Assembly (NCBI GenBank): GCA_002433895.1
Contig: DJJA01000003.1
Coordinates: 175,788-239,787 of the forward strand
Origin: Candidatus Gottesmanbacteria bacterium UBA6580
Lineage (GTDB): Bacteria; Patescibacteriota; Microgenomatia; UBA10105; UBA927
Length of the DNA: 64,000 nt
Reading direction: 5' to 3'
Shown here: piece by piece, positions 1 to 64,000 of the stretch
Layout of the letters: each line of letters starts with the position of its first letter
How positions within the stretch are numbered: position 1 is the first letter of the stretch
Notes under the pieces: model-generated
Seen by the model: only the letters and a program-made list of their open reading frames with translations
Database searches by the model: none
Told to the model about the DNA's origin: nothing
Program-made: the position numbers and the translations under genes

Positions 1-254
1 TGCGATAGGACACTTGTGGGTCTTCTTGGTGAGAACCGTTGGGCAAAGGAGGTGTCATCCACCCGTTTGACGATGCTGTCTATCCACCCGTAAGCAAGCG
101 CTTCCAATACCGCGTCGTCATACGAAATGCGCGGTTTCCCTGAATCTTTTTTATAAAAAATAAGCCAGATGTCCGGCGCAGTAGCATGATTTTTTTCGAG
201 CCATTTGCGCCACACAGACCGTTTGGTGACATAAAGCGTGTTGCCGATTTTCAT
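1..254 (-). CDS. YdeI/OmpD-associated family protein (5' part; gene runs off window start)
   Basis: Minus-strand translation from ATG at 254-252 gives MKIGNTLYVTKRSVWRKWLEKNHATAPDIWLIFYKKDSGKPRISYDDAVLEALAYGWIDS... This matches the PF13376-like 'WL..NH...W..F.KK...isY.ea.eeAL.fGWID' pattern. No stop occurs before the window edge. Confidence 0.55.
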   Translation of the reverse strand, partial: MKIGNTLYVTKRSVWRKWLEKNHATAPDIWLIFYKKDSGKPRISYDDAVLEALAYGWIDSIVKRVDDTSFAQRFSPRRPTSVLS

Positions 255-345
255 GGAATATCACTATTGTAATACAACAGGAACAATAACCGCGGTGGGC
301 GACGGAGTTTCGCACAACTGCTATAAAAGCCGCTATAATAGATAT

Positions 346-855
346 ATGAAGAAAAAAATAAAAAAATCATCCGTACACCACCGCAAGCCGTTGTCACATA
401 AAATCGGGGCAGCACTTCTGACCTACGCAAAAACCCAGCTCGTACTCATGAGTGTCGTCACTGTCGTTACCTGGATTACTCTTTCGAAGCTCGGAGTGCA
501 GTTTGCCTTGTTACTCGCGCTTATTACCGGGTCAGTATCCGTTATTCCGATTGTCGGAATTACGACGGCTGCGATTATCGCCAGTGGAGTGGCGATATTT
601 GACACTATCCGTTTTCTACCCAACACCTCGGTGCTTCTGGAAGGTTTTGTAGTACTTACAATGTACGCACTTCTCAATATCGTGATCGACTATTTTCTAT
701 CACCGTATCTTGTCGGGAAGTCATCTGGGATCAATCCATACGCGCTGCTTTTTTTCGTACTCATCGGTACATGGTTTTTCGGAATATGGGGAGCCCTCCT
801 CACCATGCCGGCGGTACTTGTTGGTAGAGTAATAAGCGAACATTACAATAAGTAA
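346..855 (+). CDS. AI-2E family transporter (UPF0118/PerM-like), C-terminal half only; probably truncated remnant
   Basis: ORF 238..855; the likely start is the internal MKKK at 346. Multiple TM helices and the conserved AI-2E C-terminal region are present (VIPIVG...NIVIDYFLSPYLVGKSSGINPYALLFFVLIGTWFFGIWGALLTMPAVLV). The N-terminal roughly 180 aa of a normal AI-2E protein are absent, and the divergent YdeI gene abuts this ORF. Confidence 0.5.
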   Translation: MKKKIKKSSVHHRKPLSHKIGAALLTYAKTQLVLMSVVTVVTWITLSKLGVQFALLLALITGSVSVIPIVGITTAAIIASGVAIFDTIRFLPNTSVLLEGFVVLTMYALLNIVIDYFLSPYLVGKSSGINPYALLFFVLIGTWFFGIWGALLTMPAVLVGRVISEHYNK

Positions 856-881
856 ACCACCATGAGTGATATGATGGGAGA

Positions 882-2315
882 GTGATGGCGAAGATTTTTG
901 TCGCGATATTTACAGCAGGTATTGTGTCTCTTCTTTTGGAGCTCACACTGCTCCGTGAGTTTGTCTATGTCATAGGAGCGAGTGCGTTTTCAAATTCCCT
1001 GATTATTTCCGTCTTTTTGGCTGGGTTGGCTGCGGGTACATATGTAGGAATTTGGAAACGGTTTAAATCAAAAAACGAACGCGCTGCCCGGAAAAAGTTT
1101 GCATTTTTACAGGCTAACCTCATTGTAGGTGTATTTCTATTCTATTTTACGAAAGATTATTTCGTGTATATCAGCCCGAGCCAAGGGGCAGTGATTGCAT
1201 ATTTTATCGTTGCGACGTTTTTTCCCTCATTCATTGCCGGGGTGGCGTACACGACCGCCATAGAGCTGCTTTATCATAAAGGCGAGCGTTACATCATATA
1301 TATTTATGCCGTGAGTACTATCGGCAATGTTATCGGTGGACTATTGTATGGGTATGTTTTTGTTTACCTTTTTGGTCAACAAATGTCATATATCACCGCC
1401 ATTAGTTTTTCAGCGCTCGCGATATTTCTTATATACCCGTTTAAAAAAATTGCGCACGGCCTGTGGATTGTCGTGCTGATTTCATTTCTTGTCTGGTGTA
1501 TACAAAGCGGTATTGTGCATGACCGGCTGTACCGGTTTGATAATTTGCTGTACCGGAAATATAGCCCGTCCGGGCTGGTAGAAGTCTGGAAAACAGATGA
1601 CAACGAGGCGGTAGAAATGACGGTAAATAATGTGCATGAATATTACAGTTATGACTGGGACAGGAAAGTGCACGCAGAGTGGGCATACACGACGCTCGAA
1701 ATTGTTGGGGGAGCCGCGGACGTGCTGCTTTTGGGGTACGGCAGCGGGGTATCGTCAGCGGCATATCTTTCATCCCCAAAAGTGAATAGCGTGGATACAG
1801 TGGAAAACACCGCGCCTGTGCTAGAAGCAGGCGCAATTTATTTTCCAGAAGAATACCGGTCCGTTACGACCGATATACGGTCGCGGATAATTCTCCGGGA
1901 TTTTCGTAACTATATCCGCTTTACCGACAAAAAATATGATGTGGTGCTTTTGGATCACAGTATTATCGACCCGTATTACAGTGGTTTTTTTACATTGGAG
2001 TTTTATGCACAACTCAAAAAAATATTAAAGCCGGGTGGGGTGGTTGCCAGCTTGGGAGTGGGATTGTCTTACGATACGATGCGTACGGCGTTTCCTTATG
2101 TATATAGATACAGCGCGCCCGGTAGGGAGCTTATTAGTGACAGTGGATTTTTTCTGTCAGTATCCCCCTTCAGAGCGGAAGTCGTTACAGACTATACTGA
2201 AGCAGGGTTAGAGTTTTTTGGGGAGCCAATTTATTCTGACCGTAGGGTGACTGGTAATTCTCCCGGCACCGCGCTGAAGGCAATAAAGCCGAGGGTGTCG
2301 CGATCGCTGTTTTAA
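882..2315 (+). CDS. Membrane-anchored spermidine-synthase-like (polyamine aminopropyltransferase fold) protein
   Basis: The N-terminal roughly 200 aa is polytopic. The C-terminus is Rossmann-like with DVLLLGYGSGVSSAAYL ... KYDVVLLDHS ... LKPGGVVASLG, typical of SpeE-like proteins. Confidence 0.55.
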   Translation: MMAKIFVAIFTAGIVSLLLELTLLREFVYVIGASAFSNSLIISVFLAGLAAGTYVGIWKRFKSKNERAARKKFAFLQANLIVGVFLFYFTKDYFVYISPSQGAVIAYFIVATFFPSFIAGVAYTTAIELLYHKGERYIIYIYAVSTIGNVIGGLLYGYVFVYLFGQQMSYITAISFSALAIFLIYPFKKIAHGLWIVVLISFLVWCIQSGIVHDRLYRFDNLLYRKYSPSGLVEVWKTDDNEAVEMTVNNVHEYYSYDWDRKVHAEWAYTTLEIVGGAADVLLLGYGSGVSSAAYLSSPKVNSVDTVENTAPVLEAGAIYFPEEYRSVTTDIRSRIILRDFRNYIRFTDKKYDVVLLDHSIIDPYYSGFFTLEFYAQLKKILKPGGVVASLGVGLSYDTMRTAFPYVYRYSAPGRELISDSGFFLSVSPFRAEVVTDYTEAGLEFFGEPIYSDRRVTGNSPGTALKAIKPRVSRSLF

Positions 2316-2356
2316 CGTAACATACTTACATATACCGACAGATGGTATCTCTATAA

Positions 2357-3484
2357 ATGATGCAAAAGGCAAAACAACATAGGTGGCTAAACGGATGGGT
2401 TATTCTTTTATTGTCGGCAGTAACGCTTGCAGCGGTTGGCGTTGGTGTGCTCTGGCTTGTCCGTGCCATGCGGGAGCCAGACGTGTATAAGCCAACGGGC
2501 ATGATCAATCAAGTATTTCCGGTACAAAAAAATGAGGAAGAAAATATTCATGTAAAAGAACCGGGCACGAGCGCGTTGTTGCCGGGTGCTAAGTGGGTAC
2601 CTCAAACATTTAATAACTGTGGTCCCGCCACGACATCCATGATTTTGCAGTACTTTGGTTTTGACGTCGGCCAGAATGAAACAAAAGCCAAACTGCGGAC
2701 CAATCCAGATGACACAAATGTGTTTACCTATGAGATAGCCGAGTATCTCAGGGATGATTTTGGTATTGAGTCGAAATTATTTTATGGGGGAGACATAGCG
2801 TTACTAAAAAAGTTGGTTGCGAATGGATTTTATGTCGTGGTCGAGGATTGGTTGCACCCCAACGAAGATATTGGGCACGTCACGATTATCCGGGGGTATG
2901 ACGACGAGCAAGGGGTGTTTATCGCAGACGATTCGTATATCGGTGTGAATATTACCTATCCCTATGAACAGTTTGCCAAGACACAGTGGAAAGCATTTAA
3001 TTACGAATATTTGCCGGTATACCGGCCGGGAAGCGAAGCGCTACTCCGGGCAATTGTAGGAGATGTATGGGACGAGACGATAATGCGTGAGAAAGCAGTC
3101 CGTATCGCGAGAAACGAAATCGCGCAGAACGAAAATGACATGTACGCGTGGTTTAATTTGGGAACCAACCTTTACGCGCTTGGCGATTATGCTGGGGCAA
3201 AACAGGCATTTGAGCGGTCGCAGTCTATCGGCTGGCCGAGAAGGATGCTCTGGTATCAGATACAACCGATACAGACGTATAACGAACTTGGTGAATATGA
3301 CACCGCAATAAAATACGCCAATATCGCGTTGTTGAGCAACGATTCATTCGCTGAAGCGCATCTGGAAAAAGCAATTGCTTATAAAGGTCTGGGAAATAGA
3401 GAGAAGGCGCGCGAAGAAGCAAACAGGGCGGTTTTCTTTTATCCGGAATTTAGTAAAGCGAAAGATTTTTTGGCAGCTTTATAG
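2357..3484 (+). CDS. Peptidase C39-like domain protein with C-terminal TPR repeats, N-terminal TM anchor
   Basis: The motif NNCGPATTSMILQYFGF matches the C39_2-like catalytic Cys region. The C-terminus has TPR-like repeats (AWFNLGTNLYALGDYAGAKQAFERS..., AEAHLEKAIAYKGLGNREKA). Confidence 0.5.
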   Translation: MMQKAKQHRWLNGWVILLLSAVTLAAVGVGVLWLVRAMREPDVYKPTGMINQVFPVQKNEEENIHVKEPGTSALLPGAKWVPQTFNNCGPATTSMILQYFGFDVGQNETKAKLRTNPDDTNVFTYEIAEYLRDDFGIESKLFYGGDIALLKKLVANGFYVVVEDWLHPNEDIGHVTIIRGYDDEQGVFIADDSYIGVNITYPYEQFAKTQWKAFNYEYLPVYRPGSEALLRAIVGDVWDETIMREKAVRIARNEIAQNENDMYAWFNLGTNLYALGDYAGAKQAFERSQSIGWPRRMLWYQIQPIQTYNELGEYDTAIKYANIALLSNDSFAEAHLEKAIAYKGLGNREKAREEANRAVFFYPEFSKAKDFLAAL

Positions 3485-3534
3485 CGTATTTCCTGCAGCA
3501 CACGTAGATACATATATAGCGGCGTTATATTTCT

Positions 3535-5019
3535 ATGTCCAATATTTTTAAAGCTTCGGTTATTATCGGCGTTTCGTTCGGTATCAATAAACTGCTCGGT
3601 CTTGCTCGTCAATATTTTATTGCGGCGCAGTTCGGTTTTACTCCCGAAATAGACGCGTTTAATGTGGCAAATAATATGCCCGATCTTATATTTTCGTTGT
3701 TTTCCGGAGGGGCGCTCGCGATGGCATTTATTCCGGTATTTGCGGAGTATCTGGATGTAGAGGGGCGAGATCTTTCGTGGAAGTTGTTTTCGAAAGTAGC
3801 AACGCTGCTGTTTACCATCACCGCGGTGGCATCACTTGGTGTCGCGTGGTTCGCGCCGGTGCTCGTCAGTTCCCCAGTAGGAGTAGCGCCCGGATTTTCC
3901 CCGTCTCAGCAGGAACTGGTAGTGACATTGCTCCGCATTAACTTGATCGCGACTCTACTGTTTTCATTAAGCGGATTGGTGACGGCCTCGCTTCAGGCGC
4001 ACAAACATTTTTTGTTGCCGGCGATCGCGCCGGTATTTTATAACATTGGTATTGTTTTTGGGGCCGTAGTGCTTGCGCCTGCCATGGGGATATTCGGGCT
4101 TATGTATGGGGTAGTGCTGGGATCGCTCTTGCATTTAGTCGTGCAAATACCAGCTCTATTGCGTTATACATTCCGGTTTTCTTTTTCGCTTGATGTGAAG
4201 GACCCCGAGCTAGTAAAAATATTGCGCCTGATGGGTCCCAGAATTCTTACCGTCCTTTTTATACAAATGACTTTTTTGTTACGGGATAATTTTGCCTCAC
4301 GGTTAGAGCCTGGATCGGTGACTGCGTTAACCTACGGGTATTTCATCATGCAGGTACCGGAGACGCTTATCGGTACGTCTATCGCCATAGCATTGTTGCC
4401 TTCGCTTTCGGCATTTGTCAGCAAAAATATGCAGAAAGAGTTTGCGCAAGCGTTGTCCGCGTCTATCCGCGTGCTTATTGCCGCCTCGCTTATCGCGAGC
4501 GTGTTGGTGTTTGGTGTGCTGGCGACCTTAATTGAGTATGTATTTGATTTTTCAGCATCACACGCAGAGTTATTGGTGATGACGACATATGCATTTATGG
4601 GAGGATTATTGGCACATACTCTCATGGAGATATTGGTACGGGCTTTTTACGCACGGCAACAGGCGGTGATTCCGATGTACGCAACACTGATCCGCACCGT
4701 ACTGTTTATTGTTCTTGGAGTTATGCTGTATCAGCAAACGGGAGCAGTCGGAATAGCGGCAATTGATTCCGTCACGGTCGCTGTTGAAGCAGTAATATTG
4801 CTGGTGCTGCTTTGGCCGGCGCTCACGAACAAATTTGAGATTGCCAAGACGCTCTGGCGGTCTATCGCGGGGAGCATCGTGGGGATAGGCATTATATGGG
4901 GAGTATTTTCATATTTTCATGTACCGGTAGTTGTACAGATAACCACCGCAATAATCGCCGTTACGGCAGTCTACGTTGTTTTTGTCACAAAAGAGGTAAA
5001 GTTGCTTATCAAGCTCTAA
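3535..5019 (+). CDS. murJ: Lipid II flippase MurJ (MviN)
   Basis: The N-terminus KLLGLARQYFIAAQFGFTPEIDAFNVANNMPDLIFSLFSGGALAMAFIPVF is the canonical MurJ signature. The protein has about 14 predicted TM helices and is 494 aa. Confidence 0.85.
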   Translation: MSNIFKASVIIGVSFGINKLLGLARQYFIAAQFGFTPEIDAFNVANNMPDLIFSLFSGGALAMAFIPVFAEYLDVEGRDLSWKLFSKVATLLFTITAVASLGVAWFAPVLVSSPVGVAPGFSPSQQELVVTLLRINLIATLLFSLSGLVTASLQAHKHFLLPAIAPVFYNIGIVFGAVVLAPAMGIFGLMYGVVLGSLLHLVVQIPALLRYTFRFSFSLDVKDPELVKILRLMGPRILTVLFIQMTFLLRDNFASRLEPGSVTALTYGYFIMQVPETLIGTSIAIALLPSLSAFVSKNMQKEFAQALSASIRVLIAASLIASVLVFGVLATLIEYVFDFSASHAELLVMTTYAFMGGLLAHTLMEILVRAFYARQQAVIPMYATLIRTVLFIVLGVMLYQQTGAVGIAAIDSVTVAVEAVILLVLLWPALTNKFEIAKTLWRSIAGSIVGIGIIWGVFSYFHVPVVVQITTAIIAVTAVYVVFVTKEVKLLIKL

Positions 5020-5025
5020 ACGAAA

Positions 5026-5057
5026 CCAACCCTTTCGGGTCGGCTATCGTTTTTTTG
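5026..5057. terminator. Putative bidirectional intrinsic terminator between convergent murJ and ytxH-like genes
   Basis: Hairpin AACCCTTTCGGGTC followed by a T-run (cgtttttttgc). The same CCCTTTCGGGTC hairpin recurs at 14136. Confidence 0.35.
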
Positions 5058-5072
5058 CAGTGATTGTGTCAC

Positions 5073-5363
5073 TTATTGAGCAGCTTTGACGACGTCTTTG
5101 GATGCGTCCTTTACTGCGGTGATTACTTTTTCCACTTTTTCTTTTCCTTCTTCAATTTTTCCTTCAACATTCTCTTTTAGATCATCTATCTTGTCTTTCG
5201 CCGCATCGATAGCTTTTTCTGCTTTTTTGCGGCTATTTTTATTTGCTAACACCGCAACACCCGCAATTCCTACTGCGGCTGCTCCGACAACTGCACCGGC
5301 TACTGCTGCTACCGCCGGGTTAACGCCGCCTTTTTTGTCTTCCGGTTTATTTTGATCGTTCAT
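5073..5363 (-). CDS. YtxH-like (DUF948) small membrane-anchored coiled-coil protein
   Basis: 96 aa. The N-terminus is a hydrophobic Ala/Val/Gly-rich segment. The C-terminus is a charged helical KAIDAAKDKIDDLKENVEGKIEEGKEKVEKVITAVKDASKDV repeat typical of YtxH-family stress proteins. A strong RBS (ggaggtg) lies upstream. Confidence 0.5.
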   Translation of the reverse strand: MNDQNKPEDKKGGVNPAVAAVAGAVVGAAAVGIAGVAVLANKNSRKKAEKAIDAAKDKIDDLKENVEGKIEEGKEKVEKVITAVKDASKDVVKAAQ

Positions 5364-6005
5364 TTATTTTTTTCACCTCCTTTCATACGTATATCTATAA
5401 GGTATCATACCCGCGGCGGGAGTTTATTTGGGGGGAAAGTTATCCCCGGTAAGAAACGGTGCGTGTCGTGACATAAAGAGGATTTCGCGTTGTAGGAACA
5501 CCGTGGTGGTATAATACATGTGGATGTTTACAAGTTCTCCTAAGAAAGATTTTGTTCTCGTCAGGCATCTTTCCGATGTCTGACTTGCCGCGCCATCATT
5601 TCCAATGCTTCCATAGGAACGAAACACCGCAATCATTGCCCGCTTTGTTTGTGGTCGAAACACCTCGATCATGCTATTCCCGGAGATAGGAAGTCTTCCT
5701 GTAATGCGAGGATGAGGCCGGTAGGCTTAGTCTTTAAAGACGCCTCCTATAATGCCTATACCGATAGTATTATCGGGGAGCTGATGGTTGTCCATATATG
5801 CCTCGGTTGCGGCAAGATTTCCGGTAACAGGATTGCAGGAGATGATAATCCGTATAGCATCATAGGCTTATTGGAAACACCAAGTGCATTGCCGGGGGAG
5901 TTAACTGCCAGACTGAAATATCAGGGTATAGTGTTGTTGAGCCGAAACGACGAACAGACTGTCCGGAGAATTTTGTATGGCAATCCGGGATGCGCCGGCT
6001 AACAG

Positions 6006-6512
6006 TTATCGCCATGTTTTATCGCCAATATAACCAAGCGCGTCAATTTTGGGGTCATATAATTCTATCAAGTCTAAGTCAGGGCGGTTGAGTATTTTCA
6101 TACCTTTCATGAGGGGATTTTTCTGCACTAACTGTTTGAGCTGCGCATATTTTTCGGGCTCGAGGAAAAAATCAATATCACCGACTTGAGGTTTTAAAGC
6201 ATCGGGCTTGCGGATGTACAGATGCGTGTAGGTAGCCGCAGGGGCGGTGTCCGTTGCAGGGATAACACATGGCTCGTATAGCCTGAAATACTTTCCGTAG
6301 ACGCTGTCAGACAAGTCGGTGAGTTCAGCACGCAACCGGGTGAGGAATGTATATTCGTCATCGTAGTGACAGAAGATCCCTATGTTTCCGGCAACCGGTA
6401 GATGATGTCCCGTGAGTTGTTTGCAGAGCGCGTGGCACGCGGCGTGTATATGGTTTATTGCCGCAAGCAATTGTTCTTTGTTTGATATTGGGCTGAAGCG
6501 GAATGGTTTCAT
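6006..6512 (-). CDS. Hypothetical protein (168 aa)
   Basis: Within ORF 6006..6683; the likely start is the internal MKPF at 6512, which gives an ATGA stop/start overlap with the upstream YdeI-like gene. No recognisable domain. Confidence 0.4.
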   Translation of the reverse strand: MKPFRFSPISNKEQLLAAINHIHAACHALCKQLTGHHLPVAGNIGIFCHYDDEYTFLTRLRAELTDLSDSVYGKYFRLYEPCVIPATDTAPAATYTHLYIRKPDALKPQVGDIDFFLEPEKYAQLKQLVQKNPLMKGMKILNRPDLDLIELYDPKIDALGYIGDKTWR

Positions 6513-6808
6513 TTTTTGTTGAGTATTGCCCGAACCGAAGGGCTTATTTTTTTGTCTTTCCGGTGAATACAACCGATCCAGCAGCAGGGGCGCCGCATGC
6601 CTTCCTGAAGTTCGCTGATAACCCTTTTCACATGGTCTTTTCTTGTTTCGTCTTTTTTGACGAATGTGACCCAGCAAATCCACTCGTTGCGTGAGAGGGG
6701 AGTGAGACTTTCCCAGACCGCAAGCGCCTTTGGCGCGGCCAACAGTGCTTCACGTAAATCAGCGGGAACAGTGTGCACCACGCCATCTGAAATACTTTTT
6801 TTCGTCAT
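6509..6808 (-). CDS. YdeI/OmpD-associated family protein
   Basis: ALAVWESLTPLSRNEWICWVTFVKKDETRKDHVKRVISEL fits the C-terminal YdeI/OmdA pattern. It is a second paralog of the gene at 1..254. Confidence 0.55.
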   Translation of the reverse strand: MTKKSISDGVVHTVPADLREALLAAPKALAVWESLTPLSRNEWICWVTFVKKDETRKDHVKRVISELQEGMRRPCCWIGCIHRKDKKISPSVRAILNKK

Positions 6809-6942
6809 ACGGTAATTGTAACAAATGTGTTTATTGTCCTACATGTACAAAGAATTAGAGTCTAATAAGGGATGCTTAATTAGCAGATCTAAAACAACAA
6901 TCCCCACGATGACGGTGAGGATTGTTGTTTGTCTTTAGTAGC

Positions 6943-7656
6943 TTAATTTGCGAATAGTTTAAACAACCATCCAAACGCACTAAATGACTTTTCTTCAAGA
7001 GCTATTCTATCTTGTAAGGCCACATTCTGATCTACCATTGCCCGGATTGTTTCTTGCACCTGGTCAATTTCTTCTTGGTTAACGAGTTGACTCTGTAATT
7101 CTTCCAGCTGTTGTATGCGCAACTGGTTCTGTTCCATTTGCTTTTGCATATTTTTCAAAGCGCTAAAGTCGGGTCCAATAATGGCTTTAAGTATTCCACC
7201 CCGGCCATCAACTTTTTCCAGCGCAGTTTGTATTTGCACCTGAGCAGACTTCTGTTCTTGAGCGATCACTTTGACTTGCTGACCAATGCCACCCTGCATT
7301 GTTTTGGTAATGAGCAGCTCCTCGACTTTTTGAGCAGCTTTACTCACGCTTTGTGTGGCCGTCCCACTTCGAGGTGATGTTTCTTTTTGCGTGCCCTGGC
7401 CTTGTGTCTCCTGACTACCACTGACATTCTCCTGTTCCTGAGTGTTTGCATTTATTTGCGAGTCCCCACCCTCGTTTTGTGTTTCTACTTGAATTTGGTT
7501 TTGTATCTGATTGGCGGCCGGAGATAGAGTAACTTGTGCTTTCTGTTGCGTTTGTGATCCCGAGCCCTGCGCCATTATTTTGTTATTTGTGATAAAGACT
7601 GGAGATGCGGCGAACAACAAAGCAAAAACCGGTATGATCGAAACGATGTTAATCAT
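6943..7656 (-). CDS. Secreted Gln-rich coiled-coil protein, last gene of ECF sigma operon
   Basis: Signal/TM N-terminus, a long low-complexity Q/T/S-rich segment, and a C-terminal coiled coil (QLRIQQLEELQSQLVNQEEIDQVQETIRAMVDQNVALQDRIALEEK). Confidence 0.45.
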   Translation of the reverse strand: MINIVSIIPVFALLFAASPVFITNNKIMAQGSGSQTQQKAQVTLSPAANQIQNQIQVETQNEGGDSQINANTQEQENVSGSQETQGQGTQKETSPRSGTATQSVSKAAQKVEELLITKTMQGGIGQQVKVIAQEQKSAQVQIQTALEKVDGRGGILKAIIGPDFSALKNMQKQMEQNQLRIQQLEELQSQLVNQEEIDQVQETIRAMVDQNVALQDRIALEEKSFSAFGWLFKLFAN

Positions 7657-7706
7657 ATTTTATTCACCTCCTTTCATCTCATTTGTATAAATTAGCCATC
7701 GAATTG

Positions 7707-8240
7707 CTAATCGTCCTTCTGAGAAAATCTACCCTGCACTTGACCCCACTTTTTTACCGGTTTATAGGGAGTGATTTTATTTTGTTCTTCAATTTGTCGG
7801 TAGAAATGTCGCATTGGTCCCTGACGAAGCCGTGAGTTATTGAGGCCTAAGTAATCCAAAACAAAGCCGGCAAGCACGATGGAAACGATGAATCCGCCAC
7901 TGATGAGCCAGAAGTTTTCCTTGTAGGAAAAGTCATATTTTTTTAGTATCAGTATGCCTAACGTGATGCCGGTTACGGCAAGGAGCGGCACCCACAGGGG
8001 GAAGTTGTTGAGCATGGTTTGCAGGTGCCATTGCCCCATTGGTCCATGTTGACGGAGTAAAAATAAGGTGATATTAGTGAGAAAAACAGCTCCGATGGTG
8101 AAGCTCGTAAAACCCGCCATTATAAGGAGTGACCCCAATGCAAAGTACCAGCGCGGCTTCATTGAAATCTTGTTGGATTTCACTTTTGCCATGATGATTT
8201 TTTCGAAATTTACTGATGTTATTTGTGACTTCTGAGACAT
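7707..8240 (-). CDS. Membrane protein, putative anti-sigma factor
   Basis: 177 aa with 3-4 TM helices. It overlaps the 3' end of the ECF sigma gene by 22 nt, which suggests translational coupling and a sigma/anti-sigma arrangement. Confidence 0.4.
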   Translation of the reverse strand: MSQKSQITSVNFEKIIMAKVKSNKISMKPRWYFALGSLLIMAGFTSFTIGAVFLTNITLFLLRQHGPMGQWHLQTMLNNFPLWVPLLAVTGITLGILILKKYDFSYKENFWLISGGFIVSIVLAGFVLDYLGLNNSRLRQGPMRHFYRQIEEQNKITPYKPVKKWGQVQGRFSQKDD

Positions 8241-8767
8241 AGTTTTTTCATAATTCCGCGGGCCCGGCTGACTCGTGTGCCAACCGTGCTAACGGGAATA
8301 CGTAAGATATCGCTTATTTCTTCATACGATTTTTCTTCAAGATAAAAAAGTGATAATGGCTCTTTATATAGTAAAGGCATTTGATCGAGACAGTGATGGG
8401 TATGGTTGACGAGTTCGCTTTTTATGAACTCATTTTCCAGATTAACGCCGCTATCAAATCCTGCGTGATCGTATATCGATTGCTGTATGTTGCGCCTGCC
8501 CAGTGTATTTATAGCCTCGTTATGTGCGATGCGGTATATCCAGCTGGAAAATTTCTTTTTGACATCAAACCCATTGAGATTTATGTAGGCTTTGATAAGG
8601 CTTTCCTGTACAACATCTGCTCCTGTTTGTCCGTCTTTTATGATGGAGCGCGCATATCTCATAAGCTTATTTTGGTACCGTTTAATAATCTCTGCATATG
8701 CTTCCTTGTCTTTGCTACGGACAATATCAATTACTTCCTCGTCTGATAAGCCGGATATGTCACTCAT
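8219..8767 (-). CDS. RNA polymerase ECF-type sigma-70 factor
   Basis: Region 2 (FSSWIYRIAHNEAINTLGRR) and region 4 HTH (LSLFYLEEKSYEEISDILRIPVSTVGTRVSRARGIMKK) are present. Confidence 0.8.
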   Translation of the reverse strand: MSDISGLSDEEVIDIVRSKDKEAYAEIIKRYQNKLMRYARSIIKDGQTGADVVQESLIKAYINLNGFDVKKKFSSWIYRIAHNEAINTLGRRNIQQSIYDHAGFDSGVNLENEFIKSELVNHTHHCLDQMPLLYKEPLSLFYLEEKSYEEISDILRIPVSTVGTRVSRARGIMKKLCLRSHK

Positions 8768-8885
8768 GATAATTTAATTTAGTATACGCCGCCTTTGGAT
8801 AGCACATATGTGCGTTAGGTTACACACTGCTGAAACCTCACTCATAGGTATATAAGTGAGGCATCAGCGTTTCGTATAAAGATGG

Positions 8886-9272
8886 TTAACGGTTCATCCT
8901 GCCGCCTCCCATTCCCTGACCCGGGCAGGTTCCGTTGCGGAGTCCCAGTCCGAGTTCTACTTTTATTTTGTTGGCTTCATCAAGTTTTCCTTGCTCGGCA
9001 AGCTCGTGCGCTTCGGCAAACTTAGCAAAATTTTGAGCGTTTATTACCTGAGTTACTCTGCCTTTCCCCGTCATGAGCGTTTTCCAGGTATTGTAGTCTT
9101 TTGTTTCAAACGCTTTTTCCATGGCTGCATGGCGTTCTTCGGTGTAGTTCGGGCCTTTGACGGCCGGATTATCTCTGTAAGCAAGTGCTGTCCGTGGAGC
9201 AAGCATTGTTCCTCCGAGAGCGAGTGCGGTTAATCCGAGAAATATTGTTGCTTTGGTCATACTGTTTTTCAC
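8886..9272 (-). CDS. Secreted hypothetical protein
   Basis: Signal peptide MKNSMTKATIFLGLTALALGGTMLAPRTALA and a Gly-rich C-terminus. An RBS is present. Confidence 0.45.
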   Translation of the reverse strand: MKNSMTKATIFLGLTALALGGTMLAPRTALAYRDNPAVKGPNYTEERHAAMEKAFETKDYNTWKTLMTGKGRVTQVINAQNFAKFAEAHELAEQGKLDEANKIKVELGLGLRNGTCPGQGMGGGRMNR

Positions 9273-9460
9273 CTCCCTTCACAAATAGAGTTTTGTGTGT
9301 CTGCCAGTAATACAGACGAAAGGGGTGTTTTCTTTCAGGCAAATTATTTAAAGAAAAAAGTAACTTCCGGGGAAATTTCAGAAACGCTCTACTCTCTGTT
9401 TGCTGGGTTTGTGATGACCACCTTGGCCTAATATGCGGGGCGCTGGCTTAAAAAGCGGGG

Positions 9461-9748
9461 TTATTTTTCGGTAAATGATAATCCTTTTTTGTTTAATGCG
9501 TCTTTCAGCATTGTTAATGCCCTTGGTCCAAACCCGTGAAGAGACAATAACTCTTTTTCACTATAGTTTGTAATATCGTGAAGTGTTTTTATACCCGCGT
9601 TATCTATCGCGCGGAATGCGGGCGCACCTATGTTGGGGAATTCATCGCCAAATTTATTAGCCATTGCTTCGTTTGAACACTTTGGGCAGACGGGGCAGGA
9701 GCTGCTTTTCTCAAAAGAGTGACCGTTTTTGCAGATGTTAGTAGTCAT
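9461..9748 (-). CDS. Zinc-ribbon plus RpoA-CTD-like helix-hairpin-helix DNA-binding protein
   Basis: The N-terminus has CxxC...CxxC (CKNGHSFEKSSSCPVCPKC). The C-terminus (LHDITNYSEKELLSLHGFGPRALTMLKDAL) resembles the RNA polymerase alpha CTD HhH. Confidence 0.4.
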   Translation of the reverse strand: MTTNICKNGHSFEKSSSCPVCPKCSNEAMANKFGDEFPNIGAPAFRAIDNAGIKTLHDITNYSEKELLSLHGFGPRALTMLKDALNKKGLSFTEK

Positions 9749-9823
9749 AGATAGAAAATATCGGGAATTTAATGTTCCGGGCTGATAATTTCATCAAAAA
9801 AACGAAGATGTCTGTTTACGGCG

Positions 9824-10324
9824 TTATTCGCCAGCTTTCCGAATTGCTTCGAGGTCAAGCTTTTTCATCGGCATGAAAGCGGCGGTTACCGCCTCCGCTT
9901 TTTGCGGGTCGCGCATCATTTCATCTAATATTCTTGGGGTTACTTGCCATGTGACCCCGTATTTGTCGGTACACCATCCGCATTGCTCAGCTTCAGGAAC
10001 CGCGGAAAGTTTTTCCCAGAAAAAATCAATTTCTTCTTGTGTTTCACACTCAATAATAAATGAAGTTCCGCCATTTAACTTGAATTGGTCAACAGGGCCA
10101 CCATTAAGGAGCATAAAGCTTATCCCGTCTAGCTCGCATTCTACGGTTAAAATAGAACCCGCGGGTCTTCCTGAAACTTCTTCGCTTGCTTTGGGGGATT
10201 TCGTGATATCTCCCATTGATGCACTATGATTGCCGGGGGCGGCGTTGAATGTATCGATGTAGTATTTTGCGGCCTCTTCACCGTTGTTGTTCGCAAACCA
10301 GATGCAGGTAATGAGTTTACTCAT
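9824..10324 (-). CDS. VOC/PhnB-like (3-demethylubiquinone-9 3-methyltransferase-domain) protein
   Basis: MSKLITCIWFANNNGEEAAKYYIDTF... is typical of the PF06983 N-terminus. ORF 9824..10354; the probable start is MSKL at 10324. Confidence 0.6.
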   Translation of the reverse strand: MSKLITCIWFANNNGEEAAKYYIDTFNAAPGNHSASMGDITKSPKASEEVSGRPAGSILTVECELDGISFMLLNGGPVDQFKLNGGTSFIIECETQEEIDFFWEKLSAVPEAEQCGWCTDKYGVTWQVTPRILDEMMRDPQKAEAVTAAFMPMKKLDLEAIRKAGE

Positions 10325-10436
10325 TGTAATTATTCTAACAATTGTAAAAACCATTTTGCAACAGTGTTACTTTTCAGGTGCCAAAAGGGAAATCCGGTTC
10401 ACGGCGCTCTAATTCCCATTGTGGAGAAATATCTGC

Positions 10437-10832
10437 TTACCCTTTTGAAAATCCGAGATCGAGGAGCGTCCGGACCGCTTTTTCCGTGTGTTCAACTCTT
10501 ACCATAACGTAATCTTTTGAGTAGGTGGAAACTATAAGAATATTCATCCCTTCCTTTGCTATTGCCGAGCTGACTGCGGCGAGGAATCCGACAGAATAAA
10601 ACGGAACAGAAACTTTCAGTTCGATCAGGGAGTAGTCGTCTTTGTTTCTTTCAATGACGTCAAGACGGGTAAGATTTTCTTCTTTTGTAACGACGGTAAT
10701 TTCATCGGCATCCTTACTTACCAGAAAATGTTCATTAATCGGGGGTGCGGTACGCACCTTTGTATAAACGAACTTCCCCTCGTGAACAACAAAAGATGAA
10801 CTTTCGATAATCTTTTTTATGTCCTCATTCAT
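10437..10832 (-). CDS. ACT-domain (ACT_7-like) protein
   Basis: 131 aa with a beta-alpha-beta-beta-alpha-beta pattern (ELKVSVPFYSVGFLAAVSSAIAKEGMNILIVSTYSKDYVMV). Confidence 0.5.
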   Translation of the reverse strand: MNEDIKKIIESSSFVVHEGKFVYTKVRTAPPINEHFLVSKDADEITVVTKEENLTRLDVIERNKDDYSLIELKVSVPFYSVGFLAAVSSAIAKEGMNILIVSTYSKDYVMVRVEHTEKAVRTLLDLGFSKG

Positions 10833-10924
10833 GTGGTTATTGTATCAGAAAATTTGACCGTTACCTCCGTGAGTATCGAAAAATGAAGCTCGTTCGAACG
10901 GATCGCTTATTGGGACAATGCCTG

Positions 10925-11611
10925 TTATTTAACGGCATTAATGACCACGTGTGAAGCGATTTTTGCTTCATCGAGCCAATTATTGCCCGACACCAAAGGA
11001 AAGGACATTGAAACGGAAAATCCTATTTTTTCTAACACATTCCGATAGTCATCTTCCATCCAAAAATAATCGTCGATAACAAAGCTCTCTTTTCCTTTCT
11101 TAATTGTGCAAGGCATCTTATCTCCGCTTTTAAGATTGTCATTTTTCGGGTATCCGTAACTTATGTAGTTGCAGCCCATCGCTTGAGAATTGTTTGTGAT
11201 AATAACAAACGACCCGCCCGGCTTAAGAACTCTGTGTACTTCCTGGGAGATTTGCCTCATTTCCTCAATGCTGCCGACCTCTACAAACACATGGGCGGCA
11301 ATTGCTACGTCAAAGGTGTTATCGGGAAAAGGAATCATTTTTTCGATTTTGATAAATTCCAACTTTGGGTTCGAAAGTTTTTTTGCTTGATCAATCATGC
11401 TTTGATTGTGATCAACGCCAACCACCCGAGAAGCCCCCATAGAAAGAAGAAGTTGTGCCGTTCGTCCGGCACCGGATCCAAAATCCAACGCCGTTTTGCC
11501 GCTTAAATCACCAAATATTTTTCTTGCCTCATTGAAACCCGATTCGTAGGTTGTGCCGGTGATACCTAATTTGCTATATGTTTCGGCGTTTTGATCGGAG
11601 TAGGTGTACAT
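10925..11611 (-). CDS. Class I SAM-dependent methyltransferase
   Basis: Motif I ALDFGSGAGRTAQLL, motif post-I VVGVDHNQSM and LKPGGSFVI are present. Confidence 0.75.
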   Translation of the reverse strand: MYTYSDQNAETYSKLGITGTTYESGFNEARKIFGDLSGKTALDFGSGAGRTAQLLLSMGASRVVGVDHNQSMIDQAKKLSNPKLEFIKIEKMIPFPDNTFDVAIAAHVFVEVGSIEEMRQISQEVHRVLKPGGSFVIITNNSQAMGCNYISYGYPKNDNLKSGDKMPCTIKKGKESFVIDDYFWMEDDYRNVLEKIGFSVSMSFPLVSGNNWLDEAKIASHVVINAVK

Positions 11612-11711
11612 GGATGTATTTTAGCAAACGTTTGAGTTCTGTATAGGATGTGGGTTAGCAGGTATTAGCATTGCTCCGGACAATGAATGACCGGTAATTA
11701 GCACGAGCGCG

Positions 11712-12371
11712 CTAATACAGTTGCCTGAGTGTAATAATATCCGGCAAAATTTGCTTTACTCCCAGTTTTTCAGCTTCACGCCTATTGAGGTGCCCGGTAA
11801 GCACAACAATTGGTTCCACCAGCGCGTTTTGTGCCATTTTCGCGTCATTTTCCGCGTCGCCGATATAGATAGTTTCACTTGGAGTACATTGTTGTGTTTT
11901 CATAATCTGTTCGAGCATGTAGGGGTCGGGCTTTGTTTTTTCAGGCGGCACATCATAAGCGGTGACTATCTGCGCAAACACGTCGGGGATATTGAATCGC
12001 GGAAATATTTTCTTTTTGAGCATGTCGGGATGGTTTCCGGTTGCCACCGCAAGGGTATATTTGCTGCTGAGGTAGGTAAGTAACTCATTTGCTCCGGGGA
12101 CCTCACGCAGTTCCCGGACAAATACATCTCCCCAAAATTTTTCTTCAAACAATTTGTTTGCTTGATTGAGCAAATCAGGTCTTTCAAGAAGTAGCTCCCT
12201 TAACTCTTCTTGATACGGTTGACCCCATCGGCGTTGTATCCGTTTATGCAGTTCGTCTTCAGGCAAAACGATATTAAGTGCATTTAGCGTTTCTCTATAG
12301 CACGCGTAATAACCCTCTTTTGAGCCGAGCGTCACCACATCGTCCCAGTCAAAAACAACAAGCTTTTTCAT
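11712..12371 (-). CDS. HAD-family hydrolase
   Basis: The DxD motif (MKKLVVFDWDDVV) and the C-terminal IGDAENDAKMA motif are present. Confidence 0.75.
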   Translation of the reverse strand: MKKLVVFDWDDVVTLGSKEGYYACYRETLNALNIVLPEDELHKRIQRRWGQPYQEELRELLLERPDLLNQANKLFEEKFWGDVFVRELREVPGANELLTYLSSKYTLAVATGNHPDMLKKKIFPRFNIPDVFAQIVTAYDVPPEKTKPDPYMLEQIMKTQQCTPSETIYIGDAENDAKMAQNALVEPIVVLTGHLNRREAEKLGVKQILPDIITLRQLY

Positions 12372-12537
12372 GGAGAGAAGTATATCAGATTTGGATGTTT
12401 TACAAAGGTTACGCGAAATGAACGCTTCAATGTATTTGTCCTATGTAAAAAAGAAGTATTGTTATTTCATGGCCGGGTAGTTTGTCCGATATAAAGGCGA
12501 CTGTTAATTGCTTATTTTAAAATATCCGTATATATGA

Positions 12538-13224
12538 ATGGCGGTTATTAGGAGCTTTATCGGAGCACGTCAAATCCGTATAATGGTACGCATGTCTTTA
12601 CTGCAGGAGTTTGATAAACAAGTCCACAACTTAATTCAAAAGAGTTACCCCAAATTAGCCGGTATATCAGAAACTGAATTTATTAACCTTGTTGCGCCCC
12701 TAAAGACACACGTTGAAAAACTCGATGTACCAGATGGTGATTTTGAAATCGGGTATTTGCCTTTTGTCATTGTGATTAAAAGTGACGTGGTACCCACCGG
12801 TAAAGCAATGGCATTGGTGGAAAAGGATGGTAAAGCCGGAATAACAAAGCTTTTTCCCTACAAGCCAACCGATTTTCAGGTAATACCAGAAGTCGAGCTA
12901 CCCGGCGGCGGCGCTTATTTACTTATAGGAATTGATAGGGGTGGAGATACGATTAATGAGCCGCCCAGCGAAGCCATGAAAAAAATACGGGAAAAAGGCC
13001 GCACGCCCCTTACCATTGATGAGGGGGTAGCAATAATCACGCATTACCCTGAGTTTTTAATGAAGAATAACTGTTTTTCGCTTCTTGCCTCACGGCACGC
13101 AGGTGACCAAAGAGTCCCGGCGATCTGGATTAATGGGGCTAAACACCCTAATCTTGGCTGGTGCTGGAACGGGAATCCTCACACCTGGCTTGGGTCAGCG
13201 TCCTGCGGTAAGCGCACCGCCTGA
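12538..13224 (+). CDS. Hypothetical protein
   Basis: 228-aa ORF with no recognised domain. An alternative start is MSLL at 12592, preceded by TATAAT 7 nt upstream, so it may be leaderless. Confidence 0.4.
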   Translation: MAVIRSFIGARQIRIMVRMSLLQEFDKQVHNLIQKSYPKLAGISETEFINLVAPLKTHVEKLDVPDGDFEIGYLPFVIVIKSDVVPTGKAMALVEKDGKAGITKLFPYKPTDFQVIPEVELPGGGAYLLIGIDRGGDTINEPPSEAMKKIREKGRTPLTIDEGVAIITHYPEFLMKNNCFSLLASRHAGDQRVPAIWINGAKHPNLGWCWNGNPHTWLGSASCGKRTA

Positions 13225-13248
13225 TCAAATCCGGCAACCAAGTACCGG

Positions 13249-14055
13249 TTACCTGGCGACATAGTAGTATTCAAACGGCGTAAGCGAAACATAAAACCAT
13301 AAAGGAATAAATGTGATGGGGAAGCTGTTCACGTAGGAGTTTCTTTGCGATTCATACAAGTACACCGCTTTTATTTTATTGATAACACCACGAAGTCCGA
13401 CCCAAATTTTGATCGTCGGATACACCCTTTTGTTTTTGAAATTTACATCTAACGCCATTTCTTCAGGCAGACTGACCGAGTCTAAGATGCGCCGCGGATA
13501 AGACGCGTACCACAATTGTATTGAAGGAAATTTTTTGGTTATTTCAGTGACCACTTCGGAAGTAACCACGTGATCCGGATGACCGTACAATCCGGCCTGA
13601 TCGTACGTAATGATCAGGTCAGGATTACTGCTGACGATAATTTCCTCTACTTCTTCCGTTAGTTTTTCTCTGTGTGCCGCTACGTCACCATCAGGGTACT
13701 CACGAAGAGCAAGCTTGCTCACACCATACACATCGGCTGCTTTTCGCGCCTCCCCGGACCGTATCTGTTTTAGCTTCTCATCTGTTTTCCCTTCGGGATT
13801 ACCTTTTTCGCCTTGGGTTAAAACAATCCACTGTATTTGAGCCTTTTCTTTGGCGAGGCGGGAGATTAGTCCGCCCGAGGTGAGCGCTTCGTCATCGGCG
13901 TGGGGGAACATTATCAGCACCTTTTGTAGGGAAGATAATTTTTCGTCCGCATAGGTAGGTACCGAAAAATCATTGGCATATATAAAACTACCTATCCACA
14001 ACGCCGCGACTGCCAGGATGAAAGAACTGAAGATGATAATAATGCGTTTTTTCAT
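13249..14055 (-). CDS. PIG-L/LmbE-family N-acetylglucosaminyl deacetylase with N-terminal TM anchor
   Basis: IMFPHADDEALTSGG and ITYDQAGLYGHPDHVVTSE are the LmbE zinc-binding motifs. Confidence 0.75.
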   Translation of the reverse strand: MKKRIIIIFSSFILAVAALWIGSFIYANDFSVPTYADEKLSSLQKVLIMFPHADDEALTSGGLISRLAKEKAQIQWIVLTQGEKGNPEGKTDEKLKQIRSGEARKAADVYGVSKLALREYPDGDVAAHREKLTEEVEEIIVSSNPDLIITYDQAGLYGHPDHVVTSEVVTEITKKFPSIQLWYASYPRRILDSVSLPEEMALDVNFKNKRVYPTIKIWVGLRGVINKIKAVYLYESQRNSYVNSFPITFIPLWFYVSLTPFEYYYVAR

Positions 14056-14123
14056 ACCCTTCCCAGGTAGATTTTATCAGAAGTCCGCTGCGAATCACCG
14101 GGGTCTTGTCTCCAGAAGAATTA

Positions 14124-14163
14124 GAAAAAAACAACGACCCTTTCGGGTCATCACTTTTTGTTG
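14124..14163. terminator. Bidirectional hairpin/T-run at left edge of low-GC island
   Basis: Hairpin GACCCTTTCGGGTC flanked by aaaaaaa on the 5' side and ttttgttg on the 3' side. Confidence 0.4.
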
Positions 14164-14309
14164 CTCCGCTCATCTAGGCTCATTTTACCAGCTATTGTAA
14201 TTAATCCTTTTGAGAATATTGCCTACATGAGAGAGTTAGAACAACGATAGGAGGAAATAAAAAGACATAACAGCTCAATTGTTGCCTCAGTAGGAGTATA
14301 ATTTAGATA

Positions 14310-15155
14310 ATGGTAAATATTAACGCACCAGGAATTGAATTTTTTGAGAGTTTCGCAAACGAGATTGAAAGCAAATTCCAACGCATAAAGACCCTTGTGC
14401 CTCATCGAGTTGCCTCTGGCAATTATCATGAGGAAATAATTAGAACTATATTGAGAAATTTTCTAACCAAGAGATATTCGGTTAAAACGGGTTTTATCTA
14501 TAAATCTAACAGCGAAATCAGCAGACAACTTGATATTCTAATCATTGATGAAGATTCTCCTGCCGCATATCTTTTTCAGGAGGGAGATTTTGCGATAGTA
14601 ATACCTGAAGCAGTCATGGCCGTCCTTGAAGTAAAAACAACGCTAAATGCTCCAGATTTCGATGAGGCTTTAGAAAATATCGCTTCTGCGAAAAAACTGA
14701 TGAGGTTCCCAGCTGCAGCAACGGGAATTATTTTTGGCTACGGTGGCACCTCCCCAACAGATAATAATCTTGATAGATGGTACAAAAGGGCGACCCCATC
14801 ATCTTTTAGTGAGAGTGAGAAAAATTTACTTGGACCAAATGCCGTCATGTTTTTTACTGCCGGCTGCTTGCTTGCTCGATACACAGAAGAAGGCAAATGG
14901 GAAAGTGGGGGCAAGTACTATCACAAGCTATTTAGAGACGATTCAGTTAAAAAATCTCCCAGCGATGTGGCATGGCAACTATCTGTCATACTAGCGATGA
15001 CAATTGCTGCTTGTGAAAATGGAGAGATGAGCAGAACTCATATGTTTCCCGCAGGCTATGCGGACAGGCTTATCCAAAGTGAGGGTGGTATGATTAGCCA
15101 TTCAAGATTTGCATTTGGAGAGGGCCTTTCAAGGAGAGAATATGCCTCTCGCTAG
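14310..15155 (+). CDS. PD-(D/E)xK-like nuclease-fold protein resembling the DUF6602 family
   Basis: The N-terminal third reads GNYHEEIIRTILRNFLTKRYSVKTGFIYKSNSEISRQLDILIIDEDSPAAYLFQEGDFAIVIPEAVMAVLEVK. This gives D...(E/D)...EVK spacing typical of restriction-endonuclease-like folds, and matches the DUF6602 signature as I recall it. TATAAT lies 7 nt upstream of the ATG, suggesting a leaderless transcript. The gene is low GC, about 36%. Confidence 0.45.
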   Translation: MVNINAPGIEFFESFANEIESKFQRIKTLVPHRVASGNYHEEIIRTILRNFLTKRYSVKTGFIYKSNSEISRQLDILIIDEDSPAAYLFQEGDFAIVIPEAVMAVLEVKTTLNAPDFDEALENIASAKKLMRFPAAATGIIFGYGGTSPTDNNLDRWYKRATPSSFSESEKNLLGPNAVMFFTAGCLLARYTEEGKWESGGKYYHKLFRDDSVKKSPSDVAWQLSVILAMTIAACENGEMSRTHMFPAGYADRLIQSEGGMISHSRFAFGEGLSRREYASR

Positions 15156-15439
15156 TTACAGACATCCTTAATAACATTTATTAAGGAAATTATTGTTGCA
15201 ATAGTAGAGATTATTGTAAGCACTAATAACCATTTGTTGGTATTACTAGCTTGCCTTTCTAAACTTACTTGATGCATTGCTAATCGCTTAATCAAATGTT
15301 TAATAATATCCAGGTTCTGTTTTTCACCTGCCGGAGTTTTAGGTATAGTATTGGCCTCTCTAATAGCATCCTTTATAAGCTCATCTGATTTTTTGAATTT
15401 TTCTAGGTAGGCTTCTTTTTCGATGTCTTTTTCGTTCAT
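15152..15439 (-). CDS. Small tail-anchored membrane protein (95 aa)
   Basis: Probable start MNEKDIEKEAY at 15439, 5 nt after the stop of the upstream ORF, with AGGA 14 nt upstream. Helical N-terminus and a single C-terminal TM (WLLVLTIISTIATIISLINVI). Confidence 0.4.
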   Translation of the reverse strand: MNEKDIEKEAYLEKFKKSDELIKDAIREANTIPKTPAGEKQNLDIIKHLIKRLAMHQVSLERQASNTNKWLLVLTIISTIATIISLINVIKDVCN

Positions 15440-15443
15440 ATAA

Positions 15444-15908
15444 TTATTTAATCCTGCAAATGTTGCATAAATATGGAAAAATGTTATCAATAAGTGTTAT
15501 CAAATATATTACTATAAATATCCAAATTACTATAAAAGACGCAATTTTTGTATTAATAAAAGCCTCGTTTTTGATTTTATGTATTAAACCTTCAACAAAG
15601 GGATTAATCTGATTTTTATGCCCATGCTTATCTTCAATTGTTCTTGCTAAATCAGTCCAAAACTTAGTCCACATAAAGCCTCTCTTTGTCATTTGAAGCC
15701 ATAGTAAACACAAAATTATTCCTAAAGGGGGAAGAATTTGTTTAACGAGAATTGGAACATTTGAGTTAGGGTTAAGCGTAAGACCAATTAAGGTCATAAA
15801 TATTGTATTTACAACAAGCATTGCATTGTAGCGCTCCCACTGGATTTGTGACTCAGCAATACGCATATTTATATAAGCTTCGTATTCAGACTTAGAGCTA
15901 TTTTTCAT
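15444..15908 (-). CDS. Small 3-TM membrane protein (154 aa)
   Basis: Start MKNSSKSEYEAY at 15908. Three hydrophobic helices. About 30% GC. No homolog recognised. Confidence 0.4.
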   Translation of the reverse strand: MKNSSKSEYEAYINMRIAESQIQWERYNAMLVVNTIFMTLIGLTLNPNSNVPILVKQILPPLGIILCLLWLQMTKRGFMWTKFWTDLARTIEDKHGHKNQINPFVEGLIHKIKNEAFINTKIASFIVIWIFIVIYLITLIDNIFPYLCNICRIK

Positions 15909-15945
15909 ATCAAAAACCACAAAAAACCTGCATCGGGGCAGGTTA
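15909..15945 (-). terminator. Possible minus-strand intrinsic terminator
   Basis: Hairpin AACCTGC-atcggg-GCAGGTT (15925-15944), followed on the minus strand by the U-run ttttttgtggttttt. This would stop read-through from the hsd/CBASS operon, running antisense across the HTH gene. Confidence 0.3.
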
Positions 15946-16153
15946 TATTAAGGCCAGTTTGCTCCCTAGCCCTAAGACTATTATACTGCCTAATTTTAAA
16001 GCTATTTTAACAGCGATTACTAACTCCGCTTATATGGGTGAGATGCGTGCTAGGTGGAACGAAATTAAAAAGTTACGCCAAGAACCAAAATTAGCACTAC
16101 AAGCTAGTATTTGAGGCTAAAGTTGGACAGATTGGACACATATAAAAAAGGCT

Positions 16154-16573
16154 ATGGCAAAACGAAGTGAAATTAAGGAACAACAGGAAAAGTTTATAGC
16201 TGAATTTAAAAGCCTACGCTCGGCCGGTAACGTGTTGGTTGCCTGTCAAACCCTAGGTTATGCGCGTAGCACTGTGTATCATTGGCGAATAATTGATGAG
16301 GGGTTTGCCCACCTTTGGGATGAAACGGTGCTTGATGGATTTGACATACGTGCCGATGAAGCTGAAAACGCCCTACGGTTAGCAATTACCAAAGACCGTA
16401 ATATCACTGCCATTATTTTTACCCTTAAAAACTTACGGCCAGACAGATATAGGGAAAGGTTTGACGTTGAGTATAAAGGTAAGATTGCAAACGAACTAAA
16501 GCAGAACTTTTTAGCTACTTTAAGTAGATTGGGGAAAAATGCTGATGAACAATTACGAAGGAAAAAAATATAG
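16154..16573 (+). CDS. HTH-domain protein (terminase-small-subunit-like or transposase-like HTH)
   Basis: The N-terminus KEQQEKFIAEFKSLRSAGNVLVACQTLGYARSTVYHWR shows the pattern of phage TerS/HTH_Tnp-type helix-turn-helix. It is the only plus-strand gene in a run of minus-strand genes. AAGG is 4 nt upstream of the ATG. Confidence 0.35.
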   Translation: MAKRSEIKEQQEKFIAEFKSLRSAGNVLVACQTLGYARSTVYHWRIIDEGFAHLWDETVLDGFDIRADEAENALRLAITKDRNITAIIFTLKNLRPDRYRERFDVEYKGKIANELKQNFLATLSRLGKNADEQLRRKKI

Positions 16574-16590
16574 CAACGAATATAGGACCC

Positions 16591-17184
16591 CTATTTTTTA
16601 GTAAACACTAATTTACCCCTTGTTTTCCTGTTTTCATCATTGGAGTAATATCCCTCAAGTTTCTTGTTATTTATTACATCTAAATATGTAAAACCCTCGT
16701 GCATACCACCAGATACTGAGTTAAGTAAGGTTTTTGAGCGAGCCTTACTCCGATAAGCATAAACTAAAAACCATTTACCATTTTCCTTTTGTTTGAGCCT
16801 AGCAAAATAACTTTCAAAGTCTGAACTATTGCCAAAGTCACCTTCAATGTATAAGGTTGAGTAGCTTTGAGTTATTGTAGCGATACCTGAGCCCTTTTTG
16901 CCATTATTAAATGTACTTTCATATTTTATTTGCCAACTACCAGTTAATACTGGGTACTCATAAAAACCGACTAGTTTACACAACAAAAATGCCAACCATT
17001 GTTCTTTCCAAAGCCATTTATCCCAAGCGTAATATAACCCATAAATTATGAAGCTCACAGTTCCAACTGACGCAATGAATGAAGCAATGCCATTTCCTAA
17101 AATCCCCCCTATCCATTTAGCTATAACTTGGATTAACGCAACTAATATTACGATTGAGGTGATGTATTTTTGTTGATCTTTCAT
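16591..17184 (-). CDS. 2-TM plus C-terminal beta-rich domain protein, candidate Cap15-like CBASS effector
   Basis: 197 aa. It has two N-terminal TM helices (ITSIVILVALIQVIAKWIGGILG..., ASVGTVSFIIYGLYYAW) and a roughly 130-aa beta-rich C-terminal domain. It overlaps the upstream nucleotidyltransferase gene by 4 nt. Confidence 0.45.
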   Translation of the reverse strand: MKDQQKYITSIVILVALIQVIAKWIGGILGNGIASFIASVGTVSFIIYGLYYAWDKWLWKEQWLAFLLCKLVGFYEYPVLTGSWQIKYESTFNNGKKGSGIATITQSYSTLYIEGDFGNSSDFESYFARLKQKENGKWFLVYAYRSKARSKTLLNSVSGGMHEGFTYLDVINNKKLEGYYSNDENRKTRGKLVFTKK

Positions 17185-18020
17185 ATATTAAAAAATTGGC
17201 GAAAATAACTGTTTGCTAACGTTTCCGACGTTGCCCTTGCCGCGGCATTTAATTGTGGCAACTTATTGGCAATATGTTGCCTGAAGGCTATAAAACTTTG
17301 AGGAGACCATTCATTTTGTGAAATAACTATTTTATCCCCTGCAACAGTTGTGAATGTTGAAACGAAACTTTGACCAACCATATGGCTAAGTATGTTATTT
17401 AGCGAATACGCTAAGTCATTACCAAATGAATTGTCTGTATAGCTATAAACTAAACACTCAATATAAAAAGATGGGGCAATGTTTTTTAAGTTCCAATTAT
17501 TAACATAATTTTTCAACATTCTTACTAACTTTTTATAATTGTTGTTTGTACGCTGGTTTTTAGCTTGCCCGTTAGCAAGATGGGTCTTGGGATAGTTTCT
17601 TATGCTTTGAGCGATAATCAGTGGTTCCCTGTATTGATTAAGTTGAACAGCTGTGGACCTTATTGCAGGAACGATATCTGCTTGTTTGGTATTAAGGTTT
17701 ACTGTTAAACATTTATGACCAATTGTTACCATCCCCATATAGTTTTGATTTGCTTCCAGTTTATTTTTAATGTCATAAAAAAGGTTGCTCGGCTGACTTG
17801 AGCCTGTTAATAGGCTCATAAGTGGGTTATGAACGGCAACTATGTCAACATCGTTAATATCGGATATCGCTGTATCATTAGCGTAGCTTCCTTGCAAAAA
17901 AGTTTCGTAATTCGGTAAAAGTGCCCTAATGTTGTTGTGAAGGGAAGATATATCGGTCATTGTGGTTTGTGAAACCCCGCTTGAAACCTGACTAATTAAT
18001 CCTTGTGATACGTACGACAT
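17181..18020 (-). CDS. CD-NTase/SMODS-like nucleotidyltransferase (candidate cyclic-oligonucleotide synthase)
   Basis: GS...DxD Pol-beta NTase motif (LQGSYANDTAISDINDVDIVAV). A third acidic residue sits in hDhVPa context (KQADIVPA) about 55 aa later. There is a downstream helical region (YKKLVRMLKNYVNNW). 279 aa. The start lies 1 nt after the hsdS stop. Confidence 0.5.
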   Translation of the reverse strand: MSYVSQGLISQVSSGVSQTTMTDISSLHNNIRALLPNYETFLQGSYANDTAISDINDVDIVAVHNPLMSLLTGSSQPSNLFYDIKNKLEANQNYMGMVTIGHKCLTVNLNTKQADIVPAIRSTAVQLNQYREPLIIAQSIRNYPKTHLANGQAKNQRTNNNYKKLVRMLKNYVNNWNLKNIAPSFYIECLVYSYTDNSFGNDLAYSLNNILSHMVGQSFVSTFTTVAGDKIVISQNEWSPQSFIAFRQHIANKLPQLNAAARATSETLANSYFRQFFNI

Positions 18021-18021
18021 A

Positions 18022-19251
18022 TTAGTTATTAAATGTTTTAGCTAAAACTGCTTGGGTTAGTTTTGATACCTTTGCTTCCGCGGCCTCAATTTGCTTTTCA
18101 ACTTTATCTGCAAGCTCAAAATAGCTTTTTACCCTTTTTACTATTTCCTTCTGTTCTTCCAGAATTGGAATTTCAATGGGCAAGTTTCTCAAATCCTCCA
18201 AGTTTATCCCTGTATATGCAACTCCCTTCTGTACGTTTGCTAGCCAATATTGTGAAACAGTTGACCCAATATAATATGCGATAAAATCTGGGAAAACTTT
18301 GCTTTTATCTACTGGGACTACTGCTACCTCGCGGGAAACGTTCCATCCCTTCATTTCAGTTGGGACAGCCACGACACCACCTAGCGTTCCACGCACGTTA
18401 ACCAATACCTCACCGCCCATTAGTATCGTCCTTGAGTAACTTGACGATAAAGTAGGTGAAATTCGTTTTAGTCCATTTAATTCAAAATTCAACCATCGGA
18501 CATTACTTGTTCTAAGACACGGAGTCCCATCTTCAATATGTTCTCCCAACTTAATCACACCATAACTTATACCTTTACCTTTTTCGCATAATTCACCCAA
18601 TGCTTTATTTGCCCATACACTATTTAAGTCTTTTATCGTTGACAGCTGTTTCTTCCGCCAATCCTCGGTAAGTTTTCCGGTAATCGCCGCAGTTAAAATT
18701 GCTTGACGAAAATTATTGAGCTGATTTTTAGCACTAGTTAACTTACTAGCAGTTTTATGGATTGAAATAATTTGGTTATTCAGTAAATCGGCAATTTTAT
18801 TTTGAGTTGTTACATCTGGCAACTTTATTGGGATTGTTTTCATTGCAGATTGTGTTAGTTTCAATCTGGTTGTACCTGCAACATAGTCACTAAAATCAAA
18901 ATAATCCAAGTAGTATTTAATAAACCGATTATTTGAAATATCTTTTCTTGCCCTTAAAACGTGTGCGTGATTATTTACCCAACTTTTGCCGTTGATTATG
19001 TACGCGATTGGCTTGGATTTATCCAAAAAGGGGGCGCCATCTTCGCCCAGAAGCACCAATTCCTCATCAAAAATATAATCGTTAATCCAACCTACCTGAC
19101 CTGTTGCTCCATAATAGGGTACCTCACCAATTCTTTTACTTCTGTCATTTGAGTTAATTGGCACCCTTTGGCCATCTAAAATATCAACACAATCTTTAAG
19201 TTGGTATTCCTTCCAACCATTGTTATTTAGTACCGTCTGTGAATTCTGCAT
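18022..19251 (-). CDS. hsdS: Type I restriction-modification specificity subunit HsdS
   Basis: Two target-recognition domains are separated by the conserved central helix (NKIADLLNNQIISIHKTASKLTSAKNQLNNFRQAILTAAITGKL). The C-terminal conserved repeat is present (LEEQKEIVKRVKSYFELADKVEKQIEAAEAKVSKLTQAVLAKTF). Confidence 0.85.
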   Translation of the reverse strand: MQNSQTVLNNNGWKEYQLKDCVDILDGQRVPINSNDRSKRIGEVPYYGATGQVGWINDYIFDEELVLLGEDGAPFLDKSKPIAYIINGKSWVNNHAHVLRARKDISNNRFIKYYLDYFDFSDYVAGTTRLKLTQSAMKTIPIKLPDVTTQNKIADLLNNQIISIHKTASKLTSAKNQLNNFRQAILTAAITGKLTEDWRKKQLSTIKDLNSVWANKALGELCEKGKGISYGVIKLGEHIEDGTPCLRTSNVRWLNFELNGLKRISPTLSSSYSRTILMGGEVLVNVRGTLGGVVAVPTEMKGWNVSREVAVVPVDKSKVFPDFIAYYIGSTVSQYWLANVQKGVAYTGINLEDLRNLPIEIPILEEQKEIVKRVKSYFELADKVEKQIEAAEAKVSKLTQAVLAKTFNN

Positions 19252-20644
19252 ATATTTTTTCCAAGCTATGTGTAGCTTCCTTTAGTTCAGACAGTACGCT
19301 TTTAATAAGTTCTTCAGGTTTGCCAATATCATCACCATTTTCAATATCTTCGTCTTTAATCCACTTAAAACCATCCAACTTGTAATGCTTTTCTTTAACC
19401 TGAGCGATGGTAAACATTTTCCAACGATTTTCTTTGGAGTCAGCTTCTTTACGCGGTGATTGACCATTAGGATTGTCGCCGTAACACTTTTCAAACCCCT
19501 CAAAATGTTTGTGGGTTAGCGGCCTATCTTTAACCGTTATTCCCGGTACATTAGTGCGCGCATCATAAATCCACACGTTTTCCGTGGGTATTCCTTTGGT
19601 AAAAAACACTACGTTGGCTTTAACACCTTGGCTATAAGGGGTAAACGTACCGTTAGGTAAACGTAAAATTGTGTGCAGGTTGCAATCCTGCATCAAAATC
19701 TTAAACACTTCTGCCGCTTGGTCGCCGAAAAGCACGTTGTCGGGCAGTACAACCGCCGCACGGCCTCCCGGTTTAAGGATGGTAAGGATATGTTGCGCGA
19801 AGTTTAGCTGTTTATTGCTTGTTGCAACGGTAAAGTCCTGCCGCTCCGGTACTTGGTTAGCCCCCTTAGTGCCAAATGGCGGGTTTGTCAGTACCACATC
19901 GTACCTGTCACCGCGGTCAGGCTCATAAATGCTGTCGCCTAATCGTATGTTGGAAATAATACCGTGCAGGTATAGGTTCATTAACGCTAACCTGCGTGGC
20001 CTTGCTACTAGCTCCGTGCCATAATAAGTTTTTTCCCTTATACGCTTAATGTCTTCGCGGTTAATTGCACCTTTGCTTTGGTGCATTAACCACTCATAGG
20101 CGCTTAACAAAAATCCACCTGTACCTGCGGCTGGGTCACATATCGTAAAGTCTTTTATTTCCCTTGGGTCGGGTTTCATTACATTGACTATTGCTTGGAT
20201 TAGGACACGGGGAGTGAAGTATTGCCCTGCGCCCTTTTTACCCTCGGCGGCTGATTTTTCTAGTAAACCCTCGTAGGCTTGGGCTTTAACATCAATGTTT
20301 AACCCCGACCAATCAATTTCATCAATAAGGTCAATCAAACGTTTAAGGTTTACTGGTTTGGTGAACTTAGATAGCGCTTCAACAAAAATCGCCCCAAGTA
20401 AACCTTCTTGTCGTGCTAAACCACGCAATAGCTCACTATAAAAATCAATTAACTCAGTGCCAGATTTGGATTTAAGCACTTCCCACGAGTACTTCTTAGG
20501 TATGTCTGCACCCTTTTCCTCCGCCATTTTCAAAAAAAGCAAATAGGTAAGTTGTTCCACATAGTCACCATAATCCATACCGTCGTGCCGGAGTACGTGG
20601 CAGTAACCCCATAATTTGTTAACAATGTTTGTATTAGTTTGCAT
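19223..20644 (-). CDS. hsdM: Type I R-M N6-adenine DNA methyltransferase HsdM
   Basis: LTNPPFGTK (NPPF motif IV), the SAM-binding motif CDPAAGTGGFL, and the HsdM N-terminal domain are present. Confidence 0.9.
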   Translation of the reverse strand: MQTNTNIVNKLWGYCHVLRHDGMDYGDYVEQLTYLLFLKMAEEKGADIPKKYSWEVLKSKSGTELIDFYSELLRGLARQEGLLGAIFVEALSKFTKPVNLKRLIDLIDEIDWSGLNIDVKAQAYEGLLEKSAAEGKKGAGQYFTPRVLIQAIVNVMKPDPREIKDFTICDPAAGTGGFLLSAYEWLMHQSKGAINREDIKRIREKTYYGTELVARPRRLALMNLYLHGIISNIRLGDSIYEPDRGDRYDVVLTNPPFGTKGANQVPERQDFTVATSNKQLNFAQHILTILKPGGRAAVVLPDNVLFGDQAAEVFKILMQDCNLHTILRLPNGTFTPYSQGVKANVVFFTKGIPTENVWIYDARTNVPGITVKDRPLTHKHFEGFEKCYGDNPNGQSPRKEADSKENRWKMFTIAQVKEKHYKLDGFKWIKDEDIENGDDIGKPEELIKSVLSELKEATHSLEKIYAEFTDGTK

Positions 20645-23336
20645 AGGCGTATACCTGTGGCATCGTCGTATTTAATTGGGTAATAAATGGCAACAATCTG
20701 TCGTCAAAATCCGCGTTAATACGCTTAAAACTTCCACCTAAATCTGTAAATATCGGCATTTCATCAAAGTCCTCCTTATCAATGGTTAAGTTTTCAGCCA
20801 AATGTAGTTTTATAAGCTCAATCCATTGTTCCTGTTTTTCATTTAACTTTTGTTTTCCAATAACCTTTTCAACCGCAAGGTCAACCCGTTCTTTGGCTGA
20901 CAATAACGGCTCGTCTTTGGCGGCGTGTTTGACCATTGAAATAATGTCTGCCAAGGGGTATTTATAAGCACGGCGCAAGTTGTCTTCAGTAAATCGCTCA
21001 GGTTGTTTGGATAGTGAGGTGCGCAATTCTGTTAAGGCTTTGGTATTCCACCCTTGGGGCTTACTTAACACAATGCTTATCGCCTCAATATGCTCGGGGT
21101 TATCTTTTACAAACCGCTCAAACTGTTTTAGGTAATCCTCAGGCTTTAGTTCGCGCCCGTCGGTGGTCCTAAAGACAAACTCGGATGTAACTGTGTCTTC
21201 CTGCTCAATCGCCCTTATAAAGCGTTTAGGCGGCCTTGGGTAGTTTTTAAGTAGGTCAATAAAGTTCGGGTCTGTCAGCGTCTTTAATGTGCCAACCCTA
21301 TCCTCACTCAACATATCCGGCAACTTTTTGGCAAACGCGCTTACATCCCCATCGGGTATAAAGTTGGCAAACATTTCCCGCCCTTCAGCGGTGGTATTTT
21401 TAGCAATGCGTTGCAGTCGTTTTACCAAACAGCGTGTGTTGTACTCAACCTCAATGTTGTCGTTTATAGCTTTTATAATTTCTTCAATACTTCTTGTTGG
21501 GTTGGTTGGTGTTACTTGGGTTATACCAGTGCTATTCTTAAATGCCTCAAGCAATGTTCCATCAAAACAATCAAACACGGTAAAGTGTGTTTTTGGCGGT
21601 GTTCCTAAACCGTTAGGGAAGTTTGTGCAAAGACGTGTACCGCGCCCAAGCATTTGCTCAAATAAGATACGGGACTTAACCGGCCGTAAAAACACGATGT
21701 TTTCAATTGAGGGTACATCAATACCGGTTGATAACATATCAACGGTAACTGCAATATGCGGTTCAGGTCTATTCCTAAACTCCTTTATGCGGGTTAATGG
21801 CCTATCCACGGTTGGTGAACCGGTAATTTTCTGTACAAAGGCATCCCCTCGGCCAAATGTATCGCGGCAAATATCAACTAACTGGTCGGCGTGTGAAGTA
21901 TGAGCTAAATCGTTATCAGCAAATATAAGCGTTTTGGGAAACCGGCCAAACTCCTTTTCCTGTTCCAAGGCATACTTAGCAAACTCCTGTATGATTTTGC
22001 GGTTGCTGTCTGGTGCTGTAATATCCCGTTCAACGTCAGCCACATCAAAATGTCGTTCGTCCTCCAATAAATCAAGTTGTTGTGCGCCGGTTTGTGTATC
22101 AACCTGTTCAACTTCCTCGCCTTCTTTTAGGGTAATGCCTTGTATGCGTACACCTGATGCTATCTTTACCGCGTCATAATCAACCAAATATCCATCTTGC
22201 ACAGCCCGCTCATAAGTGTAGCGGTATGCAATTTCCTTAAAGTAACTGGTGGTGTGGGCGGCAGGTGTAGCAGTTAAGCCTATCTTTGTGGCGTCAAAGT
22301 GGTCCAATACTCCGCGCCATTTACTTACTTCGTGGCTTGTATAACCCCTGTGGCACTCATCAGCAATAATCGTGTCAAACGCGTTAATCGGCATTTCAAT
22401 TTTGTCTGCATCATCATCTGGGTCGTAGTCGCCGCTATAACTAAACATACCCTCACGGCCATACAGGTTTATTTGCATCCGTTGGATGGTTGAAATATAC
22501 ACAAACACTTGGTTACCGTCAGGGTCAGTTAAATAGCCTGTGGGAATGACATTAAAATCAACCTTTTCATTGGCCTCAAAATCGTCTACCTTAAAACGTT
22601 GGCTATACACTTGGTAAATCTGGTTAAACTTTAGGCCGTTTTCGGCTTCATACGCGGCAAACTCCATTACTGCTTGGGCGGCAAGGGCTTTTCTGTCAAC
22701 CAAAAACAAAACGCGCTTACTAACACCGGACTTTAGCAGGCGGTAAACTAACGAGGCAATTGTGTAGGTTTTACCCGTACCGGTTGCCATAGCAATCAGC
22801 ATTGACCGTTTATTTTCAGTAATGTTTTTTTCAATCGCTGTTATAGCCTCACGTTGGTAGTGGCGGAGCTTACTATTGTTCGGTGGATTGGCAGTAAACC
22901 AACGTGCGTTACTTTGCGTGTCGCTAGTTAGGTACTCAATTAACGCTTTAGGCGTATGGAACTCCTGTACTTGGCGTGAGCGGCTTGGGGTAATGCGCAA
23001 ATCCTCATACCAAATAACTTCACCATTAGTGGAGTAAATAAACGGGACTGTTAAACCTTGTTGTTGTGCACCTTTAACATAACGATGGGCTTGCTGTAAG
23101 ACGTTTTGCGGACCAAGGCTTATCTTTTTTGCCTCAACAAACGCAATTAACTTACCATTTGCAAATAAGGCATAATCCGCCGGTCCGGTAGTGGTCATAT
23201 ATTCGGTAACCGCTACCTTATGCAAGGTTGAAGTATCCATCCCCTCCTTATAGGGGATTATCTTATCCCAACCAGCCTTTTTTAATTTATCGTCAATCCA
23301 CTTTTTACGAGTGGCTTGCTCGTCAATAATATCCAT
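20634..23336 (-). CDS. hsdR: Type I R-M restriction endonuclease/helicase subunit HsdR
   Basis: 900 aa. The N-terminal nuclease domain is followed by SF2 helicase motifs (MATGTGKTYT Walker A, DECHRG DEAH box). Confidence 0.9.
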   Translation of the reverse strand: MDIIDEQATRKKWIDDKLKKAGWDKIIPYKEGMDTSTLHKVAVTEYMTTTGPADYALFANGKLIAFVEAKKISLGPQNVLQQAHRYVKGAQQQGLTVPFIYSTNGEVIWYEDLRITPSRSRQVQEFHTPKALIEYLTSDTQSNARWFTANPPNNSKLRHYQREAITAIEKNITENKRSMLIAMATGTGKTYTIASLVYRLLKSGVSKRVLFLVDRKALAAQAVMEFAAYEAENGLKFNQIYQVYSQRFKVDDFEANEKVDFNVIPTGYLTDPDGNQVFVYISTIQRMQINLYGREGMFSYSGDYDPDDDADKIEMPINAFDTIIADECHRGYTSHEVSKWRGVLDHFDATKIGLTATPAAHTTSYFKEIAYRYTYERAVQDGYLVDYDAVKIASGVRIQGITLKEGEEVEQVDTQTGAQQLDLLEDERHFDVADVERDITAPDSNRKIIQEFAKYALEQEKEFGRFPKTLIFADNDLAHTSHADQLVDICRDTFGRGDAFVQKITGSPTVDRPLTRIKEFRNRPEPHIAVTVDMLSTGIDVPSIENIVFLRPVKSRILFEQMLGRGTRLCTNFPNGLGTPPKTHFTVFDCFDGTLLEAFKNSTGITQVTPTNPTRSIEEIIKAINDNIEVEYNTRCLVKRLQRIAKNTTAEGREMFANFIPDGDVSAFAKKLPDMLSEDRVGTLKTLTDPNFIDLLKNYPRPPKRFIRAIEQEDTVTSEFVFRTTDGRELKPEDYLKQFERFVKDNPEHIEAISIVLSKPQGWNTKALTELRTSLSKQPERFTEDNLRRAYKYPLADIISMVKHAAKDEPLLSAKERVDLAVEKVIGKQKLNEKQEQWIELIKLHLAENLTIDKEDFDEMPIFTDLGGSFKRINADFDDRLLPFITQLNTTMPQVYAYAN

Positions 23337-23350
23337 ACTTATTTTTATCT

Positions 23351-23548
23351 TTACTTTTTATTCTTATTTTCCTCAATGTAACGCTCAATGTCTTCCAATT
23401 TATAGCGCCTATCACCGACACCCCTGCGTGAACCAATACGGATGGAGGGCAATCGTCCTTCATTATCCCAGCGCCTTAATGTTTCGGGGTTTACGCCTAA
23501 AATATCAGCGGCTTGTTTAATTCTTAGTAGTTTAACGACCGGTTTCAT
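23351..23548 (-). CDS. Excisionase/MerR-family HTH DNA-binding protein
   Basis: LRIKQAADILGVNPETLRRWDNEGRLPSIRIG is typical of Xis/HTH_17 proteins. It ends 14 nt before the hsdR start. Confidence 0.6.
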   Translation of the reverse strand: MKPVVKLLRIKQAADILGVNPETLRRWDNEGRLPSIRIGSRRGVGDRRYKLEDIERYIEENKNKK

Positions 23549-23629
23549 AACTTACACATAATTATACATCGTCAGGCTTGTTTTTGCTCCTCCAAAATTC
23601 ACTTTTACTCCAGTAGACTGTCCTTCACT

Positions 23630-23827
23630 ATGAACTACAGGGATTTGATGGCGGAAGCACGGGCGATACATTTTGCTATGCACCACGGTAGCATTACCTA
23701 TGAGGAAGCACAGGTAAAAGTTAAGCCGGTTTTGGAAATACTAAATAGGAAGAATGCCAAGATAGCGAAAAGACACGGAGTAACCCCACGGAAGTTTACA
23801 TTCCAAAGCCTAGGACGAACTTTTTAG
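23630..23827 (+). CDS. Small hypothetical protein (65 aa)
   Basis: ORF only; divergent from the excisionase-like gene. Confidence 0.3.
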   Translation: MNYRDLMAEARAIHFAMHHGSITYEEAQVKVKPVLEILNRKNAKIAKRHGVTPRKFTFQSLGRTF

Positions 23828-24036
23828 AAAAACGTACTTAGGGATGTTTTTAATGCTTTGGCAATTTTTTCCAGCACCTCAAGGGATGGTGTGTACCTGC
23901 CTTGCTCAATATACCCCATATAAACACGACTGACATTAACTTTATCGGCTAAATCATTTTGGGTTAATCCGCACACCTTCCGCCTTTTTTGGATTTTTTT
24001 ACCTAGCACTTTTGGCAATCTGGCATTTTTCCGCAT
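23824..24036 (-). CDS. XRE-family HTH transcriptional regulator
   Basis: LTQNDLADKVNVSRVYMGYIEQGRYTPSLEVLEKIAKAL is a classic Cro/C1 HTH. ORF 23824..24072; the likely start is MRKN at 24036. Confidence 0.65.
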   Translation of the reverse strand: MRKNARLPKVLGKKIQKRRKVCGLTQNDLADKVNVSRVYMGYIEQGRYTPSLEVLEKIAKALKTSLSTFF

Positions 24037-24162
24037 ATTGTAATTGTGGAAAACGCATCGTCCATAATCCACTAAGCCAGACTAAGCATTTAGCCTTAAA
24101 AAGGGCTTGTTTTTATGCTAAGCATCATTTAGCATTATCTTATTGAGGCAAGGAGGTGAAAT

Positions 24163-24450
24163 ATGGACGTATTACTTAAAACAAGGTGTACCAAAGGCCA
24201 CTTAATCGTTTACGCAGATAAGGTTGCAATTGAAGCGCTTAAGCTACTTGGTTATCAACAATCAAACGCACTCGCCTACAAACAGATTACGGGAGTGGAA
24301 GTAAAAATGACCCAACCGGACATACTCGGCTTAGGACAAGCTACGGTAACTATCCATAGCGCTGGTGGCCAAACACTTATAGCTGACAGGGTAAAACTTA
24401 AGGATGCTAAGGAAGTTGAAAAACTAATCCAGGAACGAATTGCCAAATAA
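24163..24450 (+). CDS. Hypothetical protein (95 aa)
   Basis: ORF with RBS ggaggtg. No recognised domain. Confidence 0.35.
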   Translation: MDVLLKTRCTKGHLIVYADKVAIEALKLLGYQQSNALAYKQITGVEVKMTQPDILGLGQATVTIHSAGGQTLIADRVKLKDAKEVEKLIQERIAK

Positions 24451-24525
24451 TAGTGCGTAAATAAGCTCCATTCAATCGTATTCTTCGTCCGTTTTTCTTA
24501 TAATTGTCTTAATAAGGATAAAAAT

Positions 24526-25317
24526 ATGGATAAAAATGACCCTATCATTAGGGCGGAACTTGAGGAAATAAAAAATTGGCTAATAAAAAGTAGCGAGGTT
24601 GAAGTGGATGAAAAACAGGAATTGGTTGTTTCCATCGTTGCTTTAATTACAAACAAGCGGTTTCAACAAAACATACGACAATTACGGAAAAAATACCAAA
24701 TACCAAAGACTTGGTATACGACTGAAAAACAAAATGATTTATATGCTGAATACTTAAAACACTGCAAGGCACACCCCGACGCACCTACGATGCCGTACGA
24801 TGAACCAATTGTGAACCTGTGTAAAAGAATAGGCGTAGACGTAAAAAAGTACTCCGATTTTGTATTGGGCTATTTATACTACGGCTACGTTTTACCGCTT
24901 AAACCCGACCAAGTTGATTGGTATCAGCCGCTTTTTACAAAGGACGAGCATCGTTACAAAGCAAATATTGAGTTAGATTATGGGGACAGCACTGAGGAAA
25001 AGGAAGAAATGGAAATTAAAAAAGGCTATATACGATTTTACGGCGACACTACCCCCAATCAACTTACCCGCTTCATTAAGGATAATTGGCGGGGCATACA
25101 AGCTATCCAGTCACAACTTAAACCTTATCAGCACACGAAAAAACATAGTCAATTTAGGCGTGACATACTTATATATTTATTTCATTTGTTTGGGAATAAA
25201 TCGCCTGAAATAATGGATAAGATAGTCACAGACGAATTGAATTATCCCCTAGATTATGTTGAGGTACGGCAAATAATAAGTGATTTGAAAAATCGGATAA
25301 ACAAAATCCTTCCATAG
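24526..25317 (+). CDS. Hypothetical protein (263 aa)
   Basis: Long ORF in the island regulatory/replication module. No recognised domain. Confidence 0.4.
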   Translation: MDKNDPIIRAELEEIKNWLIKSSEVEVDEKQELVVSIVALITNKRFQQNIRQLRKKYQIPKTWYTTEKQNDLYAEYLKHCKAHPDAPTMPYDEPIVNLCKRIGVDVKKYSDFVLGYLYYGYVLPLKPDQVDWYQPLFTKDEHRYKANIELDYGDSTEEKEEMEIKKGYIRFYGDTTPNQLTRFIKDNWRGIQAIQSQLKPYQHTKKHSQFRRDILIYLFHLFGNKSPEIMDKIVTDELNYPLDYVEVRQIISDLKNRINKILP

Positions 25318-25536
25318 CTTCAGGTGTGAGTAAAACTCGTTAGGTTTTTCTTTATATTTTCCCCTCCATAAATCCGATACTGATGGTGTAAATCAGTATG
25401 GATAAACAGATAAACATCACCAATAAAGATAACAACATAACGCAAGCCGCAGAACAGTGGTTTAACCTTGCCCTAATGTTGATAAAGATTAAACGCCAAC
25501 AAAAGATGGCGCAATTAAAGATAAAGAATAACGACT

Positions 25537-25776
25537 ATGAGCACAGATAAAACTTTTCAAACTGATAACTTCTTATTAGCTACTTTCCTACTTAGTCAGT
25601 CGTGCAACCTCATTTCCATTGACCGCAGTAATGTTCGCCGTATGGTGTTTGCGTTTGAAAATAACTCCCGCCGAAAAACTTTAACTGAAGATTTTATGGC
25701 TTATAAAAGCGCCATTGAGCCACATAGGTTCTTTAGTGCACAGAAGGATTTACGCGCACTAATCCACCAAAGATAG
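25537..25776 (+). CDS. DUF5659-family small protein (common in phages/integrative elements)
   Basis: FQTDNFLLATFLLSQSCNLISIDRSNVRRMVFAFENN matches the DUF5659 N-terminal pattern (F.t.d..LA.fL...g..L..IDr.dp.r.vF.Fe). Confidence 0.45.
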   Translation: MSTDKTFQTDNFLLATFLLSQSCNLISIDRSNVRRMVFAFENNSRRKTLTEDFMAYKSAIEPHRFFSAQKDLRALIHQR

Positions 25777-25810
25777 GTTCAATCCAGTTGAATTAAAGAT
25801 AAAGATAAAA

Positions 25811-26242
25811 ATGAAAAATTACACGAAGATACCAAATGAAATATTAACTCAATCGCAACTTACCATACCAGCTAGGTACTTATACTGCGCATTGCTAAAG
25901 TATTGTGGCAATGACGATAAGTGTTTTCCAAGTCAGCAGACTTTAGGAAAAGACCTTGGAAGGACACCGCGATACGTTAGGGAATTACTAGGGGAACTTA
26001 TAAGCGCCGGTTTGGTTTATAAAAAAAGGCTGGGTTACAACAGGGCAAATACTTATACGGTATCCAAAGACTTAAAGACATACTGGAACCACGGTTCCTA
26101 TCATATCGGTACAGTATTTCCCCTCCATCAAGGAAATACAGTGCCAGATAAAAGTACTTATATAAAAGGAAAAGGTAAAAGGAGTATTAAGGGTTTGGAA
26201 AAAATGCGAAAAGCGTTAATTGAACAAAGGATTATTAAATAG
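25811..26242 (+). CDS. HTH_36-type winged-helix protein (replication-initiator/phage-regulator-like)
   Basis: IPARYLYCALLKYCGNDDKCFPSQQTLGKDLGRTPRYVRELLGELISAGLV is typical of PF13730. Confidence 0.5.
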   Translation: MKNYTKIPNEILTQSQLTIPARYLYCALLKYCGNDDKCFPSQQTLGKDLGRTPRYVRELLGELISAGLVYKKRLGYNRANTYTVSKDLKTYWNHGSYHIGTVFPLHQGNTVPDKSTYIKGKGKRSIKGLEKMRKALIEQRIIK

Positions 26243-26349
26243 GAGTTTACTTTTTATAAACGACTATTTACTATTGAATAATTAAGTATAATTAAATGTA
26301 ATACTATGAGGCAAGATATAAATTATAAATTATCCAACAAGGAGGAAAT

Positions 26350-27852
26350 ATGAAGGACGAAGTATATGTTTATATAAGGGTTTCAACGTCGGAGCAGGCA
26401 GACGAGGGGTTTTCTATTGATAACCAAAAACGAGCCTGTAAGGAGTTTTGCGAGGCACGAGGTTACCACATAAAGCGGATGTTTGTTGAGGATGGGCGAA
26501 GCGCTAGGACTACCGAAAGACCCGCTTTACAGGAAATGCTCAAGGCCTTGGTAGATACGCCAGTTGGCGCAATTGTTATTTATAAGATTGATAGATTTGC
26601 CCGTAACGTAACCGACTTTTCAAGGCTTTATAACGAGTTTAAGACAAAGGGAATACAGCTCATATCAGTAAGCGAGGGCAACTTAAGCGAGGGGACAAGT
26701 TTAGTGCCAAACATTTTTGCCAGTGTTGCGCAATGGGAGAGCGAAGTTAATAGTCAACGAACACGCGATGCGTTAATGCAAAAGTTTAGGGAAGGCTGGC
26801 AACCAACCCCACCCCCTATTGGGTATAGGAGTGTTGGCGCTGACAGGGAACGAAAAACTTGTGAACCAGACCCATACACTGCACCGATAATACGGGAGCT
26901 ATTTGAGCTATATTCAACCGGCAACTACTCAATTTATGAGTTACAAAATTGGTTAGCCGAACGGGATATTGTTAGTAAAACTGGCACACCCATAGGTCAC
27001 AGTGTAATTGGAACAATACTTAATAATCGGTTTTATTATGGTTGGATTAGCTGGCACGGTGAGGGGAAAACGGGCAAACATATGCCAATTATTAGTAAGG
27101 ACTTATTTGATACGTGCCAATATGTATTAGCAAAACACCGTAACTTCCTAACACGTAATCGCATTCACCAGTTTTTACTCCGCGGGTTCGTACACTGTGC
27201 TGAGTGTGGCCAACGATATACCGCGGAGTGGCATTTTAAGCCTAGATTTACTAAACGAAACGGCAAGATTGCTTATTACCATTGCCCCAAGATGAACCGC
27301 AATGGTTGCCCTGCGCCATACGTGGAGGTGGGTGATCTTGAAAAGTTGGTATTCGACACTGTAAAAGGTGTGCAATTTAGCCAAGATTTTATTGATGCTG
27401 TGGTTGATAAAGCGCGTAGATTTGTTGATGACAGTAGGAAGCGTGCAGGTGGCGATATGCAAGCGTGTATTAACCAGCGCACTGCACTTGAGTTTAAGCG
27501 CAACAAACTTGAAGACGCCTTACTAGATAACACGATTGACCGTACTGTTTTTAAGCGCAAGCACGATGAAATTGAAGCGCAGATTAGGTTAATTGACGAC
27601 CGAACACGCGAGATTGAAGCACAAAGTCACGTTGACATTAAACTTGTTGAGGACGTGCTTAACTTTACCCGCGATGTAGGCAGAACATACGACGAAGCGC
27701 CTGACTTTTTGAAACGACATTTTTTACGCTTCTTTTTTGAAAAGATAATGGTAAAAGATAAGAAGATAGCGGAAGTTATTTACACACCAATAATAGCGCC
27801 GTTAGTGGCAAACCACTCGGTTATAATAAAAAACCTTATGCTCCCCCGGTAG
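26350..27852 (+). CDS. Large serine recombinase (integrase)
   Basis: Resolvase catalytic domain (VYVYIRVSTSEQADEGFSIDNQ...IYKIDRFARN), recombinase domain, and a Zn-ribbon (CAECGQRYTAEWH...YYHCPKMNRNGC). 500 aa. The last 12 nt overlap the tRNA-Asn 3' end on the opposite strand. Confidence 0.9.
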   Translation: MKDEVYVYIRVSTSEQADEGFSIDNQKRACKEFCEARGYHIKRMFVEDGRSARTTERPALQEMLKALVDTPVGAIVIYKIDRFARNVTDFSRLYNEFKTKGIQLISVSEGNLSEGTSLVPNIFASVAQWESEVNSQRTRDALMQKFREGWQPTPPPIGYRSVGADRERKTCEPDPYTAPIIRELFELYSTGNYSIYELQNWLAERDIVSKTGTPIGHSVIGTILNNRFYYGWISWHGEGKTGKHMPIISKDLFDTCQYVLAKHRNFLTRNRIHQFLLRGFVHCAECGQRYTAEWHFKPRFTKRNGKIAYYHCPKMNRNGCPAPYVEVGDLEKLVFDTVKGVQFSQDFIDAVVDKARRFVDDSRKRAGGDMQACINQRTALEFKRNKLEDALLDNTIDRTVFKRKHDEIEAQIRLIDDRTREIEAQSHVDIKLVEDVLNFTRDVGRTYDEAPDFLKRHFLRFFFEKIMVKDKKIAEVIYTPIIAPLVANHSVIIKNLMLPR

Positions 27853-27912
27853 GATTCGAACCTACAACCGTCTTCTTAACAGGAAGCTGCGCTACCGTTG
27901 CGCCACAGGGGA
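27841..27912 (-). tRNA. tRNA-Asn (anticodon GTT)
   Basis: Folded by eye. Acceptor TCCCCTG/CGGGGGA (one G-U), D-arm GCGC-AACGGTA-GCGC, anticodon loop CTGTTAA (GTT), T-arm GTAGG-TTCGAAT-CCTAC, discriminator G. CCA is not encoded. Confidence 0.75.
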
Positions 27913-27930
27913 ATGTGTTTCCTCTAAGTG

Positions 27931-27968
27931 CTACCTCCACCAGTTGGCGGAGCGCTCAGGGGAACGAT
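27931..27968. repeat. Hairpin repeat R1 (imperfect palindrome plus diverged tRNA-Asn 5'-end-like tail)
   Basis: R1 is ctacctccaccagttggcggagcgctcaggggaacgat; compare R2 at 28233-28270. It encodes the C-terminal RSPERSANWWR* of the GIY-YIG protein. Confidence 0.55.
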
Positions 27969-28212
27969 ATATTAATTTTTTAATATGCTCTCTTCCTCGA
28001 TAACTTTTAAGTTGTTTTTCTCTTTTGAGCGTCTCTTGTCTCGTGTTCACTTTTTCTTTATATATGAGTTTCCAGTCACCAGAAAACCTTGATGTATATG
28101 ATCCTTTAAACGTTTTAGAGTTGTGTAAACTTATCCGTTCCTCAATGTCTTCTGTTTGCCCGATATATATTTTATTATTCTCCCTATTATAGACAGCATA
28201 GACATAATACAT
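27931..28212 (-). CDS. GIY-YIG nuclease family protein (small UPF0213-like)
   Basis: MYYVYAVYNRENNKIYIGQTEDIEERISLHNSK...TRQETLKREKQLKSYRGREHIKKLI is the canonical short GIY-YIG protein. ORF 27931..28260; the true start is the ATG at 28212. The upstream extension is translation of the hairpin repeat. Confidence 0.75.
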   Translation of the reverse strand: MYYVYAVYNRENNKIYIGQTEDIEERISLHNSKTFKGSYTSRFSGDWKLIYKEKVNTRQETLKREKQLKSYRGREHIKKLIYRSPERSANWWR

Positions 28213-28232
28213 GGCTATATTATATCGCTGCG

Positions 28233-28270
28233 CTACCTCCGCCAGCTGGCGGAGCGCCACAGGGGAATGT
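28233..28270. repeat. Hairpin repeat R2 (perfect palindrome ctccgccAGCTggcggag) fused to an exact copy of the first 14 nt of tRNA-Asn plus 4 nt of 5' flank
   Basis: R2 is ctacctccgccagctggcggagcgccacaggggaatgt. The tail gcgccacaggggaatgt is identical to 27900-27916. Confidence 0.6.
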
Positions 28271-28319
28271 TAAGAACAAGGGCTATTATATCACGAAATT
28301 TGTTGTATACTGATGCTAT

Positions 28320-28625
28320 ATGTCAAAGAACCCATTTTTAAACGCGTTGGCAGCAAGCGCGTATATTACGTTTATTAGTGTCTTTATGACATGGGGTACC
28401 CATTTTGCACCCAAAGAAGACACGGTGGTTGCGCCAATTGCGATAATTTCTCTCTTTACACTTTCGGCGGCAGTGATGGGATATGTATTTTGCTATACAC
28501 CACTCATGCTCTATATGGACGGCAAGAAAAAAGCGGCAGCCAATTTGTTCCTGCAGACGGTTGGCGTATTTGCCGTACTTACCGGGGTGGCCATAACATT
28601 GATGTTTACGGGAGTTATCGGATAA
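28320..28625 (+). CDS. Small membrane protein (3 TM)
   Basis: 101-aa hydrophobic ORF, followed by a terminator. Confidence 0.4.
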   Translation: MSKNPFLNALAASAYITFISVFMTWGTHFAPKEDTVVAPIAIISLFTLSAAVMGYVFCYTPLMLYMDGKKKAAANLFLQTVGVFAVLTGVAITLMFTGVIG

Positions 28626-28723
28626 CTATGGTTTATCCTGTTACACAGGTAGCGTGTTGTTGTACCTCACTTATGGACGGGGAGGGCATGTCGTAGTGGC
28701 GTAAAAACATATACCGACATATC

Positions 28724-28750
28724 GAACCCCGCCAAAGCGGGGTTTTTTTG
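28724..28750 (+). terminator. Rho-independent terminator
   Basis: AACCCCGC-caaa-GCGGGGTT followed by TTTTTTT. Confidence 0.6.
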
Positions 28751-28786
28751 TGGCAAAAATTATGAATGAAAGGAGGTGGGTGATAT

Positions 28787-29023
28787 ATGGCACTGCAGGA
28801 TGAAATTGAGCGGTTAGTAAATCAGTACGGTGGTGTTGGGAAAGCGAACCAGCACGATCAGGAAAAGGTGCGGCAAATATTGGAACCGGTAGTCAGGGGC
28901 AGATCGAAAACACGTATCCGCGCGTGGCGAGACGGATTGTGGGCACGGAGTAGAGAGCACAATGACCGGTATGCCGATTTAGCGGAAGCGCTGGACAAAA
29001 TGGTTATACCGAGGCGGAAATAA
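28787..29023 (+). CDS. Hypothetical protein (78 aa)
   Basis: Strong RBS aaaggaggtgggtgatatATG. Charged helical protein. Confidence 0.45.
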   Translation: MALQDEIERLVNQYGGVGKANQHDQEKVRQILEPVVRGRSKTRIRAWRDGLWARSREHNDRYADLAEALDKMVIPRRK

Positions 29024-29032
29024 ATGGGGAGT

Positions 29033-29509
29033 TTATACCCATCTGCGGATGTGTTTGGTATAGGACTTATATGATTTACCAAACACTTTTGTCAGCATAT
29101 CTTCTTCAAACGGAATGATCAGAAGGCTGGTAAACGCAAAAAATATTACCGGCCCCACAAATGCCAATACGTTGGCAAATAGGAGCGCAGTACCTATGGA
29201 GATAAGCAGAAATCCGAGATAAATAGGGTTTCTGCTCCAGCTGTAGGGGCCGGTGGAAACCAGTTTGGATGGTTTGCCCCGGGGGTGTGTGGTGGTTTTG
29301 TTGCGCGTAAGTGTGCTGCCAGACCAGAGTACAAGAACTATTCCCGCGGGAACGAGGGCAAGCCCAAGGATATTAAAAGACGCATCGTTAAATGCAAGCC
29401 CGGGAAACATGCTGCTTACGAGATACGATATGGCTATGGCGACAAGAAGGAGAAGTGGTGGTGGTATGAACATGTATCTATCATGACACAGAAGAAGCCT
29501 TGCTCTCAA
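29033..29509 (-). CDS. Isoprenylcysteine carboxyl methyltransferase (ICMT)/phospholipid methyltransferase family membrane protein
   Basis: LVSTGPYSWSRNPIYLGFLLISIGTALLF ... EEDMLTKVFGKSYKSY is the ICMT signature. Confidence 0.7.
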   Translation of the reverse strand: MRARLLLCHDRYMFIPPPLLLLVAIAISYLVSSMFPGLAFNDASFNILGLALVPAGIVLVLWSGSTLTRNKTTTHPRGKPSKLVSTGPYSWSRNPIYLGFLLISIGTALLFANVLAFVGPVIFFAFTSLLIIPFEEDMLTKVFGKSYKSYTKHIRRWV

Positions 29510-29544
29510 GACACAAAAACGCCAATATAATAAGAGGTGAGCTC

Positions 29545-30708
29545 ATGAAAAAGAAACGTACTTCGAAATTTGACCCCGTCCATGTTGTGTGGGGTTTTGT
29601 GATTGTTGGTCTTGCCTGTTTTGCTATCGCCGCGGTGTGGCGGCTTGTGCAGGTGATGCCAAAAGAAAACGCGGCAGAACGGTTGCAGGGGAGTCTTGTG
29701 CGTCAAGGTAAGTGGTTTGTCAGAAACCAGACGGAGGAGGGGGACTTCGTGTACGAACGGATCTCTGCTACCGGTGAGGTGAAAGAAGGAAATAATATTG
29801 TCCGTCAGGCCGGCGCGCTGTATGGGTTAGGTCAGTTGTATGCACACACGAAAGATCCTGAAATTGCACGGACGCTGGAAAAAGGGCTCGCGTATTTCCG
29901 TGGACTTACCGCAACTATTAGCGCGGAGGCAAGCGCCATCACCCACAACGACGCAACCCAAACCAATACGACCGCGCTTCTGGTACTTGGTCTCGTTGAA
30001 TACATGGAGGCCGATGAAGCGTTGCAGACGACAGACAATTTAGAATATCTTGCGCGGTTATCTAATTATCTCGTATCCACCCAAACTTCAAGCGGTGCGT
30101 ATATCAACACGTATGTGCCGACACCAACTGAATCCGACTACAACAACGGTGAAACGATGTACGCCCTGATACGGAGCTACCGGTTGACGCGAAAACAGTC
30201 TTATTTGTTATCCGTTAAACGGATGGCAAATTACGCGATGTTCCATTACGGCAAGCTCGACTTTAACTCATCATTTTTTAGTTGGGGCATGGCGGGATTT
30301 GCGCATCTGTACCGGGTGGAACCGAATGAAAAATATTGGCAGTTTATGCAGGCGTACGCAGGGAAATATATGACAAGCAGGGGAAACGCGTATGACCAAT
30401 ATTTGTCAGGGAAAACCAAGGAGGCAATCGCCCCCCATGCTGCAGTATTTTTGGAAGGTGTGAGTCATATTGCCTGGATAGCAAAGGAAAAGGACGCGTC
30501 ACTCAGTCATACGCTCACCCGGCACACGCAGCGCGTGCTCCAGTTTCTCCTTACGTATGAGATTGGTGGCCCGTACGGGGCATTTTTGTCGGAAAATGAC
30601 GATGTCATCGGGGCGGTGTGCGCTACAATTGCGTGCGGGACAACACGCATAGATTTTTTGCAGCACAATATGTCTGCAATCATCCTCTATTTTAGATTTT
30701 TGCAGTAG
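29545..30708 (+). CDS. Membrane-anchored hypothetical protein (possible alpha/alpha-toroid fold)
   Basis: ORF 29500..30708; the likely start is MKKKRTSKF at 29545, preceded by RBS aagaggtga. One N-terminal TM. Repeated helical hairpin-like segments. No firm family. Confidence 0.4.
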   Translation: MKKKRTSKFDPVHVVWGFVIVGLACFAIAAVWRLVQVMPKENAAERLQGSLVRQGKWFVRNQTEEGDFVYERISATGEVKEGNNIVRQAGALYGLGQLYAHTKDPEIARTLEKGLAYFRGLTATISAEASAITHNDATQTNTTALLVLGLVEYMEADEALQTTDNLEYLARLSNYLVSTQTSSGAYINTYVPTPTESDYNNGETMYALIRSYRLTRKQSYLLSVKRMANYAMFHYGKLDFNSSFFSWGMAGFAHLYRVEPNEKYWQFMQAYAGKYMTSRGNAYDQYLSGKTKEAIAPHAAVFLEGVSHIAWIAKEKDASLSHTLTRHTQRVLQFLLTYEIGGPYGAFLSENDDVIGAVCATIACGTTRIDFLQHNMSAIILYFRFLQ

Positions 30709-31223
30709 TCGAGTGCTTCTTGACTTGCGGGATCAACAAGTAGTGTTGTTGCCTGCTCATATGATTTCCATCCGAATTGGGAAAATTCAATGGTGAGAAG
30801 TGTTGGGTTAGGAAGGAATACGTGTTCGTCAACCGGTATAAAGTGCCATAAGTCATAATGCCATTCACACGTTTGCCGCTCGGGGTGTTCGATTTCTGTG
30901 AGAGTAGCAAATTGTGGTGGGGCGACCGTGTCCGGGTCTAGCGTTATACCCCATTCTTCTTTCGCTTCGCGGATTACTGTCACCATTGGTGATTCGCCGG
31001 GGTCCATGTGTCCGCCATTGAAAAGCCAGAGTCCTGATTTTTTATGAAGGCCGATGAATACTTTGCGTGCTGCCGGGTCGTAGGCTGCAAAATACACACA
31101 GAGGTGAGATGTGGGATTTTCGCTTCGGGTCAGGTGTCCTTCCTCCAGGCGATTGAGGAACTTGAGCTTCACCACATCCTTGCCCGCAGCTTGTTGGACT
31201 AAGGTGATGAGATAGTCATTCAT
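30687..31223 (-). CDS. NUDIX hydrolase
   Basis: Nudix box GGHMDPGESPMVTVIREAKEEWGI. Confidence 0.75.
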   Translation of the reverse strand: MNDYLITLVQQAAGKDVVKLKFLNRLEEGHLTRSENPTSHLCVYFAAYDPAARKVFIGLHKKSGLWLFNGGHMDPGESPMVTVIREAKEEWGITLDPDTVAPPQFATLTEIEHPERQTCEWHYDLWHFIPVDEHVFLPNPTLLTIEFSQFGWKSYEQATTLLVDPASQEALDYCKNLK

Positions 31224-32152
31224 GTGATGGCAGTGAGTATGATTTGTTGTACTTTTTGACGTTTAATTGCCGGAGTGAAGTGACCATAAGGGAATGCTTT
31301 GAAGGAAACGCCTTTTTGGTTCCAAAACTTGCTCGCGTCGGAATACGGTACAATGTTGTCGTATATCCCTAGCACCGGGGTAATGCGTTTGGCGAGCGAT
31401 GGTTTGAGCGCCCTCGGTAGGTCAAAGCTCCGTAAATATGACGCGCGGGTTCGCAGCGTCCGCCAATTGCTAATGCCGTATTTATATGAGCTTCCCAAAA
31501 AAATTTTACCGACATTGGGGTACGCCGCCAGCGGCACATAGTAATCAGCAGAGCCAAAAAAGTATGCATGCATAGTGGTGATGATGCCGCCCATAGAAGC
31601 ACCGCTTATTACTATTTTTGTTTTGGAGTGCGCGCGATGATAATTAACGATCTCCTGTGCGGCAAGGGTAGAGCCCGCGAAAGTAAGCTGGTGGTGAAGA
31701 AATGTATCAACACACTCGCGTAAAAATTCATTTGTGGAGTTGTGTTTTTGTGCTTTAATGAGAAACACATTGCAGCGTGAAGCTATCCTGTCGCCCAGGA
31801 TTACATTAAAGGCAAATGCATGATTTGTTTCCCCTGAGGGATGATGGAAAACAACCGATGGCTTTGTGGGATCGAATGGGTGACGCAGATATATATGTGT
31901 ATGTCGTATTTCATTGGTATACGTGCAGGCAAGCTCCCAGTGAAGGGGTGTTTTTCGAATACGTTTTGTTTTTACATTGCGTAAAATTGTAGAGAACGCT
32001 GCCGGTGTGTATCCGGGTGGATCGTTGCGATAGTATTTGAGGGGGGTAACAAGTAGCGCAATTGCACGGAACGATCGGAATATCGATTCTAGGCTGTTAA
32101 GTAAAACCACCATAGCCCTACCGCTGTATAAGTTTTCCGTTTGCGTCGACAC
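31220..32152 (-). CDS. Alpha/beta-hydrolase-fold protein
   Basis: Nucleophile elbow ISGASMGG (GxSxG). It has a 4-nt overlap with the downstream NUDIX gene. Confidence 0.5.
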   Translation of the reverse strand: MSTQTENLYSGRAMVVLLNSLESIFRSFRAIALLVTPLKYYRNDPPGYTPAAFSTILRNVKTKRIRKTPLHWELACTYTNEIRHTHIYLRHPFDPTKPSVVFHHPSGETNHAFAFNVILGDRIASRCNVFLIKAQKHNSTNEFLRECVDTFLHHQLTFAGSTLAAQEIVNYHRAHSKTKIVISGASMGGIITTMHAYFFGSADYYVPLAAYPNVGKIFLGSSYKYGISNWRTLRTRASYLRSFDLPRALKPSLAKRITPVLGIYDNIVPYSDASKFWNQKGVSFKAFPYGHFTPAIKRQKVQQIILTAIT

Positions 32153-32582
32153 ACGCTTCGACCATGGATACGGGGAAATTGTACGGCGCTATTTTTTCAC
32201 AGGAGATAGTGCCGTTGCCGTCATCGACGATAATCCAACCGCCGGACTCTTTGTATGCCAGGAACCATCCACCACCCATTTCACCTTTGAATTTGGTTAC
32301 GCCCCAGGCATGCATTGCGGTTTTTTGGCTTACTTCGAGTTCTACATCCGAGGGCTGCTTTCCGTATTTGAGCGCCATGGCTTTACGGATGCTTTCGGTG
32401 TCATTAATGGCGGGAGGAGTGGTGGGTGAAGCGGTTGTGATTGTTTCCGGAGATATTTCCGGTGTTATCGCTGCCGTAGGCGTGGGCGTTGGCGATGTCG
32501 TCGGGAAGAATGTTTTTGCCTGACTACCGGCAATAAAAAGCGCAACACCGAGAAGAACAAAAAATCCGATTTTATAGAACAT
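32118..32582 (-). CDS. Secreted hypothetical protein
   Basis: Signal peptide and a Thr/Pro-rich linker (TTSPTPTPTAAITPEISPETITTASPTTPP). Confidence 0.4.
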   Translation of the reverse strand: MFYKIGFFVLLGVALFIAGSQAKTFFPTTSPTPTPTAAITPEISPETITTASPTTPPAINDTESIRKAMALKYGKQPSDVELEVSQKTAMHAWGVTKFKGEMGGGWFLAYKESGGWIIVDDGNGTISCEKIAPYNFPVSMVEACVDANGKLIQR

Positions 32583-32663
32583 AGACGATTATTTCTATCA
32601 TACTGCCAGCATGTTGCCTGTGTCTATATAACCGTCGATGAATGAGCGAAGAAAGGGGTGAAA

Positions 32664-33080
32664 TTATATTTTTATCCGGTAGCGCTTGATATTTGTTTTG
32701 CCGGATTTTAATTGCGTTTCTATAATAAGCGTGGCTTTCTGGATACCTCGATGCGGTGTGCACACTCCATGACTACAGGTGCCAAAGTAGAGGTCGCGGG
32801 AGTCAGTGACTCCTGATGGAACGAGAGAACCCATCGCTCCCTGTTCGATGCCGTTTGCGGTGTAGGAAAGCGTATAGGTGATACGCGATACATTCGTAAG
32901 ATTTACGAACGTGACCACAACACTATTGGTATTCCTGGAGAGCTTTGCTTTTGAATAACCACTCGTTACTGCCGAAGTGCTTTTGCTGCTCGTCGCGCGC
33001 ACCCGTGGCTTTGCGGCTTCAGCGTGGGGGGCAATTATTGTAAGCGATAGGGATACCAAGAAGAGTACAATAAACTTCAT
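32664..33080 (-). CDS. Secreted hypothetical protein
   Basis: Signal peptide MKFIVLFLVSLSLTIIAPHAEA. Beta-rich. Confidence 0.4.
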   Translation of the reverse strand: MKFIVLFLVSLSLTIIAPHAEAAKPRVRATSSKSTSAVTSGYSKAKLSRNTNSVVVTFVNLTNVSRITYTLSYTANGIEQGAMGSLVPSGVTDSRDLYFGTCSHGVCTPHRGIQKATLIIETQLKSGKTNIKRYRIKI

Positions 33081-33129
33081 AAAACGATTATAGCAAGAAA
33101 TATTGTTGCGTGATACACTTTGAGGTGAA

Positions 33130-33765
33130 ATGAAGCGGCCGATTGTTATTATAATTTTCGCAGGTCTACTGTTGGGACTTACTGGAGCGGGAGTGTATCT
33201 CTATTTTTCCCGAAACACATCAGATTCGCTTATCAGTCCTGGCGGTGAGCCGACGCCCACTATAGCGCCTACCTTAGCGTCGTGGGATGATGCCGCGGGA
33301 TTTACTATGCAATACCCCGAAGGGCTAACGGTAAATAAACACGACGAAGACAAAGTAAATTACGCACGTGTGGATTTAACGGACGCGGCACATCCCGGTG
33401 GGTTAACGGTGTGGGTCACCGATTTACCCAAGGGCGTGACGGATACCGTTTCCTGGGGTAAAAAAGCGGCAACGCCATCATCAGCGATTTCTTTTGATAC
33501 CACGTTGGGGGATCAGCCAGCGCAAAAAGTTTTAATCGCAGATACGCCAAAAAAGGTGTTAGTCGGAACAGTGTGGGATGGGGTGTTGTGGTATATCGAA
33601 GCAAATCTTGCTGATGAAACGTACTGGCAGCAGGTGTTTGATACGGTCACGAATTCATTTGCGTTTGTGCCATTGGCAGAGACGCCCGCGGGAAGTGATG
33701 CCGGTTCTGGTGCAGGGAGCGTCACCACAGAGCAGGCGTTTGATGAAGAAGAAGTCCTCGAGTAA
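33130..33765 (+). CDS. Membrane-anchored extracellular hypothetical protein
   Basis: N-terminal TM, RBS tgaggtgaa, acidic C-terminus. Confidence 0.4.
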   Translation: MKRPIVIIIFAGLLLGLTGAGVYLYFSRNTSDSLISPGGEPTPTIAPTLASWDDAAGFTMQYPEGLTVNKHDEDKVNYARVDLTDAAHPGGLTVWVTDLPKGVTDTVSWGKKAATPSSAISFDTTLGDQPAQKVLIADTPKKVLVGTVWDGVLWYIEANLADETYWQQVFDTVTNSFAFVPLAETPAGSDAGSGAGSVTTEQAFDEEEVLE

Positions 33766-33964
33766 CCCCGGTAAACAACAGGGAATAACTTCATTAACGG
33801 AGCCTAGTGAAGGCATAAAAGTGGAAACCACGCGATGCAGTATGGTATACTCACGTAGTCCTGGGAACAAAGTGGTGACAACGTCCAGTTCTGGAGAGTC
33901 TTCTTGTACGATTTCTCTTAGGCAGGGTGTCTCCTTCAAGACCTAAGGGGAAAGGAATTCTACT

Positions 33965-34231
33965 ATGGCAATCAATCTATTCGTAGGCAATTTGCCCTAC
34001 AACATGACGAACGATGATTTGGCGCAAACTTTTGCCCAAGCCGGAACCGTCGTGTCTGCAAAAGTCATTTCTGACAAATATTCCGGCCGCTCACGCGGTT
34101 TTGGATTTGTGGAAATGTCTTCCGATGAAGAGAGCAAGAAAGCGATCGAGATGTTCAACGGCAAGGATGTCAATGGACGCCCATTAGTCGTAAACGAAGC
34201 TCGACCACGTGAAGAAAGACCAAGAGAGTAA
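33965..34231 (+). CDS. RRM-type RNA-binding protein
   Basis: RNP-2 (LFVGNLPY) and RNP-1 (RGFGFVEM) motifs. 88 aa. A roughly 110-nt 5' UTR follows a TGgTATACT extended -10. Confidence 0.85.
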   Translation: MAINLFVGNLPYNMTNDDLAQTFAQAGTVVSAKVISDKYSGRSRGFGFVEMSSDEESKKAIEMFNGKDVNGRPLVVNEARPREERPRE

Positions 34232-34425
34232 CTTTTGATACGGATATTAACAATAATCCAGCCTCGAAAGAGGCTGGATTTTTTGGTGGATGGAGTGCTC
34301 CATTTGTCTCAAATACGGGTTTTTGTTACCATGTCGCTATAAATAGCATACATTCAGCACAAAGCGGTTTGCGAGTGCATAGCAAATAGTAACGAGATAA
34401 TTGTCCAAAAGGAGGTGAGACAAGC

Positions 34426-34902
34426 ATGAATAAAGTAGTCATTGGAGTTGCAGTAGTCGTAGTTGGTGGTGTTATCGGATGGTATTTTTTCCGTAATCAA
34501 CCGAAATTACCAGGAATGAAAATCGGTACCGAAAATATTACACCAGCGCCATCGGGAGCGTCCGGCGGCGATGTTGTTATCACCGAAGAACAAATAGGCG
34601 CGGGCAACCAAAAAGGCGGCGCTATAGGGGAAGTCGTTGTGGTTTACACCGATAGTGGCTACCAACCAAAAGAAATTACGGTAAAAAAAGGAACGAAAGT
34701 GACCTTTACCAACGAAAGCAGCGCCGGTATGTGGACAGCGTCAGGTCAGCACCCAACACACCAGCTGCTGCCCGGGTTTGATCAGCTCAAGAGTGTCAAT
34801 AAAGGCGGTTCATATGTATATACGTTTGAAAAAGTCGGAACGTGGAAATATCACAATCACGTTTCCCCTGAGGTTACTGGGACTGTAATCGTAAAAGAAT
34901 AA
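34426..34902 (+). CDS. Cupredoxin-like domain protein (membrane anchored)
   Basis: EITVKKGTKVTFTNES...WKYHNHVSPEVTGTVIV matches the plastocyanin/EfeO-like beta-sandwich pattern. Confidence 0.5.
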   Translation: MNKVVIGVAVVVVGGVIGWYFFRNQPKLPGMKIGTENITPAPSGASGGDVVITEEQIGAGNQKGGAIGEVVVVYTDSGYQPKEITVKKGTKVTFTNESSAGMWTASGQHPTHQLLPGFDQLKSVNKGGSYVYTFEKVGTWKYHNHVSPEVTGTVIVKE

Positions 34903-34926
34903 GAATGGATACAGTTGATGAATAAA

Positions 34927-34957
34927 AAGCCCTTGGATTCCAGGGGCTTTTTCGTTA
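34927..34957. terminator. Bidirectional terminator
   Basis: AAAAAGCCCTTGG-attc-CAGGGGCTTTTT. Confidence 0.55.
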
Positions 34958-37423
34958 CGGTGTTGGCGTGGGGGTTTGTGTCGGTATAGTGGCGCATCTG
35001 CCGCCGGCTGGCTCTGTCCCGCTTATAAAATATTCTACTTTGCCGAAGTAGCACGGTAGCGATACGATCGTACCGGGTTTTGGATTTGTTTCATCCGGTT
35101 TTCCTTTGAGAATTTCAACCATAATATCGTGCCATATAGGAGCCGCGCCGGTAATTCCGGAGGTGAGGTATGGGTTCATCGGTGAGTTGTCGTTGTTTCC
35201 TACCCACACTACCGCGGCATACGACGGAGTATATCCCGCGGTCCAGTTATCGCGTTTGTCGTTGGTGGTACCTGTTTTTACTGAAACGGTGTAGCCAGGA
35301 ATAACGAGTGCAGAATTGAGACCGAATGCCTGACTCCTGGCAGTATTGTCTGCGAGGATGTGAGAGATAATCCAGGCGACTTCCGGTTTGACGGCTTCAA
35401 CGGATTTGCTTGGTACCTGATCTTCGAGTACTTTCCCCGTATAATCAGTGACTTGGAGAATTGGCCGAAGTTCCTGGCGTTTACCCATATTTGCAAGCGA
35501 CCCATACACGCTTGCCATTTCCAGCATGGTGACCTCTCCACCTCCCAACGTTAACGACAGTCCGTACCGTGATGGGTCTCTGCTCCATGAATTGATACCC
35601 ATGGCTTTTGCCTTATCCATCATTGCCGGAAGCCCTATGGCAGCAAGTGTTTTGACGGCGGGAATATTATAGGAATTTGCGAGCGCGTTCCGGAGTGGCA
35701 CGGGGCCGTGGAATTTGCCGTCATAGTTGACGGGCGCGTAGGGTTCGCTTCCGGTATTCTGATACACAATGGGAGCATCATTTATGATAGTCGCGGCACT
35801 CATGCCATTTTCCAGGGCCGCTGTATAGGTCACCACTTTTATAGATGAACCTGGTTGCCGTAATGCCGTTGTCACATTTACATTCCCATCCCTGGAGTCA
35901 TCAAAGTAATCCCGGCTACCGACCATAGCGAGTATGTCGCCGCTTCGGGGATTGGTGACAACCGCAGCCCCGTTTCCGACTTGGAGGCGGGCGAGGGAGT
36001 CCACATGTGTCTTGACGATTTCTTCGACTTTTTCCTGTAGCGTCAGATCAAGGGAAGTCACGACCCGTAATCCTCCCCGTTCCAAAAGCCGCGGACCGTA
36101 TTTTTTTTCGAGTAATGCTTTTATATACATGACGAAATGAGGTGCCCGTATGCCAACTCTTGGTTTTGCAAATTGGAGTGGGTACGCTATCGCCTGCTGT
36201 TTTTGTTCCGGGGTTATGTAGCCGTCGATTTCCATGCGTTCCAGCACTTCCCGTTGCCTGACAACTGCTTTTTCCGGGTGACTTCCAAATGGTGAATATT
36301 CGCTGGGAGCCGCAGGGAGGCCGGCAAGTAACGCTGCTTCTGCGAGTGTTAGCGAGGTAACTGGTTTATTAAAGTATGTCTGGCTGGCGGACTCGATACC
36401 CCACGCGGTGCCGCCGTATGGCACCTGATTTAAATACATTTCAAATATTTGATCTTTGGAAAATAACCATTCTGCCCAAAACGCGAGAATAATTTCTTTG
36501 GTTTTCCGTACGATGGTCACCTCGGGAGTGAGTAGGGCAGACTTGATGAGCTGCTGCGTGATGGTCGACCCTCCACCAAGAACTTCCCTATGTACTATCA
36601 AATTTGAAGTTGCCCGTAATATCCCACGGATAGAAAATCCCGGATGATGATAAAAGTCGTTGTCTTCTATGGCAAGCGTTGCTTGTTTTACGATAAGCGG
36701 AATGTCTTCGAGTTTTACCGGAGTTCTATTTTGGTCAACATAAATTTCATACAGAAGCTGCCCGTTTCTGTCCATGATTTTTGTACTTACCTCAAGATCC
36801 CGTTGGGTAAGTAATTGCGGGTTTGGTAATGATTGCAGAAAAAGCCATGCGTTGTACGGAATAAATATGAAAAGGAGTGTGAGTAGTACGCCGATAACAA
36901 ATGGTTTGATTTGGGAAAGCGGTGCCAGCTGGGATTGTTGGGGATCGCGGGATGCTTTGCGGGGTAACGGGGGAACGCGGATTGCCGGCAAACGGAACGC
37001 CAATGTTGGTATACGTATTTTGGGTAATGTGACGGGAGGGAGGCGTACCCGCGGCATCCTGAGCGTGGGCAAACGAACCGCGCGCAAGTTTTTCCCAAAT
37101 GATGAAGCTATTTTTTTAATTCTTACATCGAACCACGGGAAAAAAAGCTTCGCGGACTGTCTGATACGCTTGGGTCTCCCTGGTTTGTTTGTTTTTTGTT
37201 TTACCGCTGTTTTTTCATGGAACCAGCTTACAGATCCTTTATACGTTTCATAAAAGAGGACGCGGAGAGCAGTAAATAATTTTACCGGAAGAACAAAAGC
37301 CAAGCGGAACACAGACCGTAATGCGTTGCCGATAGAAATAAGTGAAAGGATAATAAAAAGTACTGCCTGTGTAATGGGGGAAAGGACGGGTTCTTTCGAT
37401 GGTGATTGTCTGCGGCGCGCCAT
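34955..37423 (-). CDS. Class A penicillin-binding protein (PBP1A; GT51 transglycosylase plus transpeptidase) with long basic N-terminal extension
   Basis: GT51 motifs ([30 protein letters not shown]), transpeptidase motifs (SxxK-like STIK... [12 protein letters not shown]). The N-terminus has a run of R-h-P pentapeptide-like repeats (RLPTLRMPRVRLPPVTLPKIRIPTLAFRLPAIRVPPLPRK). Confidence 0.85.
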   Translation of the reverse strand: MARRRQSPSKEPVLSPITQAVLFIILSLISIGNALRSVFRLAFVLPVKLFTALRVLFYETYKGSVSWFHEKTAVKQKTNKPGRPKRIRQSAKLFFPWFDVRIKKIASSFGKNLRAVRLPTLRMPRVRLPPVTLPKIRIPTLAFRLPAIRVPPLPRKASRDPQQSQLAPLSQIKPFVIGVLLTLLFIFIPYNAWLFLQSLPNPQLLTQRDLEVSTKIMDRNGQLLYEIYVDQNRTPVKLEDIPLIVKQATLAIEDNDFYHHPGFSIRGILRATSNLIVHREVLGGGSTITQQLIKSALLTPEVTIVRKTKEIILAFWAEWLFSKDQIFEMYLNQVPYGGTAWGIESASQTYFNKPVTSLTLAEAALLAGLPAAPSEYSPFGSHPEKAVVRQREVLERMEIDGYITPEQKQQAIAYPLQFAKPRVGIRAPHFVMYIKALLEKKYGPRLLERGGLRVVTSLDLTLQEKVEEIVKTHVDSLARLQVGNGAAVVTNPRSGDILAMVGSRDYFDDSRDGNVNVTTALRQPGSSIKVVTYTAALENGMSAATIINDAPIVYQNTGSEPYAPVNYDGKFHGPVPLRNALANSYNIPAVKTLAAIGLPAMMDKAKAMGINSWSRDPSRYGLSLTLGGGEVTMLEMASVYGSLANMGKRQELRPILQVTDYTGKVLEDQVPSKSVEAVKPEVAWIISHILADNTARSQAFGLNSALVIPGYTVSVKTGTTNDKRDNWTAGYTPSYAAVVWVGNNDNSPMNPYLTSGITGAAPIWHDIMVEILKGKPDETNPKPGTIVSLPCYFGKVEYFISGTEPAGGRCATIPTQTPTPTP

Positions 37424-37523
37424 AGCGCCATTTTTTATATCATGTCTATAGGCTCTACGACAAGAGGGGATTTGTTATTTTTTAAAATATACCGTGCCCG
37501 GAGTGAAAATGATGAGCGCGGTA

Positions 37524-39734
37524 TTATTTGACCAGCACCGCTTTTCCTTCGGGGTGCGCGCAGTCCAAACACCACCGTGTTATTCCGTCCCACGCGATTT
37601 CATGTTCCTGCATTTCTATATTATCTGTTTGACCCGGCGCTGCCAGATCGCCAGTCGCTTTGTCAATCGCGACCAATTGCCGTGAACTGGAGCTGTGGGC
37701 AGATGTGCCTTTTATGATGTATTCAAATCGGGTTTGGCAGCCGGCGGGTTGGCCTTCAGCGGGCTGACTCGGAGGGAGCTGTCCGGTGGTCGTGCATACC
37801 TGTGCACCGACTATACCGTCGGGCTGTTTTGGCCAAATGTCGGGTTTTCCTTCCAGCACCCGCCGCATAATTTTATTCCAGATGGGGGCGGCACCCGTGA
37901 CACCCGAGACGAGTGAATTATTCATGGGGGAATTGTCATTGTTTCCTACCCATGTGGCGACAAGATACTGCGGGGTATATCCGATCGTCCAGTTGTCCCG
38001 CAAGTCATTGGTGGTTCCGGTTTTTACCGACACTGCGTGCCCTGGTACCACCAGTGCGGAACTTGGCCCGAATGCTTCCATACGGGCATTGTTGTCAAGC
38101 AGTATGTGGGAAATAAGAAACGCGGTTTCCTGCGATACAACGCGTTCCCCGGTGAGCAACAATTGCGAAGGAATTTCTTTGCCTAAATTAGGGTCTTTGT
38201 ATTCTTCCAGCACTTTGTTATTTTTATCGACTACTTTGAGTATGGAAACTAAGTCGTGCCGTATGCCCGCGTTGGCAAATACCGAAAATGCTTCCGCCAT
38301 ATCCGTCATCCGTACCTCTCCGCCTCCCAAGGTAAGGGCTAATCCGTATTTACTGGGGTCCTGCAGTGTATCGAGCCCAAAAGCAGAGGCGGATGCCACC
38401 ATGTCTTTTACGGTATTGAGGTAAAGCATTTTGACTGCTGGTATGTTGAGTGAGTTGCCAAGCGCAAACCGTAGCTGTACTGGGCCCCGGAATTTACCAT
38501 CATAGTTTCTCGGGCAGTAGGTAGGTTGTCCCGGAACGCTCGTAAAACAAGTGGGTATATCCAAAAACATCGTGGCCGGTGTGACGATTTTATTTTCTAT
38601 ACCGATGGCATAATTAATCGGTTTAATCGATGAGCCTGGTTGCCGGAGCGCGGTCGTCACGTTAAATGATCCCGATGGCGTAGCAAAATAATCAACGGAT
38701 CCCACCATGGCGAGTATTTCGCCGGTGGATGGCTTGGTCACCAGTGCCGAGCCATTTCCTACCCGCATGTTTTTGAGTTTAGCGACTTCCGCAGCAACGG
38801 TAGCCTGCACATAATTTTGTAAATCGAGATCCAGGCTGGTAGTTACTTTAAGCCCGCCGCGCTCCACGAGTACTTCCCCGTATTTTTCTACGAGCTGTTC
38901 TTTGACGTACATGACAAAGTGCGGAGCCTGTATACCCGTTTCTTGTTTATACTCAATCGGCGTATTTGCCGCTTCCTGTTCCTGTTCGCGGGTGATATAG
39001 CCGTCCTCAGCCATGCGGCGCAATACTTCTTTTTGGCGTTGCTGTGCGAGTTCGGGGTGAGCTCCAAACGGTGAGTACAGTGTAGGAGCCTGCGGTAGTC
39101 CCGCAAGGATTGCCGCTTCAGCGAGTGTCACGTCTTTAATGGGTTTGCCAAAATATTTTTCCGCGGCGGTTTCAATGCCCCAGGCAGTGCCGCCATATGG
39201 CACGGTGTTTAAGTACATTTCTAGTATTTTGTCTTTTGAGTACAGTAATTCAACGGTCGGTGCTAACAAGAATTCTTTGAGTTTCCGGGTAATCGTGCGT
39301 TCCGGGGTGAGCAATGCTGATTTTACAAGCTGCTGGGTGATGGTAGAGCCGCCCTGAATTTCTTTGTTGAGTATGGACGCATACAACGCGCGCACCAGAC
39401 CACCGATCGGATTAATGCCGGAGTGCTGATAAAATGTTTTGTCTTCGATAGCGATCGTAGCGTCCCTTACCACTTTGGGAATGTCGGAAAGCGGTACGGG
39501 TGACCGGTTTTGTCCGACAAAAATATCAAAAAGCAAGACGCCCTTGCGGTCGTAGACCTTGGTCGCGAGCGGGACGTCATATCGTCCAAGTTTTGTTGGA
39601 GACGGAAGGTCCCGGAGTATGAGCCAATAAAATGCACCGATGAGTACCGCAGGGAACACCCAGAACAATAATTTGCGGCGCTTGGTCACCCACTGTTTTA
39701 TTTTTGAAAGCTTTTGTAGCCTAGGAAAGACCAT
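37524..39734 (-). CDS. Class A penicillin-binding protein (second PBP1A paralog)
   Basis: The same GT51 ([31 protein letters not shown]) and transpeptidase (SVKTGTTND) motifs. It is in tandem with the 822-aa paralog. Confidence 0.85.
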
Positions 39735-39772
39735 GCAGACATTATATAATAATATGGAAGGAGGTACTAACT

Positions 39773-40384
39773 ATGTTTACCCTCGGAGATTTACCTTACG
39801 CCTATAATGCCCTTGAGCCGTTTATCGATGAGCGCACGATGCAGATACACCATGATAAGCATCACGCGGCATACGTGAAAAATTTAAACGACGCGCTCGC
39901 AGGTCATGACGACCTCCTGGCGCTTCCTGTTGAAACTCTTATTGGTGATCTTACCCGGGTGCCGGAAGCGGTACGCACCAAAGTGCGGAATAATGGCGGA
40001 GGACACGCAAATCATACGATGTTTTGGTCAGTAATGGCTGCTCCCGCCGCAGGAAGCCAGAGCCCTTCAGGGAAACTAGCGGAAGCTATAGAAAAAACAT
40101 TTGGTGACCTCAGCACATTTCAGGAAAAATTTTCGCAGGCAGGTATTGGGCGGTTTGGAAGTGGTTGGGTGTGGCTGGTCGCTGACAAAGGCAGTCTGAC
40201 CATCATGGATACGCCAAATCAGGATAGTCCTCTCATGGATGGTCGCGTTCCCGTTTTAGGACTGGATGTATGGGAACACGCGTATTACCTGAAGTATCAA
40301 AATCTCCGCGCCGATTACATAAAAGCGTGGTGGAATGTGGTGAATTGGAAAGAGATTGAGCGGCGCTTCAACGCAGTGATCTAA
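39773..40384 (+). CDS. sodA: Fe/Mn superoxide dismutase
   Basis: [29 protein letters not shown] ... DVWEHAYYL. Confidence 0.9.
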
Positions 40385-40392
40385 AATCCAGT

Positions 40393-41133
40393 ATGCAATT
40401 TCCTAATCCTTACGCACTCCGCAAGGAGGTAACCCCGCGTGAGCTCGTGGTGTTTGCCGCAGGTCAACGACAAGGCGACGAAAACGCGCAGGAAGACTAT
40501 TTCCTGAATTTTAATGATGAATGTTTCGCGATAGCCGACGGATTATCAGTGTTGCCGAACGGGTATGCCGCGGCAAAACTTGCCTGCGAGACCGCAATTT
40601 GGGGATATAAACATATCCGTCAGCATAAATATTATTGGCTGGATAAAAAATTATTTATGAAGCGGATTTTCCGCTCCACTAATCTTGCGGTGTGGCAGAA
40701 ACGCCGGGAACAGGGATTTGAAGCCGGGCTCGCGACAAATCTTTTGGTGTGTATGATTGGCGCAAAAACTTACTGGATCGGGTATGCCGGTGAAATGTGC
40801 GCCTGGCTACAAAGCGGGAGTAGTATACGGAAACTTACCCGTGATGTTTCTCCTTATGAGACTGAAAAAACGAACGCCCTCGGATTCCGCAGGTTAGGGC
40901 TGGTTCCCTTTTATATAACCGAACCGATGAAGGTGGGGGATGTGTTGCTGCTGACTACCGCAGGGTGTGGAAATTATCTCACACCATCAGATGTGCAGGT
41001 CGGTATGGGGCGTATGGGGAATACGACAGAGGAAGCCCGCGCAGCAGTTGATTCAGTACTCACCAGCGCCGCGACAAATGGTTCAGCCGCAAATGAAACG
41101 GCGATCATTATTAAACGTGTTGCTACATCATGA
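40393..41133 (+). CDS. PP2C/SpoIIE-like phosphatase-domain protein (tentative)
   Basis: FAIADGLS... and later acidic clusters resemble the PPM fold. Weak. Confidence 0.35.
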   Translation: MQFPNPYALRKEVTPRELVVFAAGQRQGDENAQEDYFLNFNDECFAIADGLSVLPNGYAAAKLACETAIWGYKHIRQHKYYWLDKKLFMKRIFRSTNLAVWQKRREQGFEAGLATNLLVCMIGAKTYWIGYAGEMCAWLQSGSSIRKLTRDVSPYETEKTNALGFRRLGLVPFYITEPMKVGDVLLLTTAGCGNYLTPSDVQVGMGRMGNTTEEARAAVDSVLTSAATNGSAANETAIIIKRVATS

Positions 41134-41154
41134 GGTACTCTTTATACTGGGTGT

Positions 41155-42639
41155 ATGCCCGCTGAATTTTTTGCTGACATTAGTGATCAACAAACCCCGC
41201 CGCACTATTTTTACTTTGACGGCAACACGTGGAAACCAAGCACAAGCGGTACTACGGTAGAGGTAATTTCGCCGATTGACGGGAGTGTCGTCGGTACGAT
41301 TCCGGTGCTTTCCACAACAGAGATGGACGCAGTCCTTGCGAGCGCCGCCGCGGCACAGACCGCTTGGGAGGCGACGCCCATGAATAAACGCGTGGGGATG
41401 GTGCATCTTGCCGCGGATTGGATCCGGCATTTTCAGGATTATCTTATCGCACTTCTTATCCGCGAGGTTGGCAAATCAAAAGATGAAGCAAAAGGTGAAA
41501 TAGCACGGACGGCTGATCTTATTGATTATTTTGCTGACGAAGTGCAATCTATGCGGGGTGAAACCCTCGACAGTGATAATTTTCCCGGATTTGAAAAAGG
41601 AAGAATTGCCATGATCGAACGTGTCGCGCACGGTACGGTACTTGCTATCGCCCCGTTCAATTACCCGGTGAATTTAACCGCGAGTAAGATTGCCCCCGCG
41701 TTGCTTATGGGAAATAGTGTCGTGGTGAAGCCACCGACACAGGGCGGAATATCCGCATTACATCTTGTGCGTATATTTGAAAAATCAGGAGTACCGCCCG
41801 GAGTTATCAGCGCGGTGACCGGCACGGGGGAGGTTGTCGGAGAACACCTGGTGCCCCACCCGATGGTTTCTATGGTGGCATTTACCGGAAATTCCGATAC
41901 CGGGGTCGCGATAGCAGGGAAAGCAGCGATGAAACCGTTACTATTTGAATGCGGCGGTAATAATCCCGTGGTCGTGATGCCGGATGCGGATATGAATGTG
42001 GCGGCACGGGAGATTATAAAAGGCGCGTTTGCTTACAGCGGTCAGCGATGTACGGGGATCAAATATGTGTTGACCACTCCCGCGATACGGGAGCAACTGG
42101 TTTCGCTCGTATTAAAAATAATGCCGGAGATGGTCAAGATGGGCGACCCGCGGAGTTCGGAAACAAAATTGGTCGGTCCGGTCATTTCTGAGTCGGCAGC
42201 AATAAAAATTGAACAGGCGATACAGACCTCGGTCAAAAACGGTGCGAAATGTGTGATAGGTGGAAAAAGAGATAAAGCGATGATAGAGCCAACGGTGCTT
42301 ACCAATGTCATTCCCGCAATGCCGATAATTGCGAAAGAAACGTTCGGACCGGTGGTATCGTTTGTTGATGTGCAGTCGTTTGATGAGGCGGTTGCCATCA
42401 TTAACCGATCGACCTACGGGTTGCAGGCGAGTGTGTTTACGAAAGACGAAGGATCAGGGTTGGTATTTGCCAAAAAGCTTAATGTCGGTTCAGTGCAGAT
42501 AAACGGTAGTCCCCAGCGCGGGCCTGACCATTTTCCATTTTTGGGGGTGAAACGGTCTGGAGTTGGCGTGCAGGGGGTGCGGTATAGCCTGGAGGCGATG
42601 AGCAGACTTCGTCCTGTTGTCCTCAATAAACCTCAATAA
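41155..42639 (+). CDS. Aldehyde dehydrogenase family protein (GapN-like NAD(P)-dependent)
   Basis: Catalytic Cys region FAYSGQRCTGIKYV, Glu region FECGGNNPVVVMPDAD, Rossmann motif GNSVVVKPP. Confidence 0.85.
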   Translation: MPAEFFADISDQQTPPHYFYFDGNTWKPSTSGTTVEVISPIDGSVVGTIPVLSTTEMDAVLASAAAAQTAWEATPMNKRVGMVHLAADWIRHFQDYLIALLIREVGKSKDEAKGEIARTADLIDYFADEVQSMRGETLDSDNFPGFEKGRIAMIERVAHGTVLAIAPFNYPVNLTASKIAPALLMGNSVVVKPPTQGGISALHLVRIFEKSGVPPGVISAVTGTGEVVGEHLVPHPMVSMVAFTGNSDTGVAIAGKAAMKPLLFECGGNNPVVVMPDADMNVAAREIIKGAFAYSGQRCTGIKYVLTTPAIREQLVSLVLKIMPEMVKMGDPRSSETKLVGPVISESAAIKIEQAIQTSVKNGAKCVIGGKRDKAMIEPTVLTNVIPAMPIIAKETFGPVVSFVDVQSFDEAVAIINRSTYGLQASVFTKDEGSGLVFAKKLNVGSVQINGSPQRGPDHFPFLGVKRSGVGVQGVRYSLEAMSRLRPVVLNKPQ

Positions 42640-42703
42640 TATTTATTGACACCACACCGGAAACCTTGTTTACTGGATAAAGGAGTAAAGGAGAAATTTT
42701 TGT

Positions 42704-44140
42704 ATGGCAAAAAAACCATCTGCAGCAAGGCTGAATTTATTATCCGTTGTTTCATTTGTTACGCTCCTTTTGATATTAGTTTCTGTGTTTGTGTTGAGTG
42801 GTAGTTTTTCTGACATAGTTACTACCATTGCGAAATCGAAAGCGTCGCGGGCAAACCCGAAGATAACGGAATCCTTCGCCGACGCGTTTAAAGATGGGGT
42901 GATCAACGAAGATAAATGGATAATCTCCAAAACAGAAGGTGCAAATATCACAGAAACGACCGCTGACAATCTACGGTTTGCGGTAGGCGATGGCAATACC
43001 GGCGGGAAAGTAAAGGCTGGCACATTGATACTGAAAGAGCTACTGAAAAATAACGGGGATTTCCGGGCAACTGCCGTGGTGTATAAGCCGGTGGTGACCG
43101 GAGAGGGGACGGGTATTACGGCTCTCCGGTTTTCGTCAAAGGGAACAGACGATGATGAAGCCGCAGTGGTACGATGGCAGGTCAGCGGCACCTCGAGTAA
43201 GGTTGTCTTTGTAGTAAACGGTGCAGATGGCAATCGCATGGAAACACAGGCTGTTGATATACAAAGTAATATTGCGATTTTGCGTTTGGATCGTATAAAC
43301 AAAAAATACCGCGCGTTTTATAAGGTCGGCCGGGATACGTCAGCCGATACAAATTGGATACCGTTAGGCGCTGAAGCAGACGCATCGCTTGGTAATGAAG
43401 GACATATATCGATAACTACCCATAACGCCGGAGTAAGCAATAAGTACCCGAAAGTTATCGGGCGGGTGGATCAGTTTAATTTCGCGTGGGAAGGTGATCC
43501 TGCAACAAAAACAGGATTTTCCGATGCTTTTGCAAATGGCGCGTTGGGTAAAAACTGGAAAATAGTTTCGAGTCAGGGTGCTCAAGTGTACGAAAACGAA
43601 AACGATAACTTGATTATGTCGCTCACATCGGGAGGGCTAAATGGTAAGCCCCGGTCTGCCCGTATCGTGCGGACTGTTCCCGTTATACCGGAACATAAAG
43701 ACTTTGTCGTTAATACGACATTGTATAAGCCGACCGTCGTGGGCGCAGGGCAGGGATTGTCAGGATTAGGTTTCGTTTCGACCGGAAATGTAGATGATGA
43801 GGCCGCGATGGTGAGATGGGTCGTATCGGGTAACACGATGAGTAAATTGGTATTTGTTGCCCGTGCCCCAGACGGGACGACTGCAGAAATCTCCAGTGTG
43901 CCGCTTGATGTATCGGTAAAGCGGATAACGCTTCATCTCGCGAGAACGGGAGATAAATACGCAGCTTTTTATAGGACAGGGGACAGTGACACCAACTTTA
44001 TCCCGATTGGGCATGAAGTAAGCAGTAATTTTGGCGCTGCAGGGCATGTAATGCTTATGGTCAATAATATCGGGGCAAACGGAGCGTATCCCCGTGTGGT
44101 TGGGCGGTTTGACGGGGTGACAGGAAGTGTGAGTAAGTAG
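42704..44140 (+). CDS. Secreted protein with two tandem homologous roughly 200-aa domains
   Basis: Internal repeat: VVYKPVVTGEGTGITALRFSSKGTDDDEAAVVRWQVSGTSSKVVFVVNG... versus TLYKPTVVGAGQGLSGLGFVSTGNVDDEAAMVRWVVSGNTMSKLVFVARA... N-terminal TM/signal. Confidence 0.45.
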   Translation: MAKKPSAARLNLLSVVSFVTLLLILVSVFVLSGSFSDIVTTIAKSKASRANPKITESFADAFKDGVINEDKWIISKTEGANITETTADNLRFAVGDGNTGGKVKAGTLILKELLKNNGDFRATAVVYKPVVTGEGTGITALRFSSKGTDDDEAAVVRWQVSGTSSKVVFVVNGADGNRMETQAVDIQSNIAILRLDRINKKYRAFYKVGRDTSADTNWIPLGAEADASLGNEGHISITTHNAGVSNKYPKVIGRVDQFNFAWEGDPATKTGFSDAFANGALGKNWKIVSSQGAQVYENENDNLIMSLTSGGLNGKPRSARIVRTVPVIPEHKDFVVNTTLYKPTVVGAGQGLSGLGFVSTGNVDDEAAMVRWVVSGNTMSKLVFVARAPDGTTAEISSVPLDVSVKRITLHLARTGDKYAAFYRTGDSDTNFIPIGHEVSSNFGAAGHVMLMVNNIGANGAYPRVVGRFDGVTGSVSK

Positions 44141-44161
44141 GAGAGCAATATAACTCCCGTA

Positions 44162-44743
44162 TTAGGTGGCGAAATGGCGGCGGACAAACGCTATCTGTTC
44201 ATCTGTATAACCCAATCCGCGTAGAAACGATTGTATATCTTTTTTCGTGGCGCTCTCTTTTTTCATTTTGTTGCTAAATGTCGTAATCCACTCGGTCACC
44301 TCAAACGGCTGCAGTATCCAAAGATCTGTTTGTTTCGCGTAATAATCCGGGCGGATCGCTGAGTGGGGCTTATAAAACAATGTTGCGGTGGTGATACTTT
44401 GCGGGCGGAAACGCCGCAAATAACTGGTCGCCCGTTTGAGGGTGGCTCCGGAGTCCGCGATGTCGTCAACCAGCAGCACCCGTTTCCCGCCGATGCGCGA
44501 GGAGAGGCCCTCGGTAATTTTTACTTCCCCCTGTTTTTTGATATCCGTATAACTTTGGATAGTGATAGAGCAGATGGGGATACGTAAAAAATCAGAGAGC
44601 AGGTGGCCAAAAGTAAGACCGCCGCGCCCTATGGCGATAATAGTGGCAAATGGCGCTTCGTGGGAGAGGATTTGATCAGCAATCGATTGGGTTAGTGCCT
44701 GATATTCCTGCCAGGTAACTGATAAATATTGGTGATCGGTCAT
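44162..44743 (-). CDS. Phosphoribosyltransferase (purine PRTase-like)
   Basis: PRPP-binding motif KRVLLVDDIADSGATL. Confidence 0.7.
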   Translation of the reverse strand: MTDHQYLSVTWQEYQALTQSIADQILSHEAPFATIIAIGRGGLTFGHLLSDFLRIPICSITIQSYTDIKKQGEVKITEGLSSRIGGKRVLLVDDIADSGATLKRATSYLRRFRPQSITTATLFYKPHSAIRPDYYAKQTDLWILQPFEVTEWITTFSNKMKKESATKKDIQSFLRGLGYTDEQIAFVRRHFAT

Positions 44744-44821
44744 TACATAGTAGTACGGGACGTAGAGGATTTTGTCAATTGTTTCACTTGACTAACAAGG
44801 GTGTAAATCTATAATAGCTGT

Positions 44822-45433
44822 ATGGGTGAGAGCAAATCGACGCCGCGCTTAAATTATTCCAGTGTCGCAATTTCAGGGCGGCCTGGAGCAGGGAGAAGTA
44901 CGCTGCTTAAAAATCTCCGGCCACAACTCGAACCTTTTGGATGGGAGTTTTTTTCAGGAGGGGAGTGGAGCCGATCAATTTCAATAAAACAGGGAAAGCA
45001 TGATCCGAATGACCCCAAGCATCATTTGGCTACCGATTACGGCGACGATGTTGATTATCAGATCGATCAGGCACTCCGGGACAAAATCGCCAAGCCGGAA
45101 ACCCACATGGCGGTCGAAAGTTGGATAGCCGGGTGGAACGCGCGCGGTTTTAAACATGTACTTAAAGTGCTCCTTATGTGTGATGATTCGCTGCGTATTG
45201 ACCGTATTGTCAACCGGGATAACGCGACGGTCGAAGAAGCAAAAGAGCACCTGCGGCAACGGGAAGAAGCAAATATCGGCAAATGGAAGCGGCTGTACGG
45301 AGTGGATGATTTTTGGGATCCCAAATATTATGACCTTGTCATCAATACCTATTCGCACGGACCAGGTCAAACGCTTGAACTTGTGCTTCAAGCGCTCGGG
45401 TATTATAAGGTAAACGGCCAACCCAAGGCATAA
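44822..45433 (+). CDS. P-loop NTPase, cytidylate-kinase-like
   Basis: Walker A ISGRPGAGRSTL. Small kinase-like size. Confidence 0.5.
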   Translation: MGESKSTPRLNYSSVAISGRPGAGRSTLLKNLRPQLEPFGWEFFSGGEWSRSISIKQGKHDPNDPKHHLATDYGDDVDYQIDQALRDKIAKPETHMAVESWIAGWNARGFKHVLKVLLMCDDSLRIDRIVNRDNATVEEAKEHLRQREEANIGKWKRLYGVDDFWDPKYYDLVINTYSHGPGQTLELVLQALGYYKVNGQPKA

Positions 45434-45515
45434 GGTACGAGAGTATATTTTGTATCCGAAGTAATTTGTTTAGATCGATAATTATTGATCTTGCCTGCTA
45501 TCAATTTTTCTTTAT

Positions 45516-46091
45516 ATGATCCCCAATCAACAACAAATCCAGGAGCTTTGGGATACACACAATCTTCCGCCAGAAAAACGGGTACATTGTGCCAGGGTCG
45601 CACAGCTTGCAGTATGGTTAGCCAAAAAATATCAAGAATCGCGTCCGGAAACACGCATAGACATATCCCTTCTTGAAGTGGCCGCGTTGCTCCACGACAT
45701 TGACAAAAAAGCCGTTAAAAAAGAGGGCGAGCATCATCCTGATGCTGGGGTACGCATCCTTACTGATGCGGGTATGCAGGAGGTAGCGGATATAGTCAGA
45801 ACCCATCCTCTCCATGCCATACTTGATCAAAATATTGCACCCCGGTCAATTGAGGAAAAACTATTATATCTGTCAGACAAGATGGTGAAATATGAAATTA
45901 TCACGGTTGATGCGCGTTTTGATCTGTGGCGAAGTGAGGATTTGCCGCCCCAGGCCAGGGTAACGCTTGAAGCAGCATACCCAAGGGTGAAAGCATTGGA
46001 GCAGGAGATATTTACCACGATACAAAGGGAGCCACATCAGGCGGGTATGCTTGCCAACGGTGAGGAAACGAGTACAATGAAGCTAACCTAA
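45516..46091 (+). CDS. HD-domain phosphohydrolase
   Basis: H...HD motif (LLHDIDK) plus a downstream D. Confidence 0.7.
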   Translation: MIPNQQQIQELWDTHNLPPEKRVHCARVAQLAVWLAKKYQESRPETRIDISLLEVAALLHDIDKKAVKKEGEHHPDAGVRILTDAGMQEVADIVRTHPLHAILDQNIAPRSIEEKLLYLSDKMVKYEIITVDARFDLWRSEDLPPQARVTLEAAYPRVKALEQEIFTTIQREPHQAGMLANGEETSTMKLT

Positions 46092-46102
46092 AGGAGGGTA
46101 GT

Positions 46103-46651
46103 ATGAAAAAAATGTATACACATATATTTGGCGTGGTGGGTTTGATTATGTTTGCTTTTATTGTACCTTCTGTGTCCGCGGCAACCCCGGCGCCATCGGT
46201 AAAAATGACAACAACGCCCGTTGCAACGCCGACACCCATCGTCTATGTATTGCCGTATCCGGGGATTTTACCGACCCATCCATTATATGTATTTAAATCC
46301 CTTCGGGATAAAATTATAGAACTACTCATCGCAGATGCAGTGCATAAGGCTGATTTTTATATCCTGCAAGCGGATAAAAAGCTTAATATGGGGGCAACGC
46401 TGTGGGATCTCAAAAAAACTACAGAAGCCCGCGCCGTGTGGGCAGAGGCAATTGCGTCACGTACCCGGGCGGTAACAGTCCTTAAGGATTACACGAAGTC
46501 AGGTGGCTCTCTGCAAGGGCACCTGGTGGAAAAACTGATGCTCTCATTGGGAAAGCATAAAGAAGTGCTGGAAGCCGCGGGAGAAAAGGTGGACGGGGTT
46601 GCGGCACTTGAGGCAGACGTCTCACAAAATTTGGGGTCGGTTACCCAATAA
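46103..46651 (+). CDS. Secreted DUF5667-like protein
   Basis: Signal peptide, then LPYPGILPTHPLYVFKSLRD, the LPGSPLY..K motif of DUF5667. Confidence 0.45.
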   Translation: MKKMYTHIFGVVGLIMFAFIVPSVSAATPAPSVKMTTTPVATPTPIVYVLPYPGILPTHPLYVFKSLRDKIIELLIADAVHKADFYILQADKKLNMGATLWDLKKTTEARAVWAEAIASRTRAVTVLKDYTKSGGSLQGHLVEKLMLSLGKHKEVLEAAGEKVDGVAALEADVSQNLGSVTQ

Positions 46652-46885
46652 GAGTATACGATAACCCAAGTATAGATTGTTCTATTGGACTGTTCTAAAG
46701 ATCGTCCTCATACACATTATCTGTTCAGGGAGCGCTGCTCTGTGCAAAAAGTGAGTGGGACGCGCGGTTTTTCACCGTACTTTTCCCTCAAAAAAATTTC
46801 ACGAGGCTAGCAAATTTGACTGATGTAATTTGATCGGGAAGTTGCCAGTTGACTGCCCACTGTTAGTGTTTTAGGATTTCTGAGT

Positions 46886-46901
46886 ACACCATACATAGTG
46901 T
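46886..46901. promoter_or_regulatory. Candidate NrdR box upstream of nrdR-nrdJ
   Basis: ACACCATACATAGTGT fits the NrdR-box palindrome ACAC.ATA.AT.GTGT. It lies 44 nt upstream of the nrdR ATG. Confidence 0.4.
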
Positions 46902-46944
46902 TTCAGGGTTTCACGGGATACATGCCTACGTTGAAGAGTTTACG

Positions 46945-47400
46945 ATGAAATGCCCATATTGCTCACACAACGACACCGACGTTATCGAAACAAGGGATAG
47001 TGAAGACCTTGCTGTAACACGACGAAGAAGAGGGTGCGGCAAATGCGGAAAACGGTTTACGACATACGAACGGATAGAGACGGTGCCGCTTACAGTTATA
47101 AAGAAAGATAACCGGAGAGAGCCATTTGACAGGGAAAAATTGGAACGCGGCATTTGGCGGGCAAGCGGAAAAACAACACTGAAGGCAGGGGACGTGCGGC
47201 GGGTTGTAGACGAGGTCGAGCGGGAGCTTATTGGAGGAAATACGACGGAAGTGGCGAGTAAGAAAATTGGAGAGTTGGTAGCAAAAAGACTCAAAAAACT
47301 CGATAAAATCGCCTTTATCAGATTTGCGAGCGTATTTAAACAATTTGTAGACCTCGAAGAGTTCGAGGGAGAATTAAAAAAATTAATTAAAAAGAAATAA
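46945..47400 (+). CDS. nrdR: Transcriptional repressor NrdR
   Basis: MKCPYCSHNDTDVIETRDSEDLAVTRRRRGCGKCGKRFTTYERIE, a zinc ribbon plus ATP-cone. Confidence 0.9.
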   Translation: MKCPYCSHNDTDVIETRDSEDLAVTRRRRGCGKCGKRFTTYERIETVPLTVIKKDNRREPFDREKLERGIWRASGKTTLKAGDVRRVVDEVERELIGGNTTEVASKKIGELVAKRLKKLDKIAFIRFASVFKQFVDLEEFEGELKKLIKKK

Positions 47401-47403
47401 CTT

Positions 47404-49875
47404 ATGGACACAAACTTCACCGGCATCCGGAAAACAGTATTCACCGACCGCTACGCGTTAAAAGATGAAAAGGGCGTGGCGATAGAGCAGTCCCCAGAAG
47501 AAATGTGGCGCCGCGTCGCGGGAGCCGTTGCTCTGATGGAAAAAAAGGACGACCGGAAGCTTTGGGAAGATAAGTTTTATGACGCGATGAAAGACTTTGT
47601 ACTGGTCCCTGGCGGCCGGATACTTTCCGGGGCGGGCACCGGATATAAAGTAACATTTTATAATTGTTTTGTTATCCCCAGCCCCCACGATTCACGGGGA
47701 GGCATCCTTACAACGCTGTCTCAGATGGTAGAAATTATGTCCCGTGGAGGAGGCGTTGGAATAAACTTGTCCAGTCTGCGGCCCCGCGGCTCGCGGGTGC
47801 AGAAAGTAAACGGATTTTCCTCGGGACCATGTAACTGGGCGGAGCTGTTTTCTGTCGCGACGAAAGATATTATCCAGCAAGGCGGGAGCCGCCGGGGTGC
47901 TTTGATGCTTATGTTGTGGGACTGGCATCCTGATATCGAAGAATTCATCACCGTGAAGCAGGATTTGGCGCGCATAAATGGTGCAAACCTTTCTGTGTGT
48001 GTATCAGATTCTTTCATGGCTGCCGTGAAGAACGATGAAGATTGGGAGTTAAAATTTCCTGATCCGAAAGATCCTGACTACGACACAAAGTGGGATGGCT
48101 ATATGCCAAACTGGATCGCGTTAGGGAAAAAACCGGTTGTGCACAAAACGATAAAAGCACGGGCGTTGTGGGATCTGGTTGCAACCGCAGCCTGGAAGAG
48201 TGCTGAGCCGGGAGTCGTGTTCATGGAACGGTACAACAAGCAATTTAACAACTCATACTACGAGTACATAAATTGTGTAAATCCCTGCGGAGAAGAAGGG
48301 TTGCCGAATTGGGGAGTATGTAATCTGACATCAATCAATTTATCCGCGTTGGTTTCTGAGAGCGGTGAAATGGATTATGAGCGGCTTGCGGAGGTTGCCA
48401 AAATCGGCGTCCGGTTCCAAGACGATATTATCGATGCTGACTACTATGTATTTGATCAGATCAAAGAAGTGCAGCTGCGGGGCGAGCGCAGGATCGGCTT
48501 AGGAACCATGGGGCTTGGCGACGCGCTCATTAAAATGAAGCTCCGATATGGATCTGAAGAAAGTCTCGCGGTCATTGATAAAATTTACCGGACGATCCGT
48601 GACGCAGCATACGAATCTTCGGTAGACCTTGCCCGCGAAAAGGGAGCGTTTCCGAAAATTAATAAAACCAAACACCTCGAAGCCTATTTTATAAAAAAGC
48701 TTCCGGAAACGATACGTAAAAAAATGAAGCGGTACGGGGTGCGGAATTCTATGATTTTGCAACAGGCTCCCACCGGCTCCACCTCGCTTATGGTAGGAGT
48801 ATCGAGCGGTATTGAGCCTGTGTATGAATTTGAGTTCATACGGCGTGACCGTTTGGGAGAGCATATCCTGCGGCACCCGTTGTATGAAGCGTGGCTTCAG
48901 GAATTTAAAGCCGCAAACGGAAGAGATCCCAATAAAGATGAGCGGCCGGACTATTTTGTGTCCGCAAACGACCTGACACCGGAAGATCATGTGCGGGTGC
49001 AGGCGGCAATACAGCAATACGTCGATGCGTCTATCAGTAAAACGGTGAACGCGCCAAAAACTCACACGATAGAAGACGTAAAACGCCTTTACACGTTAGC
49101 GTATGAATTGGGATGTAAAGGAATTGCGTATATGCGTGAAGGGAGCCGTGAGGGGGTGTTAACGCGTAAAGAAGAAGAAACGAAAAAAGAAGAAATTAAA
49201 CAAGTAGCTGCTCCCGCGATGATGGCCGCGGAGGTAAAGCCCCGGCCAGCGGTGGTACACGGTTCGACCTATCAGATAGAAACCCCGATGGGCCAGGCGT
49301 ATATCACTATTAATACCAATGGCGGCGAACAGCCACTTGAGGTGTTTGTGAATGTCGGAAAAGCAGGGAGCGATGTAACTGCTATGGCAGAAGCGATGGG
49401 GCGGCTTATCTCCCTCGTCTTGCGGGTCGCGTCCCCGATTTCCCCGATGGAGCGTGCGCACCGCGTCGCAAGCGAGCTTATCGGTATCGGTGGAGCACGG
49501 AGTCTCGGATTTGGAGAAAACAGGGTGCGGAGTCTTCCCGATGCGGTAGCCAAAGCGATTGACCGGCATTTTGGATTCTTTGCGAAACACCGGGTGGATG
49601 CGCCGATAGCAGCTCCTGTCGCAAACGGTAATGCAATAAATGGCAATGGTCATGCCGCAGAGCAAGCGAACGGTCATGCGCCGGCTACAGTTGTGGCAAG
49701 CGCTGGACCCCATGTGGAACCCGCGGAGAACCCGATGACAGTTCCCGCCACCCACATGATGCTTACCGAACGGCGGATGGTAACCGTTGATCTATGCCCG
49801 AGTTGTGGAGAGGGAAGCCTTGTGTTTGAGGAATCGTGCAAAAAATGCTACTCGTGCGGGTATTCTGAGTGTTAA
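47404..49875 (+). CDS. nrdJ: Adenosylcobalamin-dependent (class II) ribonucleotide reductase
   Basis: 823 aa. Class II RNR core (NPCGEEGLPNWGVCNL, SKTVNAPKT) and a C-terminal Cys-rich tail (CPSCGEGSLVFEESCKKCYSCGYSEC). Confidence 0.85.
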   Translation: MDTNFTGIRKTVFTDRYALKDEKGVAIEQSPEEMWRRVAGAVALMEKKDDRKLWEDKFYDAMKDFVLVPGGRILSGAGTGYKVTFYNCFVIPSPHDSRGGILTTLSQMVEIMSRGGGVGINLSSLRPRGSRVQKVNGFSSGPCNWAELFSVATKDIIQQGGSRRGALMLMLWDWHPDIEEFITVKQDLARINGANLSVCVSDSFMAAVKNDEDWELKFPDPKDPDYDTKWDGYMPNWIALGKKPVVHKTIKARALWDLVATAAWKSAEPGVVFMERYNKQFNNSYYEYINCVNPCGEEGLPNWGVCNLTSINLSALVSESGEMDYERLAEVAKIGVRFQDDIIDADYYVFDQIKEVQLRGERRIGLGTMGLGDALIKMKLRYGSEESLAVIDKIYRTIRDAAYESSVDLAREKGAFPKINKTKHLEAYFIKKLPETIRKKMKRYGVRNSMILQQAPTGSTSLMVGVSSGIEPVYEFEFIRRDRLGEHILRHPLYEAWLQEFKAANGRDPNKDERPDYFVSANDLTPEDHVRVQAAIQQYVDASISKTVNAPKTHTIEDVKRLYTLAYELGCKGIAYMREGSREGVLTRKEEETKKEEIKQVAAPAMMAAEVKPRPAVVHGSTYQIETPMGQAYITINTNGGEQPLEVFVNVGKAGSDVTAMAEAMGRLISLVLRVASPISPMERAHRVASELIGIGGARSLGFGENRVRSLPDAVAKAIDRHFGFFAKHRVDAPIAAPVANGNAINGNGHAAEQANGHAPATVVASAGPHVEPAENPMTVPATHMMLTERRMVTVDLCPSCGEGSLVFEESCKKCYSCGYSEC

Positions 49876-49969
49876 TGTCATTCCCGCCTCCGGGCCGGAA
49901 TCTAAGTACTTGGGATTACGAGATAGATCCTGAATCAAGCTTGCCTCGCTGAGTCGAAGAGGGCTCAGG

Positions 49970-50536
49970 ATGACAAAAAAACATATGCCTATCTATACCA
50001 AAACCGGTGACACCGGTTCTACATCACTCTTTGGCGGGAAGCGCGTACTAAAATGCGAAGAGTTAGTTGATGTATACGGATCCATAGACGAACTTAATTC
50101 CTGGGTCGGAAAAGTCGGGAGTGATATAGATTCCCCCGATGTGCAAACATTTCTATCCAGCGTCCAATCGGATTTGTTTACCATAGGAAGTCATCTTGCG
50201 GGATGGAAGGCTGATCTCAAGGATTTGCCGCGCCGGGTAAAAGAAATGGAAGAACGCATCGATGTATTGGATGACAAATTGCCGAAACTTACAAATTTTA
50301 TATTACCTGGTGGCAATAGACTTGCGTCAGATATACACCTCGCGCGCGCGGTTTGTAGAAGAGTGGAGCGGCAAACGGTTGCCCTGGGACAAAAAGAGAA
50401 GGTGGATCCGAAGATATTTATTTATTTAAACCGTCTTTCAGATTTGTTTTTTATGCTGGCAAGGTTTATTAACCACGAAGCAGGAATTGTAGAAATCACG
50501 TGGCAAGGTATTGACCGAAGCCCGGAAAAACAGTAA
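49970..50536 (+). CDS. PduO-type ATP:cob(I)alamin adenosyltransferase
   Basis: MPIYTKTGDTGSTSLFGGKRV... is the canonical PduO/MMAB N-terminus. Confidence 0.8.
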   Translation: MTKKHMPIYTKTGDTGSTSLFGGKRVLKCEELVDVYGSIDELNSWVGKVGSDIDSPDVQTFLSSVQSDLFTIGSHLAGWKADLKDLPRRVKEMEERIDVLDDKLPKLTNFILPGGNRLASDIHLARAVCRRVERQTVALGQKEKVDPKIFIYLNRLSDLFFMLARFINHEAGIVEITWQGIDRSPEKQ

Positions 50537-50814
50537 AAAGAGTAGTCAGTAAGGATAAGAGGAACGCTGTGACCATCTCCGGTTCGTATTGTTGATGCGA
50601 TGCGGGAAAGGAATTCAGCGACTGTGCCGCAACGGTGATCCGCCTGCAGAGGTGGAAAGTCCGGAACTCCCCCTTACGTTGTATCCCGAGCAGGAGTGTT
50701 ATGAAAAAAATATACAGCGCCCCTTTTATTGCCGTGTTTTTCCCCGTGGATACTATTGGTTATTTTTTTTACGGTCATTTTCCGCAGACCGTATTACCGC
50801 GTAGGTAACCATAT

Positions 50815-52809
50815 ATGGAAAAAATTTTCATGCCGCATCAGTACGCAAAAAAATACGCTTCCGACCATGAGGGCAAAGACGCGGTTATCAACCGGATGAG
50901 AAGAGCACGTAAAGTCGACGAAATTATCGAAGATGCCAGGGCGGCGCAAAAACCGGAATGGCGGGGAGATCATAGCTTCAGTTCTGACGCAGCGCGATAT
51001 TCACTTACGCATTTCGTTGAGCCGGAAGTTGCCCGCGAGCACCCAGACTGGACGACATCACAGATTAAAGAACACGCCAAAGAGCGTTTTGAGAAGCGCC
51101 TGGCGCAGGATTTATCGTATGAACACCGGGAAACAGTACACGAGGAGTCACAAGTGCATTGGCGTCCGGTGCAAACAGAGAACGGGTGGGAACTGGCAAC
51201 GGAGTACGGTGACAAACTGGTGACGCTTAATGAACTGTGGGATCACACAAAAGAATACGCAGCATTCGTGGGAAATGTCGCAGCATACAATCCCGAAGAA
51301 CACCGTGCACAGTTGGCAATGCAGGACGCGCTTATCAATGATGGATCACGGGGTTTTGTCAGTGTGTTGTCGCATCCTGATGCGGTGAGGTACGTACAGA
51401 TTTGGCAAAAGTCAGAAAATGGCGATATCCAATCCCGTCATGTGGATTTATTCGCGACAACGGGTAGGGACTTTTCGCCCCAGGAAGCGGCAGAACTTAT
51501 ATCTCATCTTGCTGATTATCACGGTGAAACAGACCGTATACCGCAGGGAACAAGCGAAGGTTCATACGCGCACTTTTTTGTAAGTCACGGTTATATTGAG
51601 GAAGGGGACGTGAGGACATTTGCGATTGCACAGACTATTCGTGTTGATGCCGCAGAATTTACGGGCGATGATGGCCGGAATATTCGCTCCTCCCATCTCA
51701 TCGGTGCGGTAGCGCGGGATACAAAAGATGCGGTGTTGTCGTTCGGCGCGTATATCCACGAACAGATACAGGAAAAAATACAATCCATGAGGCTCGGTAT
51801 AACGGAGCGTCCGGAAAAGAATGTGCCTCATCAAAGCGCTAAAGCGCGGAAAAAATATATACAGAGAAAACATACAGAGACTGCCTTTACGGCGGGGATA
51901 GCCCCCGAAATGAACGTATCCATAAACAAAGCGGCCGAATTTACCGGCATGAAATCGGTTCTTTCCGAGTGGTGGATATCCCGTACTATCGTGGCGTTTG
52001 TTCCACATGTGCCGGTGGCAGCACCGGCTGCCGTGTACTGGTTTGCGGAATTTTCCGGCGCACATGAAATTAAAAAACATGCTGATGGAGCGCCCACGGC
52101 TGAAAACGGAGTACAACGTGATGTGGCCAAGCGGGGAGCGCCAGCACGGGATATATTAACAGTGTGGAAAGCCTTGGTATCAAAAATATATACATTTCGT
52201 ATAACACCGGAGAAGAGGAAGAAGGATATTGTCTCTCAAACAAATAAACAGGAAAAGGTTGCTGAACAAAAATTACGTCCGCGTGAACGTCGTATTGAAG
52301 TGCCGCATGTGGATGATAAGACAGATCAACGGTTCGCGTTGGTGTACGAGGTAGCGCGTGTATGTTCCCAACTTTTCGGTAATGATGATGGAAGAAGGAA
52401 GCGCAAAGATATTGCGGTGGCGGTGCGCCGAGGGCAACCGCGGCAGAGTGAAGCATTGAGGAGCAGTGAAGCAGCAATAGCGTCGTTGGTTGGCCGATTT
52501 TTGTTTGCTGCCAGTATATGGGAACTATGCCGTATTCCGTTTCACGCAATAACCGGCGCGCATCGCCCTGATGAAAAAAGTAATGTGCCGCTTGCCCAAA
52601 GAGAACAGCACGACGCGAAAATCGTTGAAGACGAGACTACTTCGTTTCCGTGGATTCTCCTCTCTATTATTTGGCATCTTACTCTCATGCGCGAGGCCGC
52701 GCTTACTGCTCCTACGCAACAACAGCGCCAGCGGACACAAGTGAAAGGAAAAAATACGCCGTTACCTCAGCAAGGCGTAATATTTACGTATCACTTCGTG
52801 ATAGAATAA
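50815..52809 (+). CDS. Large hypothetical protein (664 aa), no recognised domains
   Basis: Long ORF with many overlapping antisense ORFs, which is typical of a real gene. It lies immediately upstream of the T4CP-like ATPase with 5-nt and 16-nt gaps. Confidence 0.4.
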   Translation: MEKIFMPHQYAKKYASDHEGKDAVINRMRRARKVDEIIEDARAAQKPEWRGDHSFSSDAARYSLTHFVEPEVAREHPDWTTSQIKEHAKERFEKRLAQDLSYEHRETVHEESQVHWRPVQTENGWELATEYGDKLVTLNELWDHTKEYAAFVGNVAAYNPEEHRAQLAMQDALINDGSRGFVSVLSHPDAVRYVQIWQKSENGDIQSRHVDLFATTGRDFSPQEAAELISHLADYHGETDRIPQGTSEGSYAHFFVSHGYIEEGDVRTFAIAQTIRVDAAEFTGDDGRNIRSSHLIGAVARDTKDAVLSFGAYIHEQIQEKIQSMRLGITERPEKNVPHQSAKARKKYIQRKHTETAFTAGIAPEMNVSINKAAEFTGMKSVLSEWWISRTIVAFVPHVPVAAPAAVYWFAEFSGAHEIKKHADGAPTAENGVQRDVAKRGAPARDILTVWKALVSKIYTFRITPEKRKKDIVSQTNKQEKVAEQKLRPRERRIEVPHVDDKTDQRFALVYEVARVCSQLFGNDDGRRKRKDIAVAVRRGQPRQSEALRSSEAAIASLVGRFLFAASIWELCRIPFHAITGAHRPDEKSNVPLAQREQHDAKIVEDETTSFPWILLSIIWHLTLMREAALTAPTQQQRQRTQVKGKNTPLPQQGVIFTYHFVIE

Positions 52810-52813
52810 TTAT

Positions 52814-53263
52814 ATGGATAACCTGCCTACTACAGCGCCATCTCCAATAACTCCTCCGTCCGCCGCGGCTGCGCCTTTGCAGCAGGCAGCTACGGGTAGT
52901 ATGGCAAAAGAAGCAGCACCCATAGTAACAACGCCGGAAGCCCCGGTGGTTACTGAAATCGGTAAGGAAGTAACGCTTCCTCCCGAAGTGGCAAGTGCCG
53001 GTGTCAGGATGCAATCCGATACAGTAGTGCTTCCGAAACCTTTGCAGGATTTGGGGGTGACTGCTGTCGGACCGGCCGCAAAAGCGCCCGCACACACTCC
53101 AACGGTGGTGTTACCGCTTAATGACGATCAGATTGCGATGGGTCTACATCAAAGCCTGTTAACTTCTTGGCGGTGGCTTGCGGAGTGGTGTAATAGACAG
53201 TTGCGGTCGGTTCATCTGACACTAAAAACGGTGCACGGTAAAATAGTCCGGGCGGAAGCCTGA
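52814..53263 (+). CDS. Pro/Ala/Thr-rich hypothetical protein (149 aa)
   Basis: Low-complexity N-terminus (PSPITPPSAAAAPLQQAATG... TTPEAPVVTE). Confidence 0.35.
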   Translation: MDNLPTTAPSPITPPSAAAAPLQQAATGSMAKEAAPIVTTPEAPVVTEIGKEVTLPPEVASAGVRMQSDTVVLPKPLQDLGVTAVGPAAKAPAHTPTVVLPLNDDQIAMGLHQSLLTSWRWLAEWCNRQLRSVHLTLKTVHGKIVRAEA

Positions 53264-53278
53264 TGCATTTATATACGT

Positions 53279-55627
53279 ATGCCTGTAGAAACAGCAGATA
53301 TTCTTTACCAATTACAAGTCTTGGGTGTTGCCCTGCTTATCCTGACATTTTGTCTTTTGGGGTTTGCTGTTTTGGGATATGCCCTGTTTATCCTGTGGAA
53401 GTACAGGGACCGGGAAAAGCACTCCATGGAATATGTGCTGCTTCAGGTGGCAACCCCCCGGGACAATGAAATAAAAATTGACGCGGCAGAACAGGTGTTC
53501 GCTAGTTTGCATGCGATGTATCACGGGGGATTTTGGTCATTCTTGAAACCACAGGAGCATATTTCATTTGAAATAGTCGCGAAGCTCGAGGATATACGTT
53601 TTTATATTGCCGCACCGAAACACGCGGTTGATTCGGTTGAAAAACAAATTCACGGGTCATACCCGGGGGCGGATATAAAAATTGTTGATGAATACAATAT
53701 TTTTAATGAAAACGGCAAAGTGGCATTTGCCGCGCTTGCACCCAAGAATTCGGATTATTTACCTATCCGAATATACCGGGATCTTCCGATTGATCCATTG
53801 TCATCGTTAACATCCGTACTCGCGAAAATGTCCGAAGGTGAGGGTGCCGCGGTGCAAATACTCGTGCAGCCAACTGGTGGTAAGTGGGCAGGATTGGGTC
53901 GCTCATACATATCAAAAACTAAGAAAAACGAGGCTAATCCAGAAAAAGCGAGCTTTAAAGTTGATCAAAAAACACTCGAAGCTATTGAGCAAAAAGTAAG
54001 TAAACCTGGGTTTAATACCGTTATCCGTATTGTGGTAAGTGCGAAGACCAAAGAAGCTGCTGATGCTCATTTGGAAAATATAATAACGGCATTCCACCAA
54101 TTTTCTTCGGATCACAACCATTTTTCAAAAGTGAAACATCCGATGCGGAAGTTTTTTATGATTGATTTTATTTACCGGTATTTCCCGATGGTAAATTTGC
54201 CGTTTTTTAAACAGTATGGAGTATTAAATAGTGATGAACTCGCGACGTTATTCCATTTGCCCAATAAATCCATAGAAACACCGCATATCTATTGGCTCAA
54301 CGCAAAGCGGGCGCCCGCACCGATGCAGATTGCAACGAGCGGCCTTTATATCGGAGTATCGCGGTACAGAGGCGTGGATAGATCCATATTTATTGGCGAC
54401 GACGATAGGCGCCGGCATCTTTACATCATCGGAAAAACCGGTACCGGTAAATCACAATTGCTGGAAGAGCTTGTCATTCAGGATGTGAAAGCGGGGAAGG
54501 GTTTAGCAGTTATCGATCCGCACGGAGATTTAATTGACGGAATTCTCGCGCGTATTCCGGCAGAGCGGGCAGAAGACGTGATTTATTTTGATCCCTCGGA
54601 CGGTGAGCGCCCTATGGGGCTGAACATGTTGGAGGCACAAACCGAAGAGCAAAAACATTTTGTGGTTACCTCCATCGTGGGGCTTATGTATAAGCTGTAT
54701 GATCCACAGAAAACGGGTATTATCGGCCCCCGGTTTGAACACGCGGTCAGAAACGCAATGTTGACGGTGATGAGTGAACCGGGTAGCACGTTTATCGAGG
54801 TGGTGCGTATCCTGACTGACGCAAATTTTGTGCAGGAGTTACTACCCAAAGTGCAGGATCCGATTATCCGTCGGTATTGGACTGATCAGATCGCGCAGAC
54901 CGCCGACTTTCATAAATCAGAAGTGTTGGATTATATCGTTTCCAAATTCGGCAGGTTCGTTACCAACAAACTGATGCGAAATATCATAGGGCAGTCCGAA
55001 TCGAGTTTTAATTTCCGCAAGGTAATGGACGAAGGGAAAATATTACTTGTGAACTTATCAAAAGGGAAACTCGGTGAGGAAAACAGTAATTTCCTTGGTT
55101 TGATTTTGGTACCCCGTATCCTGATCGCGGCAATGAGCAGGCAGGATATTCCGGAGTCCCAGCGGCGGGATTTTTATCTCTATGTCGACGAGTTCCAAAA
55201 TTTTGCTACCCCAGATTTCGCACAAATACTTTCTGAGGCGCGGAAATACCGCCTGAGCTTAACAGTCGCAAACCAATTTATCGGTCAAATGGAAGAAGAA
55301 GTGAAAAACGCAGTGTTCGGAAATGTCGGAACACTTATTACTTTCCGTGTGGGAGTAACCGACGCAAATTATTTGCAGCATGAATATAGTCCGACGTTTA
55401 ATGAAATCGACCTTATCAATATAGATAAATATAACGCTTACGTAAAAACGATTGTGCATAACGAGCCAGTGAAGCCATTTTCGGTAGATATGGCAAAAGA
55501 TATGAGTGTGGTTATGGCAGAACGTAACGCTGAAGTAGCGAAAGCAATTATACAGTTATCCCGCCTCAAATACGGACAGGCGCGTGAGTTAATCGAAGCG
55601 GAAATTCAGCAGCGCGCGAGATTATAA
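53279..55627 (+). CDS. VirD4/TraG/TraD-like type IV coupling protein family ATPase (DUF87/TraM-recognition-domain-like) with N-terminal TM helices
   Basis: Two N-terminal TMs. Walker A YIIGKTGTGKSQLL followed by AVIDPHGDL (the DPKG-like motif of T4CP/VirB4/HerA ATPases). Walker B LYVDEFQNF. 782 aa. Confidence 0.6.
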   Translation: MPVETADILYQLQVLGVALLILTFCLLGFAVLGYALFILWKYRDREKHSMEYVLLQVATPRDNEIKIDAAEQVFASLHAMYHGGFWSFLKPQEHISFEIVAKLEDIRFYIAAPKHAVDSVEKQIHGSYPGADIKIVDEYNIFNENGKVAFAALAPKNSDYLPIRIYRDLPIDPLSSLTSVLAKMSEGEGAAVQILVQPTGGKWAGLGRSYISKTKKNEANPEKASFKVDQKTLEAIEQKVSKPGFNTVIRIVVSAKTKEAADAHLENIITAFHQFSSDHNHFSKVKHPMRKFFMIDFIYRYFPMVNLPFFKQYGVLNSDELATLFHLPNKSIETPHIYWLNAKRAPAPMQIATSGLYIGVSRYRGVDRSIFIGDDDRRRHLYIIGKTGTGKSQLLEELVIQDVKAGKGLAVIDPHGDLIDGILARIPAERAEDVIYFDPSDGERPMGLNMLEAQTEEQKHFVVTSIVGLMYKLYDPQKTGIIGPRFEHAVRNAMLTVMSEPGSTFIEVVRILTDANFVQELLPKVQDPIIRRYWTDQIAQTADFHKSEVLDYIVSKFGRFVTNKLMRNIIGQSESSFNFRKVMDEGKILLVNLSKGKLGEENSNFLGLILVPRILIAAMSRQDIPESQRRDFYLYVDEFQNFATPDFAQILSEARKYRLSLTVANQFIGQMEEEVKNAVFGNVGTLITFRVGVTDANYLQHEYSPTFNEIDLINIDKYNAYVKTIVHNEPVKPFSVDMAKDMSVVMAERNAEVAKAIIQLSRLKYGQARELIEAEIQQRARL

Positions 55628-55800
55628 AATATCCCGGGAGGACGCCCTATATTTTTTTTCGGTACTGCTTTCCGCATGTCGGAATAAAAGCCGCTATTGA
55701 TTTTTTTCCTGTTAATTTTGCATTCGTCTCTTTACAACATAAAACAAACATGTAATGCTCTGTAAATATTCTATAAATATTTTGTAGATATATTTTTTTC

Positions 55801-57201
55801 ATGAATGGATTAGCGAGTGAGTTGGCGTCCGAAAAAAAACATAATGTATTGGTCTACATCTTTAATATGTCGGAAGATGTATGGCCGTTTATTTGCGCCA
55901 TGTCAGACGCAAATGCAAAAAGCGCGGAGATAGTCGAGAATGGCTACCTGGGAGACTCACGGATGTTTCAGTTTGCTGGAGAAAAAGACGAAGTCCTCTA
56001 TATCACTCCTCAGGCAGTAAGTGCGCAATTTTTGGATTATTTCCATACGCTGTTTCCCGATACGCATCTTACGGTTGTTACCACAGGGCAACACAGCGGA
56101 GTAATATGTGAAGACATTCAGCATGATCCGTCCATAATGAATGTGCTCATTGAAGCGGCAAATTCCACAAAAAAATTGACGATGACGAGTTATAGCGCCA
56201 GTCAGCCGTTTTTACACCTTGTTCGCGCGTTGCGGGACCGAGGACTGACGATCGCAACCCCGGAGGCGCCGGACGAAGAAGACGCGTGGACGGTGAATTT
56301 TTTCGGGAGTAAATCCGGTATCCGGCAACTGGCGCAGCAAAGCGGACACGAAGAACCGGATTTTAAAATGGCAGATGGCGTGATTTGTTTCGGTATAGAA
56401 GACGCATCAAAAATAGCGGCAATTAGATACGTGAAAGAACAAGGAGTAGTTATCAAAACAAACAAGGGTCACTCCGGAATGGGAGTTGAGATTTTTAGAC
56501 CCGGCGATTTGCCAACGGAGTTTAACGAGTGCCAGAAGAAAATTTTTGACATGCTGAACAAAGACGCGTATTGGCAGCAGTTTCCGATCATTATAGAGAA
56601 ACTTATTCCGGTCAGTATGAGTGTAGCAGGAGGAAATCCGAATGTGGAATTTAAAATTTCCCGTAATGGTCATATAGATTTTTTGTATCAATGTGGAGTG
56701 TTGGTCGATAAAGACGGCGCGTTTCATGGTATAGAGGTGGGGCACGATATTATGCCGGAACGGGTAGCAGCACAAATCAAAGATACAGGGTTTTATATAG
56801 CAGAACGGTTTGCTGCCGCGGGATATCGAGGATATTTTGACGTGGATTGTGTGGCAGGAAGAAACGGCGAAGTATATGTTGCTGAGAGTAACGTGCGGAG
56901 CACGGGCGGAACGTTTGTCTACATGACCGCCGTCGCGTTGTTTGGTGAAAATTTTATGTTTGACACATATCTTTTTTCAAACAACGGATACATGATACCG
57001 CATCTCAAGCATATGACATTCCCTAAATTGCTGGAGCGTCTGTCACCCATACTGTTTAGTAAAGAAACCAAAGAAGGACTAGTACTCACATCGGAAAATC
57101 TGTTGCGTATGCAGAAATTCTCTTTTATTATTTTTGCCAAGACCAAAAAGCGCTCCATGGAAATTGAAGCCCGCATGATAGAGCTCCTCAACAGACAGTA
57201 A
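55801..57201 (+). CDS. ATP-grasp domain protein
   Basis: Glycine-rich loop VVIKTNKGHSGMGV. C-terminal E.N catalytic region (VAESNVRSTGG). Confidence 0.5.
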   Translation: MNGLASELASEKKHNVLVYIFNMSEDVWPFICAMSDANAKSAEIVENGYLGDSRMFQFAGEKDEVLYITPQAVSAQFLDYFHTLFPDTHLTVVTTGQHSGVICEDIQHDPSIMNVLIEAANSTKKLTMTSYSASQPFLHLVRALRDRGLTIATPEAPDEEDAWTVNFFGSKSGIRQLAQQSGHEEPDFKMADGVICFGIEDASKIAAIRYVKEQGVVIKTNKGHSGMGVEIFRPGDLPTEFNECQKKIFDMLNKDAYWQQFPIIIEKLIPVSMSVAGGNPNVEFKISRNGHIDFLYQCGVLVDKDGAFHGIEVGHDIMPERVAAQIKDTGFYIAERFAAAGYRGYFDVDCVAGRNGEVYVAESNVRSTGGTFVYMTAVALFGENFMFDTYLFSNNGYMIPHLKHMTFPKLLERLSPILFSKETKEGLVLTSENLLRMQKFSFIIFAKTKKRSMEIEARMIELLNRQ

Positions 57202-57242
57202 GTTCCATATTCATCATAATTGCAGTAAAATAAGCCTATCTC

Positions 57243-57327
57243 GGGTGTGTAGCTCAGTGGTACCTGCCCGCCATCGCAAGCATGAGCTTTTGCTCAGGCG
57301 TTGCAGGCGGGGAGCGCTATCCTTAAG
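57243..57327 (+). pseudogene. tRNA-Ile(TAT)-like 5' fragment with 49-nt insertion in the D-loop
   Basis: GGGTGTGTAGCTCAGTGGTA, then the insert cctgcccgcc...gcaggcggg, then GAGCGCTATCCTTAAG. No 3' half. Confidence 0.45.
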
Positions 57328-57337
57328 TTATGAATAC

Positions 57338-57373
57338 GGGTGTGTAGCTCAGTGGTAGAGCGCTATCCTTATA
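57338..57373 (+). other. 5' half of split tRNA-Ile(TAT) copy A (acceptor GGGTGTG) ending in the anticodon loop at position 37
   Basis: GGGTGTGTAGCTCAGTGGTAGAGCGCTATCCTTATA. It pairs with the 3' half at 57538-57576 (acceptor CACACCC-A-CCA). Confidence 0.55.
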
Positions 57374-57440
57374 GCGAAAACTAATATTATATTGTTGTTT
57401 TCGATATATCGGGTACGAACATTGATAAGTGGGCACAAAG

Positions 57441-57512
57441 GGGCCAGTAGCTCAGTGGCAGAGCGCTATCCTTATAAGATAGATGTCCTTGGTCCGATCC
57501 CAAGCTGGCCCA
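57441..57512 (+). tRNA. tRNA-Ile (anticodon TAT; AUA-decoding), intact copy B nested between the halves of copy A
   Basis: Acceptor GGGCCAG/CTGGCCC, D-arm GCTC-AGTGGCA-GAGC, anticodon stem CTATC/GATAG with loop CTTATAA, T-arm CTTGG-TCCGATC-CCAAG, discriminator A. It is flanked by a 10-bp inverted repeat: cgggtacgaa at 57411-57419 and ttcgtacccg at 57523-57532. Confidence 0.7.
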
Positions 57513-57537
57513 CTAGCATAATTTCGTACCCGCTATA

Positions 57538-57576
57538 AGATAGATGTCCTTGGTCCGATCCCAAGCACACCCACCA
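57538..57576 (+). other. 3' half of split tRNA-Ile(TAT) copy A, with encoded CCA
   Basis: AGATAGATGTCCTTGGTCCGATCCCAAGCACACCCACCA. CACACCC complements GGGTGTG of 57338-57344. Confidence 0.55.
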
Positions 57577-57595
57577 AAAATTACAACGTGACTGT

Positions 57596-57626
57596 TCTAA
57601 GGCAGATGTCTCTGGTCTGACCTAAA
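57596..57626 (+). pseudogene. Degenerate tRNA 3'-half-like fragment
   Basis: ctaaggcagatgtctctggtctgacctaaag compared with taagatagatgtccttggtccgatcccaag. Confidence 0.35.
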
Positions 57627-57637
57627 GTGTACTTACT

Positions 57638-58129
57638 ATGAAAACCGTATCAATAGAAGAAATTGAAACGATCGCAACAAAGTTAGCGCAGGAAAAAAAA
57701 CACTGGCATTATCATCTTTTGACTCCGACGTGCCAATTTAATGAAACAAATCGTCACGCCTTCGTTCTGGAGAATAATTCCGATCAAGAATATTACGTCT
57801 ATTATTCCGAAGAACCGGCGATGGCTTTAGGAAAGCGGTTACTGAGTGTTTTGCATGGGGAAGATATCCTTACCACAGCTGCTGATGTGGTGTCACCCGC
57901 CGTCGCAAAGATATTACGTAAAGCCCAACAGCTAAACACTGCCGGAAAATTCTGGCACCATCATGTCTTTTTTCCAACATGCAGATATAACCGTCATCCC
58001 GGAAAGTGGAATATCATTTTTGAAGATCAGCAGGAAAAGGGAGTGTTGGAAAGCTTGAGTGATAGTAATCCAAAACAAGATCAGAAGGAAATCGAACGGC
58101 TTTATTATCAGCAGAAAACGCTTACATAA
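57638..58129 (+). CDS. Hypothetical protein with internally duplicated HWHxH...PTC motif
   Basis: KKHWHYHLLTPTCQFNETNRHAFVLEN and GKFWHHHVFFPTCRYNRHPGKWNIIFED are two homologous half-domains, possibly metal-binding. Confidence 0.4.
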   Translation: MKTVSIEEIETIATKLAQEKKHWHYHLLTPTCQFNETNRHAFVLENNSDQEYYVYYSEEPAMALGKRLLSVLHGEDILTTAADVVSPAVAKILRKAQQLNTAGKFWHHHVFFPTCRYNRHPGKWNIIFEDQQEKGVLESLSDSNPKQDQKEIERLYYQQKTLT

Positions 58130-58134
58130 TTTTT

Positions 58135-58671
58135 TTGAAACATATGCAAGAACAGGTTGTCCTGGTTGATGAGCAAAATAATCCGATAGGAACAGCGGAT
58201 AAAGATACGGTGCACACGACTGCTACACCGCTCCATCGGGCGTTTTCTCTTTTTTTGTTTAATTCCAGGGGGCAGGTGCTGTTGACCAAGCGTGCGGCAA
58301 CAAAAAAAACTTTTCCCGGCGTGTGGACAAATACCGTATGCGGACACTTGTCTCCCGATGAAGACACCGTGAGCGCGGCAACGCGAAGGCTTTCAGAAGA
58401 ACTTGGCATTACAGGGGTCACGGTAAAAGAAGTAGCTCCCTATCGTTACCGGTTTGCCGACCGAAACGGTATCGTGGAAAATGAAATTTGTCCGATCACC
58501 GTAGCGACCTATGACGGTGACCCGCTTCCTCATAAAGATGAAGTAGATGAATGGAAGTGGGTGGATTGGAAAGTTTTTTTACAAGATATCCGCGATAACC
58601 CAGAGCCTTACTCACCATGGAGCAGGGAAGAGGCAGCAATTCTTACGACGAAACTTCCACTGAAAGGTTAG
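58135..58671 (+). CDS. idi: Isopentenyl-diphosphate delta-isomerase, type 1 (Nudix fold)
   Basis: LHRAFSLFLFNSRGQVLLTKRAATKKTFPGVWTNTVCGHLSPDE matches the IDI-1 WTNTCCSHP region, and a Nudix-like E-rich segment is present. Confidence 0.7.
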   Translation: MKHMQEQVVLVDEQNNPIGTADKDTVHTTATPLHRAFSLFLFNSRGQVLLTKRAATKKTFPGVWTNTVCGHLSPDEDTVSAATRRLSEELGITGVTVKEVAPYRYRFADRNGIVENEICPITVATYDGDPLPHKDEVDEWKWVDWKVFLQDIRDNPEPYSPWSREEAAILTTKLPLKG

Positions 58672-59710
58672 GTGAGGCAATAATGCTGCCCCAGTGTTCC
58701 GGAGTTCCCTGGAAATACGCGTACGCCCCAATATAGACTGCATTATCCGTGCACAGCGAAACCGGTGGCACGTGAAGTGAGATGTGTTCGTTTGTGAGTG
58801 CTTCCTGAAATTTTTCGCGAAGCCTTAGGTTAGCAGATACACCTCCGGAAAGAAGTATGGATTGTGCGTTGTGTTTTTGTGCCGCATGAAGTGTTTTTTT
58901 GACCAGTACATCAGTGATCGTTTCCTGTACTTCATGTGACATATAGCGGATCGTTTCCTCGGTAAGCCGGTTGTTTGTTTTACATGTATTTACTTCACGG
59001 AGAATGGCAGTTTTTAGTCCGCTGAAAGAAAAATTAAATTCATTGTCATGATCAAGCATGGGCCGGGGTAGCCGTATAGGATCGGCAAGCGCATCTGCCT
59101 GTTGGAATTTTTTGGCTGCTTCCTGAATACTGACGCCACCACCGTGACCAAATCCTAATAACCGCGCGGTTTTATCAAAACATTCGCCTGCGGCATCGTC
59201 CAGTGTGCCACCTAACCAGGTGAGGGTGTTGGGCGACTGCATGAGATAGAGCTCTGTGTGACCGCCGGAAACGACCAGTGAAATCGCCGGGAATTGTATT
59301 TCGTTACTTTGTTTCGTAACAACGAAGTTGGCATACATATGTGCCAGCACGTGGTTTACCGGGATGATCGGTTTACCTGTAACCATGGCAATTGTTTTTG
59401 CGGTTTCTACCCCTACCAGCAGGCTGCCGATAAGTCCCGGGCCAACGGCGATGGCAATGGTATCAATGTTGTCATTAATCATGCGCAGCAGCGAAGGTTT
59501 TTCTCCGCCATAAAATGGCGCGAGCGCTTCGGTAATAACCGGGATAATGTAGTCTAGCTGCATCCGGGCGGCTACCTCAGGGACGATGCCGCCGTATTTT
59601 TCGTGCATTTCTTTTGATGTTGAGACAACATTTGAAATTATTGTCGTGCCGTTTTCTATGACCGCCGCGGCGGTTTCATCACAAGATGATTCAATAGCGA
59701 GAGTTCTCAT
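58643..59710 (-). CDS. tsaD: tRNA N6-adenosine threonylcarbamoyltransferase TsaD (Kae1/Gcp)
   Basis: MRTLAIESSCDETAAAVIENG... and metal-binding HxxxH (NHVLAHMYANF). 355 aa. Confidence 0.9.
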   Translation of the reverse strand: MRTLAIESSCDETAAAVIENGTTIISNVVSTSKEMHEKYGGIVPEVAARMQLDYIIPVITEALAPFYGGEKPSLLRMINDNIDTIAIAVGPGLIGSLLVGVETAKTIAMVTGKPIIPVNHVLAHMYANFVVTKQSNEIQFPAISLVVSGGHTELYLMQSPNTLTWLGGTLDDAAGECFDKTARLLGFGHGGGVSIQEAAKKFQQADALADPIRLPRPMLDHDNEFNFSFSGLKTAILREVNTCKTNNRLTEETIRYMSHEVQETITDVLVKKTLHAAQKHNAQSILLSGGVSANLRLREKFQEALTNEHISLHVPPVSLCTDNAVYIGAYAYFQGTPEHWGSIIASPNLSVEVSS

Positions 59711-59777
59711 GCGTCCATTTTACTACAATCGGTTTACACGGCTGTAGTAAACGACAAGAGGTTAAGGCGATTGCAGA

Positions 59778-60194
59778 TTATTCGAGGCCGAGAAGTTTGG
59801 TAAGTTGCGTGGTAGATGGCGTATGGATTTTCGGGATAACAATGACGACCGCTCCGACAAGCGCTGCGTGATTGCGCTTTTTATTTTCCATAGCATCGCC
59901 CTCGGTGATGGCGATAATCGCGGGGCTGACTGTTTTAACCAGCGCGCCGTATTCAGCATCTGTTTTTAGTGGGGGGAGTGAAATCACCTCATCGACAACT
60001 CTGAGGGATTCGAGCATTGCCCTGCGTTGCTTTTGTGAGTGAATTGGCCTTGTTTCACCTTTCATGCGCTTCACGTTTTCATCTGACTCCAGGGCAACAA
60101 CGAGGTAGTCACCTAGTTTTTTGGATTCCTCCAAAAATATAATGTGCCCAAAGTGAAGCAAATCAAAGCAGCCGCCCACCAATACTTTTTTCAT
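59778..60194 (-). CDS. Cytidylyltransferase-like nucleotidyltransferase (TagD/RibL-like)
   Basis: The motif MKKVLVGGCFDLLHFGHIIFLEESKKLGDYLVVALESDE is the (H/T)xGH signature. Confidence 0.65.
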   Translation of the reverse strand: MKKVLVGGCFDLLHFGHIIFLEESKKLGDYLVVALESDENVKRMKGETRPIHSQKQRRAMLESLRVVDEVISLPPLKTDAEYGALVKTVSPAIIAITEGDAMENKKRNHAALVGAVVIVIPKIHTPSTTQLTKLLGLE

Positions 60195-60195
60195 A

Positions 60196-61623
60196 TTATT
60201 GCGTCGCTACTCCCCGCAGATACACTGCCTGCCAGGGACGGAAGTTAGAGGTAAATTTGGTGTCCTGCAGCACTTCATTACCGCGGGTTACCCGGTAACC
60301 AAATGAAGCTTTTGCCCCTGCTGCCGCCCAGTCAACCTGTTTGACAACACCAGCGGGAAGCGTGGGATCGTCCTGGTATAGAGGGGCAGGTGCGGCTGTC
60401 TGTCCCCACACAATATGGTCGTAAATCTCACTGCTTCTGCCATCATGGGTGCCGTAGAGCTCAAACGTAAGTGTGAGGTTTTTGGTATCGGTGGTTGTCT
60501 GGATAAGGATATGTGCCGGCGTGTCATTTTTAATTTTAAGATCAACACTTGGGGAAAATACCGTCGCGTCCAGTCCGGGTTTGAATCCGCCTTCTTCGTA
60601 GTAATGGACTCGGTACGCGTGTGCTTGACGTTCGACGATGGGGAGGCCTGCATGTAATGCGGCGCGGAACATTGTGGAGCTTACCTGGCAGACACCGCCG
60701 CCATCTCCCAAAACGGTACGCCCATCCTTAATAATATATGCGGATTGGTAGCCGGTGGCTGCGGATATATCACCTATCGCATCATTAAATGAAAATGTTT
60801 CCCCTGGGGGTATAAGTACGCCATTGATACGGGACGCGGCAAGCGCCACATTGTGGATTCGCCCTGGTATCGAGCCCTGGAATTCCGAATACCCGCGGCC
60901 GATAAGTTCTTTTATGCCGAATGAGTTTACTTTTCCTGTGGTCGCTTCCGGTTCTATGACATAGACGGGGAGACTGATGACGATGTGATAGAGCGGCGCG
61001 TGGGGAAGCGCTTTAACCGCGGCTTCAAACCTGGTGAATGCTTCCTGCTGGTTGACTTGTAATCCATTTTTGGACGCCCTGAACGCGGTGACGCGGCCGT
61101 TTGTGAATTTGAACAATGCTTCTTGTACGGGGATATCGATGCGTGATGCAAGATGTGTTACAGCTTCGGTGACGAGGTCGGTTTTCCACCGGAAGTAGGG
61201 GGTGAGCGTGACGGTTCCACGGAAAAATTTCGTCATTAGGTCACCCAGAAAATCCCCTGACCTTCCTACCGCATATGCCTGGGCAGCCGACAGCGTTGCG
61301 TCGTAGCCTAAATCAAGCGCTTTTCCGGAAACACTCGCCGATTCCCCTTCGTATTTGAATTCAAAAACAGCATTGGCAAATGGTATGTTTTGGCGGCTCC
61401 AGTATGCTTCGACATCCGCGGGCGTTTTCCCGCCGAATGGAATTCCGTCTATGGTGACGTTGGGATACACTTTTCCTTCATAGTACGCATCATACGCAGA
61501 AAGTCCGATGGCTCCGGATATGAGTAATAGCACGAAACCTACCGCGATGTTGCGGAGGGTGGAAAATGACGGTTTTGGTGCCGATGGACTTACCGAGGGA
61601 TTATCTCTCATGTTATGATACAT
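60196..61623 (-). CDS. VanW-family protein with N-terminal TM
   Basis: The VanW domain signature GGGVCQVSSTMFRAALHAGLPIVER is present. 475 aa. Confidence 0.7.
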   Translation of the reverse strand: MYHNMRDNPSVSPSAPKPSFSTLRNIAVGFVLLLISGAIGLSAYDAYYEGKVYPNVTIDGIPFGGKTPADVEAYWSRQNIPFANAVFEFKYEGESASVSGKALDLGYDATLSAAQAYAVGRSGDFLGDLMTKFFRGTVTLTPYFRWKTDLVTEAVTHLASRIDIPVQEALFKFTNGRVTAFRASKNGLQVNQQEAFTRFEAAVKALPHAPLYHIVISLPVYVIEPEATTGKVNSFGIKELIGRGYSEFQGSIPGRIHNVALAASRINGVLIPPGETFSFNDAIGDISAATGYQSAYIIKDGRTVLGDGGGVCQVSSTMFRAALHAGLPIVERQAHAYRVHYYEEGGFKPGLDATVFSPSVDLKIKNDTPAHILIQTTTDTKNLTLTFELYGTHDGRSSEIYDHIVWGQTAAPAPLYQDDPTLPAGVVKQVDWAAAGAKASFGYRVTRGNEVLQDTKFTSNFRPWQAVYLRGVATQ

Positions 61624-61639
61624 TGTACCCTACATTACT

Positions 61640-63196
61640 ATGGTTTCCCAAGACCCATCACCACCTGAAACACCAAGTGCTCCGTCTACTGGAGGCATAG
61701 GCATGGCAGAGCCCATATATCAGGCGCCGGTGACACCACCAGATACAATTGTCGTTCCGCCGGTAGATAAAGCAGGACCCGCGGAGACAAATCCCGAAGC
61801 GTCATTTCAAAATCCGTTTATCCCCAACGTGCAGGTGCCCACTACTGACGGAGCGCCACCATCCGGATCATCAAAGAAACCGTTATTGCGGATATTCTTT
61901 CTTATAGCAGGCTTGTTTATCCTTGGGATATTGGGATGGTTTATATGGGGGCGGGTGAGTGGAGGCGGTGTTACCCCTACCAAAGAAGTGACGCTGAATT
62001 ACTGGGGTTTATGGGAAAACGATGCGGTAACGCGCCAGTTCATTACCGAATATGAAAGTACGCATCCCGGGGTCAAGATACAATACACCCAACAATCACC
62101 GAAGCAGTACCGTGAGCGGTTGCAGTCAGCTATAAACCGCGGGGAGGGGCCGGATATATTCCGTTTCCATAATACGTGGATTCCGATGCTGCGCAGCCAG
62201 CTGGCATTAGTTCCTCCCGCCATAATGGCGCCGGCAGAATTTACCACGGCGTTTTTCCCGGTGGCGAGTAACGATCTGGTGGCGGGTACATCTATATTTG
62301 GATTACCGCTTATGATGGACGGTTTGGGTTTGTATATAAATGATGCGCTGTTTGCAACCGCGGGTGTGACAGAGCCAACAACCTGGACCGACGTCATTAA
62401 TCTCATTCCCAAGCTGACGGTGAAAAACGGCACAGCAATTGTGACCTCGGCGATCGCGTTGGGAACTACCAACAATGTGGAACACTTCAGCGACATCTTG
62501 GCGCTTATGTTTTTGCAAAACGGTGCGTCTATCGCAAATCCGGTAGGCAAAGAAGCAGAAGGAACACTTATCTTCTACCGGAAATTTTCGGATACATCCG
62601 ATCCGCTTTATACCTGGAGCGACGGGATGGATAATTCTATTTCCGCGTTTGCAAACGGTAGAGTCGCGATGATATTGGCTCCTTCCTGGCGGGCGCATGA
62701 AATTACACAGCTTAATCCGCAACTCCGGTTTCATATTGTGCCGGCACCGCAGTTGCAGGGCAACGCGGTAGCGTGGGCATCGTATTGGGTGGAAGGAGTA
62801 TCTTCACGGAGCCCCAATCAGGAAGCGGCATGGGAATTCGTAAAATACATGACGAGCGCGGAGGGTGCCACGAAGCTCTATACCGAAGCATCGAAGACCC
62901 GGCTATTTGGTGAGCCATACGCGCGGGTAGAGTTGGCAAACACCATCGCAGAAGATCCGTATTTGGGGGCGTTTGTGAAGCAGGCGGTATACGCGCGGTC
63001 GTTTCCCATGGCATCACGCACTTACGATAACGGCCTTAACGATAAACTTATCCAGTATGCTACCGATGCGGTAAACGGTATGGTGACCGGCGGATCCCCG
63101 ACGCAGGTATTAACAACTATGGCCGCCGGGTTCCGGCAAGTGTTGTCTTCGTATGGATTAACGAGTGGTGAACCGGAAATCAGTCCTGCCCCGTAA
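61640..63196 (+). CDS. ABC transporter extracellular solute-binding protein (family 1), with Pro-rich N-terminal region and TM anchor
   Basis: SBP_bac_1-like sequence (LNYWGLWENDAV..., GRVAMILAPSWRAHEI). Confidence 0.7.
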   Translation: MVSQDPSPPETPSAPSTGGIGMAEPIYQAPVTPPDTIVVPPVDKAGPAETNPEASFQNPFIPNVQVPTTDGAPPSGSSKKPLLRIFFLIAGLFILGILGWFIWGRVSGGGVTPTKEVTLNYWGLWENDAVTRQFITEYESTHPGVKIQYTQQSPKQYRERLQSAINRGEGPDIFRFHNTWIPMLRSQLALVPPAIMAPAEFTTAFFPVASNDLVAGTSIFGLPLMMDGLGLYINDALFATAGVTEPTTWTDVINLIPKLTVKNGTAIVTSAIALGTTNNVEHFSDILALMFLQNGASIANPVGKEAEGTLIFYRKFSDTSDPLYTWSDGMDNSISAFANGRVAMILAPSWRAHEITQLNPQLRFHIVPAPQLQGNAVAWASYWVEGVSSRSPNQEAAWEFVKYMTSAEGATKLYTEASKTRLFGEPYARVELANTIAEDPYLGAFVKQAVYARSFPMASRTYDNGLNDKLIQYATDAVNGMVTGGSPTQVLTTMAAGFRQVLSSYGLTSGEPEISPAP

Positions 63197-63208
63197 ACAC
63201 ACATAGGC

Positions 63209-64000
63209 ATGAAATTCACGCGCCTTCAAAAAGTTATCGCTACTGTGGCGTACGCGGATATTTTTGATTTTCCGTTGACGCGGGATGAAATAAAACGCTG
63301 GGCGGCCGGCGGCATTGATTACGTGCCTGCGGCACTTCCCGGTTTCGGTACCCCGAGTAAATCTATGGGGGAGTATGTATATTTACCCGGAAGAAAGCAG
63401 CTGGTGGCTTCCCGGCGTAGCCGCCAAAAAAGCGCGGTGGGCAAGTGGCAAAGGATACGTACCGCTGCCAGGTTTTTCCGGCTGGTGCCGACGGTGCTCC
63501 TTGTTGGGGTGACGGGGGGGCTTGCTATGGATAACGCCAAGGAAGGCGATGATATTGATTTGTTTTTTATCTCTCGGAAAAACACACTCTGGCTGACCAG
63601 GAGTCTGGTGACCTTGGTTGCAGAGGTTCTGGGGATACGCAGGCGGCCGGGTGACCGGCGGGTGAAAGACAAAATATGCCTCAATATGTTTATGGCAGAA
63701 GACGCGTTGTCGTTGCCTTTGGGTGAGCAGGATTTCTTTGCTGCGCACGAGGTGTTGCAGATGGTGCCGCTCTGGGAGCAGGAGGGGATTTATCAGCGCT
63801 TCCTGTTGGCGAACCGTTGGGTGCGTTATTTTCTTCCCAACGCGTGGAACGAAAAAACACATGGGCGTGCTGCCGGTAAGAAAACCAGGAAGAGGAGTAT
63901 ATTTTCGTGGATGAACTTGATGGCTGGCTTGCTGGAACCTATAGCATTTTTCATGCAGCAGGCATACATGCGTAAGCGGCGGACAAGTGAGGTAATAGTA
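63209..64000 (+). CDS. Pol-beta-superfamily nucleotidyltransferase-domain protein (partial; runs off window end)
   Basis: My own translation from the ATG at 63209 is open to the window end: MKFTRLQKVIATVAYADIFDFPLTRDEIKRW...VGVTGGLAMDNAKEGDDIDLFFISRK... It contains the G[SG]x9-13DxD NTase motif. It is not in the supplied ORF track because no stop falls within the window. Confidence 0.45.
   Translation, partial: MKFTRLQKVIATVAYADIFDFPLTRDEIKRWAAGGIDYVPAALPGFGTPSKSMGEYVYLPGRKQLVASRRSRQKSAVGKWQRIRTAARFFRLVPTVLLVGVTGGLAMDNAKEGDDIDLFFISRKNTLWLTRSLVTLVAEVLGIRRRPGDRRVKDKICLNMFMAEDALSLPLGEQDFFAAHEVLQMVPLWEQEGIYQRFLLANRWVRYFLPNAWNEKTHGRAAGKKTRKRSIFSWMNLMAGLLEPIAFFMQQAYMRKRRTSEVIV

Follow-up and report, generated by a model that had tools for sequence, protein, structure and literature searches.

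A two-gene cdn-cap15 locus, very probably a type I CBASS, at the end of a restriction-modification gene string on a patescibacterial island

Gene content and organisation of the locus

The window, that is, the whole stretch of 64,000 nucleotides of Candidatus Gottesmanbacteria bacterium UBA6580 DNA that was analysed, contains a string of co-oriented genes on the minus strand in which a small HTH_17 gene comes first, followed by the three genes of a type I restriction-modification (R-M) system and by the pair cdn and cap15 (Table 1). In the window's list of open reading frames cdn is a minus-strand frame that opens with ATG and encodes 279 residues (the protein is called Cdn below). The genes are tightly packed, with hsdR overlapping hsdM by 11 nt, hsdM overlapping hsdS by 29 nt, and the stop codon of hsdS lying 1 nt from the ATG of cdn. 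The start of cap15 overlaps the stop of cdn by 4 nt (ATGA), the same 4-nt overlap was present in every relative inspected, and the two are translationally coupled genes.

Table 1. Features of the cdn-cap15 locus and its surroundings (positions in the window)
Feature	Position	Strand	Evidence
[quoted passage not shown]
cdn, CD-NTase (predicted CBASS cyclase), clade E-like, 279 aa	17181..18020	-	ORF; Pfam SMODS and PADLOC Cyclase; PDB hits to CdnE; AF2; Foldseek
hsdS, type I R-M specificity subunit	18022..19251	-	Pfam Methylase_S 2.2e-34; PADLOC Specificity_I 1.3e-65
hsdM, type I R-M methyltransferase	19223..20644	-	Pfam N6_Mtase 6.3e-62; PADLOC MTase_I 2e-170
hsdR, restriction/translocase subunit, EcoEI-type C-terminus	20634..23336	-	Pfam ResIII 1e-37, EcoEI_R_C 1.2e-34; PADLOC REase_I 2.5e-100
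HTH_17/MerR/excisionase-like DNA-binding protein, 65 aa	23351..23548	-	Pfam HTH_17 2e-13; NCBIfam excisionase-family domain
Candidate promoter element GATGTATAAT, -10-like	23561..23570	-	conserved; 13 nt before the start of HTH_17
Large serine recombinase	26350..27852	+	Pfam Resolvase/Recombinase/Zn_ribbon_recom
tRNA-Asn, abutted by the serine recombinase	27840-27912	-	tRNA

The HTH_17 gene is conserved in the related loci L005, L091 and L092, and in one related island it stands directly ahead of cdn-cap15. The -10-like element upstream of it occurs once in the window and recurs at the equivalent place in the same three loci, and may serve as promoter of the entire HTH_17-hsdRMS-cdn-cap15 string. 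Promoter and terminator scans gave counts not above those of shuffled controls, and no recognisable Shine-Dalgarno sequence precedes cdn in the hsdS-cdn junction. Judging by the gene spacing and the conserved -10-like motif only, cdn-cap15 is probably co-transcribed with HTH_17, hsdR, hsdM and hsdS. A position at the end of an R-M operon would combine a first line of defence (restriction) with a second (abortive infection) in one mobile unit.

The string lies within a low-GC block at about 14-27 kb in the window, on an integrative island to which the large serine recombinase belongs. The left edge of the island was placed only approximately, by the drop in GC and a terminator at 14126-14159, and the 3' end of tRNA-Asn was not found repeated there as an att-type direct repeat.

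The probable cyclase and its Cap15 partner

The translation of cdn includes LQGSYANDTAISDINDVDIVAV, with G44 and S45 followed by D57-V-D59, and a third acidic residue, D115, is found in KQADIVPA, so that Cdn has the elements of the active site in Pol-beta NTases, where a GS motif is followed on the next strand by [DE]x[DE] and one more acidic residue completes the set. None of these five residues varied in an alignment of 43 homologues (34-75% identity), an invariance from which we take the motif to be a conserved active site rather than a coincidental match. The family also carries an invariant segment of its own, AGDK...EW (A227, D229, K230, W238). The N-terminus, MSxIS..L, is kept across the homologue alignment, which favours the annotated start over an internal one at Met21; the latter was ruled out, since residues 1-20 are conserved family-wide.

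Cdn matched Pfam SMODS (6.4e-9; 36.7 bits, threshold 26.5) and the PADLOC CBASS Cyclase model PDLC00788 (3.3e-32, model span 38-291 of 297), and a precomputed Pfam annotation places CD_NTase_C (PF26305) on an identical protein (P0001). The best sequence match in the PDB was RmCdnE, at 8e-19 for Cdn by itself and 3.8e-41 for its family profile, followed by EmCdnE, EfCdnE, LpCdnE and ClCdnE. In a Foldseek search of the PDB with the AF2 model of Cdn (pLDDT 90.4), the best 50 hits were all CD-NTases (CdnE/C/D/G/B or DncV; best 3e-16), and the overall fold, an NTase core with a C-terminal helical bundle, was nearest to signalling CD-NTases and not to other NTases. The five leading sequence and profile hits were all CdnE enzymes, as were the leading 13 by fold, at 20-26% identity to the solved CdnE structures in the Foldseek comparison. 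On the evidence of sequence and modelled fold, Cdn thus appears to be a clade E-like CD-NTase, closest to RmCdnE, LpCdnE and EmCdnE. The NCBIfam equivalogs all scored below their cut-offs (CBASS_cyclase_b 78.3 of 200 bits, CBASS_cyclase_a 37.3 of 200, DS2_2 88.3 of 350), and by these scores Cdn is a relative of the CBASS_cyclase_a/b and DS2_2 subfamilies rather than a member. Pfam SMODS and CD_NTase_C, together with the PADLOC models, already cover the family.

The original prediction, made from the letters of the sequence, had described a CD-NTase/SMODS-like enzyme with a GS...DxD motif and a third acidic residue, and had named a Foldseek comparison with an AlphaFold model among its checks; the invariant residues, the SMODS, PADLOC and RmCdnE matches and the exclusively signalling fold hits all agree with it. 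Its further suggestion, that Cdn falls below most CD-NTases in length and might stand for a compact clade, was not borne out. Relatives of Cdn ranged from 245 to 349 residues with a median of 287-294, as measured in two sets, one of 120 word-indexed homologues and the other of 130 full-length representatives, and 13-14% of them had 279 residues or fewer. This puts Cdn at about the 13th to 14th percentile. Solved CdnE chains have 292-307 residues; Cdn falls short of them by a few small deletions in loops and lacks no domain, and the compact clade was rejected on the percentile together with the full domain content.

In the partner protein, Cap15, two transmembrane helices span about residues 7-29 and 31-56, and a cyclic-dinucleotide-receptor beta-barrel takes up about 76-196. 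Its hydropathy peaks are centred at about 15-22 and 37-42, and the AF2 model (pLDDT 83) places helices at 2-29 and 31-37/40-56, so the two N-terminal TM segments originally described for the partner are seen by both approaches; the C-terminal part is a beta domain. The Pfam receptor model Cap15_CD_rec was matched above its threshold (7.1e-14; 52.6 bits, threshold 31.2; model positions 2-122 of 122), and the PADLOC 2TM effector models were matched as well (2.8e-25); the Pfam Cap15_TM model stayed below its cut-off (15.7 against 28.2 bits) and an NCBIfam scan gave the protein no name. A phmmer search of the PDB was marginal (E 0.054), and a comparison of folds was therefore needed. The best Foldseek match was YaCap15 (7n34/7n35; TMt 0.84-0.87, rmsd 2.0-2.4 Å for the superposed barrel), which bears out the earlier description of the partner as Cap15-like. 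The protein thus has the receptor barrel and the two N-terminal helices of Cap15, and its neighbour is a CD-NTase and not the mCpol or DAC synthase found beside OptE or PanE.

The partner also bears on the possibility that Cdn is a non-signalling enzyme of the Pol-beta fold (an MNT-type antitoxin, a KNTase-like protein or a relative of CCA-adding enzymes) that lies beside a membrane protein by chance. Such an enzyme might account for a weak Pfam NTP_transf_2 match (0.0029, below the cut-off) and for an NCBIfam archaeal CCA-enzyme match (2.5e-4, far below the cut-off), but all the strong matches, whether by sequence, profile or fold, are CD-NTases, CD_NTase_C is annotated on the identical protein, and the gene is paired with a dedicated cyclic-dinucleotide receptor in all relatives examined. 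We therefore consider that this explanation can practically be dismissed.

From 13.2 to 27.9 kb, the genes scanned with Pfam and PADLOC encode, besides the pair, only R-M, HTH, recombinase, 8xMP and DUF6602 proteins. Cap2/Cap3 (E1/E2/JAB), HORMA and Trip13 genes were absent from this interval, which points to type I among CBASS classes, and we conclude that cdn and cap15 very probably constitute a two-gene type I CBASS. Few type I architectures are commoner or better characterised than a CdnE-type cyclase with Cap15, and as a CBASS the locus adds little to what is known; it is a clean case in a Patescibacteria (CPR) genome of about 1.1-1.2 Mb.

Relatives, mobility and the link to restriction-modification

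The pairing of cdn with cap15 was kept in all nine contexts examined, and recombinases 63-64% identical to that of the window adjoin the pair in L091 and L093; cdn-cap15 is conserved cargo of a family of serine-recombinase integrative islands in Patescibacteria. An operon identical to that of the window was present on 15 contigs from several samples, and the best Cdn match in a scan of species-representative genomes was 66% identical. A third component 3' of cap15 was sought and rejected, the next reading frames in L005/L092, L091, L089 and L093 being mutually unrelated and missing from the window. The DUF6602/NucC-like nuclease gene (14310-15155, plus strand) was likewise rejected as a second CBASS effector, as it is conserved with the pair in no relative, and it is treated here as a separate island gene.

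It is very improbable that the pair is what remains of a CBASS that has decayed or fallen silent and that travels as a passive passenger of the island. The missing Shine-Dalgarno sequence and the lack of promoter signal above background would fit a remnant, but both reading frames are intact, the identical operon recurs on the 15 contigs, and the tight coupling to the upstream genes offers a route to translation. Catalytic and receptor residues are moreover invariant across relatives of 35-75% identity, which argues for purifying selection on cdn-cap15.

The neighbouring R-M genes differ between contexts. The window's HTH_17-hsdRMS-cdn-cap15 string recurs in L005 and L092 (Cdn 65-66% identical), L093 has a type III-like mod/res pair ahead of cdn-cap15, and in L090 the pair is enclosed by a different type I locus with Shedu, so that R-M is linked to the pair in five of the nine contexts. 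On these related islands cdn-cap15 thus directly follows, in the same orientation, type I R-M genes of two unrelated families or type III-like mod/res genes. The picture is of a modular island whose cdn-cap15 cargo stays the same while the R-M modules joined to it are interchangeable, seemingly under one promoter.

This repeated placement raises the question of whether the pair guards the R-M system, firing when Hsd is disabled by a phage anti-restriction protein or in response to HsdR DNA fragments. There is a precedent in the anticodon nuclease PrrC, which sits within the prr type Ic locus (the PrrC/EcoprrI/Stp system), and if true the placement would represent a PrrC-like R-M guard in the ultra-small Patescibacteria. 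The 1-nt gap between hsdS and cdn, the five co-oriented genes that overlap or abut and the five R-M-linked contexts are all compatible with a guard, as is a type I R-M flank beside the staphylococcal Ssc-CdnE03-Cap15 operon (PMC10686824). Against this, the pair occurs without adjacent R-M genes at comparable or higher Cdn identity in L088 (67%), L089 (70%), L091 (64%) and L094 (56%), and three of the five R-M-linked cases represent one ancestral architecture. A specific protein-protein interface is disfavoured by the unrelated types of the R-M partners, and mobility alone clusters defence genes in islands. We consider a guard very unlikely, and there is little chance that the R-M genes and cdn-cap15 form one functional two-layer unit in which the CBASS is regulated by restriction or senses its failure or by-products.

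Proposed mechanism and comparison with known systems

Taking as shown here the structure of the genes, the families and folds of their products, the conservation of catalytic residues and that of synteny, we infer the action of the cdn-cap15 CBASS by analogy. As in characterised CdnE-Cap15 systems, phage infection would switch on the Cdn cyclase, whose two-metal site (G44-S45, D57-x-D59 and D115) would join two NTPs into a cyclic dinucleotide. Binding of this product to the Cap15 beta-barrel would then cause Cap15 to oligomerise in, and subsequently breach, the inner membrane, such that the infected cell would die ahead of phage release. Phage activation, the identity of the product and membrane killing are all predictions here. 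Cap15 has been described as a sensor of uracil-containing cyclic dinucleotides that oligomerises and disrupts the membrane (PMC10419184), and the CdnE03-Cap15 pair has been found experimentally to defend staphylococci by membrane disruption (Banh et al. 2023, PMC10686824).

The opposite logic is known from Panoptes (OptS/OptE) and Panoptoo (PanS/PanE), which like the locus in the window consist of two genes, a nucleotide synthase and an S-2TM-beta effector homologous to Cap15. In a system of that kind, a constitutive product of the cyclase would keep the effector off, and phage sponges or nucleases (Acb2/Tad-like) would free the membrane toxin. OptE and PanE belong to Cap15's S-2TM-beta family and respond in the opposite direction (PMC12657218; bioRxiv 10.64898/2026.08.10.743927), the clade E enzyme EcCdnE01 was reported to be robustly active in vitro without ligand (bioRxiv 10.1101/2023.05.21.541620), and a ligand-sensing surface is not evident in Cdn. 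However, the inverse systems described all use mCpol or DAC synthases, with loss of the nucleotide as the signal, and none uses a CD-NTase; the synthase in the window is by both sequence and fold a CD-NTase, the defining feature of CBASS. Of 617 S-2TM-beta effectors surveyed, 73% adjoin a CD-NTase and were classed as CBASS Cap15 (bioRxiv 10.64898/2026.08.10.743927), and the window's effector carries the Pfam Cap15 receptor domain and resembles YaCap15 in structure. An inverse response is, in our view, highly unlikely for this locus. The Yersinia aleksiciae Cap15 (PDB 7N34/7N35) shares the two TM helices and beta-barrel receptor with the window's Cap15, at about 21% identity over the barrel.

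The closest characterised enzyme to Cdn, and its best sequence, profile and fold match, is RmCdnE of Rhodothermus marinus (PDB 6E0K/6E0L), a clade E cUMP-AMP synthase. The two have in common the GS/DxD/D active site and a lid-1 Asn (N166 in RmCdnE, N142 in Cdn) in an NYPK(x)H motif, and both are without the Glu-Arg/Gln clamp (PMC10442399). They differ in that identity is only about 26%, Cdn is 17 residues shorter through loop deletions, and Cdn has the AGDK...EW segment of its family.

The cyclic di-pyrimidine CBASS enzymes LpCdnE, ClCdnE and EfCdnE (7X4F, 7X4A and 7X4C; PMC10442399) resemble Cdn in belonging to type I systems with Cap15 and in having the lid-1 Asn and a lid-3 Trp, and the lid-2 His of Cdn is as in ClCdnE and EfCdnE. 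The specificity residues of Cdn are N142 (lid 1), H147 (lid 2) and N236-E237-W238 (lid 3); among the 43 homologues N142 was kept in at least 90%, and H147 and W238 were invariant. In the family-profile alignment N142 and H147 correspond to N169 and H174 of ClCdnE, and W238 to W281 of EfCdnE and W276 of LpCdnE. When this alignment was read against the published enzymes (PMC10442399), N236 aligned with R279/Q274 and T225 with E267, so that the (R/Q)xW of the di-pyrimidine enzymes is N-E-W in Cdn, and Thr225...Asn236 stand where those enzymes have the Glu...(R/Q)xW clamp. The clamp limits the CdnE donor site to pyrimidines (PMC10442399), and an enzyme without this means of shutting out purines is suggestive of a mixed uracil-purine product. 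We tentatively favour a uracil plus purine dinucleotide resembling 3'3'-cUMP-AMP, rather than cUU, as the signal, a prediction that we would place somewhat short of even and that is based on a profile alignment of the C-terminal loop and not on structural superposition. The invariant Trp238 could favour a pyrimidine donor and hence cUU. The combination of Asn, His and N-E-W lids without the clamp may offer a test of the published rules for CdnE product specificity.

A system of similar organisation is the type I-B CBASS of Staphylococcus schleiferi (Ssc-CdnE03 with Cap15), in which a clade E cyclase and a 2-TM Cap15 likewise form an operon flanked by type I R-M (PMC10686824). Ssc-CdnE03 makes cGAMP and is activated by phage cabRNA bound through K9, K13 and K20 (PMC10686824). 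By comparison with that description, Cdn is set apart by its lid-1 Asn, which points to a uracil-containing product, and by its N-terminal helix, with no Lys or Arg ahead of R32, so that a cabRNA-binding surface of the Ssc-CdnE03 type is not evidently present in Cdn.

The cyclase and its membrane partner

The original prediction of a CD-NTase/SMODS-like enzyme with a GS...DxD motif and a third acidic residue was upheld: the translated cdn ORF contained both, with LQGSYANDTAISDINDVDIVAV providing G44, S45 and D57-V-D59 and KQADIVPA carrying D115. The Pfam SMODS domain scored 36.7 bits in this protein (Cdn) against a gathering score of 26.5, and 33 PADLOC CBASS "Cyclase" models matched it (top 3.3e-32, near full length). 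When all PDB sequences were searched, the top matches were clade E CD-NTases, led by RmCdnE (6E0K, 8e-19; 3.8e-41 with a profile of 43 homologues) and followed by LpCdnE, EmCdnE, EfCdnE and ClCdnE entries. An AlphaFold2 model made from the 43-homologue alignment was confident (mean pLDDT 90.4, pTM 0.86), and all of its top 50 Foldseek matches in the PDB were signalling CD-NTases, CdnE first and then CdnC/D/G/B and DncV, rather than non-signalling NTases.

The five motif residues G44, S45, D57, D59 and D115 were invariant in the family alignment, as were K103, C104, H147, K163, R167, K170, E188, A227, D229, K230 and W238, and this conservation suggests that Cdn is active and subject to purifying selection. 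Cdn hit NCBIfam equivalog models (CBASS cyclases, DS-2 cyclase) only at scores short of their cut-offs, which marks it as a distinct subfamily and not an equivalog of either.

The suggestion that the enzyme is minimal and might define a compact clade did not hold. Solved CdnE chains are 292-307 AA long; homologues were 245-331 AA (median 287) among the 120 best word-indexed matches and 245-349 AA (median 294.5) among 130 full-length representatives from an exhaustive search, with 13-14% of both sets at or below 279 AA. Lengths in the nearest subclade (at least 43% identity) stayed tightly within 276-288 AA, with a single exception at 297 AA. What sets this subclade apart from its neighbours is a pair of deletions in loops (about 5-8 residues); the alignment revealed no missing domain. 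The family is not rare, since the exhaustive search returned 783 representative clusters at E <= 1e-3.

The expected Cap15-like partner was confirmed. Pfam Cap15_CD_rec aligned along its full length to residues 76-196 (7.1e-14, 52.6 vs 31.2 bits), PADLOC "2TM" CBASS effector models matched at 2.8e-25, and a fold search of the PDB with the AF2 model (pLDDT 83) was led by Yersinia aleksiciae Cap15 in both its crystal forms (TM on the target 0.84-0.87, E 1e-7, rmsd 2.0-2.4 Å). Hydropathy and the model placed a pair of membrane helices at the N-terminus, along with a short linker helix and a β domain of eight strands. Among TM effectors, Cap15 has been described as the commonest in CBASS; once it has sensed cyclic dinucleotides containing uracil, it forms oligomers and injures the inner membrane (PMC10419184).

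Pfam and PADLOC scans of the neighbourhood found no Cap2/Cap3, HORMA or Trip13 genes near cdn-cap15, and the relatives compared had no conserved third gene after cap15; for these reasons the pair is classified, from sequence and models, as a canonical type I CBASS of a CdnE-like cyclase and Cap15. A Panoptes-like inverse logic is conceivable by analogy, as OptE and PanE are Cap15 homologues (PMC12657218; bioRxiv 10.64898/2026.08.10.743927), but such systems all have mCpol or DAC synthases, and S-2TM-beta proteins linked to a CD-NTase are classed as CBASS Cap15.

Gene string and related loci

The cdn and cap15 genes were the final two of a co-oriented string whose neighbours overlap or abut (table below). 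HTH_17 is preceded, 13 nt before its start, by an GATGTATAAT element, which occurred once in the window and stood at the equivalent place in three related elements; it is the leading promoter candidate for the operon.

Features of the cdn-cap15 region and other features in the window
Feature	Position	Strand	Remarks
Low-GC block	14100-27912		GC 0.34-0.41; flanks 0.44-0.52
DUF6602 protein, 281 AA	14310-15155	+	N-terminal 130 residues hit by PADLOC models (NucC-type endonuclease effector; CRISPR-associated PD-DExK)
Two overlapping small membrane-protein genes	15152-15920	-	between CBASS pair and DUF6602 gene
HTH protein, 139 AA	16154-16573	+	convergent with cap15; stop 17 nt away
cap15, 197 AA	16591-17184	-	ORF call; start within cdn stop (ATGA, 4-nt overlap)
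cdn, 279 AA	17181-18020	-	ORF call; ATG start
hsdS	18022-19251	-	fourth of string; stop 1 nt from cdn ATG
hsdM	19223-20644	-	third of string
hsdR	20634-23336	-	second of string
HTH_17	23351-23548	-	first of string HTH_17-hsdR-hsdM-hsdS-cdn-cap15
HTH_36 protein	25811-26242		within low-GC block; resembles phage replication initiators
Large serine recombinase	26350-27852	+	abuts tRNA-Asn
tRNA-Asn	27840-27912	-	abuts recombinase
26-nt direct repeats	27930-27955, 28232-28257		92% identical
Partial copy of tRNA-Asn 5' end	28254-28270		vs 27900-27916; after second repeat
tRNA-Ile, anticodon TAT	57441-57513	+	ARAGORN

Nine contexts of the pair were compared, the window included (Cdn identities are to the window). 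The same six-gene string recurred in loci L005 (Cdn 66%, HsdR 84%, HsdM 86%, HsdS 27%) and L092 (65%, 84%, 84%, 31%), with differing specificity subunits. L091 (64%) shared the island backbone (recombinase 64%, HTH_36 60%, HTH_17 63%) with HTH_17 directly before cdn-cap15 and no R-M, and L093 (56%) had a related recombinase (63%) and a type III-like N6_N4_Mtase and ResIII pair before cdn-cap15; in both, the recombinase adjoined the pair. In L090 (47%) cdn-cap15 lay between hsdS plus Shedu (SduA) and an unrelated hsdR, and L088 (67%), L089 (70%) and L094 (56%) lacked adjacent R-M. Based on these contexts, the two-gene CBASS is the constant unit and the R-M modules are exchangeable neighbours, in keeping with modular defence islands; type I R-M also flanks the Ssc-CdnE03-Cap15 operon (PMC10686824). 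A specific functional link between the pair and restriction could exist but gains no support here, since its R-M partners are of unrelated types and often absent. The conserved pairing, together with the fold and the conserved catalytic residues, also disfavours both a non-signalling NTase and a decayed CBASS remnant.

The L090 locus (2628-12651) is a metagenomic type I R-M locus with three defence modules (DUF1016/YhcG, Shedu and cdn-cap15) inserted between hsdM and hsdR, a compact case of an R-M operon serving as a defence-gene landing pad. In several Dehalococcoidia genomes (L047, L052-L054, L062, L065, L083, L084), an HsdM-like methyltransferase gene lay divergently about 0.3-0.9 kb upstream of distant Cdn homologues (27-32%); R-M and CBASS may share a further recurring neighbourhood here, though the genomes are related and may share it by ancestry.

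The low-GC block, a probable integrative island

The gene string sits in the low-GC block, which has the serine recombinase at tRNA-Asn as one end and looks like an integrative island; the block also holds a 263-AA protein, an XRE-type HTH_3 protein, the HTH_17 protein and the defence cargo. The 139-AA HTH protein matched PHROG terminase-small-subunit families (phrog_4044, 3.9e-13), and in five loci from Patescibacteria MAGs (L029, L031, L033, L034, L035) its homologues (31-36%) were a few kb or less from Cdn homologues. With this TerS-like gene the block resembles, by analogy, a phage satellite (PICI-like).

The DUF6602 protein, whose nuclease-model matches ranged from 1.8e-29 to 3.7e-20, may be a stand-alone defence nuclease, and its position beside cdn-cap15 was not conserved in the relatives compared. 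Of the two small membrane-protein genes, one encodes a 158-AA member of the octameric membrane protein family "8xMP" (Pfam 1.1e-13), the other a 112-AA protein whose TM segment is C-terminal. Apparently between the direct repeats lay a small minus-strand ORF that reads like a GIY-YIG nuclease; the repeats and partial tRNA copy could have been left by the insertion of a homing endonuclease or by an old integration next to the tRNA. Elsewhere in the window a tRNA-Ile had anticodon TAT; most bacteria decode AUA with a lysidine-modified CAT tRNA. The window also encodes a housekeeping ribonucleotide reductase that was 100% identical to a protein labelled "Patescibacteria group bacterium" and 76-79% identical to those of Candidatus Gottesmanbacteria, and an identical cdn gene occurred on contigs of up to 1.13 Mb.

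Predicted product and comparison with characterised CdnE enzymes

The locus holds little of interest, save that a CPR bacterium carries R-M and CBASS as a tidy mobile cassette and that the lid residues form a combination on which CdnE product-specificity rules could be tested. Ssc-CdnE03 binds cabRNA through lysines K9/K13/K20 (PMC10686824), which have no obvious counterpart in Cdn because its N-terminal helix contains no Lys or Arg before R32.

Three "lid" positions have been identified in CdnE enzymes: an Asn reading the acceptor uracil (N166 in RmCdnE, N169 in ClCdnE), a His or Asn five positions further on, and an (R/Q)xW motif that shuts out purine donors by pairing its Arg/Gln with a Glu upstream (PMC10442399). 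In Cdn the first is N142, which 90% or more of the family share, and the second is the invariant H147. Profile alignment placed W238 with EfCdnE W281 and LpCdnE W276, N236 with R279/Q274, and T225 with E267. The predicted product, which would fit Cap15 as its receptor, is a cUA-like uracil-purine cyclic dinucleotide, with cUU as the alternative, because Cdn has the lid 1 Asn and, like its closest relative, the cUMP-AMP synthase RmCdnE, keeps the Trp with the clamp absent.

What the first reader, a model, noticed from the sequence alone, without database searches (positions are those of the whole stretch)
27841..28275. GIY-YIG mini-cassette flanked by hairpin repeats carrying extra copies of the tRNA-Asn 5' end
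The 94-aa GIY-YIG gene (27931-28212) lies directly 5' of tRNA-Asn. It is bracketed by two roughly 38-bp repeats built from a palindrome (ctccgcc-AGCT-ggcggag in R2, with one mismatch in R1). Each repeat is followed by a tRNA-Asn 5'-end-like tail. R2's tail is an exact 17-nt copy of 27900-27916 (4 nt of flank plus the first 14 nt of the tRNA). R1's tail is diverged. R1 also encodes the last 11 codons of the GIY-YIG protein. This looks like repeated targeting of the tRNA 5' flank by a small hairpin-bounded GIY-YIG element, or stacked att-site remnants. Small GIY-YIG ORFs are usually treated as inert.
Basis: seen in the sequence. Interest (0 to 1): 0.6.

Follow-up and report, generated by a model that had tools for sequence, protein, structure and literature searches.

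The report
GIY-YIG cassette inside tRNA-Asn gene
A tiny nuclease gene sits between the promoter and the body of this bacterium's asparagine tRNA gene, with a rebuilt tRNA behind it and a hairpin-marked tRNA stump in front; hundreds of ultra-small (CPR/Patescibacteria) bacteria share this layout, and I found no description of it in the papers I could search.

Summary
On the minus strand the order is: native promoter and leader, tRNA-Asn positions 1-13, a 16-nt palindrome P (TCCGCCAGCTGGCGGA), tRNA positions 17-28 (together R2), a 93-aa GIY-YIG ORF, a decayed second copy (R1), then intact tRNA-Asn.

R2 is not peculiar to this window. All 80 genome loci that encode this protein family are Patescibacteria. 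All carry a P-interrupted copy of their own tRNA-Asn 5' end upstream of the ORF. In 48 of 60 loci the ORF's stop codon lies inside the intact tRNA.

Four relatives have the same promoter and leader joined directly to an uninterrupted tRNA-Asn. The cassette is therefore a 354-bp insertion bounded by 17-nt direct repeats. More distant subfamilies show the same design at tRNA-Lys and tRNA-Met.

R1 is best read as a relic of a tandem cassette duplication.

Even so, P is invariably present, and clustered, at these cassettes.

Best reading: a selfish, homing-type nuclease cassette hard-wired into tRNA genes. How P gets inserted is unexplained. I found no description of this layout.

The parts
28285..28293 (-). 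Native tRNA-Asn promoter, extended -10 box (TGATATAAT on the minus strand)
   Evidence: The same motif and spacing lie directly upstream of uninterrupted tRNA-Asn genes in empty-site relatives L148, L149, L151 and L152. It is also conserved upstream of the displaced copy in L006, L007, L019 and L076. The simple sigma-70 scan did not call it because there is no -35 box.
28267..28284 (-). Native tRNA-Asn leader (...cccttgttcttaacat)
   Evidence: 47 of 49 nt match the leader and promoter of empty site L151.
28254..28266 (-). R2, left part: the displaced native tRNA-Asn positions 1-13 (TCCCCTGTGGCGC)
   Evidence: Identical to positions 1-13 of the functional tRNA. It sits behind the native promoter, exactly where the tRNA starts in empty sites.
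28238..28253 (.). R2 palindrome P (TCCGCCAGCTGGCGGA), replacing D-loop AAC; the first base of the inserted DNA if the junction is placed at tRNA 13/14
   Evidence: Perfect palindrome. Predicted RNA hairpin of -10.2 kcal/mol, z -3.4. P with at most 2 mismatches lies within 90 nt upstream of the ORF in 76 of 80 family loci; the remaining loci carry nested or degenerate forms, such as L036. The arms are at least 97% invariant.
28227..28237 (-). R2, right part: copy of tRNA-Asn positions 17-28 (GGTAGCGCAGC)
   Evidence: 11 of 11 nt match the functional tRNA. The equivalent segment in other loci matches the local tRNA for 6-20 nt.
28213..28226 (-). Spacer GATATAATATAGCC with a TATAAT box 6 nt before the ATG
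   Evidence: Read from the sequence. The closest relatives L005-L008, L010 and L019 also have TATAAT here. Its function was not tested.
27931..28212 (-). GIY-YIG ORF, 93 aa plus stop; the last 10 codons and the stop lie in R1
   Evidence: Pfam PF01541, E=2.4e-15. 477 homologues, all those named being CPR. Invariant residues include Y5, Y16, G18, R26, H30 and E65. AlphaFold2 mean pLDDT 89, with the tail 87-93 below 50. Best structural matches are UPF0213 BH0048, Slx1, HIGLE and I-TevI.
27930..27963 (-). R1: decayed tRNA-Asn 5' copy. Positions 1-12 (TCCCCTGAGCGC) at 27952-27963; degenerate P (TCCGCCAACTGGTGGA) at 27936-27951; GGTAGC at 27930-27935.
   Evidence: It differs at 3 palindrome positions between the window and L001. 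The closest homologues, P0002 and P0003, lack it and end ...SPVAQR*, that is, in the intact tRNA. Equivalent extra copies occur in L017, L027, L034, L044, L046, L062 and L083.
27913..27929 (-). 17-nt spacer ACTTAGAGGAAACACAT. Its last 4 nt (ACAT, 27913-27916) belong to the 17-nt direct repeat. Possibly a remnant of a deleted second ORF.
   Evidence: Intermediate stages, with a full or partial second ORF, are seen in L046, L039, L083 and L044.
27840..27912 (-). Functional (regenerated) tRNA-Asn(GTT)
   Evidence: ARAGORN. Rfam tRNA model, 61.9 bits. 73 of 73 nt identical to the tRNA of empty sites L148 and L151.
27900..28253 (-). The 354-bp insertion relative to empty sites, with the junction placed at tRNA 13/14. 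It is bounded by the 17-nt direct repeat 27900-27916 / 28254-28270.
   Evidence: Removing 354 nt in silico gives a sequence that aligns end to end with L151 and L148.

Best explanation
The locus is one copy of an apparently undescribed selfish cassette of Patescibacteria. A minimal, domain-only GIY-YIG nuclease gene lives inside a tRNA transcription unit.

Shown. Compared with empty alleles, about 300-350 bp has been inserted after position 13 of tRNA-Asn. The inserted DNA starts with the invariant 16-nt palindrome P. Next come a short copy of tRNA positions 17 to about 30, a spacer and the ORF. It ends with a replacement copy of the tRNA 5' end. An intact tRNA is thus rebuilt downstream, and the native promoter, leader and positions 1-13 are left as a P-capped stump upstream. 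The ORF has no stop codon of its own. It terminates at the tRNA's U8-A9-G10, or at UAG in the D-loop.

Inferred.
(1) The nuclease and the tRNA are co-transcribed from the tRNA promoter. The host therefore cannot silence or imprecisely delete the cassette without losing what is presumably (not checked here) its only tRNA-Asn. RNase P processing would leave the mRNA without a stop codon, which would limit expression.
(2) The nuclease breaks tRNA-gene DNA. Its fold is Slx1/UPF0213-like, so it may recognise structure rather than a long sequence. Repair from a cassette-bearing copy, using the tRNA-derived segments as homology arms, copies the cassette into an empty allele (homing).
(3) Recombination between the 13-20-nt direct repeats either deletes the cassette precisely, giving an empty site, or duplicates it in tandem. 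Window R1 is the relic of such a tandem copy whose second ORF has been lost.
(4) P is an essential cis element. It keeps the displaced stump from acting as a target, as a recombination partner or as a competing tRNA half, and/or it is the nuclease's own site.
For: Architecture of the window.

Family-wide conservation. 341 genome loci encode relatives. The best 80 are all Patescibacteria. 61 of 80 have tRNA-Asn(GTT) at the ORF's 3' end and none has any other tRNA there. The rest have tRNA-Asn split by a group I intron or cut by a contig end. P with at most 2 mismatches lies upstream of the ATG in 76 of 80, and the others have nested or degenerate forms. P interrupts the copy after tRNA position 13 in 40 of 48 loci, and the exact direct repeat is 13-20 nt in 42 of 48. 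The stump covaries with the local tRNA: 13/13 identical in 35 loci, and the right arm matches for 6-20 nt. The stop codon lies inside the tRNA in 48 of 60 loci: TAG at positions 8-10 in 35, and at 19-21 in 11.

Insertion status. Relatives L148, L149, L151 and L152 have the same promoter and leader fused to an uninterrupted, sequence-identical tRNA, with no ORF and no P.

Signs of a selfish-element life cycle. Truncated ORF in L019. Tandem arrays in L039. Partial second ORF in L083. Two ORFs only 60% identical in L046. An ORF-less stump plus tRNA in L208. R1 is decaying while R2's P is perfect in all sister contigs.

Generality. The same design occurs at tRNA-Lys(UUU) in L298, at tRNA-Lys(CUU) in L294 and at tRNA-Met in L296/L297. 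P is translated within miscalled N-terminal extensions in 15 of 42 cluster representatives that have such an extension.

The protein. GIY-YIG catalytic residues are invariant. The fold is closest to UPF0213, Slx1 and I-TevI.

Precedent. Phage SegB, a free-standing GIY-YIG homing endonuclease in a tRNA cluster, cleaves tRNA-containing DNA. It drives tandem tRNA+segB amplification through microhomology between the tRNA 5' end and the segB 3' end (PMC13096335).
Against: No cleavage activity or target is known for this protein. At 83-93 aa it has no DNA-binding domain, so sequence-specific homing is not obviously possible.

The regenerated tRNA is an intact potential target, so the usual immunity of a homing allele is missing, unless recognition includes the native leader.

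The tRNA 17-30 segment after P matches lineage-specific bases of the local tRNA. Simple homing between lineages would not produce that. It needs local duplication or gene conversion.

No close family member is found on viral contigs that could carry it between hosts.

All near-identical strains carry the cassette, so no polymorphism is seen within the species.

Protein similarity roughly follows taxonomy, so long vertical inheritance with losses cannot be excluded.

P also occurs away from any GIY-YIG gene. Its sequence conservation is not explained by a merely disruptive role.
Confidence: 0.55

Rival explanations
1. A nuclease-plus-palindrome system analogous to REP/RAYT. The GIY-YIG protein is the enzyme that makes and moves the 16-nt palindrome P by acting on hairpin or cruciform DNA. 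The tRNA-linked gene is the single 'master' copy. The P copies in tRNA stumps, introns, leaders, ORFs and hairpin loops are its products.
For: From the gene's side, P is always present. In the 80 loci, 19 extra P copies lie within about 1.2 kb of the ORF and none in the other ~150 kb. Nested P-in-P and P at several different tRNA positions indicate repeated local insertion. P's arms are invariant while its centre varies. The fold is nearest to structure-specific nucleases (Slx1, UPF0213) that cut branched and stem-loop DNA. P is dispersed at roughly 1 per 40 kb in low-GC contigs and is 4.5-fold enriched at the tips of larger hairpins.
Against: About 100 dispersed P sites have no GIY-YIG gene within 0.8-1.5 kb, and co-occurrence across whole genomes could not be tested. 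No mechanism is known by which a nuclease alone could insert a constant 16-mer. At least one phage family carries a covarying palindrome at a fixed site, which looks like a native structure rather than an insertion. This model does not by itself explain the tRNA duplication or the strict tRNA specificity of each subfamily. It is compatible with the best explanation rather than exclusive of it.
Confidence: 0.25
2. A domesticated, host-beneficial operon. The GIY-YIG protein works on tRNA-Asn or its precursor (processing, quality control, defence). The P-bearing stump is a regulatory or stabilising 5' RNA structure kept matched to the tRNA by selection. The patchy distribution reflects loss.
For: Strict and widespread linkage to one tRNA, with gene overlap. 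The stump covaries with the tRNA. The stump is predicted to fold into a stable extended D-arm hairpin, -20.9 kcal/mol. Several P substitutions keep G-U pairing on the sense strand. The protein is under strong purifying selection.
Against: Close relatives do without it, and have a pristine tRNA gene and an identical tRNA. Truncated, tandem and ORF-less versions exist. Sister subfamilies sit at other tRNAs, in one case downstream of the tRNA. The copied anticodon-stem part is incomplete and ends at variable positions, which looks like DNA-level decay. P's sequence, not only its pairing, is conserved.
Confidence: 0.12
3. Stacked att-site remnants. The partial tRNA copies are left-overs of integrative elements that used tRNA-Asn as an attachment site, and the GIY-YIG gene is incidental cargo.
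For: tRNA-Asn here is an integration hot spot. A ~13.7-kb island with a large serine recombinase abuts the tRNA 3' end. Degenerate 3'-end copies lie downstream of the tRNA in L001, L148, L041, L048 and L064.
Against: R1 and R2 are copies of the 5' end, and they lie on the side opposite the recombinase island. The same structure is present in sister contig L001, which lacks the island, and in 80 of 80 unrelated loci regardless of any integrase. Only ~300 bp, one ORF, lies between the repeats.
Confidence: 0.03

Closest known systems
SegB of T-even phages (free-standing GIY-YIG homing endonuclease in the phage tRNA gene cluster)
   Same: A GIY-YIG nuclease gene lying next to tRNA genes. It cleaves tRNA-containing DNA. 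Microhomology between the tRNA 5' end and the 3' end of the nuclease gene gives tandem tRNA+nuclease repeats that can collapse again (PMC13096335). This parallels the direct repeats, the tandem arrays and the empty sites seen here.
   Different: SegB is a ~220-aa phage protein with a DNA-binding part, and it lies between tRNA genes. Here the protein is an 83-93-aa catalytic domain only, and the element is chromosomal in Patescibacteria. It is inserted within the tRNA transcription unit, overlaps the tRNA with its stop codon, and always carries the palindrome P in a displaced tRNA stump. Sequence similarity is limited to the N-terminal motif.
Intron-encoded and free-standing homing endonuclease genes (e.g. 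I-TevI)
   Same: GIY-YIG chemistry. Presence/absence alleles with clean empty sites. Conserved RNA genes as targets. A cycle of degeneration. The I-TevI catalytic domain is the only PDB sequence hit.
   Different: There is no intron or intein here; host function is kept by duplicating the tRNA 5' third. The insertion does not destroy the target sequence. There is no DNA-binding domain. A constant palindrome is part of the element.
Integrative elements that carry a tRNA 3' end (tyrosine-integrase islands and prophages)
   Same: Insertion into a tRNA gene that regenerates an intact tRNA and leaves a displaced partial copy as a direct repeat.
   Different: Here it is the 5' part that is regenerated. 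The cargo is one ~250-bp ORF. No recombinase is encoded. The displaced copy is always interrupted by P.
REP elements and their RAYT (Y1 HUH) transposases
   Same: A single-copy nuclease-type gene constantly flanked by a short palindrome that is also dispersed in the genome.
   Different: The enzyme class is different (GIY-YIG, not HUH). P is a perfect 16-mer at low copy number (about 1 per 40 kb or less). The gene is fixed at a tRNA. Genome-wide co-occurrence was not tested.
UPF0213 (YhbQ/BH0048-like) and Slx1 GIY-YIG nucleases
   Same: Best structural matches (1ZG2, 6SEH, 7WME), and the same small single-domain size as UPF0213.
   Different: Sequence similarity is low. Those families have no reported link to tRNA genes or to a cognate palindrome (my own knowledge plus the searches).
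Group I introns of Patescibacteria tRNA-Asn, and GIY-YIG-encoding insertion sequences in CPR rRNA genes
   Same: Same hosts, and the same or similar RNA-gene targets. Introns at 35/36 coexist with the cassette in 11 loci (PMC13011429). GIY-YIG ORFs occur in non-intron insertions of CPR rRNA genes (PMC11270868).
   Different: The cassette is not an intron: there is no ribozyme, and an intact tRNA lies downstream. Neither paper mentions it or the palindrome.

Membership tests
GIY-YIG nuclease superfamily | Sequence match to the GIY-YIG catalytic domain | tested here: met
   Pfam PF01541, E=2.4e-15, 57 bits against a cut-off of 22.6.
GIY-YIG nuclease superfamily | Conserved catalytic residues (two Tyr of the GIY and YIG motifs, Arg, His, metal-binding Glu) | tested here: met
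   Y5, Y16/G18, R26, H30 and E65 are invariant in 30 sequences. I assigned them to catalytic roles by analogy with I-TevI and UvrC (my own knowledge).
GIY-YIG nuclease superfamily | Three-stranded sheet with flanking helices (alpha/beta sandwich fold) | tested here: met
   AlphaFold2 mean pLDDT 89, with order E-E-H-(H)-E-H-H. Foldseek hits to 1ZG2, Slx1, HIGLE, I-TevI and UvrC-N.
GIY-YIG nuclease superfamily | Nuclease activity | not testable with these tools
   Needs biochemistry.
Homing endonuclease gene (selfish, DSB-repair driven) | Alleles with and without the element at the same site, with a clean empty site | tested here: met
   Empty sites L148, L149, L151 and L152 against the filled window; removing 354 bp in silico restores collinearity.
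Homing endonuclease gene (selfish, DSB-repair driven) | The encoded enzyme cleaves the empty allele at or near the insertion site | not testable with these tools
The protein lacks a DNA-binding domain.
Homing endonuclease gene (selfish, DSB-repair driven) | The insertion disrupts the target, so the filled allele is immune | tested here: inconclusive
   The displaced copy is disrupted by P. The regenerated tRNA is intact, however, and differs from the native allele only upstream of position -4.
Homing endonuclease gene (selfish, DSB-repair driven) | Patchy distribution, horizontal gain, and cycles of degeneration | tested here: inconclusive
   Degenerate and tandem copies exist, as do empty relatives. 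Gain versus loss was not resolved. Protein similarity broadly follows taxonomy.
REP/RAYT-type palindrome-transposase pair | HUH Y1 transposase | tested here: not met
   The only enzyme is a GIY-YIG protein.
REP/RAYT-type palindrome-transposase pair | The gene is flanked by its palindromes, which are also dispersed in the same genome | tested here: inconclusive
   Here the gene is flanked on both sides, but in most loci only upstream. There are no other copies in the window's 64 kb. Dispersed copies occur in other contigs. A whole-genome census was not possible.
Integrase att-site duplication at a tRNA gene | The duplicated segment is the tRNA 3' part and lies at the far end of an integrase-bearing island | tested here: not met
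   The duplicates are the 5' part, lie 300 bp apart and enclose only the GIY-YIG ORF. The recombinase island is on the 3' side and is absent from L001, which still has R1 and R2.
tRNA (Rfam RF00005), for the functional copy | Full cloverleaf scoring above the gathering threshold | tested here: met
   61.9 bits against 29. R1 and R2 are not detected as tRNAs.
Group I intron in a tRNA | Ribozyme core interrupting the tRNA | tested here: not met
   No Rfam intron hit at 27000-29000. Other loci do have one in the anticodon loop, separate from the cassette.

The most novel reading that the evidence does not exclude
The small GIY-YIG protein and the invariant 16-nt palindrome P together form a new kind of mobile system. 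In it, a structure-specific nuclease acts on hairpin or cloverleaf DNA of highly transcribed tRNA genes. Target choice is set by the tRNA-derived homology arms that flank P, not by protein-DNA sequence recognition. That would explain how one conserved protein-plus-P module has been retargeted to tRNA-Asn, tRNA-Lys and tRNA-Met. P would then also spread on its own as the smallest known non-autonomous element, landing in hairpin loops, introns and reading frames.
Probability: 0.25. Interest if true: 0.9.

Novelty: new variant of a known kind. Interest (0 to 1): 0.78.

Why it matters
Stand-alone 80-100-aa GIY-YIG proteins (UPF0213/YhbQ-like) are very common and have no agreed function. Here one branch has a precise, repeatable genomic behaviour that can be tested directly. 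It occupies tRNA genes, borrows their promoter and even their U8-A9-G10 as a stop codon, regenerates the tRNA, and always travels with one 16-nt palindrome.

If it is a homing-type element, it shows a new way for a selfish gene to invade an essential RNA gene without an intron. It also adds a third class of invader of Patescibacteria tRNA-Asn, besides group I introns and integrases.

It has practical consequences as well. The repeats break assemblies at tRNA-Asn. Gene callers produce false N- and C-terminal extensions (PPAGG, RQLAE, SPVAQR).

If the palindrome is the nuclease's cognate site, the pair could be a compact structure- or homology-guided DNA-targeting module.

Tried and rejected
Rfam at permissive thresholds on 27000-29000 found only the tRNA, so R1 and R2 are not a known RNA family.

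NCBIfam, PADLOC, PHROGs and PDB sequence searches gave only weak N-terminal homing-endonuclease-motif matches. The protein cannot be assigned to a named subfamily.

The simple promoter/terminator scan was uninformative.

Looking for presence/absence among near-identical strains failed: all carry the cassette. My alignment of those contigs failed for several because of a bad anchor, and I did not repeat it.

I searched for the far junction of the recombinase island using the L001 terminator sequence. It was not found, although a later blastn located the flank at 13855-14159.

I tested the idea that P always inserts into hairpin loops. The effect is only a 4.5-fold enrichment, 14% of sites. I tested whether P insertion creates target duplications: 3 of 104 sites. 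I tested whether the bases flanking P extend the palindrome: no.

I tried to recover a P-less allele of a phage site. Instead I found a covarying palindrome family at a fixed position, so not every exact P match is an insertion.

A viral-contig scan for the protein family found only generic phage GIY-YIG motifs.

Six literature searches found no description of the cassette or of P.


Full report
**1. What is in the window**

tRNA-Asn(GTT) lies at 27840-27912 on the minus strand (ARAGORN; Rfam 61.9 bits). Directly 5' of it on the same strand is a 93-aa ORF (27931-28212) that matches the GIY-YIG domain at E=2.4e-15.

Both hairpin repeats exist. The palindrome occurs nowhere else in the 64 kb, against 0.02 matches expected by chance. 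The 17-nt exact duplicate (27900-27916 = 28254-28270) is 13 nt of tRNA plus 4 nt of leader.

Each repeat is a copy of tRNA-Asn positions 1-28 in which the D-loop bases AAC are replaced by a 16-nt palindrome, P.
- R2 = TCCCCTGTGGCGC-TCCGCCAGCTGGCGGA-GGTAGCGCAGC.
- R1 is the same unit, decayed: TCCCCTGAGCGC-TCCGCCAACTGGTGGA-GGTAGC.

The ORF runs through R1 and stops at the TAG of GGTAGC.

**2. R2 is a family-wide feature; R1 is not**

The protein has 477 close homologues, and the named ones are all CPR/Patescibacteria. Most are 83-88 aa and end in ...IPL*...IPR* or ...SPVAQR*. These endings are the tRNA-Asn 5' end read in frame: ATT CCC CTG TAG, or TCC CCT GTG GCG CAA CGG TAG.

A genome scan found 341 loci. 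I examined the best 80.
- 61 have tRNA-Asn(GTT) starting at the ORF's 3' end, and no other tRNA ever takes that place.
- Most of the rest have tRNA-Asn split after CTGT by a group I intron (Rfam hits; compare PMC13011429) or are cut by a contig end.
- The stop codon lies inside the tRNA in 48 of 60 loci: TAG at tRNA positions 8-10 in 35, and at 19-21 in 11.
- P with at most 2 mismatches lies within 90 nt upstream of the ATG in 76 of 80. The other loci have nested or degenerate forms.
- P interrupts a copy of the locus's own tRNA-Asn after position 13 in 40 of 48 analysable loci. The exact direct repeat to its left is 13-20 nt in 42 of 48.
- The copy follows lineage-specific tRNA sequence on both sides of P (TCCCCTG, TCCCGGG, TCCGGCG, TCCGCGA, TTCGGGA ...; the right arm matches for 6-20 nt).

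An extra P-bearing copy between the ORF and the tRNA (the R1 type) is rare. It occurs in the window and its sister contigs, and in L017, L027, L034, L044, L046, L062 and L083.

The window's nearest homologues, P0002 and P0003, end canonically in SPVAQR*. Three of the six differences between the window and sister contig L001 fall in R1's palindrome, while R2's P is perfect in every contig. The R1-encoded tail is predicted to be disordered. R1 is therefore a decaying relic.

**3. It is an insertion inside the tRNA gene**

I traced homologues of the neighbouring 101-aa gene and found four relatives: L148, L149, L151 and L152. In each, the same extended -10 promoter and leader (cgtgaTATAATa..gttcttaacaT) run straight into an uninterrupted tRNA-Asn, with no ORF and no P. 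The tRNA of L148 and L151 is 73/73 identical to the window's. Deleting 354 bp from the window in silico makes it collinear with them.

So the promoter, the leader and positions 1-13 of R2 are the native 5' end of the gene. Everything from P down to the second copy of positions -4 to +13 is inserted DNA. The functional tRNA now lies ~350 bp from its promoter, behind the nuclease gene.

Because the insert is bounded by direct repeats, recombination between them would delete it without a scar, or duplicate it in tandem. Tandem stages are all seen: identical repeats (L039), a partial second ORF (L083), only the last 19 nt of a second ORF (L044), and two ORFs just 60% identical (L046). This is the simplest origin of the window's R1 and its 17-nt spacer.

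**4. The design is general**

A profile search of 1.84 billion cluster representatives gave 586 clusters at E<=1e-10. Where gene callers had extended these ORFs upstream, 15 of 42 extensions translate P (PPAGG, RQLAE, SASWR) or tRNA sequence.

Loci of three distant members confirm the layout at other tRNAs.
- L298: tRNA-Lys(UUU).
- L294: tRNA-Lys(CUU). Both Lys loci have [tRNA 1-22]-P-[32-47]-ORF-intact tRNA, again with the stop at the tRNA's T8-A9-G10.
- L296/L297: arrays of P-bearing tRNA-Met 3' pieces, terminators and GIY-YIG ORFs, downstream of the intact tRNA.

**5. The palindrome**

Among 100 copies in the family loci, the arms (positions 1-6 and 11-16) are at least 97% invariant. The four central bases vary by transitions in 7-12% of copies. 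There is one compensatory double change. The proteins, by contrast, are only 57-78% identical. P is therefore constrained, or continually renewed.

P also occurs in several other settings:
- nested in the centre of another P;
- at other positions of the stump;
- in tRNA 3' remnants;
- in the tRNA's group I intron;
- in leaders.

These copies cluster tightly. 19 extra copies lie within about 1.2 kb of the ORF, and none in the remaining ~150 kb of the 80 loci.

Exact P is also found in at least 120 metagenome stretches, 101 of them in low-GC contexts, and in low-GC viral contigs. Almost none of these sites is near a GIY-YIG gene. Extra copies on those contigs occur at about 1 per 42 kb. 14% sit at the tip of a larger hairpin, against 3% in controls. 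No target duplication is seen. Some are in frame in ORFs. Several lie in duplicated pieces of other tRNAs next to the intact gene: Gln, Gly, Ile, a Met-like tRNA and Asn.

One phage family, however, has a covarying palindrome at a fixed site, so not every match is an insertion.

It fails from the gene's side.

**6. The protein**

The catalytic residues are invariant. The AlphaFold2 model is confident (mean pLDDT 89). It is closest to UPF0213 BH0048, Slx1, HIGLE and the I-TevI catalytic domain. There is no DNA-binding domain. Family libraries give only motif-level matches to homing endonucleases.

**7. Interpretation**

Shown:
- the architecture;
- its conservation;
- its status as an insertion;
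- the direct repeats;
- the tandem and degenerate forms;
- the retargeting to other tRNAs.

Inferred: this is a selfish, homing-type nuclease cassette that uses the tRNA's promoter and the tRNA's own bases as its stop codon. It spreads, or is maintained, by nuclease-induced recombination through the tRNA-derived arms. P acts as an essential cis element.

The closest experimental precedent is phage SegB (PMC13096335).

Weak points:
- there is no activity data;
- the filled allele has no obvious immunity;
- the stump's right arm matches the local tRNA, which needs local duplication or gene conversion;
- the mechanism of P insertion is unknown.

Rivals:
- a REP/RAYT-like nuclease-palindrome pair, which is compatible with the best explanation and may be complementary to it;
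- a domesticated operon;
- att-site remnants, which I reject.

**8. Novelty**

Six full-text searches found no description of the cassette or of P. This includes two recent papers on CPR rRNA insertions and on tRNA introns in Patescibacteria. I class it as a new variant of a known kind (free-standing homing-type nuclease elements). There is a real chance that the nuclease-plus-palindrome module works in a new way.

Noticed in passing
window 14160-27852: A ~13.7-kb island of lower GC content (37-43%). It ends in a 500-aa large serine recombinase (26350-27852, +) whose last 13 nt overlap the tRNA-Asn 3' end. Sister contig L001 lacks the island, and its downstream flank matches window 13855-14159. 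Contigs L002 and L004 break exactly at the tRNA 3' end.
   Followed up: partly
L001:3540-3560; L148:1660-1690 (minus strand): Degenerate copies of the tRNA-Asn 3' end (ATCCTACCGGGGAAGC and ATCCTACAGGGGGAGC) lie 130-200 nt downstream of the tRNA. They look like old attachment-site remnants. In L041, L048 and L064 such remnants also carry P.
   Followed up: partly
L010, L035, L037, L061, L079 (and L045, L056, L057, L059, L062, L078): In these cassette loci tRNA-Asn is additionally split after CTGT (position 35/36) by a group I intron. Rfam RF00028 hits confirm this for the first five, and some introns carry an ORF. tRNA-Asn is thus invaded at three places: the 5' third, the anticodon loop and the 3' end.
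   Followed up: partly
window 28268-28281 versus 27868-27881: The native tRNA-Asn leader (gttcttaaca) is complementary to the tRNA's own anticodon arm (12 of 14 nt). The leader is conserved in the empty-site relatives L148, L149, L151 and L152. Its meaning is unknown.
   Followed up: no
window 57441-57513 (+): A tRNA-Ile with anticodon TAT. This is an uncommon way of decoding AUA in bacteria.
   Followed up: no
L094, L097, L132, L138, L274-L293 (IMG/VR contigs): One phage family has a palindrome at a fixed position that varies symmetrically: AATTCCGCCAGCTGGCGGAATT, AATTCCGTCCATGGACGGAATT and AATTCCTTCCATGGAAGGAATT. The same phages carry exact P in frame in other ORFs (IPPAGG).
   Followed up: partly
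L201:770-1250: A duplicated tRNA-Gly copy, with P replacing 10 nt, lies 175 nt upstream of a different, UPF0213-like GIY-YIG ORF (MSKGFMYILECSDGSYYTGST...). This suggests that other GIY-YIG branches have similar tRNA associations.
   Followed up: no
L267:540-1060: The tRNA-Ala/tRNA-Ile region contains several P or P-like palindromes. One is in a partial tRNA 5' copy upstream of tRNA-Ile. Another is in a 3' remnant downstream of it.
   Followed up: no
record titles: Many of the cassette-bearing MAGs are labelled 'uncultured Gammaproteobacteria', 'Bdellovibrionales' or 'Pseudomonadales'. They nevertheless carry this Patescibacteria-type cassette, so these names are probably placeholder mislabels.
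   Followed up: no

Follow-up and report, generated by a model that had tools for sequence, protein, structure and literature searches.

Three open reading frames lie back to back on the forward strand of the analysed DNA (a stretch of 64 kb, hereafter the window), and encode a 664-aa protein (50815..52809), a 149-aa protein (52814..53263) and a 782-aa ATPase (53279..55627); all features described below are on the same strand. The gaps between them are 4 nt (664-aa/149-aa) and 15 nt (149-aa/782-aa), which corrects the 5-16 nt given in a previous, sequence-only reading of this DNA. The genes are real, as the identical sequence of all three was found on up to 33 independent contigs, and the NCBI annotations MCL4199969-71 are near-identical members of the three proteins' 90% clusters. 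GC content of the locus resembles that of its flanks, and the slot that it occupies, between PduO and ATP-grasp/NUDIX/TsaD, is the same in all clade relatives. No riboswitch or other RNA was found in the 278-nt gap upstream using Rfam gathering thresholds, which gave only two tRNAs across the window, and promoter and terminator scans gave no excess over shuffled expectation. The host is a small-genome Patescibacterium, as had been supposed.

The ATPase is a membrane-anchored member of the type IV coupling protein (T4CP) superfamily and belongs to the DUF8128 family. Its anchor is a single N-terminal transmembrane (TM) helix at aa 8-40 (53300..53398), detected by hydropathy and AF2 as one long hydrophobic helix (Kyte-Doolittle 2.84 over 19 residues; AF2 helix 3-43). 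Several N-terminal TM segments had been claimed; the hydrophobic anchor is indeed present, yet it consists of this one helix and not of two or more. The basic stretch KYRDREKH comes right after it, and because of this we infer that the rest of the protein is cytoplasmic. The DUF8128 domain follows at aa ~50-345 (53426..54313), delimited by the AF2 element order and the precomputed PF26449 match, and is composed, by its order of secondary-structure elements in the AF2 model, of two beta-alpha-beta-beta-alpha-beta (ferredoxin-like) units. A precomputed Pfam match places PF26449 N-terminal to the P-loop domain in the exact ATPase as well as in all 240 homologues listed. The domain has no sequence match in the PDB, and we found no paper on DUF8128 in the literature. 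The remainder, aa 350-782 (54326..55624), is a RecA-like nucleotide-binding domain (NBD), in which the three motifs read earlier were all recovered: Walker A GKTGTGKS at aa 385-392 (54431-54454), the IDPHGDL sequence with its IDPHGD strand at aa 412-418 (54512-54532) and Walker B DEFQNF at aa 637-642 (55187-55204). An ANQ motif lies at 55265-55288, and an AF2-predicted helical insert resembling an all-alpha domain spans aa 456-584 (54644-55030). Invariant positions are Lys391 of Walker A, Asp637/Glu638 of Walker B and the ANQ motif. The general architecture of the family is a TM or partner helix, then DUF8128, then the NBD with its predicted helical insert.

The proposed T4CP/TraG-like nature of this ATPase was borne out by Pfam, where T4CP-type domains score above the gathering score, by a profile search of PDB sequences headed by DotL (1e-6) and TrwB (4e-6), and by structure, as the NBD is nearer to TrwB than to FtsK. 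Type IV coupling proteins are recognised by an FtsK-HerA-type RecA-like NBD with Walker A and Walker B, which the ATPase possesses, and by a two-helix TM domain directly before the NBD, in place of which it carries one TM helix and then the ~290-aa DUF8128 domain. Canonical coupling proteins have two TM helices and, to our knowledge, no DUF8128 domain. Among the curated NCBIfam equivalogs (TraD, VirD4-like, TrbC) the best score was 53.5 bits for TIGR03743 against a cut-off of 366, the others being far below too. TrwB (R388), VirD4, Cag-beta and DotL are the best sequence and structure matches and have in common with the ATPase the GxTGxGKS Walker A, the (V/I)DPxGD strand, the DE-type Walker B, the RecA-like NBD, what looks like a helical insert and an N-terminal membrane anchor. 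It differs from them in its one TM helix, in the DUF8128 domain lying between anchor and NBD, in having no relaxase or T4SS neighbours among the scanned ORFs and in being a vertically inherited core chromosomal gene. FtsK/SpoIIIE belong to the same superfamily and are likewise membrane-anchored and conserved at housekeeping level. However, the ATPase does not group with these housekeeping proteins, a grouping that had been named as evidence against a translocation or conjugation-like module, and it has neither the PF01580 motor with alpha, beta and gamma domains nor the multi-TM N-terminus that define them. The VirB4 N-terminal domain with C-terminal ATPase (TIGR00929) was not found in it either.

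The 149-aa protein directly upstream, hereafter the partner, is composed of a disordered Pro/Ala/Val/Thr-rich N-half and a conserved C-terminal motif. Its Pro/Ala richness was confirmed (Pro+Ala make up 34% of residues 1-99), and the family alignment defined the C-terminal motif, LPLNDDQIAMGLHQSLLTSWRWLAEWCNRQLRS (53111..53209), as a Trp-rich amphipathic/basic helix. An iterative HMM of the partner gave 39 matches among the 7,252 ORFs of the species loci: 34 are small ORFs immediately preceding the ATPase gene, 2 are in-frame fusions with it and 3 lie just upstream; no match was found away from the ATPase in ~1.3 Mb of flanks. Partner homologues immediately precede the ATPase in at least 36 of ~75 species loci, although the family is statistically detected in only about half of the loci and the remainder show a motif-level resemblance only. 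In the two lineages with a fusion (L066 and L068), the partner helix occupies the position of the ATPase TM helix, which is absent. Both upstream proteins had been described as unique; for the partner this fails, since its family is tightly and specifically tied to the ATPase in many lineages.

Uniqueness does hold, at the level of one clade, for the 664-aa protein. Its gene is confined to a Gottesmanbacteria-like clade, where it always comes immediately before the partner and ATPase genes, and its family comprises 322 representatives among 1.84 billion; in other lineages the slot holds unrelated genes. AF2 predicts a confidently folded alpha/beta N-domain (50947-51669) and a charged, partly disordered C-half (51682-52806), in which hydropathy detects three weakly hydrophobic helices (51988-52044, 52474-52530 and 52645-52704). 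As first noticed, there is no recognisable domain: Pfam, PHROGs and PADLOC gave no matches, and the sole NCBIfam match, to uridine kinase, is sub-threshold (15.7 bits against a cut-off of 180). Nor did a fold search yield any known fold. The suggestion of a novel relaxase-like protein was examined against the HUH MOB families, MOBC/Replic_Relax and MOBT/Rep_trans, no domain or fold of which was found; the 664-aa protein is not a relaxase. It may act as a substrate or adaptor. A profile search hinted at members sharing the C-half only, and hence at a polymorphic N-domain; this was rejected because pairwise clustering joins 158 of 163 N-termini in a single group, so the N-terminal variation reflects divergence and not domain swapping. 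Homology to the Levybacteria proteins encoded in the corresponding slot was likewise rejected (hhalign probability 0.1%).

More than 7,900 homologues of the ATPase and over 600 species-level genome loci were found, spanning Microgenomates, Dojkabacteria, WWE3 and Doudnabacteria-type genomes, with an identity of 41-80% across these species loci. Compared with its clade relatives, the ATPase is 78-81% identical, followed by NrdJ (72-80%), TsaD (61-64%), the partner (39-54%) and the fast-evolving 664-aa protein (25-36%); purifying selection on the ATPase is as strong as on the ribonucleotide reductase (RNR) NrdJ. The upstream NrdR-NrdJ-PduO synteny is kept as well (NrdR in 13 loci, NrdJ in 18 and PduO in 20). 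The ATPase is a vertically inherited core chromosomal gene across Patescibacteria and not a mobile module; the unrecognised conjugation-like system that had been considered, or any other mobile element, is rejected in view of the housekeeping synteny and this RNR-level selection. The reported lack of relaxase, VirB4 and pilin genes nearby stands for the 30 larger ORFs that we scanned against Pfam, about one third of the window ORFs of at least 120 aa, among which were PBPs, SOD, aldehyde dehydrogenase, NrdR, NrdJ, PduO, TsaD, NUDIX, VanW and a type I R-M island. Searched in six frames over its full 64 kb, the window gave no Replic_Relax homologue either.

Full-length homologues of the ATPase are present in Bacillus phages, namely SPO1 gp27.4, CP-51 gp91 and 0305phi8-36 orf201. 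The ATPase matches phrog_5156 with an E-value of 2e-92, and hhalign against the phage family gave 99.9% (E 4.5e-32 over 703 columns), SPO1 gp27.4 being aligned from aa 51, so that the homology covers DUF8128 as well as the NBD. In all three phages a gene annotated "replication initiation by nicking" comes directly after the ATPase homologue, and its products in SPO1 and 0305phi8-36 match Replic_Relax (MOBC-type), the latter just below the Pfam gathering score. Pathria et al. 2012 (PMC3357382) described the operon as one for DNA translocation. The phage ATPases, ~21% identical to that of the window and dispensable in the laboratory, have neither the TM helix nor the small partner of the window locus, but are accompanied by the relaxase that it lacks and by an actin-like partition protein. 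We found no description in the literature of this link to the Patescibacteria DUF8128 ATPases, nor of the partner family. The relationship to phage ATPases encoded next to a MOBC-type relaxase points to DNA as the ancestral substrate of the family, and this common ancestry makes DNA or a DNA-protein complex the most likely substrate of the ATPase. As no Replic_Relax relaxase was found near any of 80 Patescibacteria loci, this substrate is extrapolated from distant relatives.

We consider it reasonably probable that partner and ATPase form an exapted T4CP, a two-gene, vertically inherited Patescibacteria module that is not part of a conjugative element. By analogy with TrwB/VirD4, the membrane-anchored ATPase would form a hexameric ring at the cytoplasmic face of the membrane, in which ATP hydrolysis would drive the movement of a polymer. 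The Trp-rich C-terminal helix of the partner may dock at the membrane-proximal N-terminus of the ATPase, while its flexible, disordered N-half may act as a tether or adaptor. The family has common ancestry with the coupling ATPase of the relaxase-translocase operon of the Bacillus phages. In Patescibacteria the relaxase next to the gene would have been lost, and the gene itself would have turned into a chromosomal core gene under strong constraint, to which the 664-aa protein would have been added in the Gottesmanbacteria clade as an accessory (an adaptor, regulator or cargo).

A large part of bacterial diversity belongs to the Patescibacteria, whose epibiotic lifestyle rests on poorly understood envelope machines. 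Orphan T4CP homologues were already reported in 2025: Quinonero-Coronel et al. (PMC12102498) counted 5,713 VirD4-type homologues across 2,918 Patescibacteria genomes, of which no more than 148 were close to virB4, and proposed exaptation. Those orphans, like the ATPase, are chromosomal, far from virB4 and widespread, and the family of the window probably represents the same genes; that study neither subdivides them nor covers DUF8128, the partner, the fusions, the 664-aa protein or the phage link. The essential Patescibacteria T4SS has no recognised coupling protein or relaxase, while orphan T4CP homologues are encoded at other genomic sites. One such orphan can now be described by its RNR-level conservation, its small dedicated partner, which some lineages carry as a fusion, its DUF8128 domain and its ancestry with phage relaxase-coupled ATPases. 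Partner and ATPase make up a well-defined unit of two proteins that can be put to genetic and biochemical tests in culturable Saccharibacteria systems, and a false lead is removed, the locus being no cryptic conjugative element and the 664-aa protein no relaxase.

Perhaps the ATPase is the missing coupling protein of the essential T4SS encoded elsewhere (near dnaA), recruiting protein or DNA cargo, the 664-aa protein possibly included, to the VirB4/VirB6 channel, through which it would reach the host cell. Patescibacteria T4SS clusters contain no coupling protein or relaxase of their own (PMC10633639; PMC12102498), T4CP homologues occur in most genomes, the NBD is T4CP-type with a predicted helical insert, the 664-aa protein evolves fast and is disordered in part, as is common among effectors, and small T4CP-regulating partners are known, such as CagZ with Cag-beta (PDB 8dol). 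Nonetheless, we hold this to be unlikely: virB4 linkage is missing both among the scanned ORFs of the window and in the literature (148/5,713), S. epibionticum is reported to need its T4SS but not the T4CP homologue detected in it (PMC12102498), the ATPase is extremely conserved while T4SS components are divergent, and the 664-aa protein, being present in one clade only, cannot be a general T4SS cargo.

A bolder extension of the exapted module, to which we give about the same low credence, is that partner and DUF8128 ATPase form an essential membrane machine present throughout Patescibacteria, with SEML1_0141/0142 of S. epibionticum as its orthologues. It would be a new translocation system, derived from a phage or plasmid relaxase-coupling module, that either energises the T4SS on which these episymbionts depend for life on their hosts or imports or exports DNA by itself, with 664-aa-type accessories as adaptors or cargo. 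In the Tn-seq study of Wang et al. 2023 (PMC10633639), SEML1_0141 and SEML1_0142 were both essential and SEML1_0293 was non-essential. SEML1_0142, a T4CP-like ATPase, has an N-terminal region about as long as that of the window ATPase, to which it is likened by annotation and layout and not by sequence; 12 nt upstream of it there is an unannotatable ORF of 139 aa, in a layout matching the window pair. SEML1_0293, likened by annotation and not by sequence, has the PGAP name of the window family and collinear Pfam matches. Both are longer (1019 and 921 aa, respectively) than the 782-aa ATPase.

A septal DNA pump acting with a Xer recombinase and the divisome, in the manner of FtsK/SftA chromosome handling at division, would suit a membrane-anchored member of a DNA-translocase superfamily conserved at housekeeping level. 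A ~288-aa Xer-like tyrosine recombinase is found convergent and 0-3.7 kb downstream of the ATPase in 36 species loci, and DivIC/FtsB is found near it in 26. Yet neither the clade of the window nor the most distant lineages have these neighbours, and since synteny extends to the RNR genes upstream, if in fewer loci (13-20), the adjacency may simply be inherited gene order. Moreover, a canonical essential FtsK with gamma domain, SEML1_0096, already exists in the one Patescibacterium with Tn-seq data, and the NBD is structurally nearer to TrwB than to FtsK, with no gamma-like domain. A division role is accordingly improbable. A search of the flanks for canonical FtsK with an approximate probe sequence gave no matches, a result that carries no weight either way. 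Least credible of all, and largely refuted by synteny and conservation, is a mobile-element remnant or cargo, or an anti-phage defence ATPase of HerA/DndH/Mads type: PADLOC matches to mad8 (1e-15), HerA, PbeA and DndH, the phrog_5156 match, NBD-only relatives on IMG/VR contigs and a defence/integration island elsewhere in the window speak for it, but every PADLOC match is limited to the generic P-loop domain, no nuclease, Sir2 or methylase partner was found, GC content is flank-like, the position between PduO and ATP-grasp/NUDIX/TsaD is constant in all clade relatives, and conservation is very strong, which is atypical of defence and MGE genes.

The three co-directional ORFs proposed by the sequence-only reading, encoding proteins of 664 aa (50815–52809, plus strand), 149 aa (52814–53263, plus strand) and 782 aa (53279–55627, plus strand), were confirmed, with gaps that are short as described but measure 4 and 15 nt rather than 5–16 nt. 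All three proteins recur, identical in sequence, on as many as 33 independent assemblies, some of which measure 1.1–1.2 Mb, and their 90% clusters also contain near-identical proteins that NCBI annotates as MCL4199969-71 in a “Patescibacteria group bacterium”. The finding is real, yet its core is not the three genes together but a conserved two-gene module, composed of a small disordered partner (149 aa) and a DUF8128-type ATPase of the type IV coupling protein (T4CP) superfamily, with the 664-aa protein as a lineage-specific addition.

The Walker A (GKTGTGKS, aa 385–392), IDPHGDL (aa 412–418) and Walker B (DEFQNF, aa 637–642) motifs claimed for the ATPase are all present, and its N-terminus is hydrophobic, though it forms one long helix (aa 8–40) and not several. 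In a good AF2 model (pLDDT 84.8), the transmembrane (TM) helix spans aa 3–43; behind it come a ~290-aa alpha/beta region, assigned to DUF8128 in precomputed Pfam, whose order of elements reads as two ferredoxin-like units, and then a RecA-like nucleotide-binding domain (NBD) at aa 350–782 with a helical insert (aa 456–584). Weak Pfam matches above gathering score were obtained with TrwB_AAD_bind, TraG-D_C, T4SS-DNA_transf and the HerA central domain, scores fell far under every cut-off of the NCBIfam T4CP equivalogs, and a family profile of 37 sequences ranked DotL and TrwB on top among PDB sequences. The ATPase therefore belongs to the T4CP/VirB4/HerA branch, within which the sequence evidence favours T4CP; it groups outside FtsK/SpoIIIE, so that, on this point, the sequence-only reading is not refuted.

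Homologues of the ATPase are very numerous, with more than 7,900 matches to the first query, the 120th best still being 77% identical, and another 4,254 around distant members of the family. The loci in species-representative genomes number more than 600, as a lower bound, at 41–80% identity, covering Gottesman-, Levy-, Roizman-, Woese-, Curtiss-, Davies-, Shapiro- and Collierbacteria as well as Dojkabacteria, WWE3 and Doudnabacteria-type genomes. Against seven clade relatives, its identity of 78–81% equals that of NrdJ and NrdR and exceeds that of TsaD (61–64%), NUDIX and PduO, and 13–20 loci, depending on the gene, keep the upstream NrdR-NrdJ-PduO block in synteny. This conservation, distribution and synteny indicate that the ATPase is a vertically inherited core gene and not a mobile element. 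An earlier survey counted 5,713 VirD4-type homologues in 2,918 Patescibacteria genomes, of which only 148 lay near virB4, and proposed exaptation (Quinonero-Coronel et al. 2025, PMC12102498). The window ORFs scanned with Pfam are chromosomal housekeeping genes, including two class A PBPs, SOD, aldehyde dehydrogenase, NrdR, B12-dependent NrdJ, PduO adenosyltransferase, NUDIX, TsaD and VanW. It is worth mentioning that one Patescibacteria MAG (locus L078) carries tandem ATPase paralogues of 819 and 858 aa (1128–3587 and 3587–6163), 44% and 35% identical to the window ATPase. In addition, public records name many contigs of clear Patescibacteria origin “uncultured Gammaproteobacteria”, “Pseudomonadales”, “Bathyarchaeia” or “Limisphaerales”, and the taxon labels of such MAGs are unreliable.

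The N-terminal half of the partner is rich in Pro/Ala/Val/Thr, and its C-terminus carries the conserved motif LPL-x3-QI-x2-GL-x-S-x3-S-x-RWLAEWC-x-R-x2-K. When the 7,252 ORFs of 40 aa or more in the species loci were searched iteratively with HMMs, 39 partner matches came up: 34 are small ORFs that end just before the ATPase on the same strand, 2 are fused to it in frame, 2 adjoin contig-truncated ATPase genes and one is separated from it by a single gene. No HMM match lay away from the ATPase in the rest of the ~1.3 Mb searched. Many more loci have, at the same place, a small low-complexity ORF with a similar terminal Trp/basic helix, under statistical detection. In the two fusions (loci L066 and L068), the Trp-rich helix stands in place of the ATPase TM helix and is followed, after ~15 residues, directly by DUF8128; this layout argues for a physical association of both proteins, in which the partner helix would act at the membrane-proximal end of the ATPase.

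The ATPase has full-length homologues in Bacillus phages, detected with PHROGs and tblastn: SPO1 gp27.4, CP-51 gp91, 0305phi8-36 orf201 and those of PBC5-like phages. The ATPase matches phrog_5156 at E 2e-92, and its family profile aligns with gp27.4 over 703 columns (hhalign, 99.9% probability, E 4.5e-32), starting at the first DUF8128 strand; unlike the window ATPase, these phage proteins have no TM helix. In SPO1 (locus L090, 3809–7346), CP-51 (L093, 3791–7352) and 0305phi8-36 (L092, 3950–7193), an actin-like partition gene lies upstream and a gene annotated “replication initiation by nicking” directly 3′ of the ATPase homologue. The products of the latter gene in SPO1 and 0305phi8-36 match Replic_Relax, a MOBC-type relaxase family, the latter at 23.6 bits, just under the gathering score of 25.3. 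This phage locus was read as a relaxase/coupling-ATPase “DNA translocation operon”, dispensable in the laboratory (Pathria et al. 2012, PMC3357382). No Replic_Relax homologue was found in the window or the Patescibacteria loci and, in agreement with the sequence-only reading, the Pfam-scanned window ORFs include no VirB4, pilin or relaxase gene. The partner-ATPase module belongs to the chromosomal core of Patescibacteria; its probable ancestor is a relaxase-coupled DNA translocase, and it now works without a linked relaxase or T4SS. As for other viral relatives, phage vB_BceS-M2 has an upstream gene (L091, 3388–3834) for a 148-aa hydrophobic, probably membrane protein. IMG/VR contigs (L094–L103) encode NBD-only relatives of 412–456 aa, with neither TM helix nor DUF8128, 34–45% identical to ATPase aa ~357–780; one of them shows a weak Replic_Relax-like match (L097, 9294–10496, minus strand).

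Most likely, the module would act at the membrane as a translocase or adaptor for DNA or nucleoprotein. Alternatively, the ATPase could be coupled to the distant T4SS. A division-linked role is another alternative, at which the downstream neighbours weakly hint: a convergent ~288-aa Xer-like tyrosine recombinase (Phage_integrase and SAM_1) in 36 species loci (within L008–L076; e.g. L015, 12482–13351, and L027, 12456–13316) and a DivIC/FtsB gene with divergent transcription in 26. The window's clade has neither. Apart from a canonical essential FtsK (SEML1_0096), Tn-seq of Southlakia epibionticum covered two T4CP-like genes that lie away from the T4SS cluster, the non-essential SEML1_0293 and the essential SEML1_0142, with SEML1_0141, an unannotatable and also essential 139-aa ORF, 12 nt upstream of the latter (Wang et al. 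2023, PMC10633639). The SEML1_0141/0142 layout mirrors that of the window pair, a likeness in gene arrangement.

With 322 representatives (E≤1e-3) in a set of 1.84 billion proteins, the family of the 664-aa protein is a small one. It is restricted to Gottesmanbacteria-like genomes, and in all cases examined its gene directly precedes those of the partner and the ATPase. It evolves fast, with 25–36% identity where the ATPase has ~80%. In the AF2 prediction, an alpha/beta N-domain (aa ~50–285) is modelled confidently (pLDDT >90) and contains numerous invariant polar residues, while the C-half is charged and partly disordered, with three weakly hydrophobic helices. The fold of the protein matches nothing in the PDB. 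The protein is a clade-specific accessory, because other lineages fill its slot with unrelated genes; only its constant adjacency within the clade suggests a functional tie to the ATPase. In Levybacteria-like loci, proteins of 290–480 aa with Cys-rich, zinc-ribbon-like C-termini occupy the position upstream of the partner gene (L019, 411–1556; L021, 8325–9452; L033, 7753–9201; L036, 8425–9303); none is related to the 664-aa family, and those of L019 and L021 show a clear relationship to one another.

The next gene downstream of the ATPase encodes a 466-aa pre-ATP-grasp/ATP-grasp-like protein (55801–57201) and is followed by a tRNA gene (57441–57512); the ATP-grasp-like gene keeps its position in most Gottesmanbacteria-like relatives (L009–L012, L087, L088), but not in L007 and L008. 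In clade relatives, PduO is separated from the 664-aa gene by DUF4430 and DUF6580 genes (L087, 110–1046; L088, 7065–7995), whose products may be B12-binding and ECF S-component-like, whereas the window has a 278-nt gap there (50537–50814) with a lone 71-aa, TTG-started ORF (50589–50804); this suggests recent deletion or gene decay in the B12 uptake/RNR cluster of the window strain. Finally, 14000–27912 is a low-GC stretch (0.37–0.40 versus 0.45–0.50 elsewhere) and probably an integrated defence island. It holds type I R-M genes for HsdR (20634–23336), HsdM (19223–20644) and HsdS (18022–19251) and a SMODS-domain protein (17181–18020), all on the minus strand, together with a large serine recombinase (26350–27852, plus strand) that abuts a tRNA (27841–27912, minus strand).
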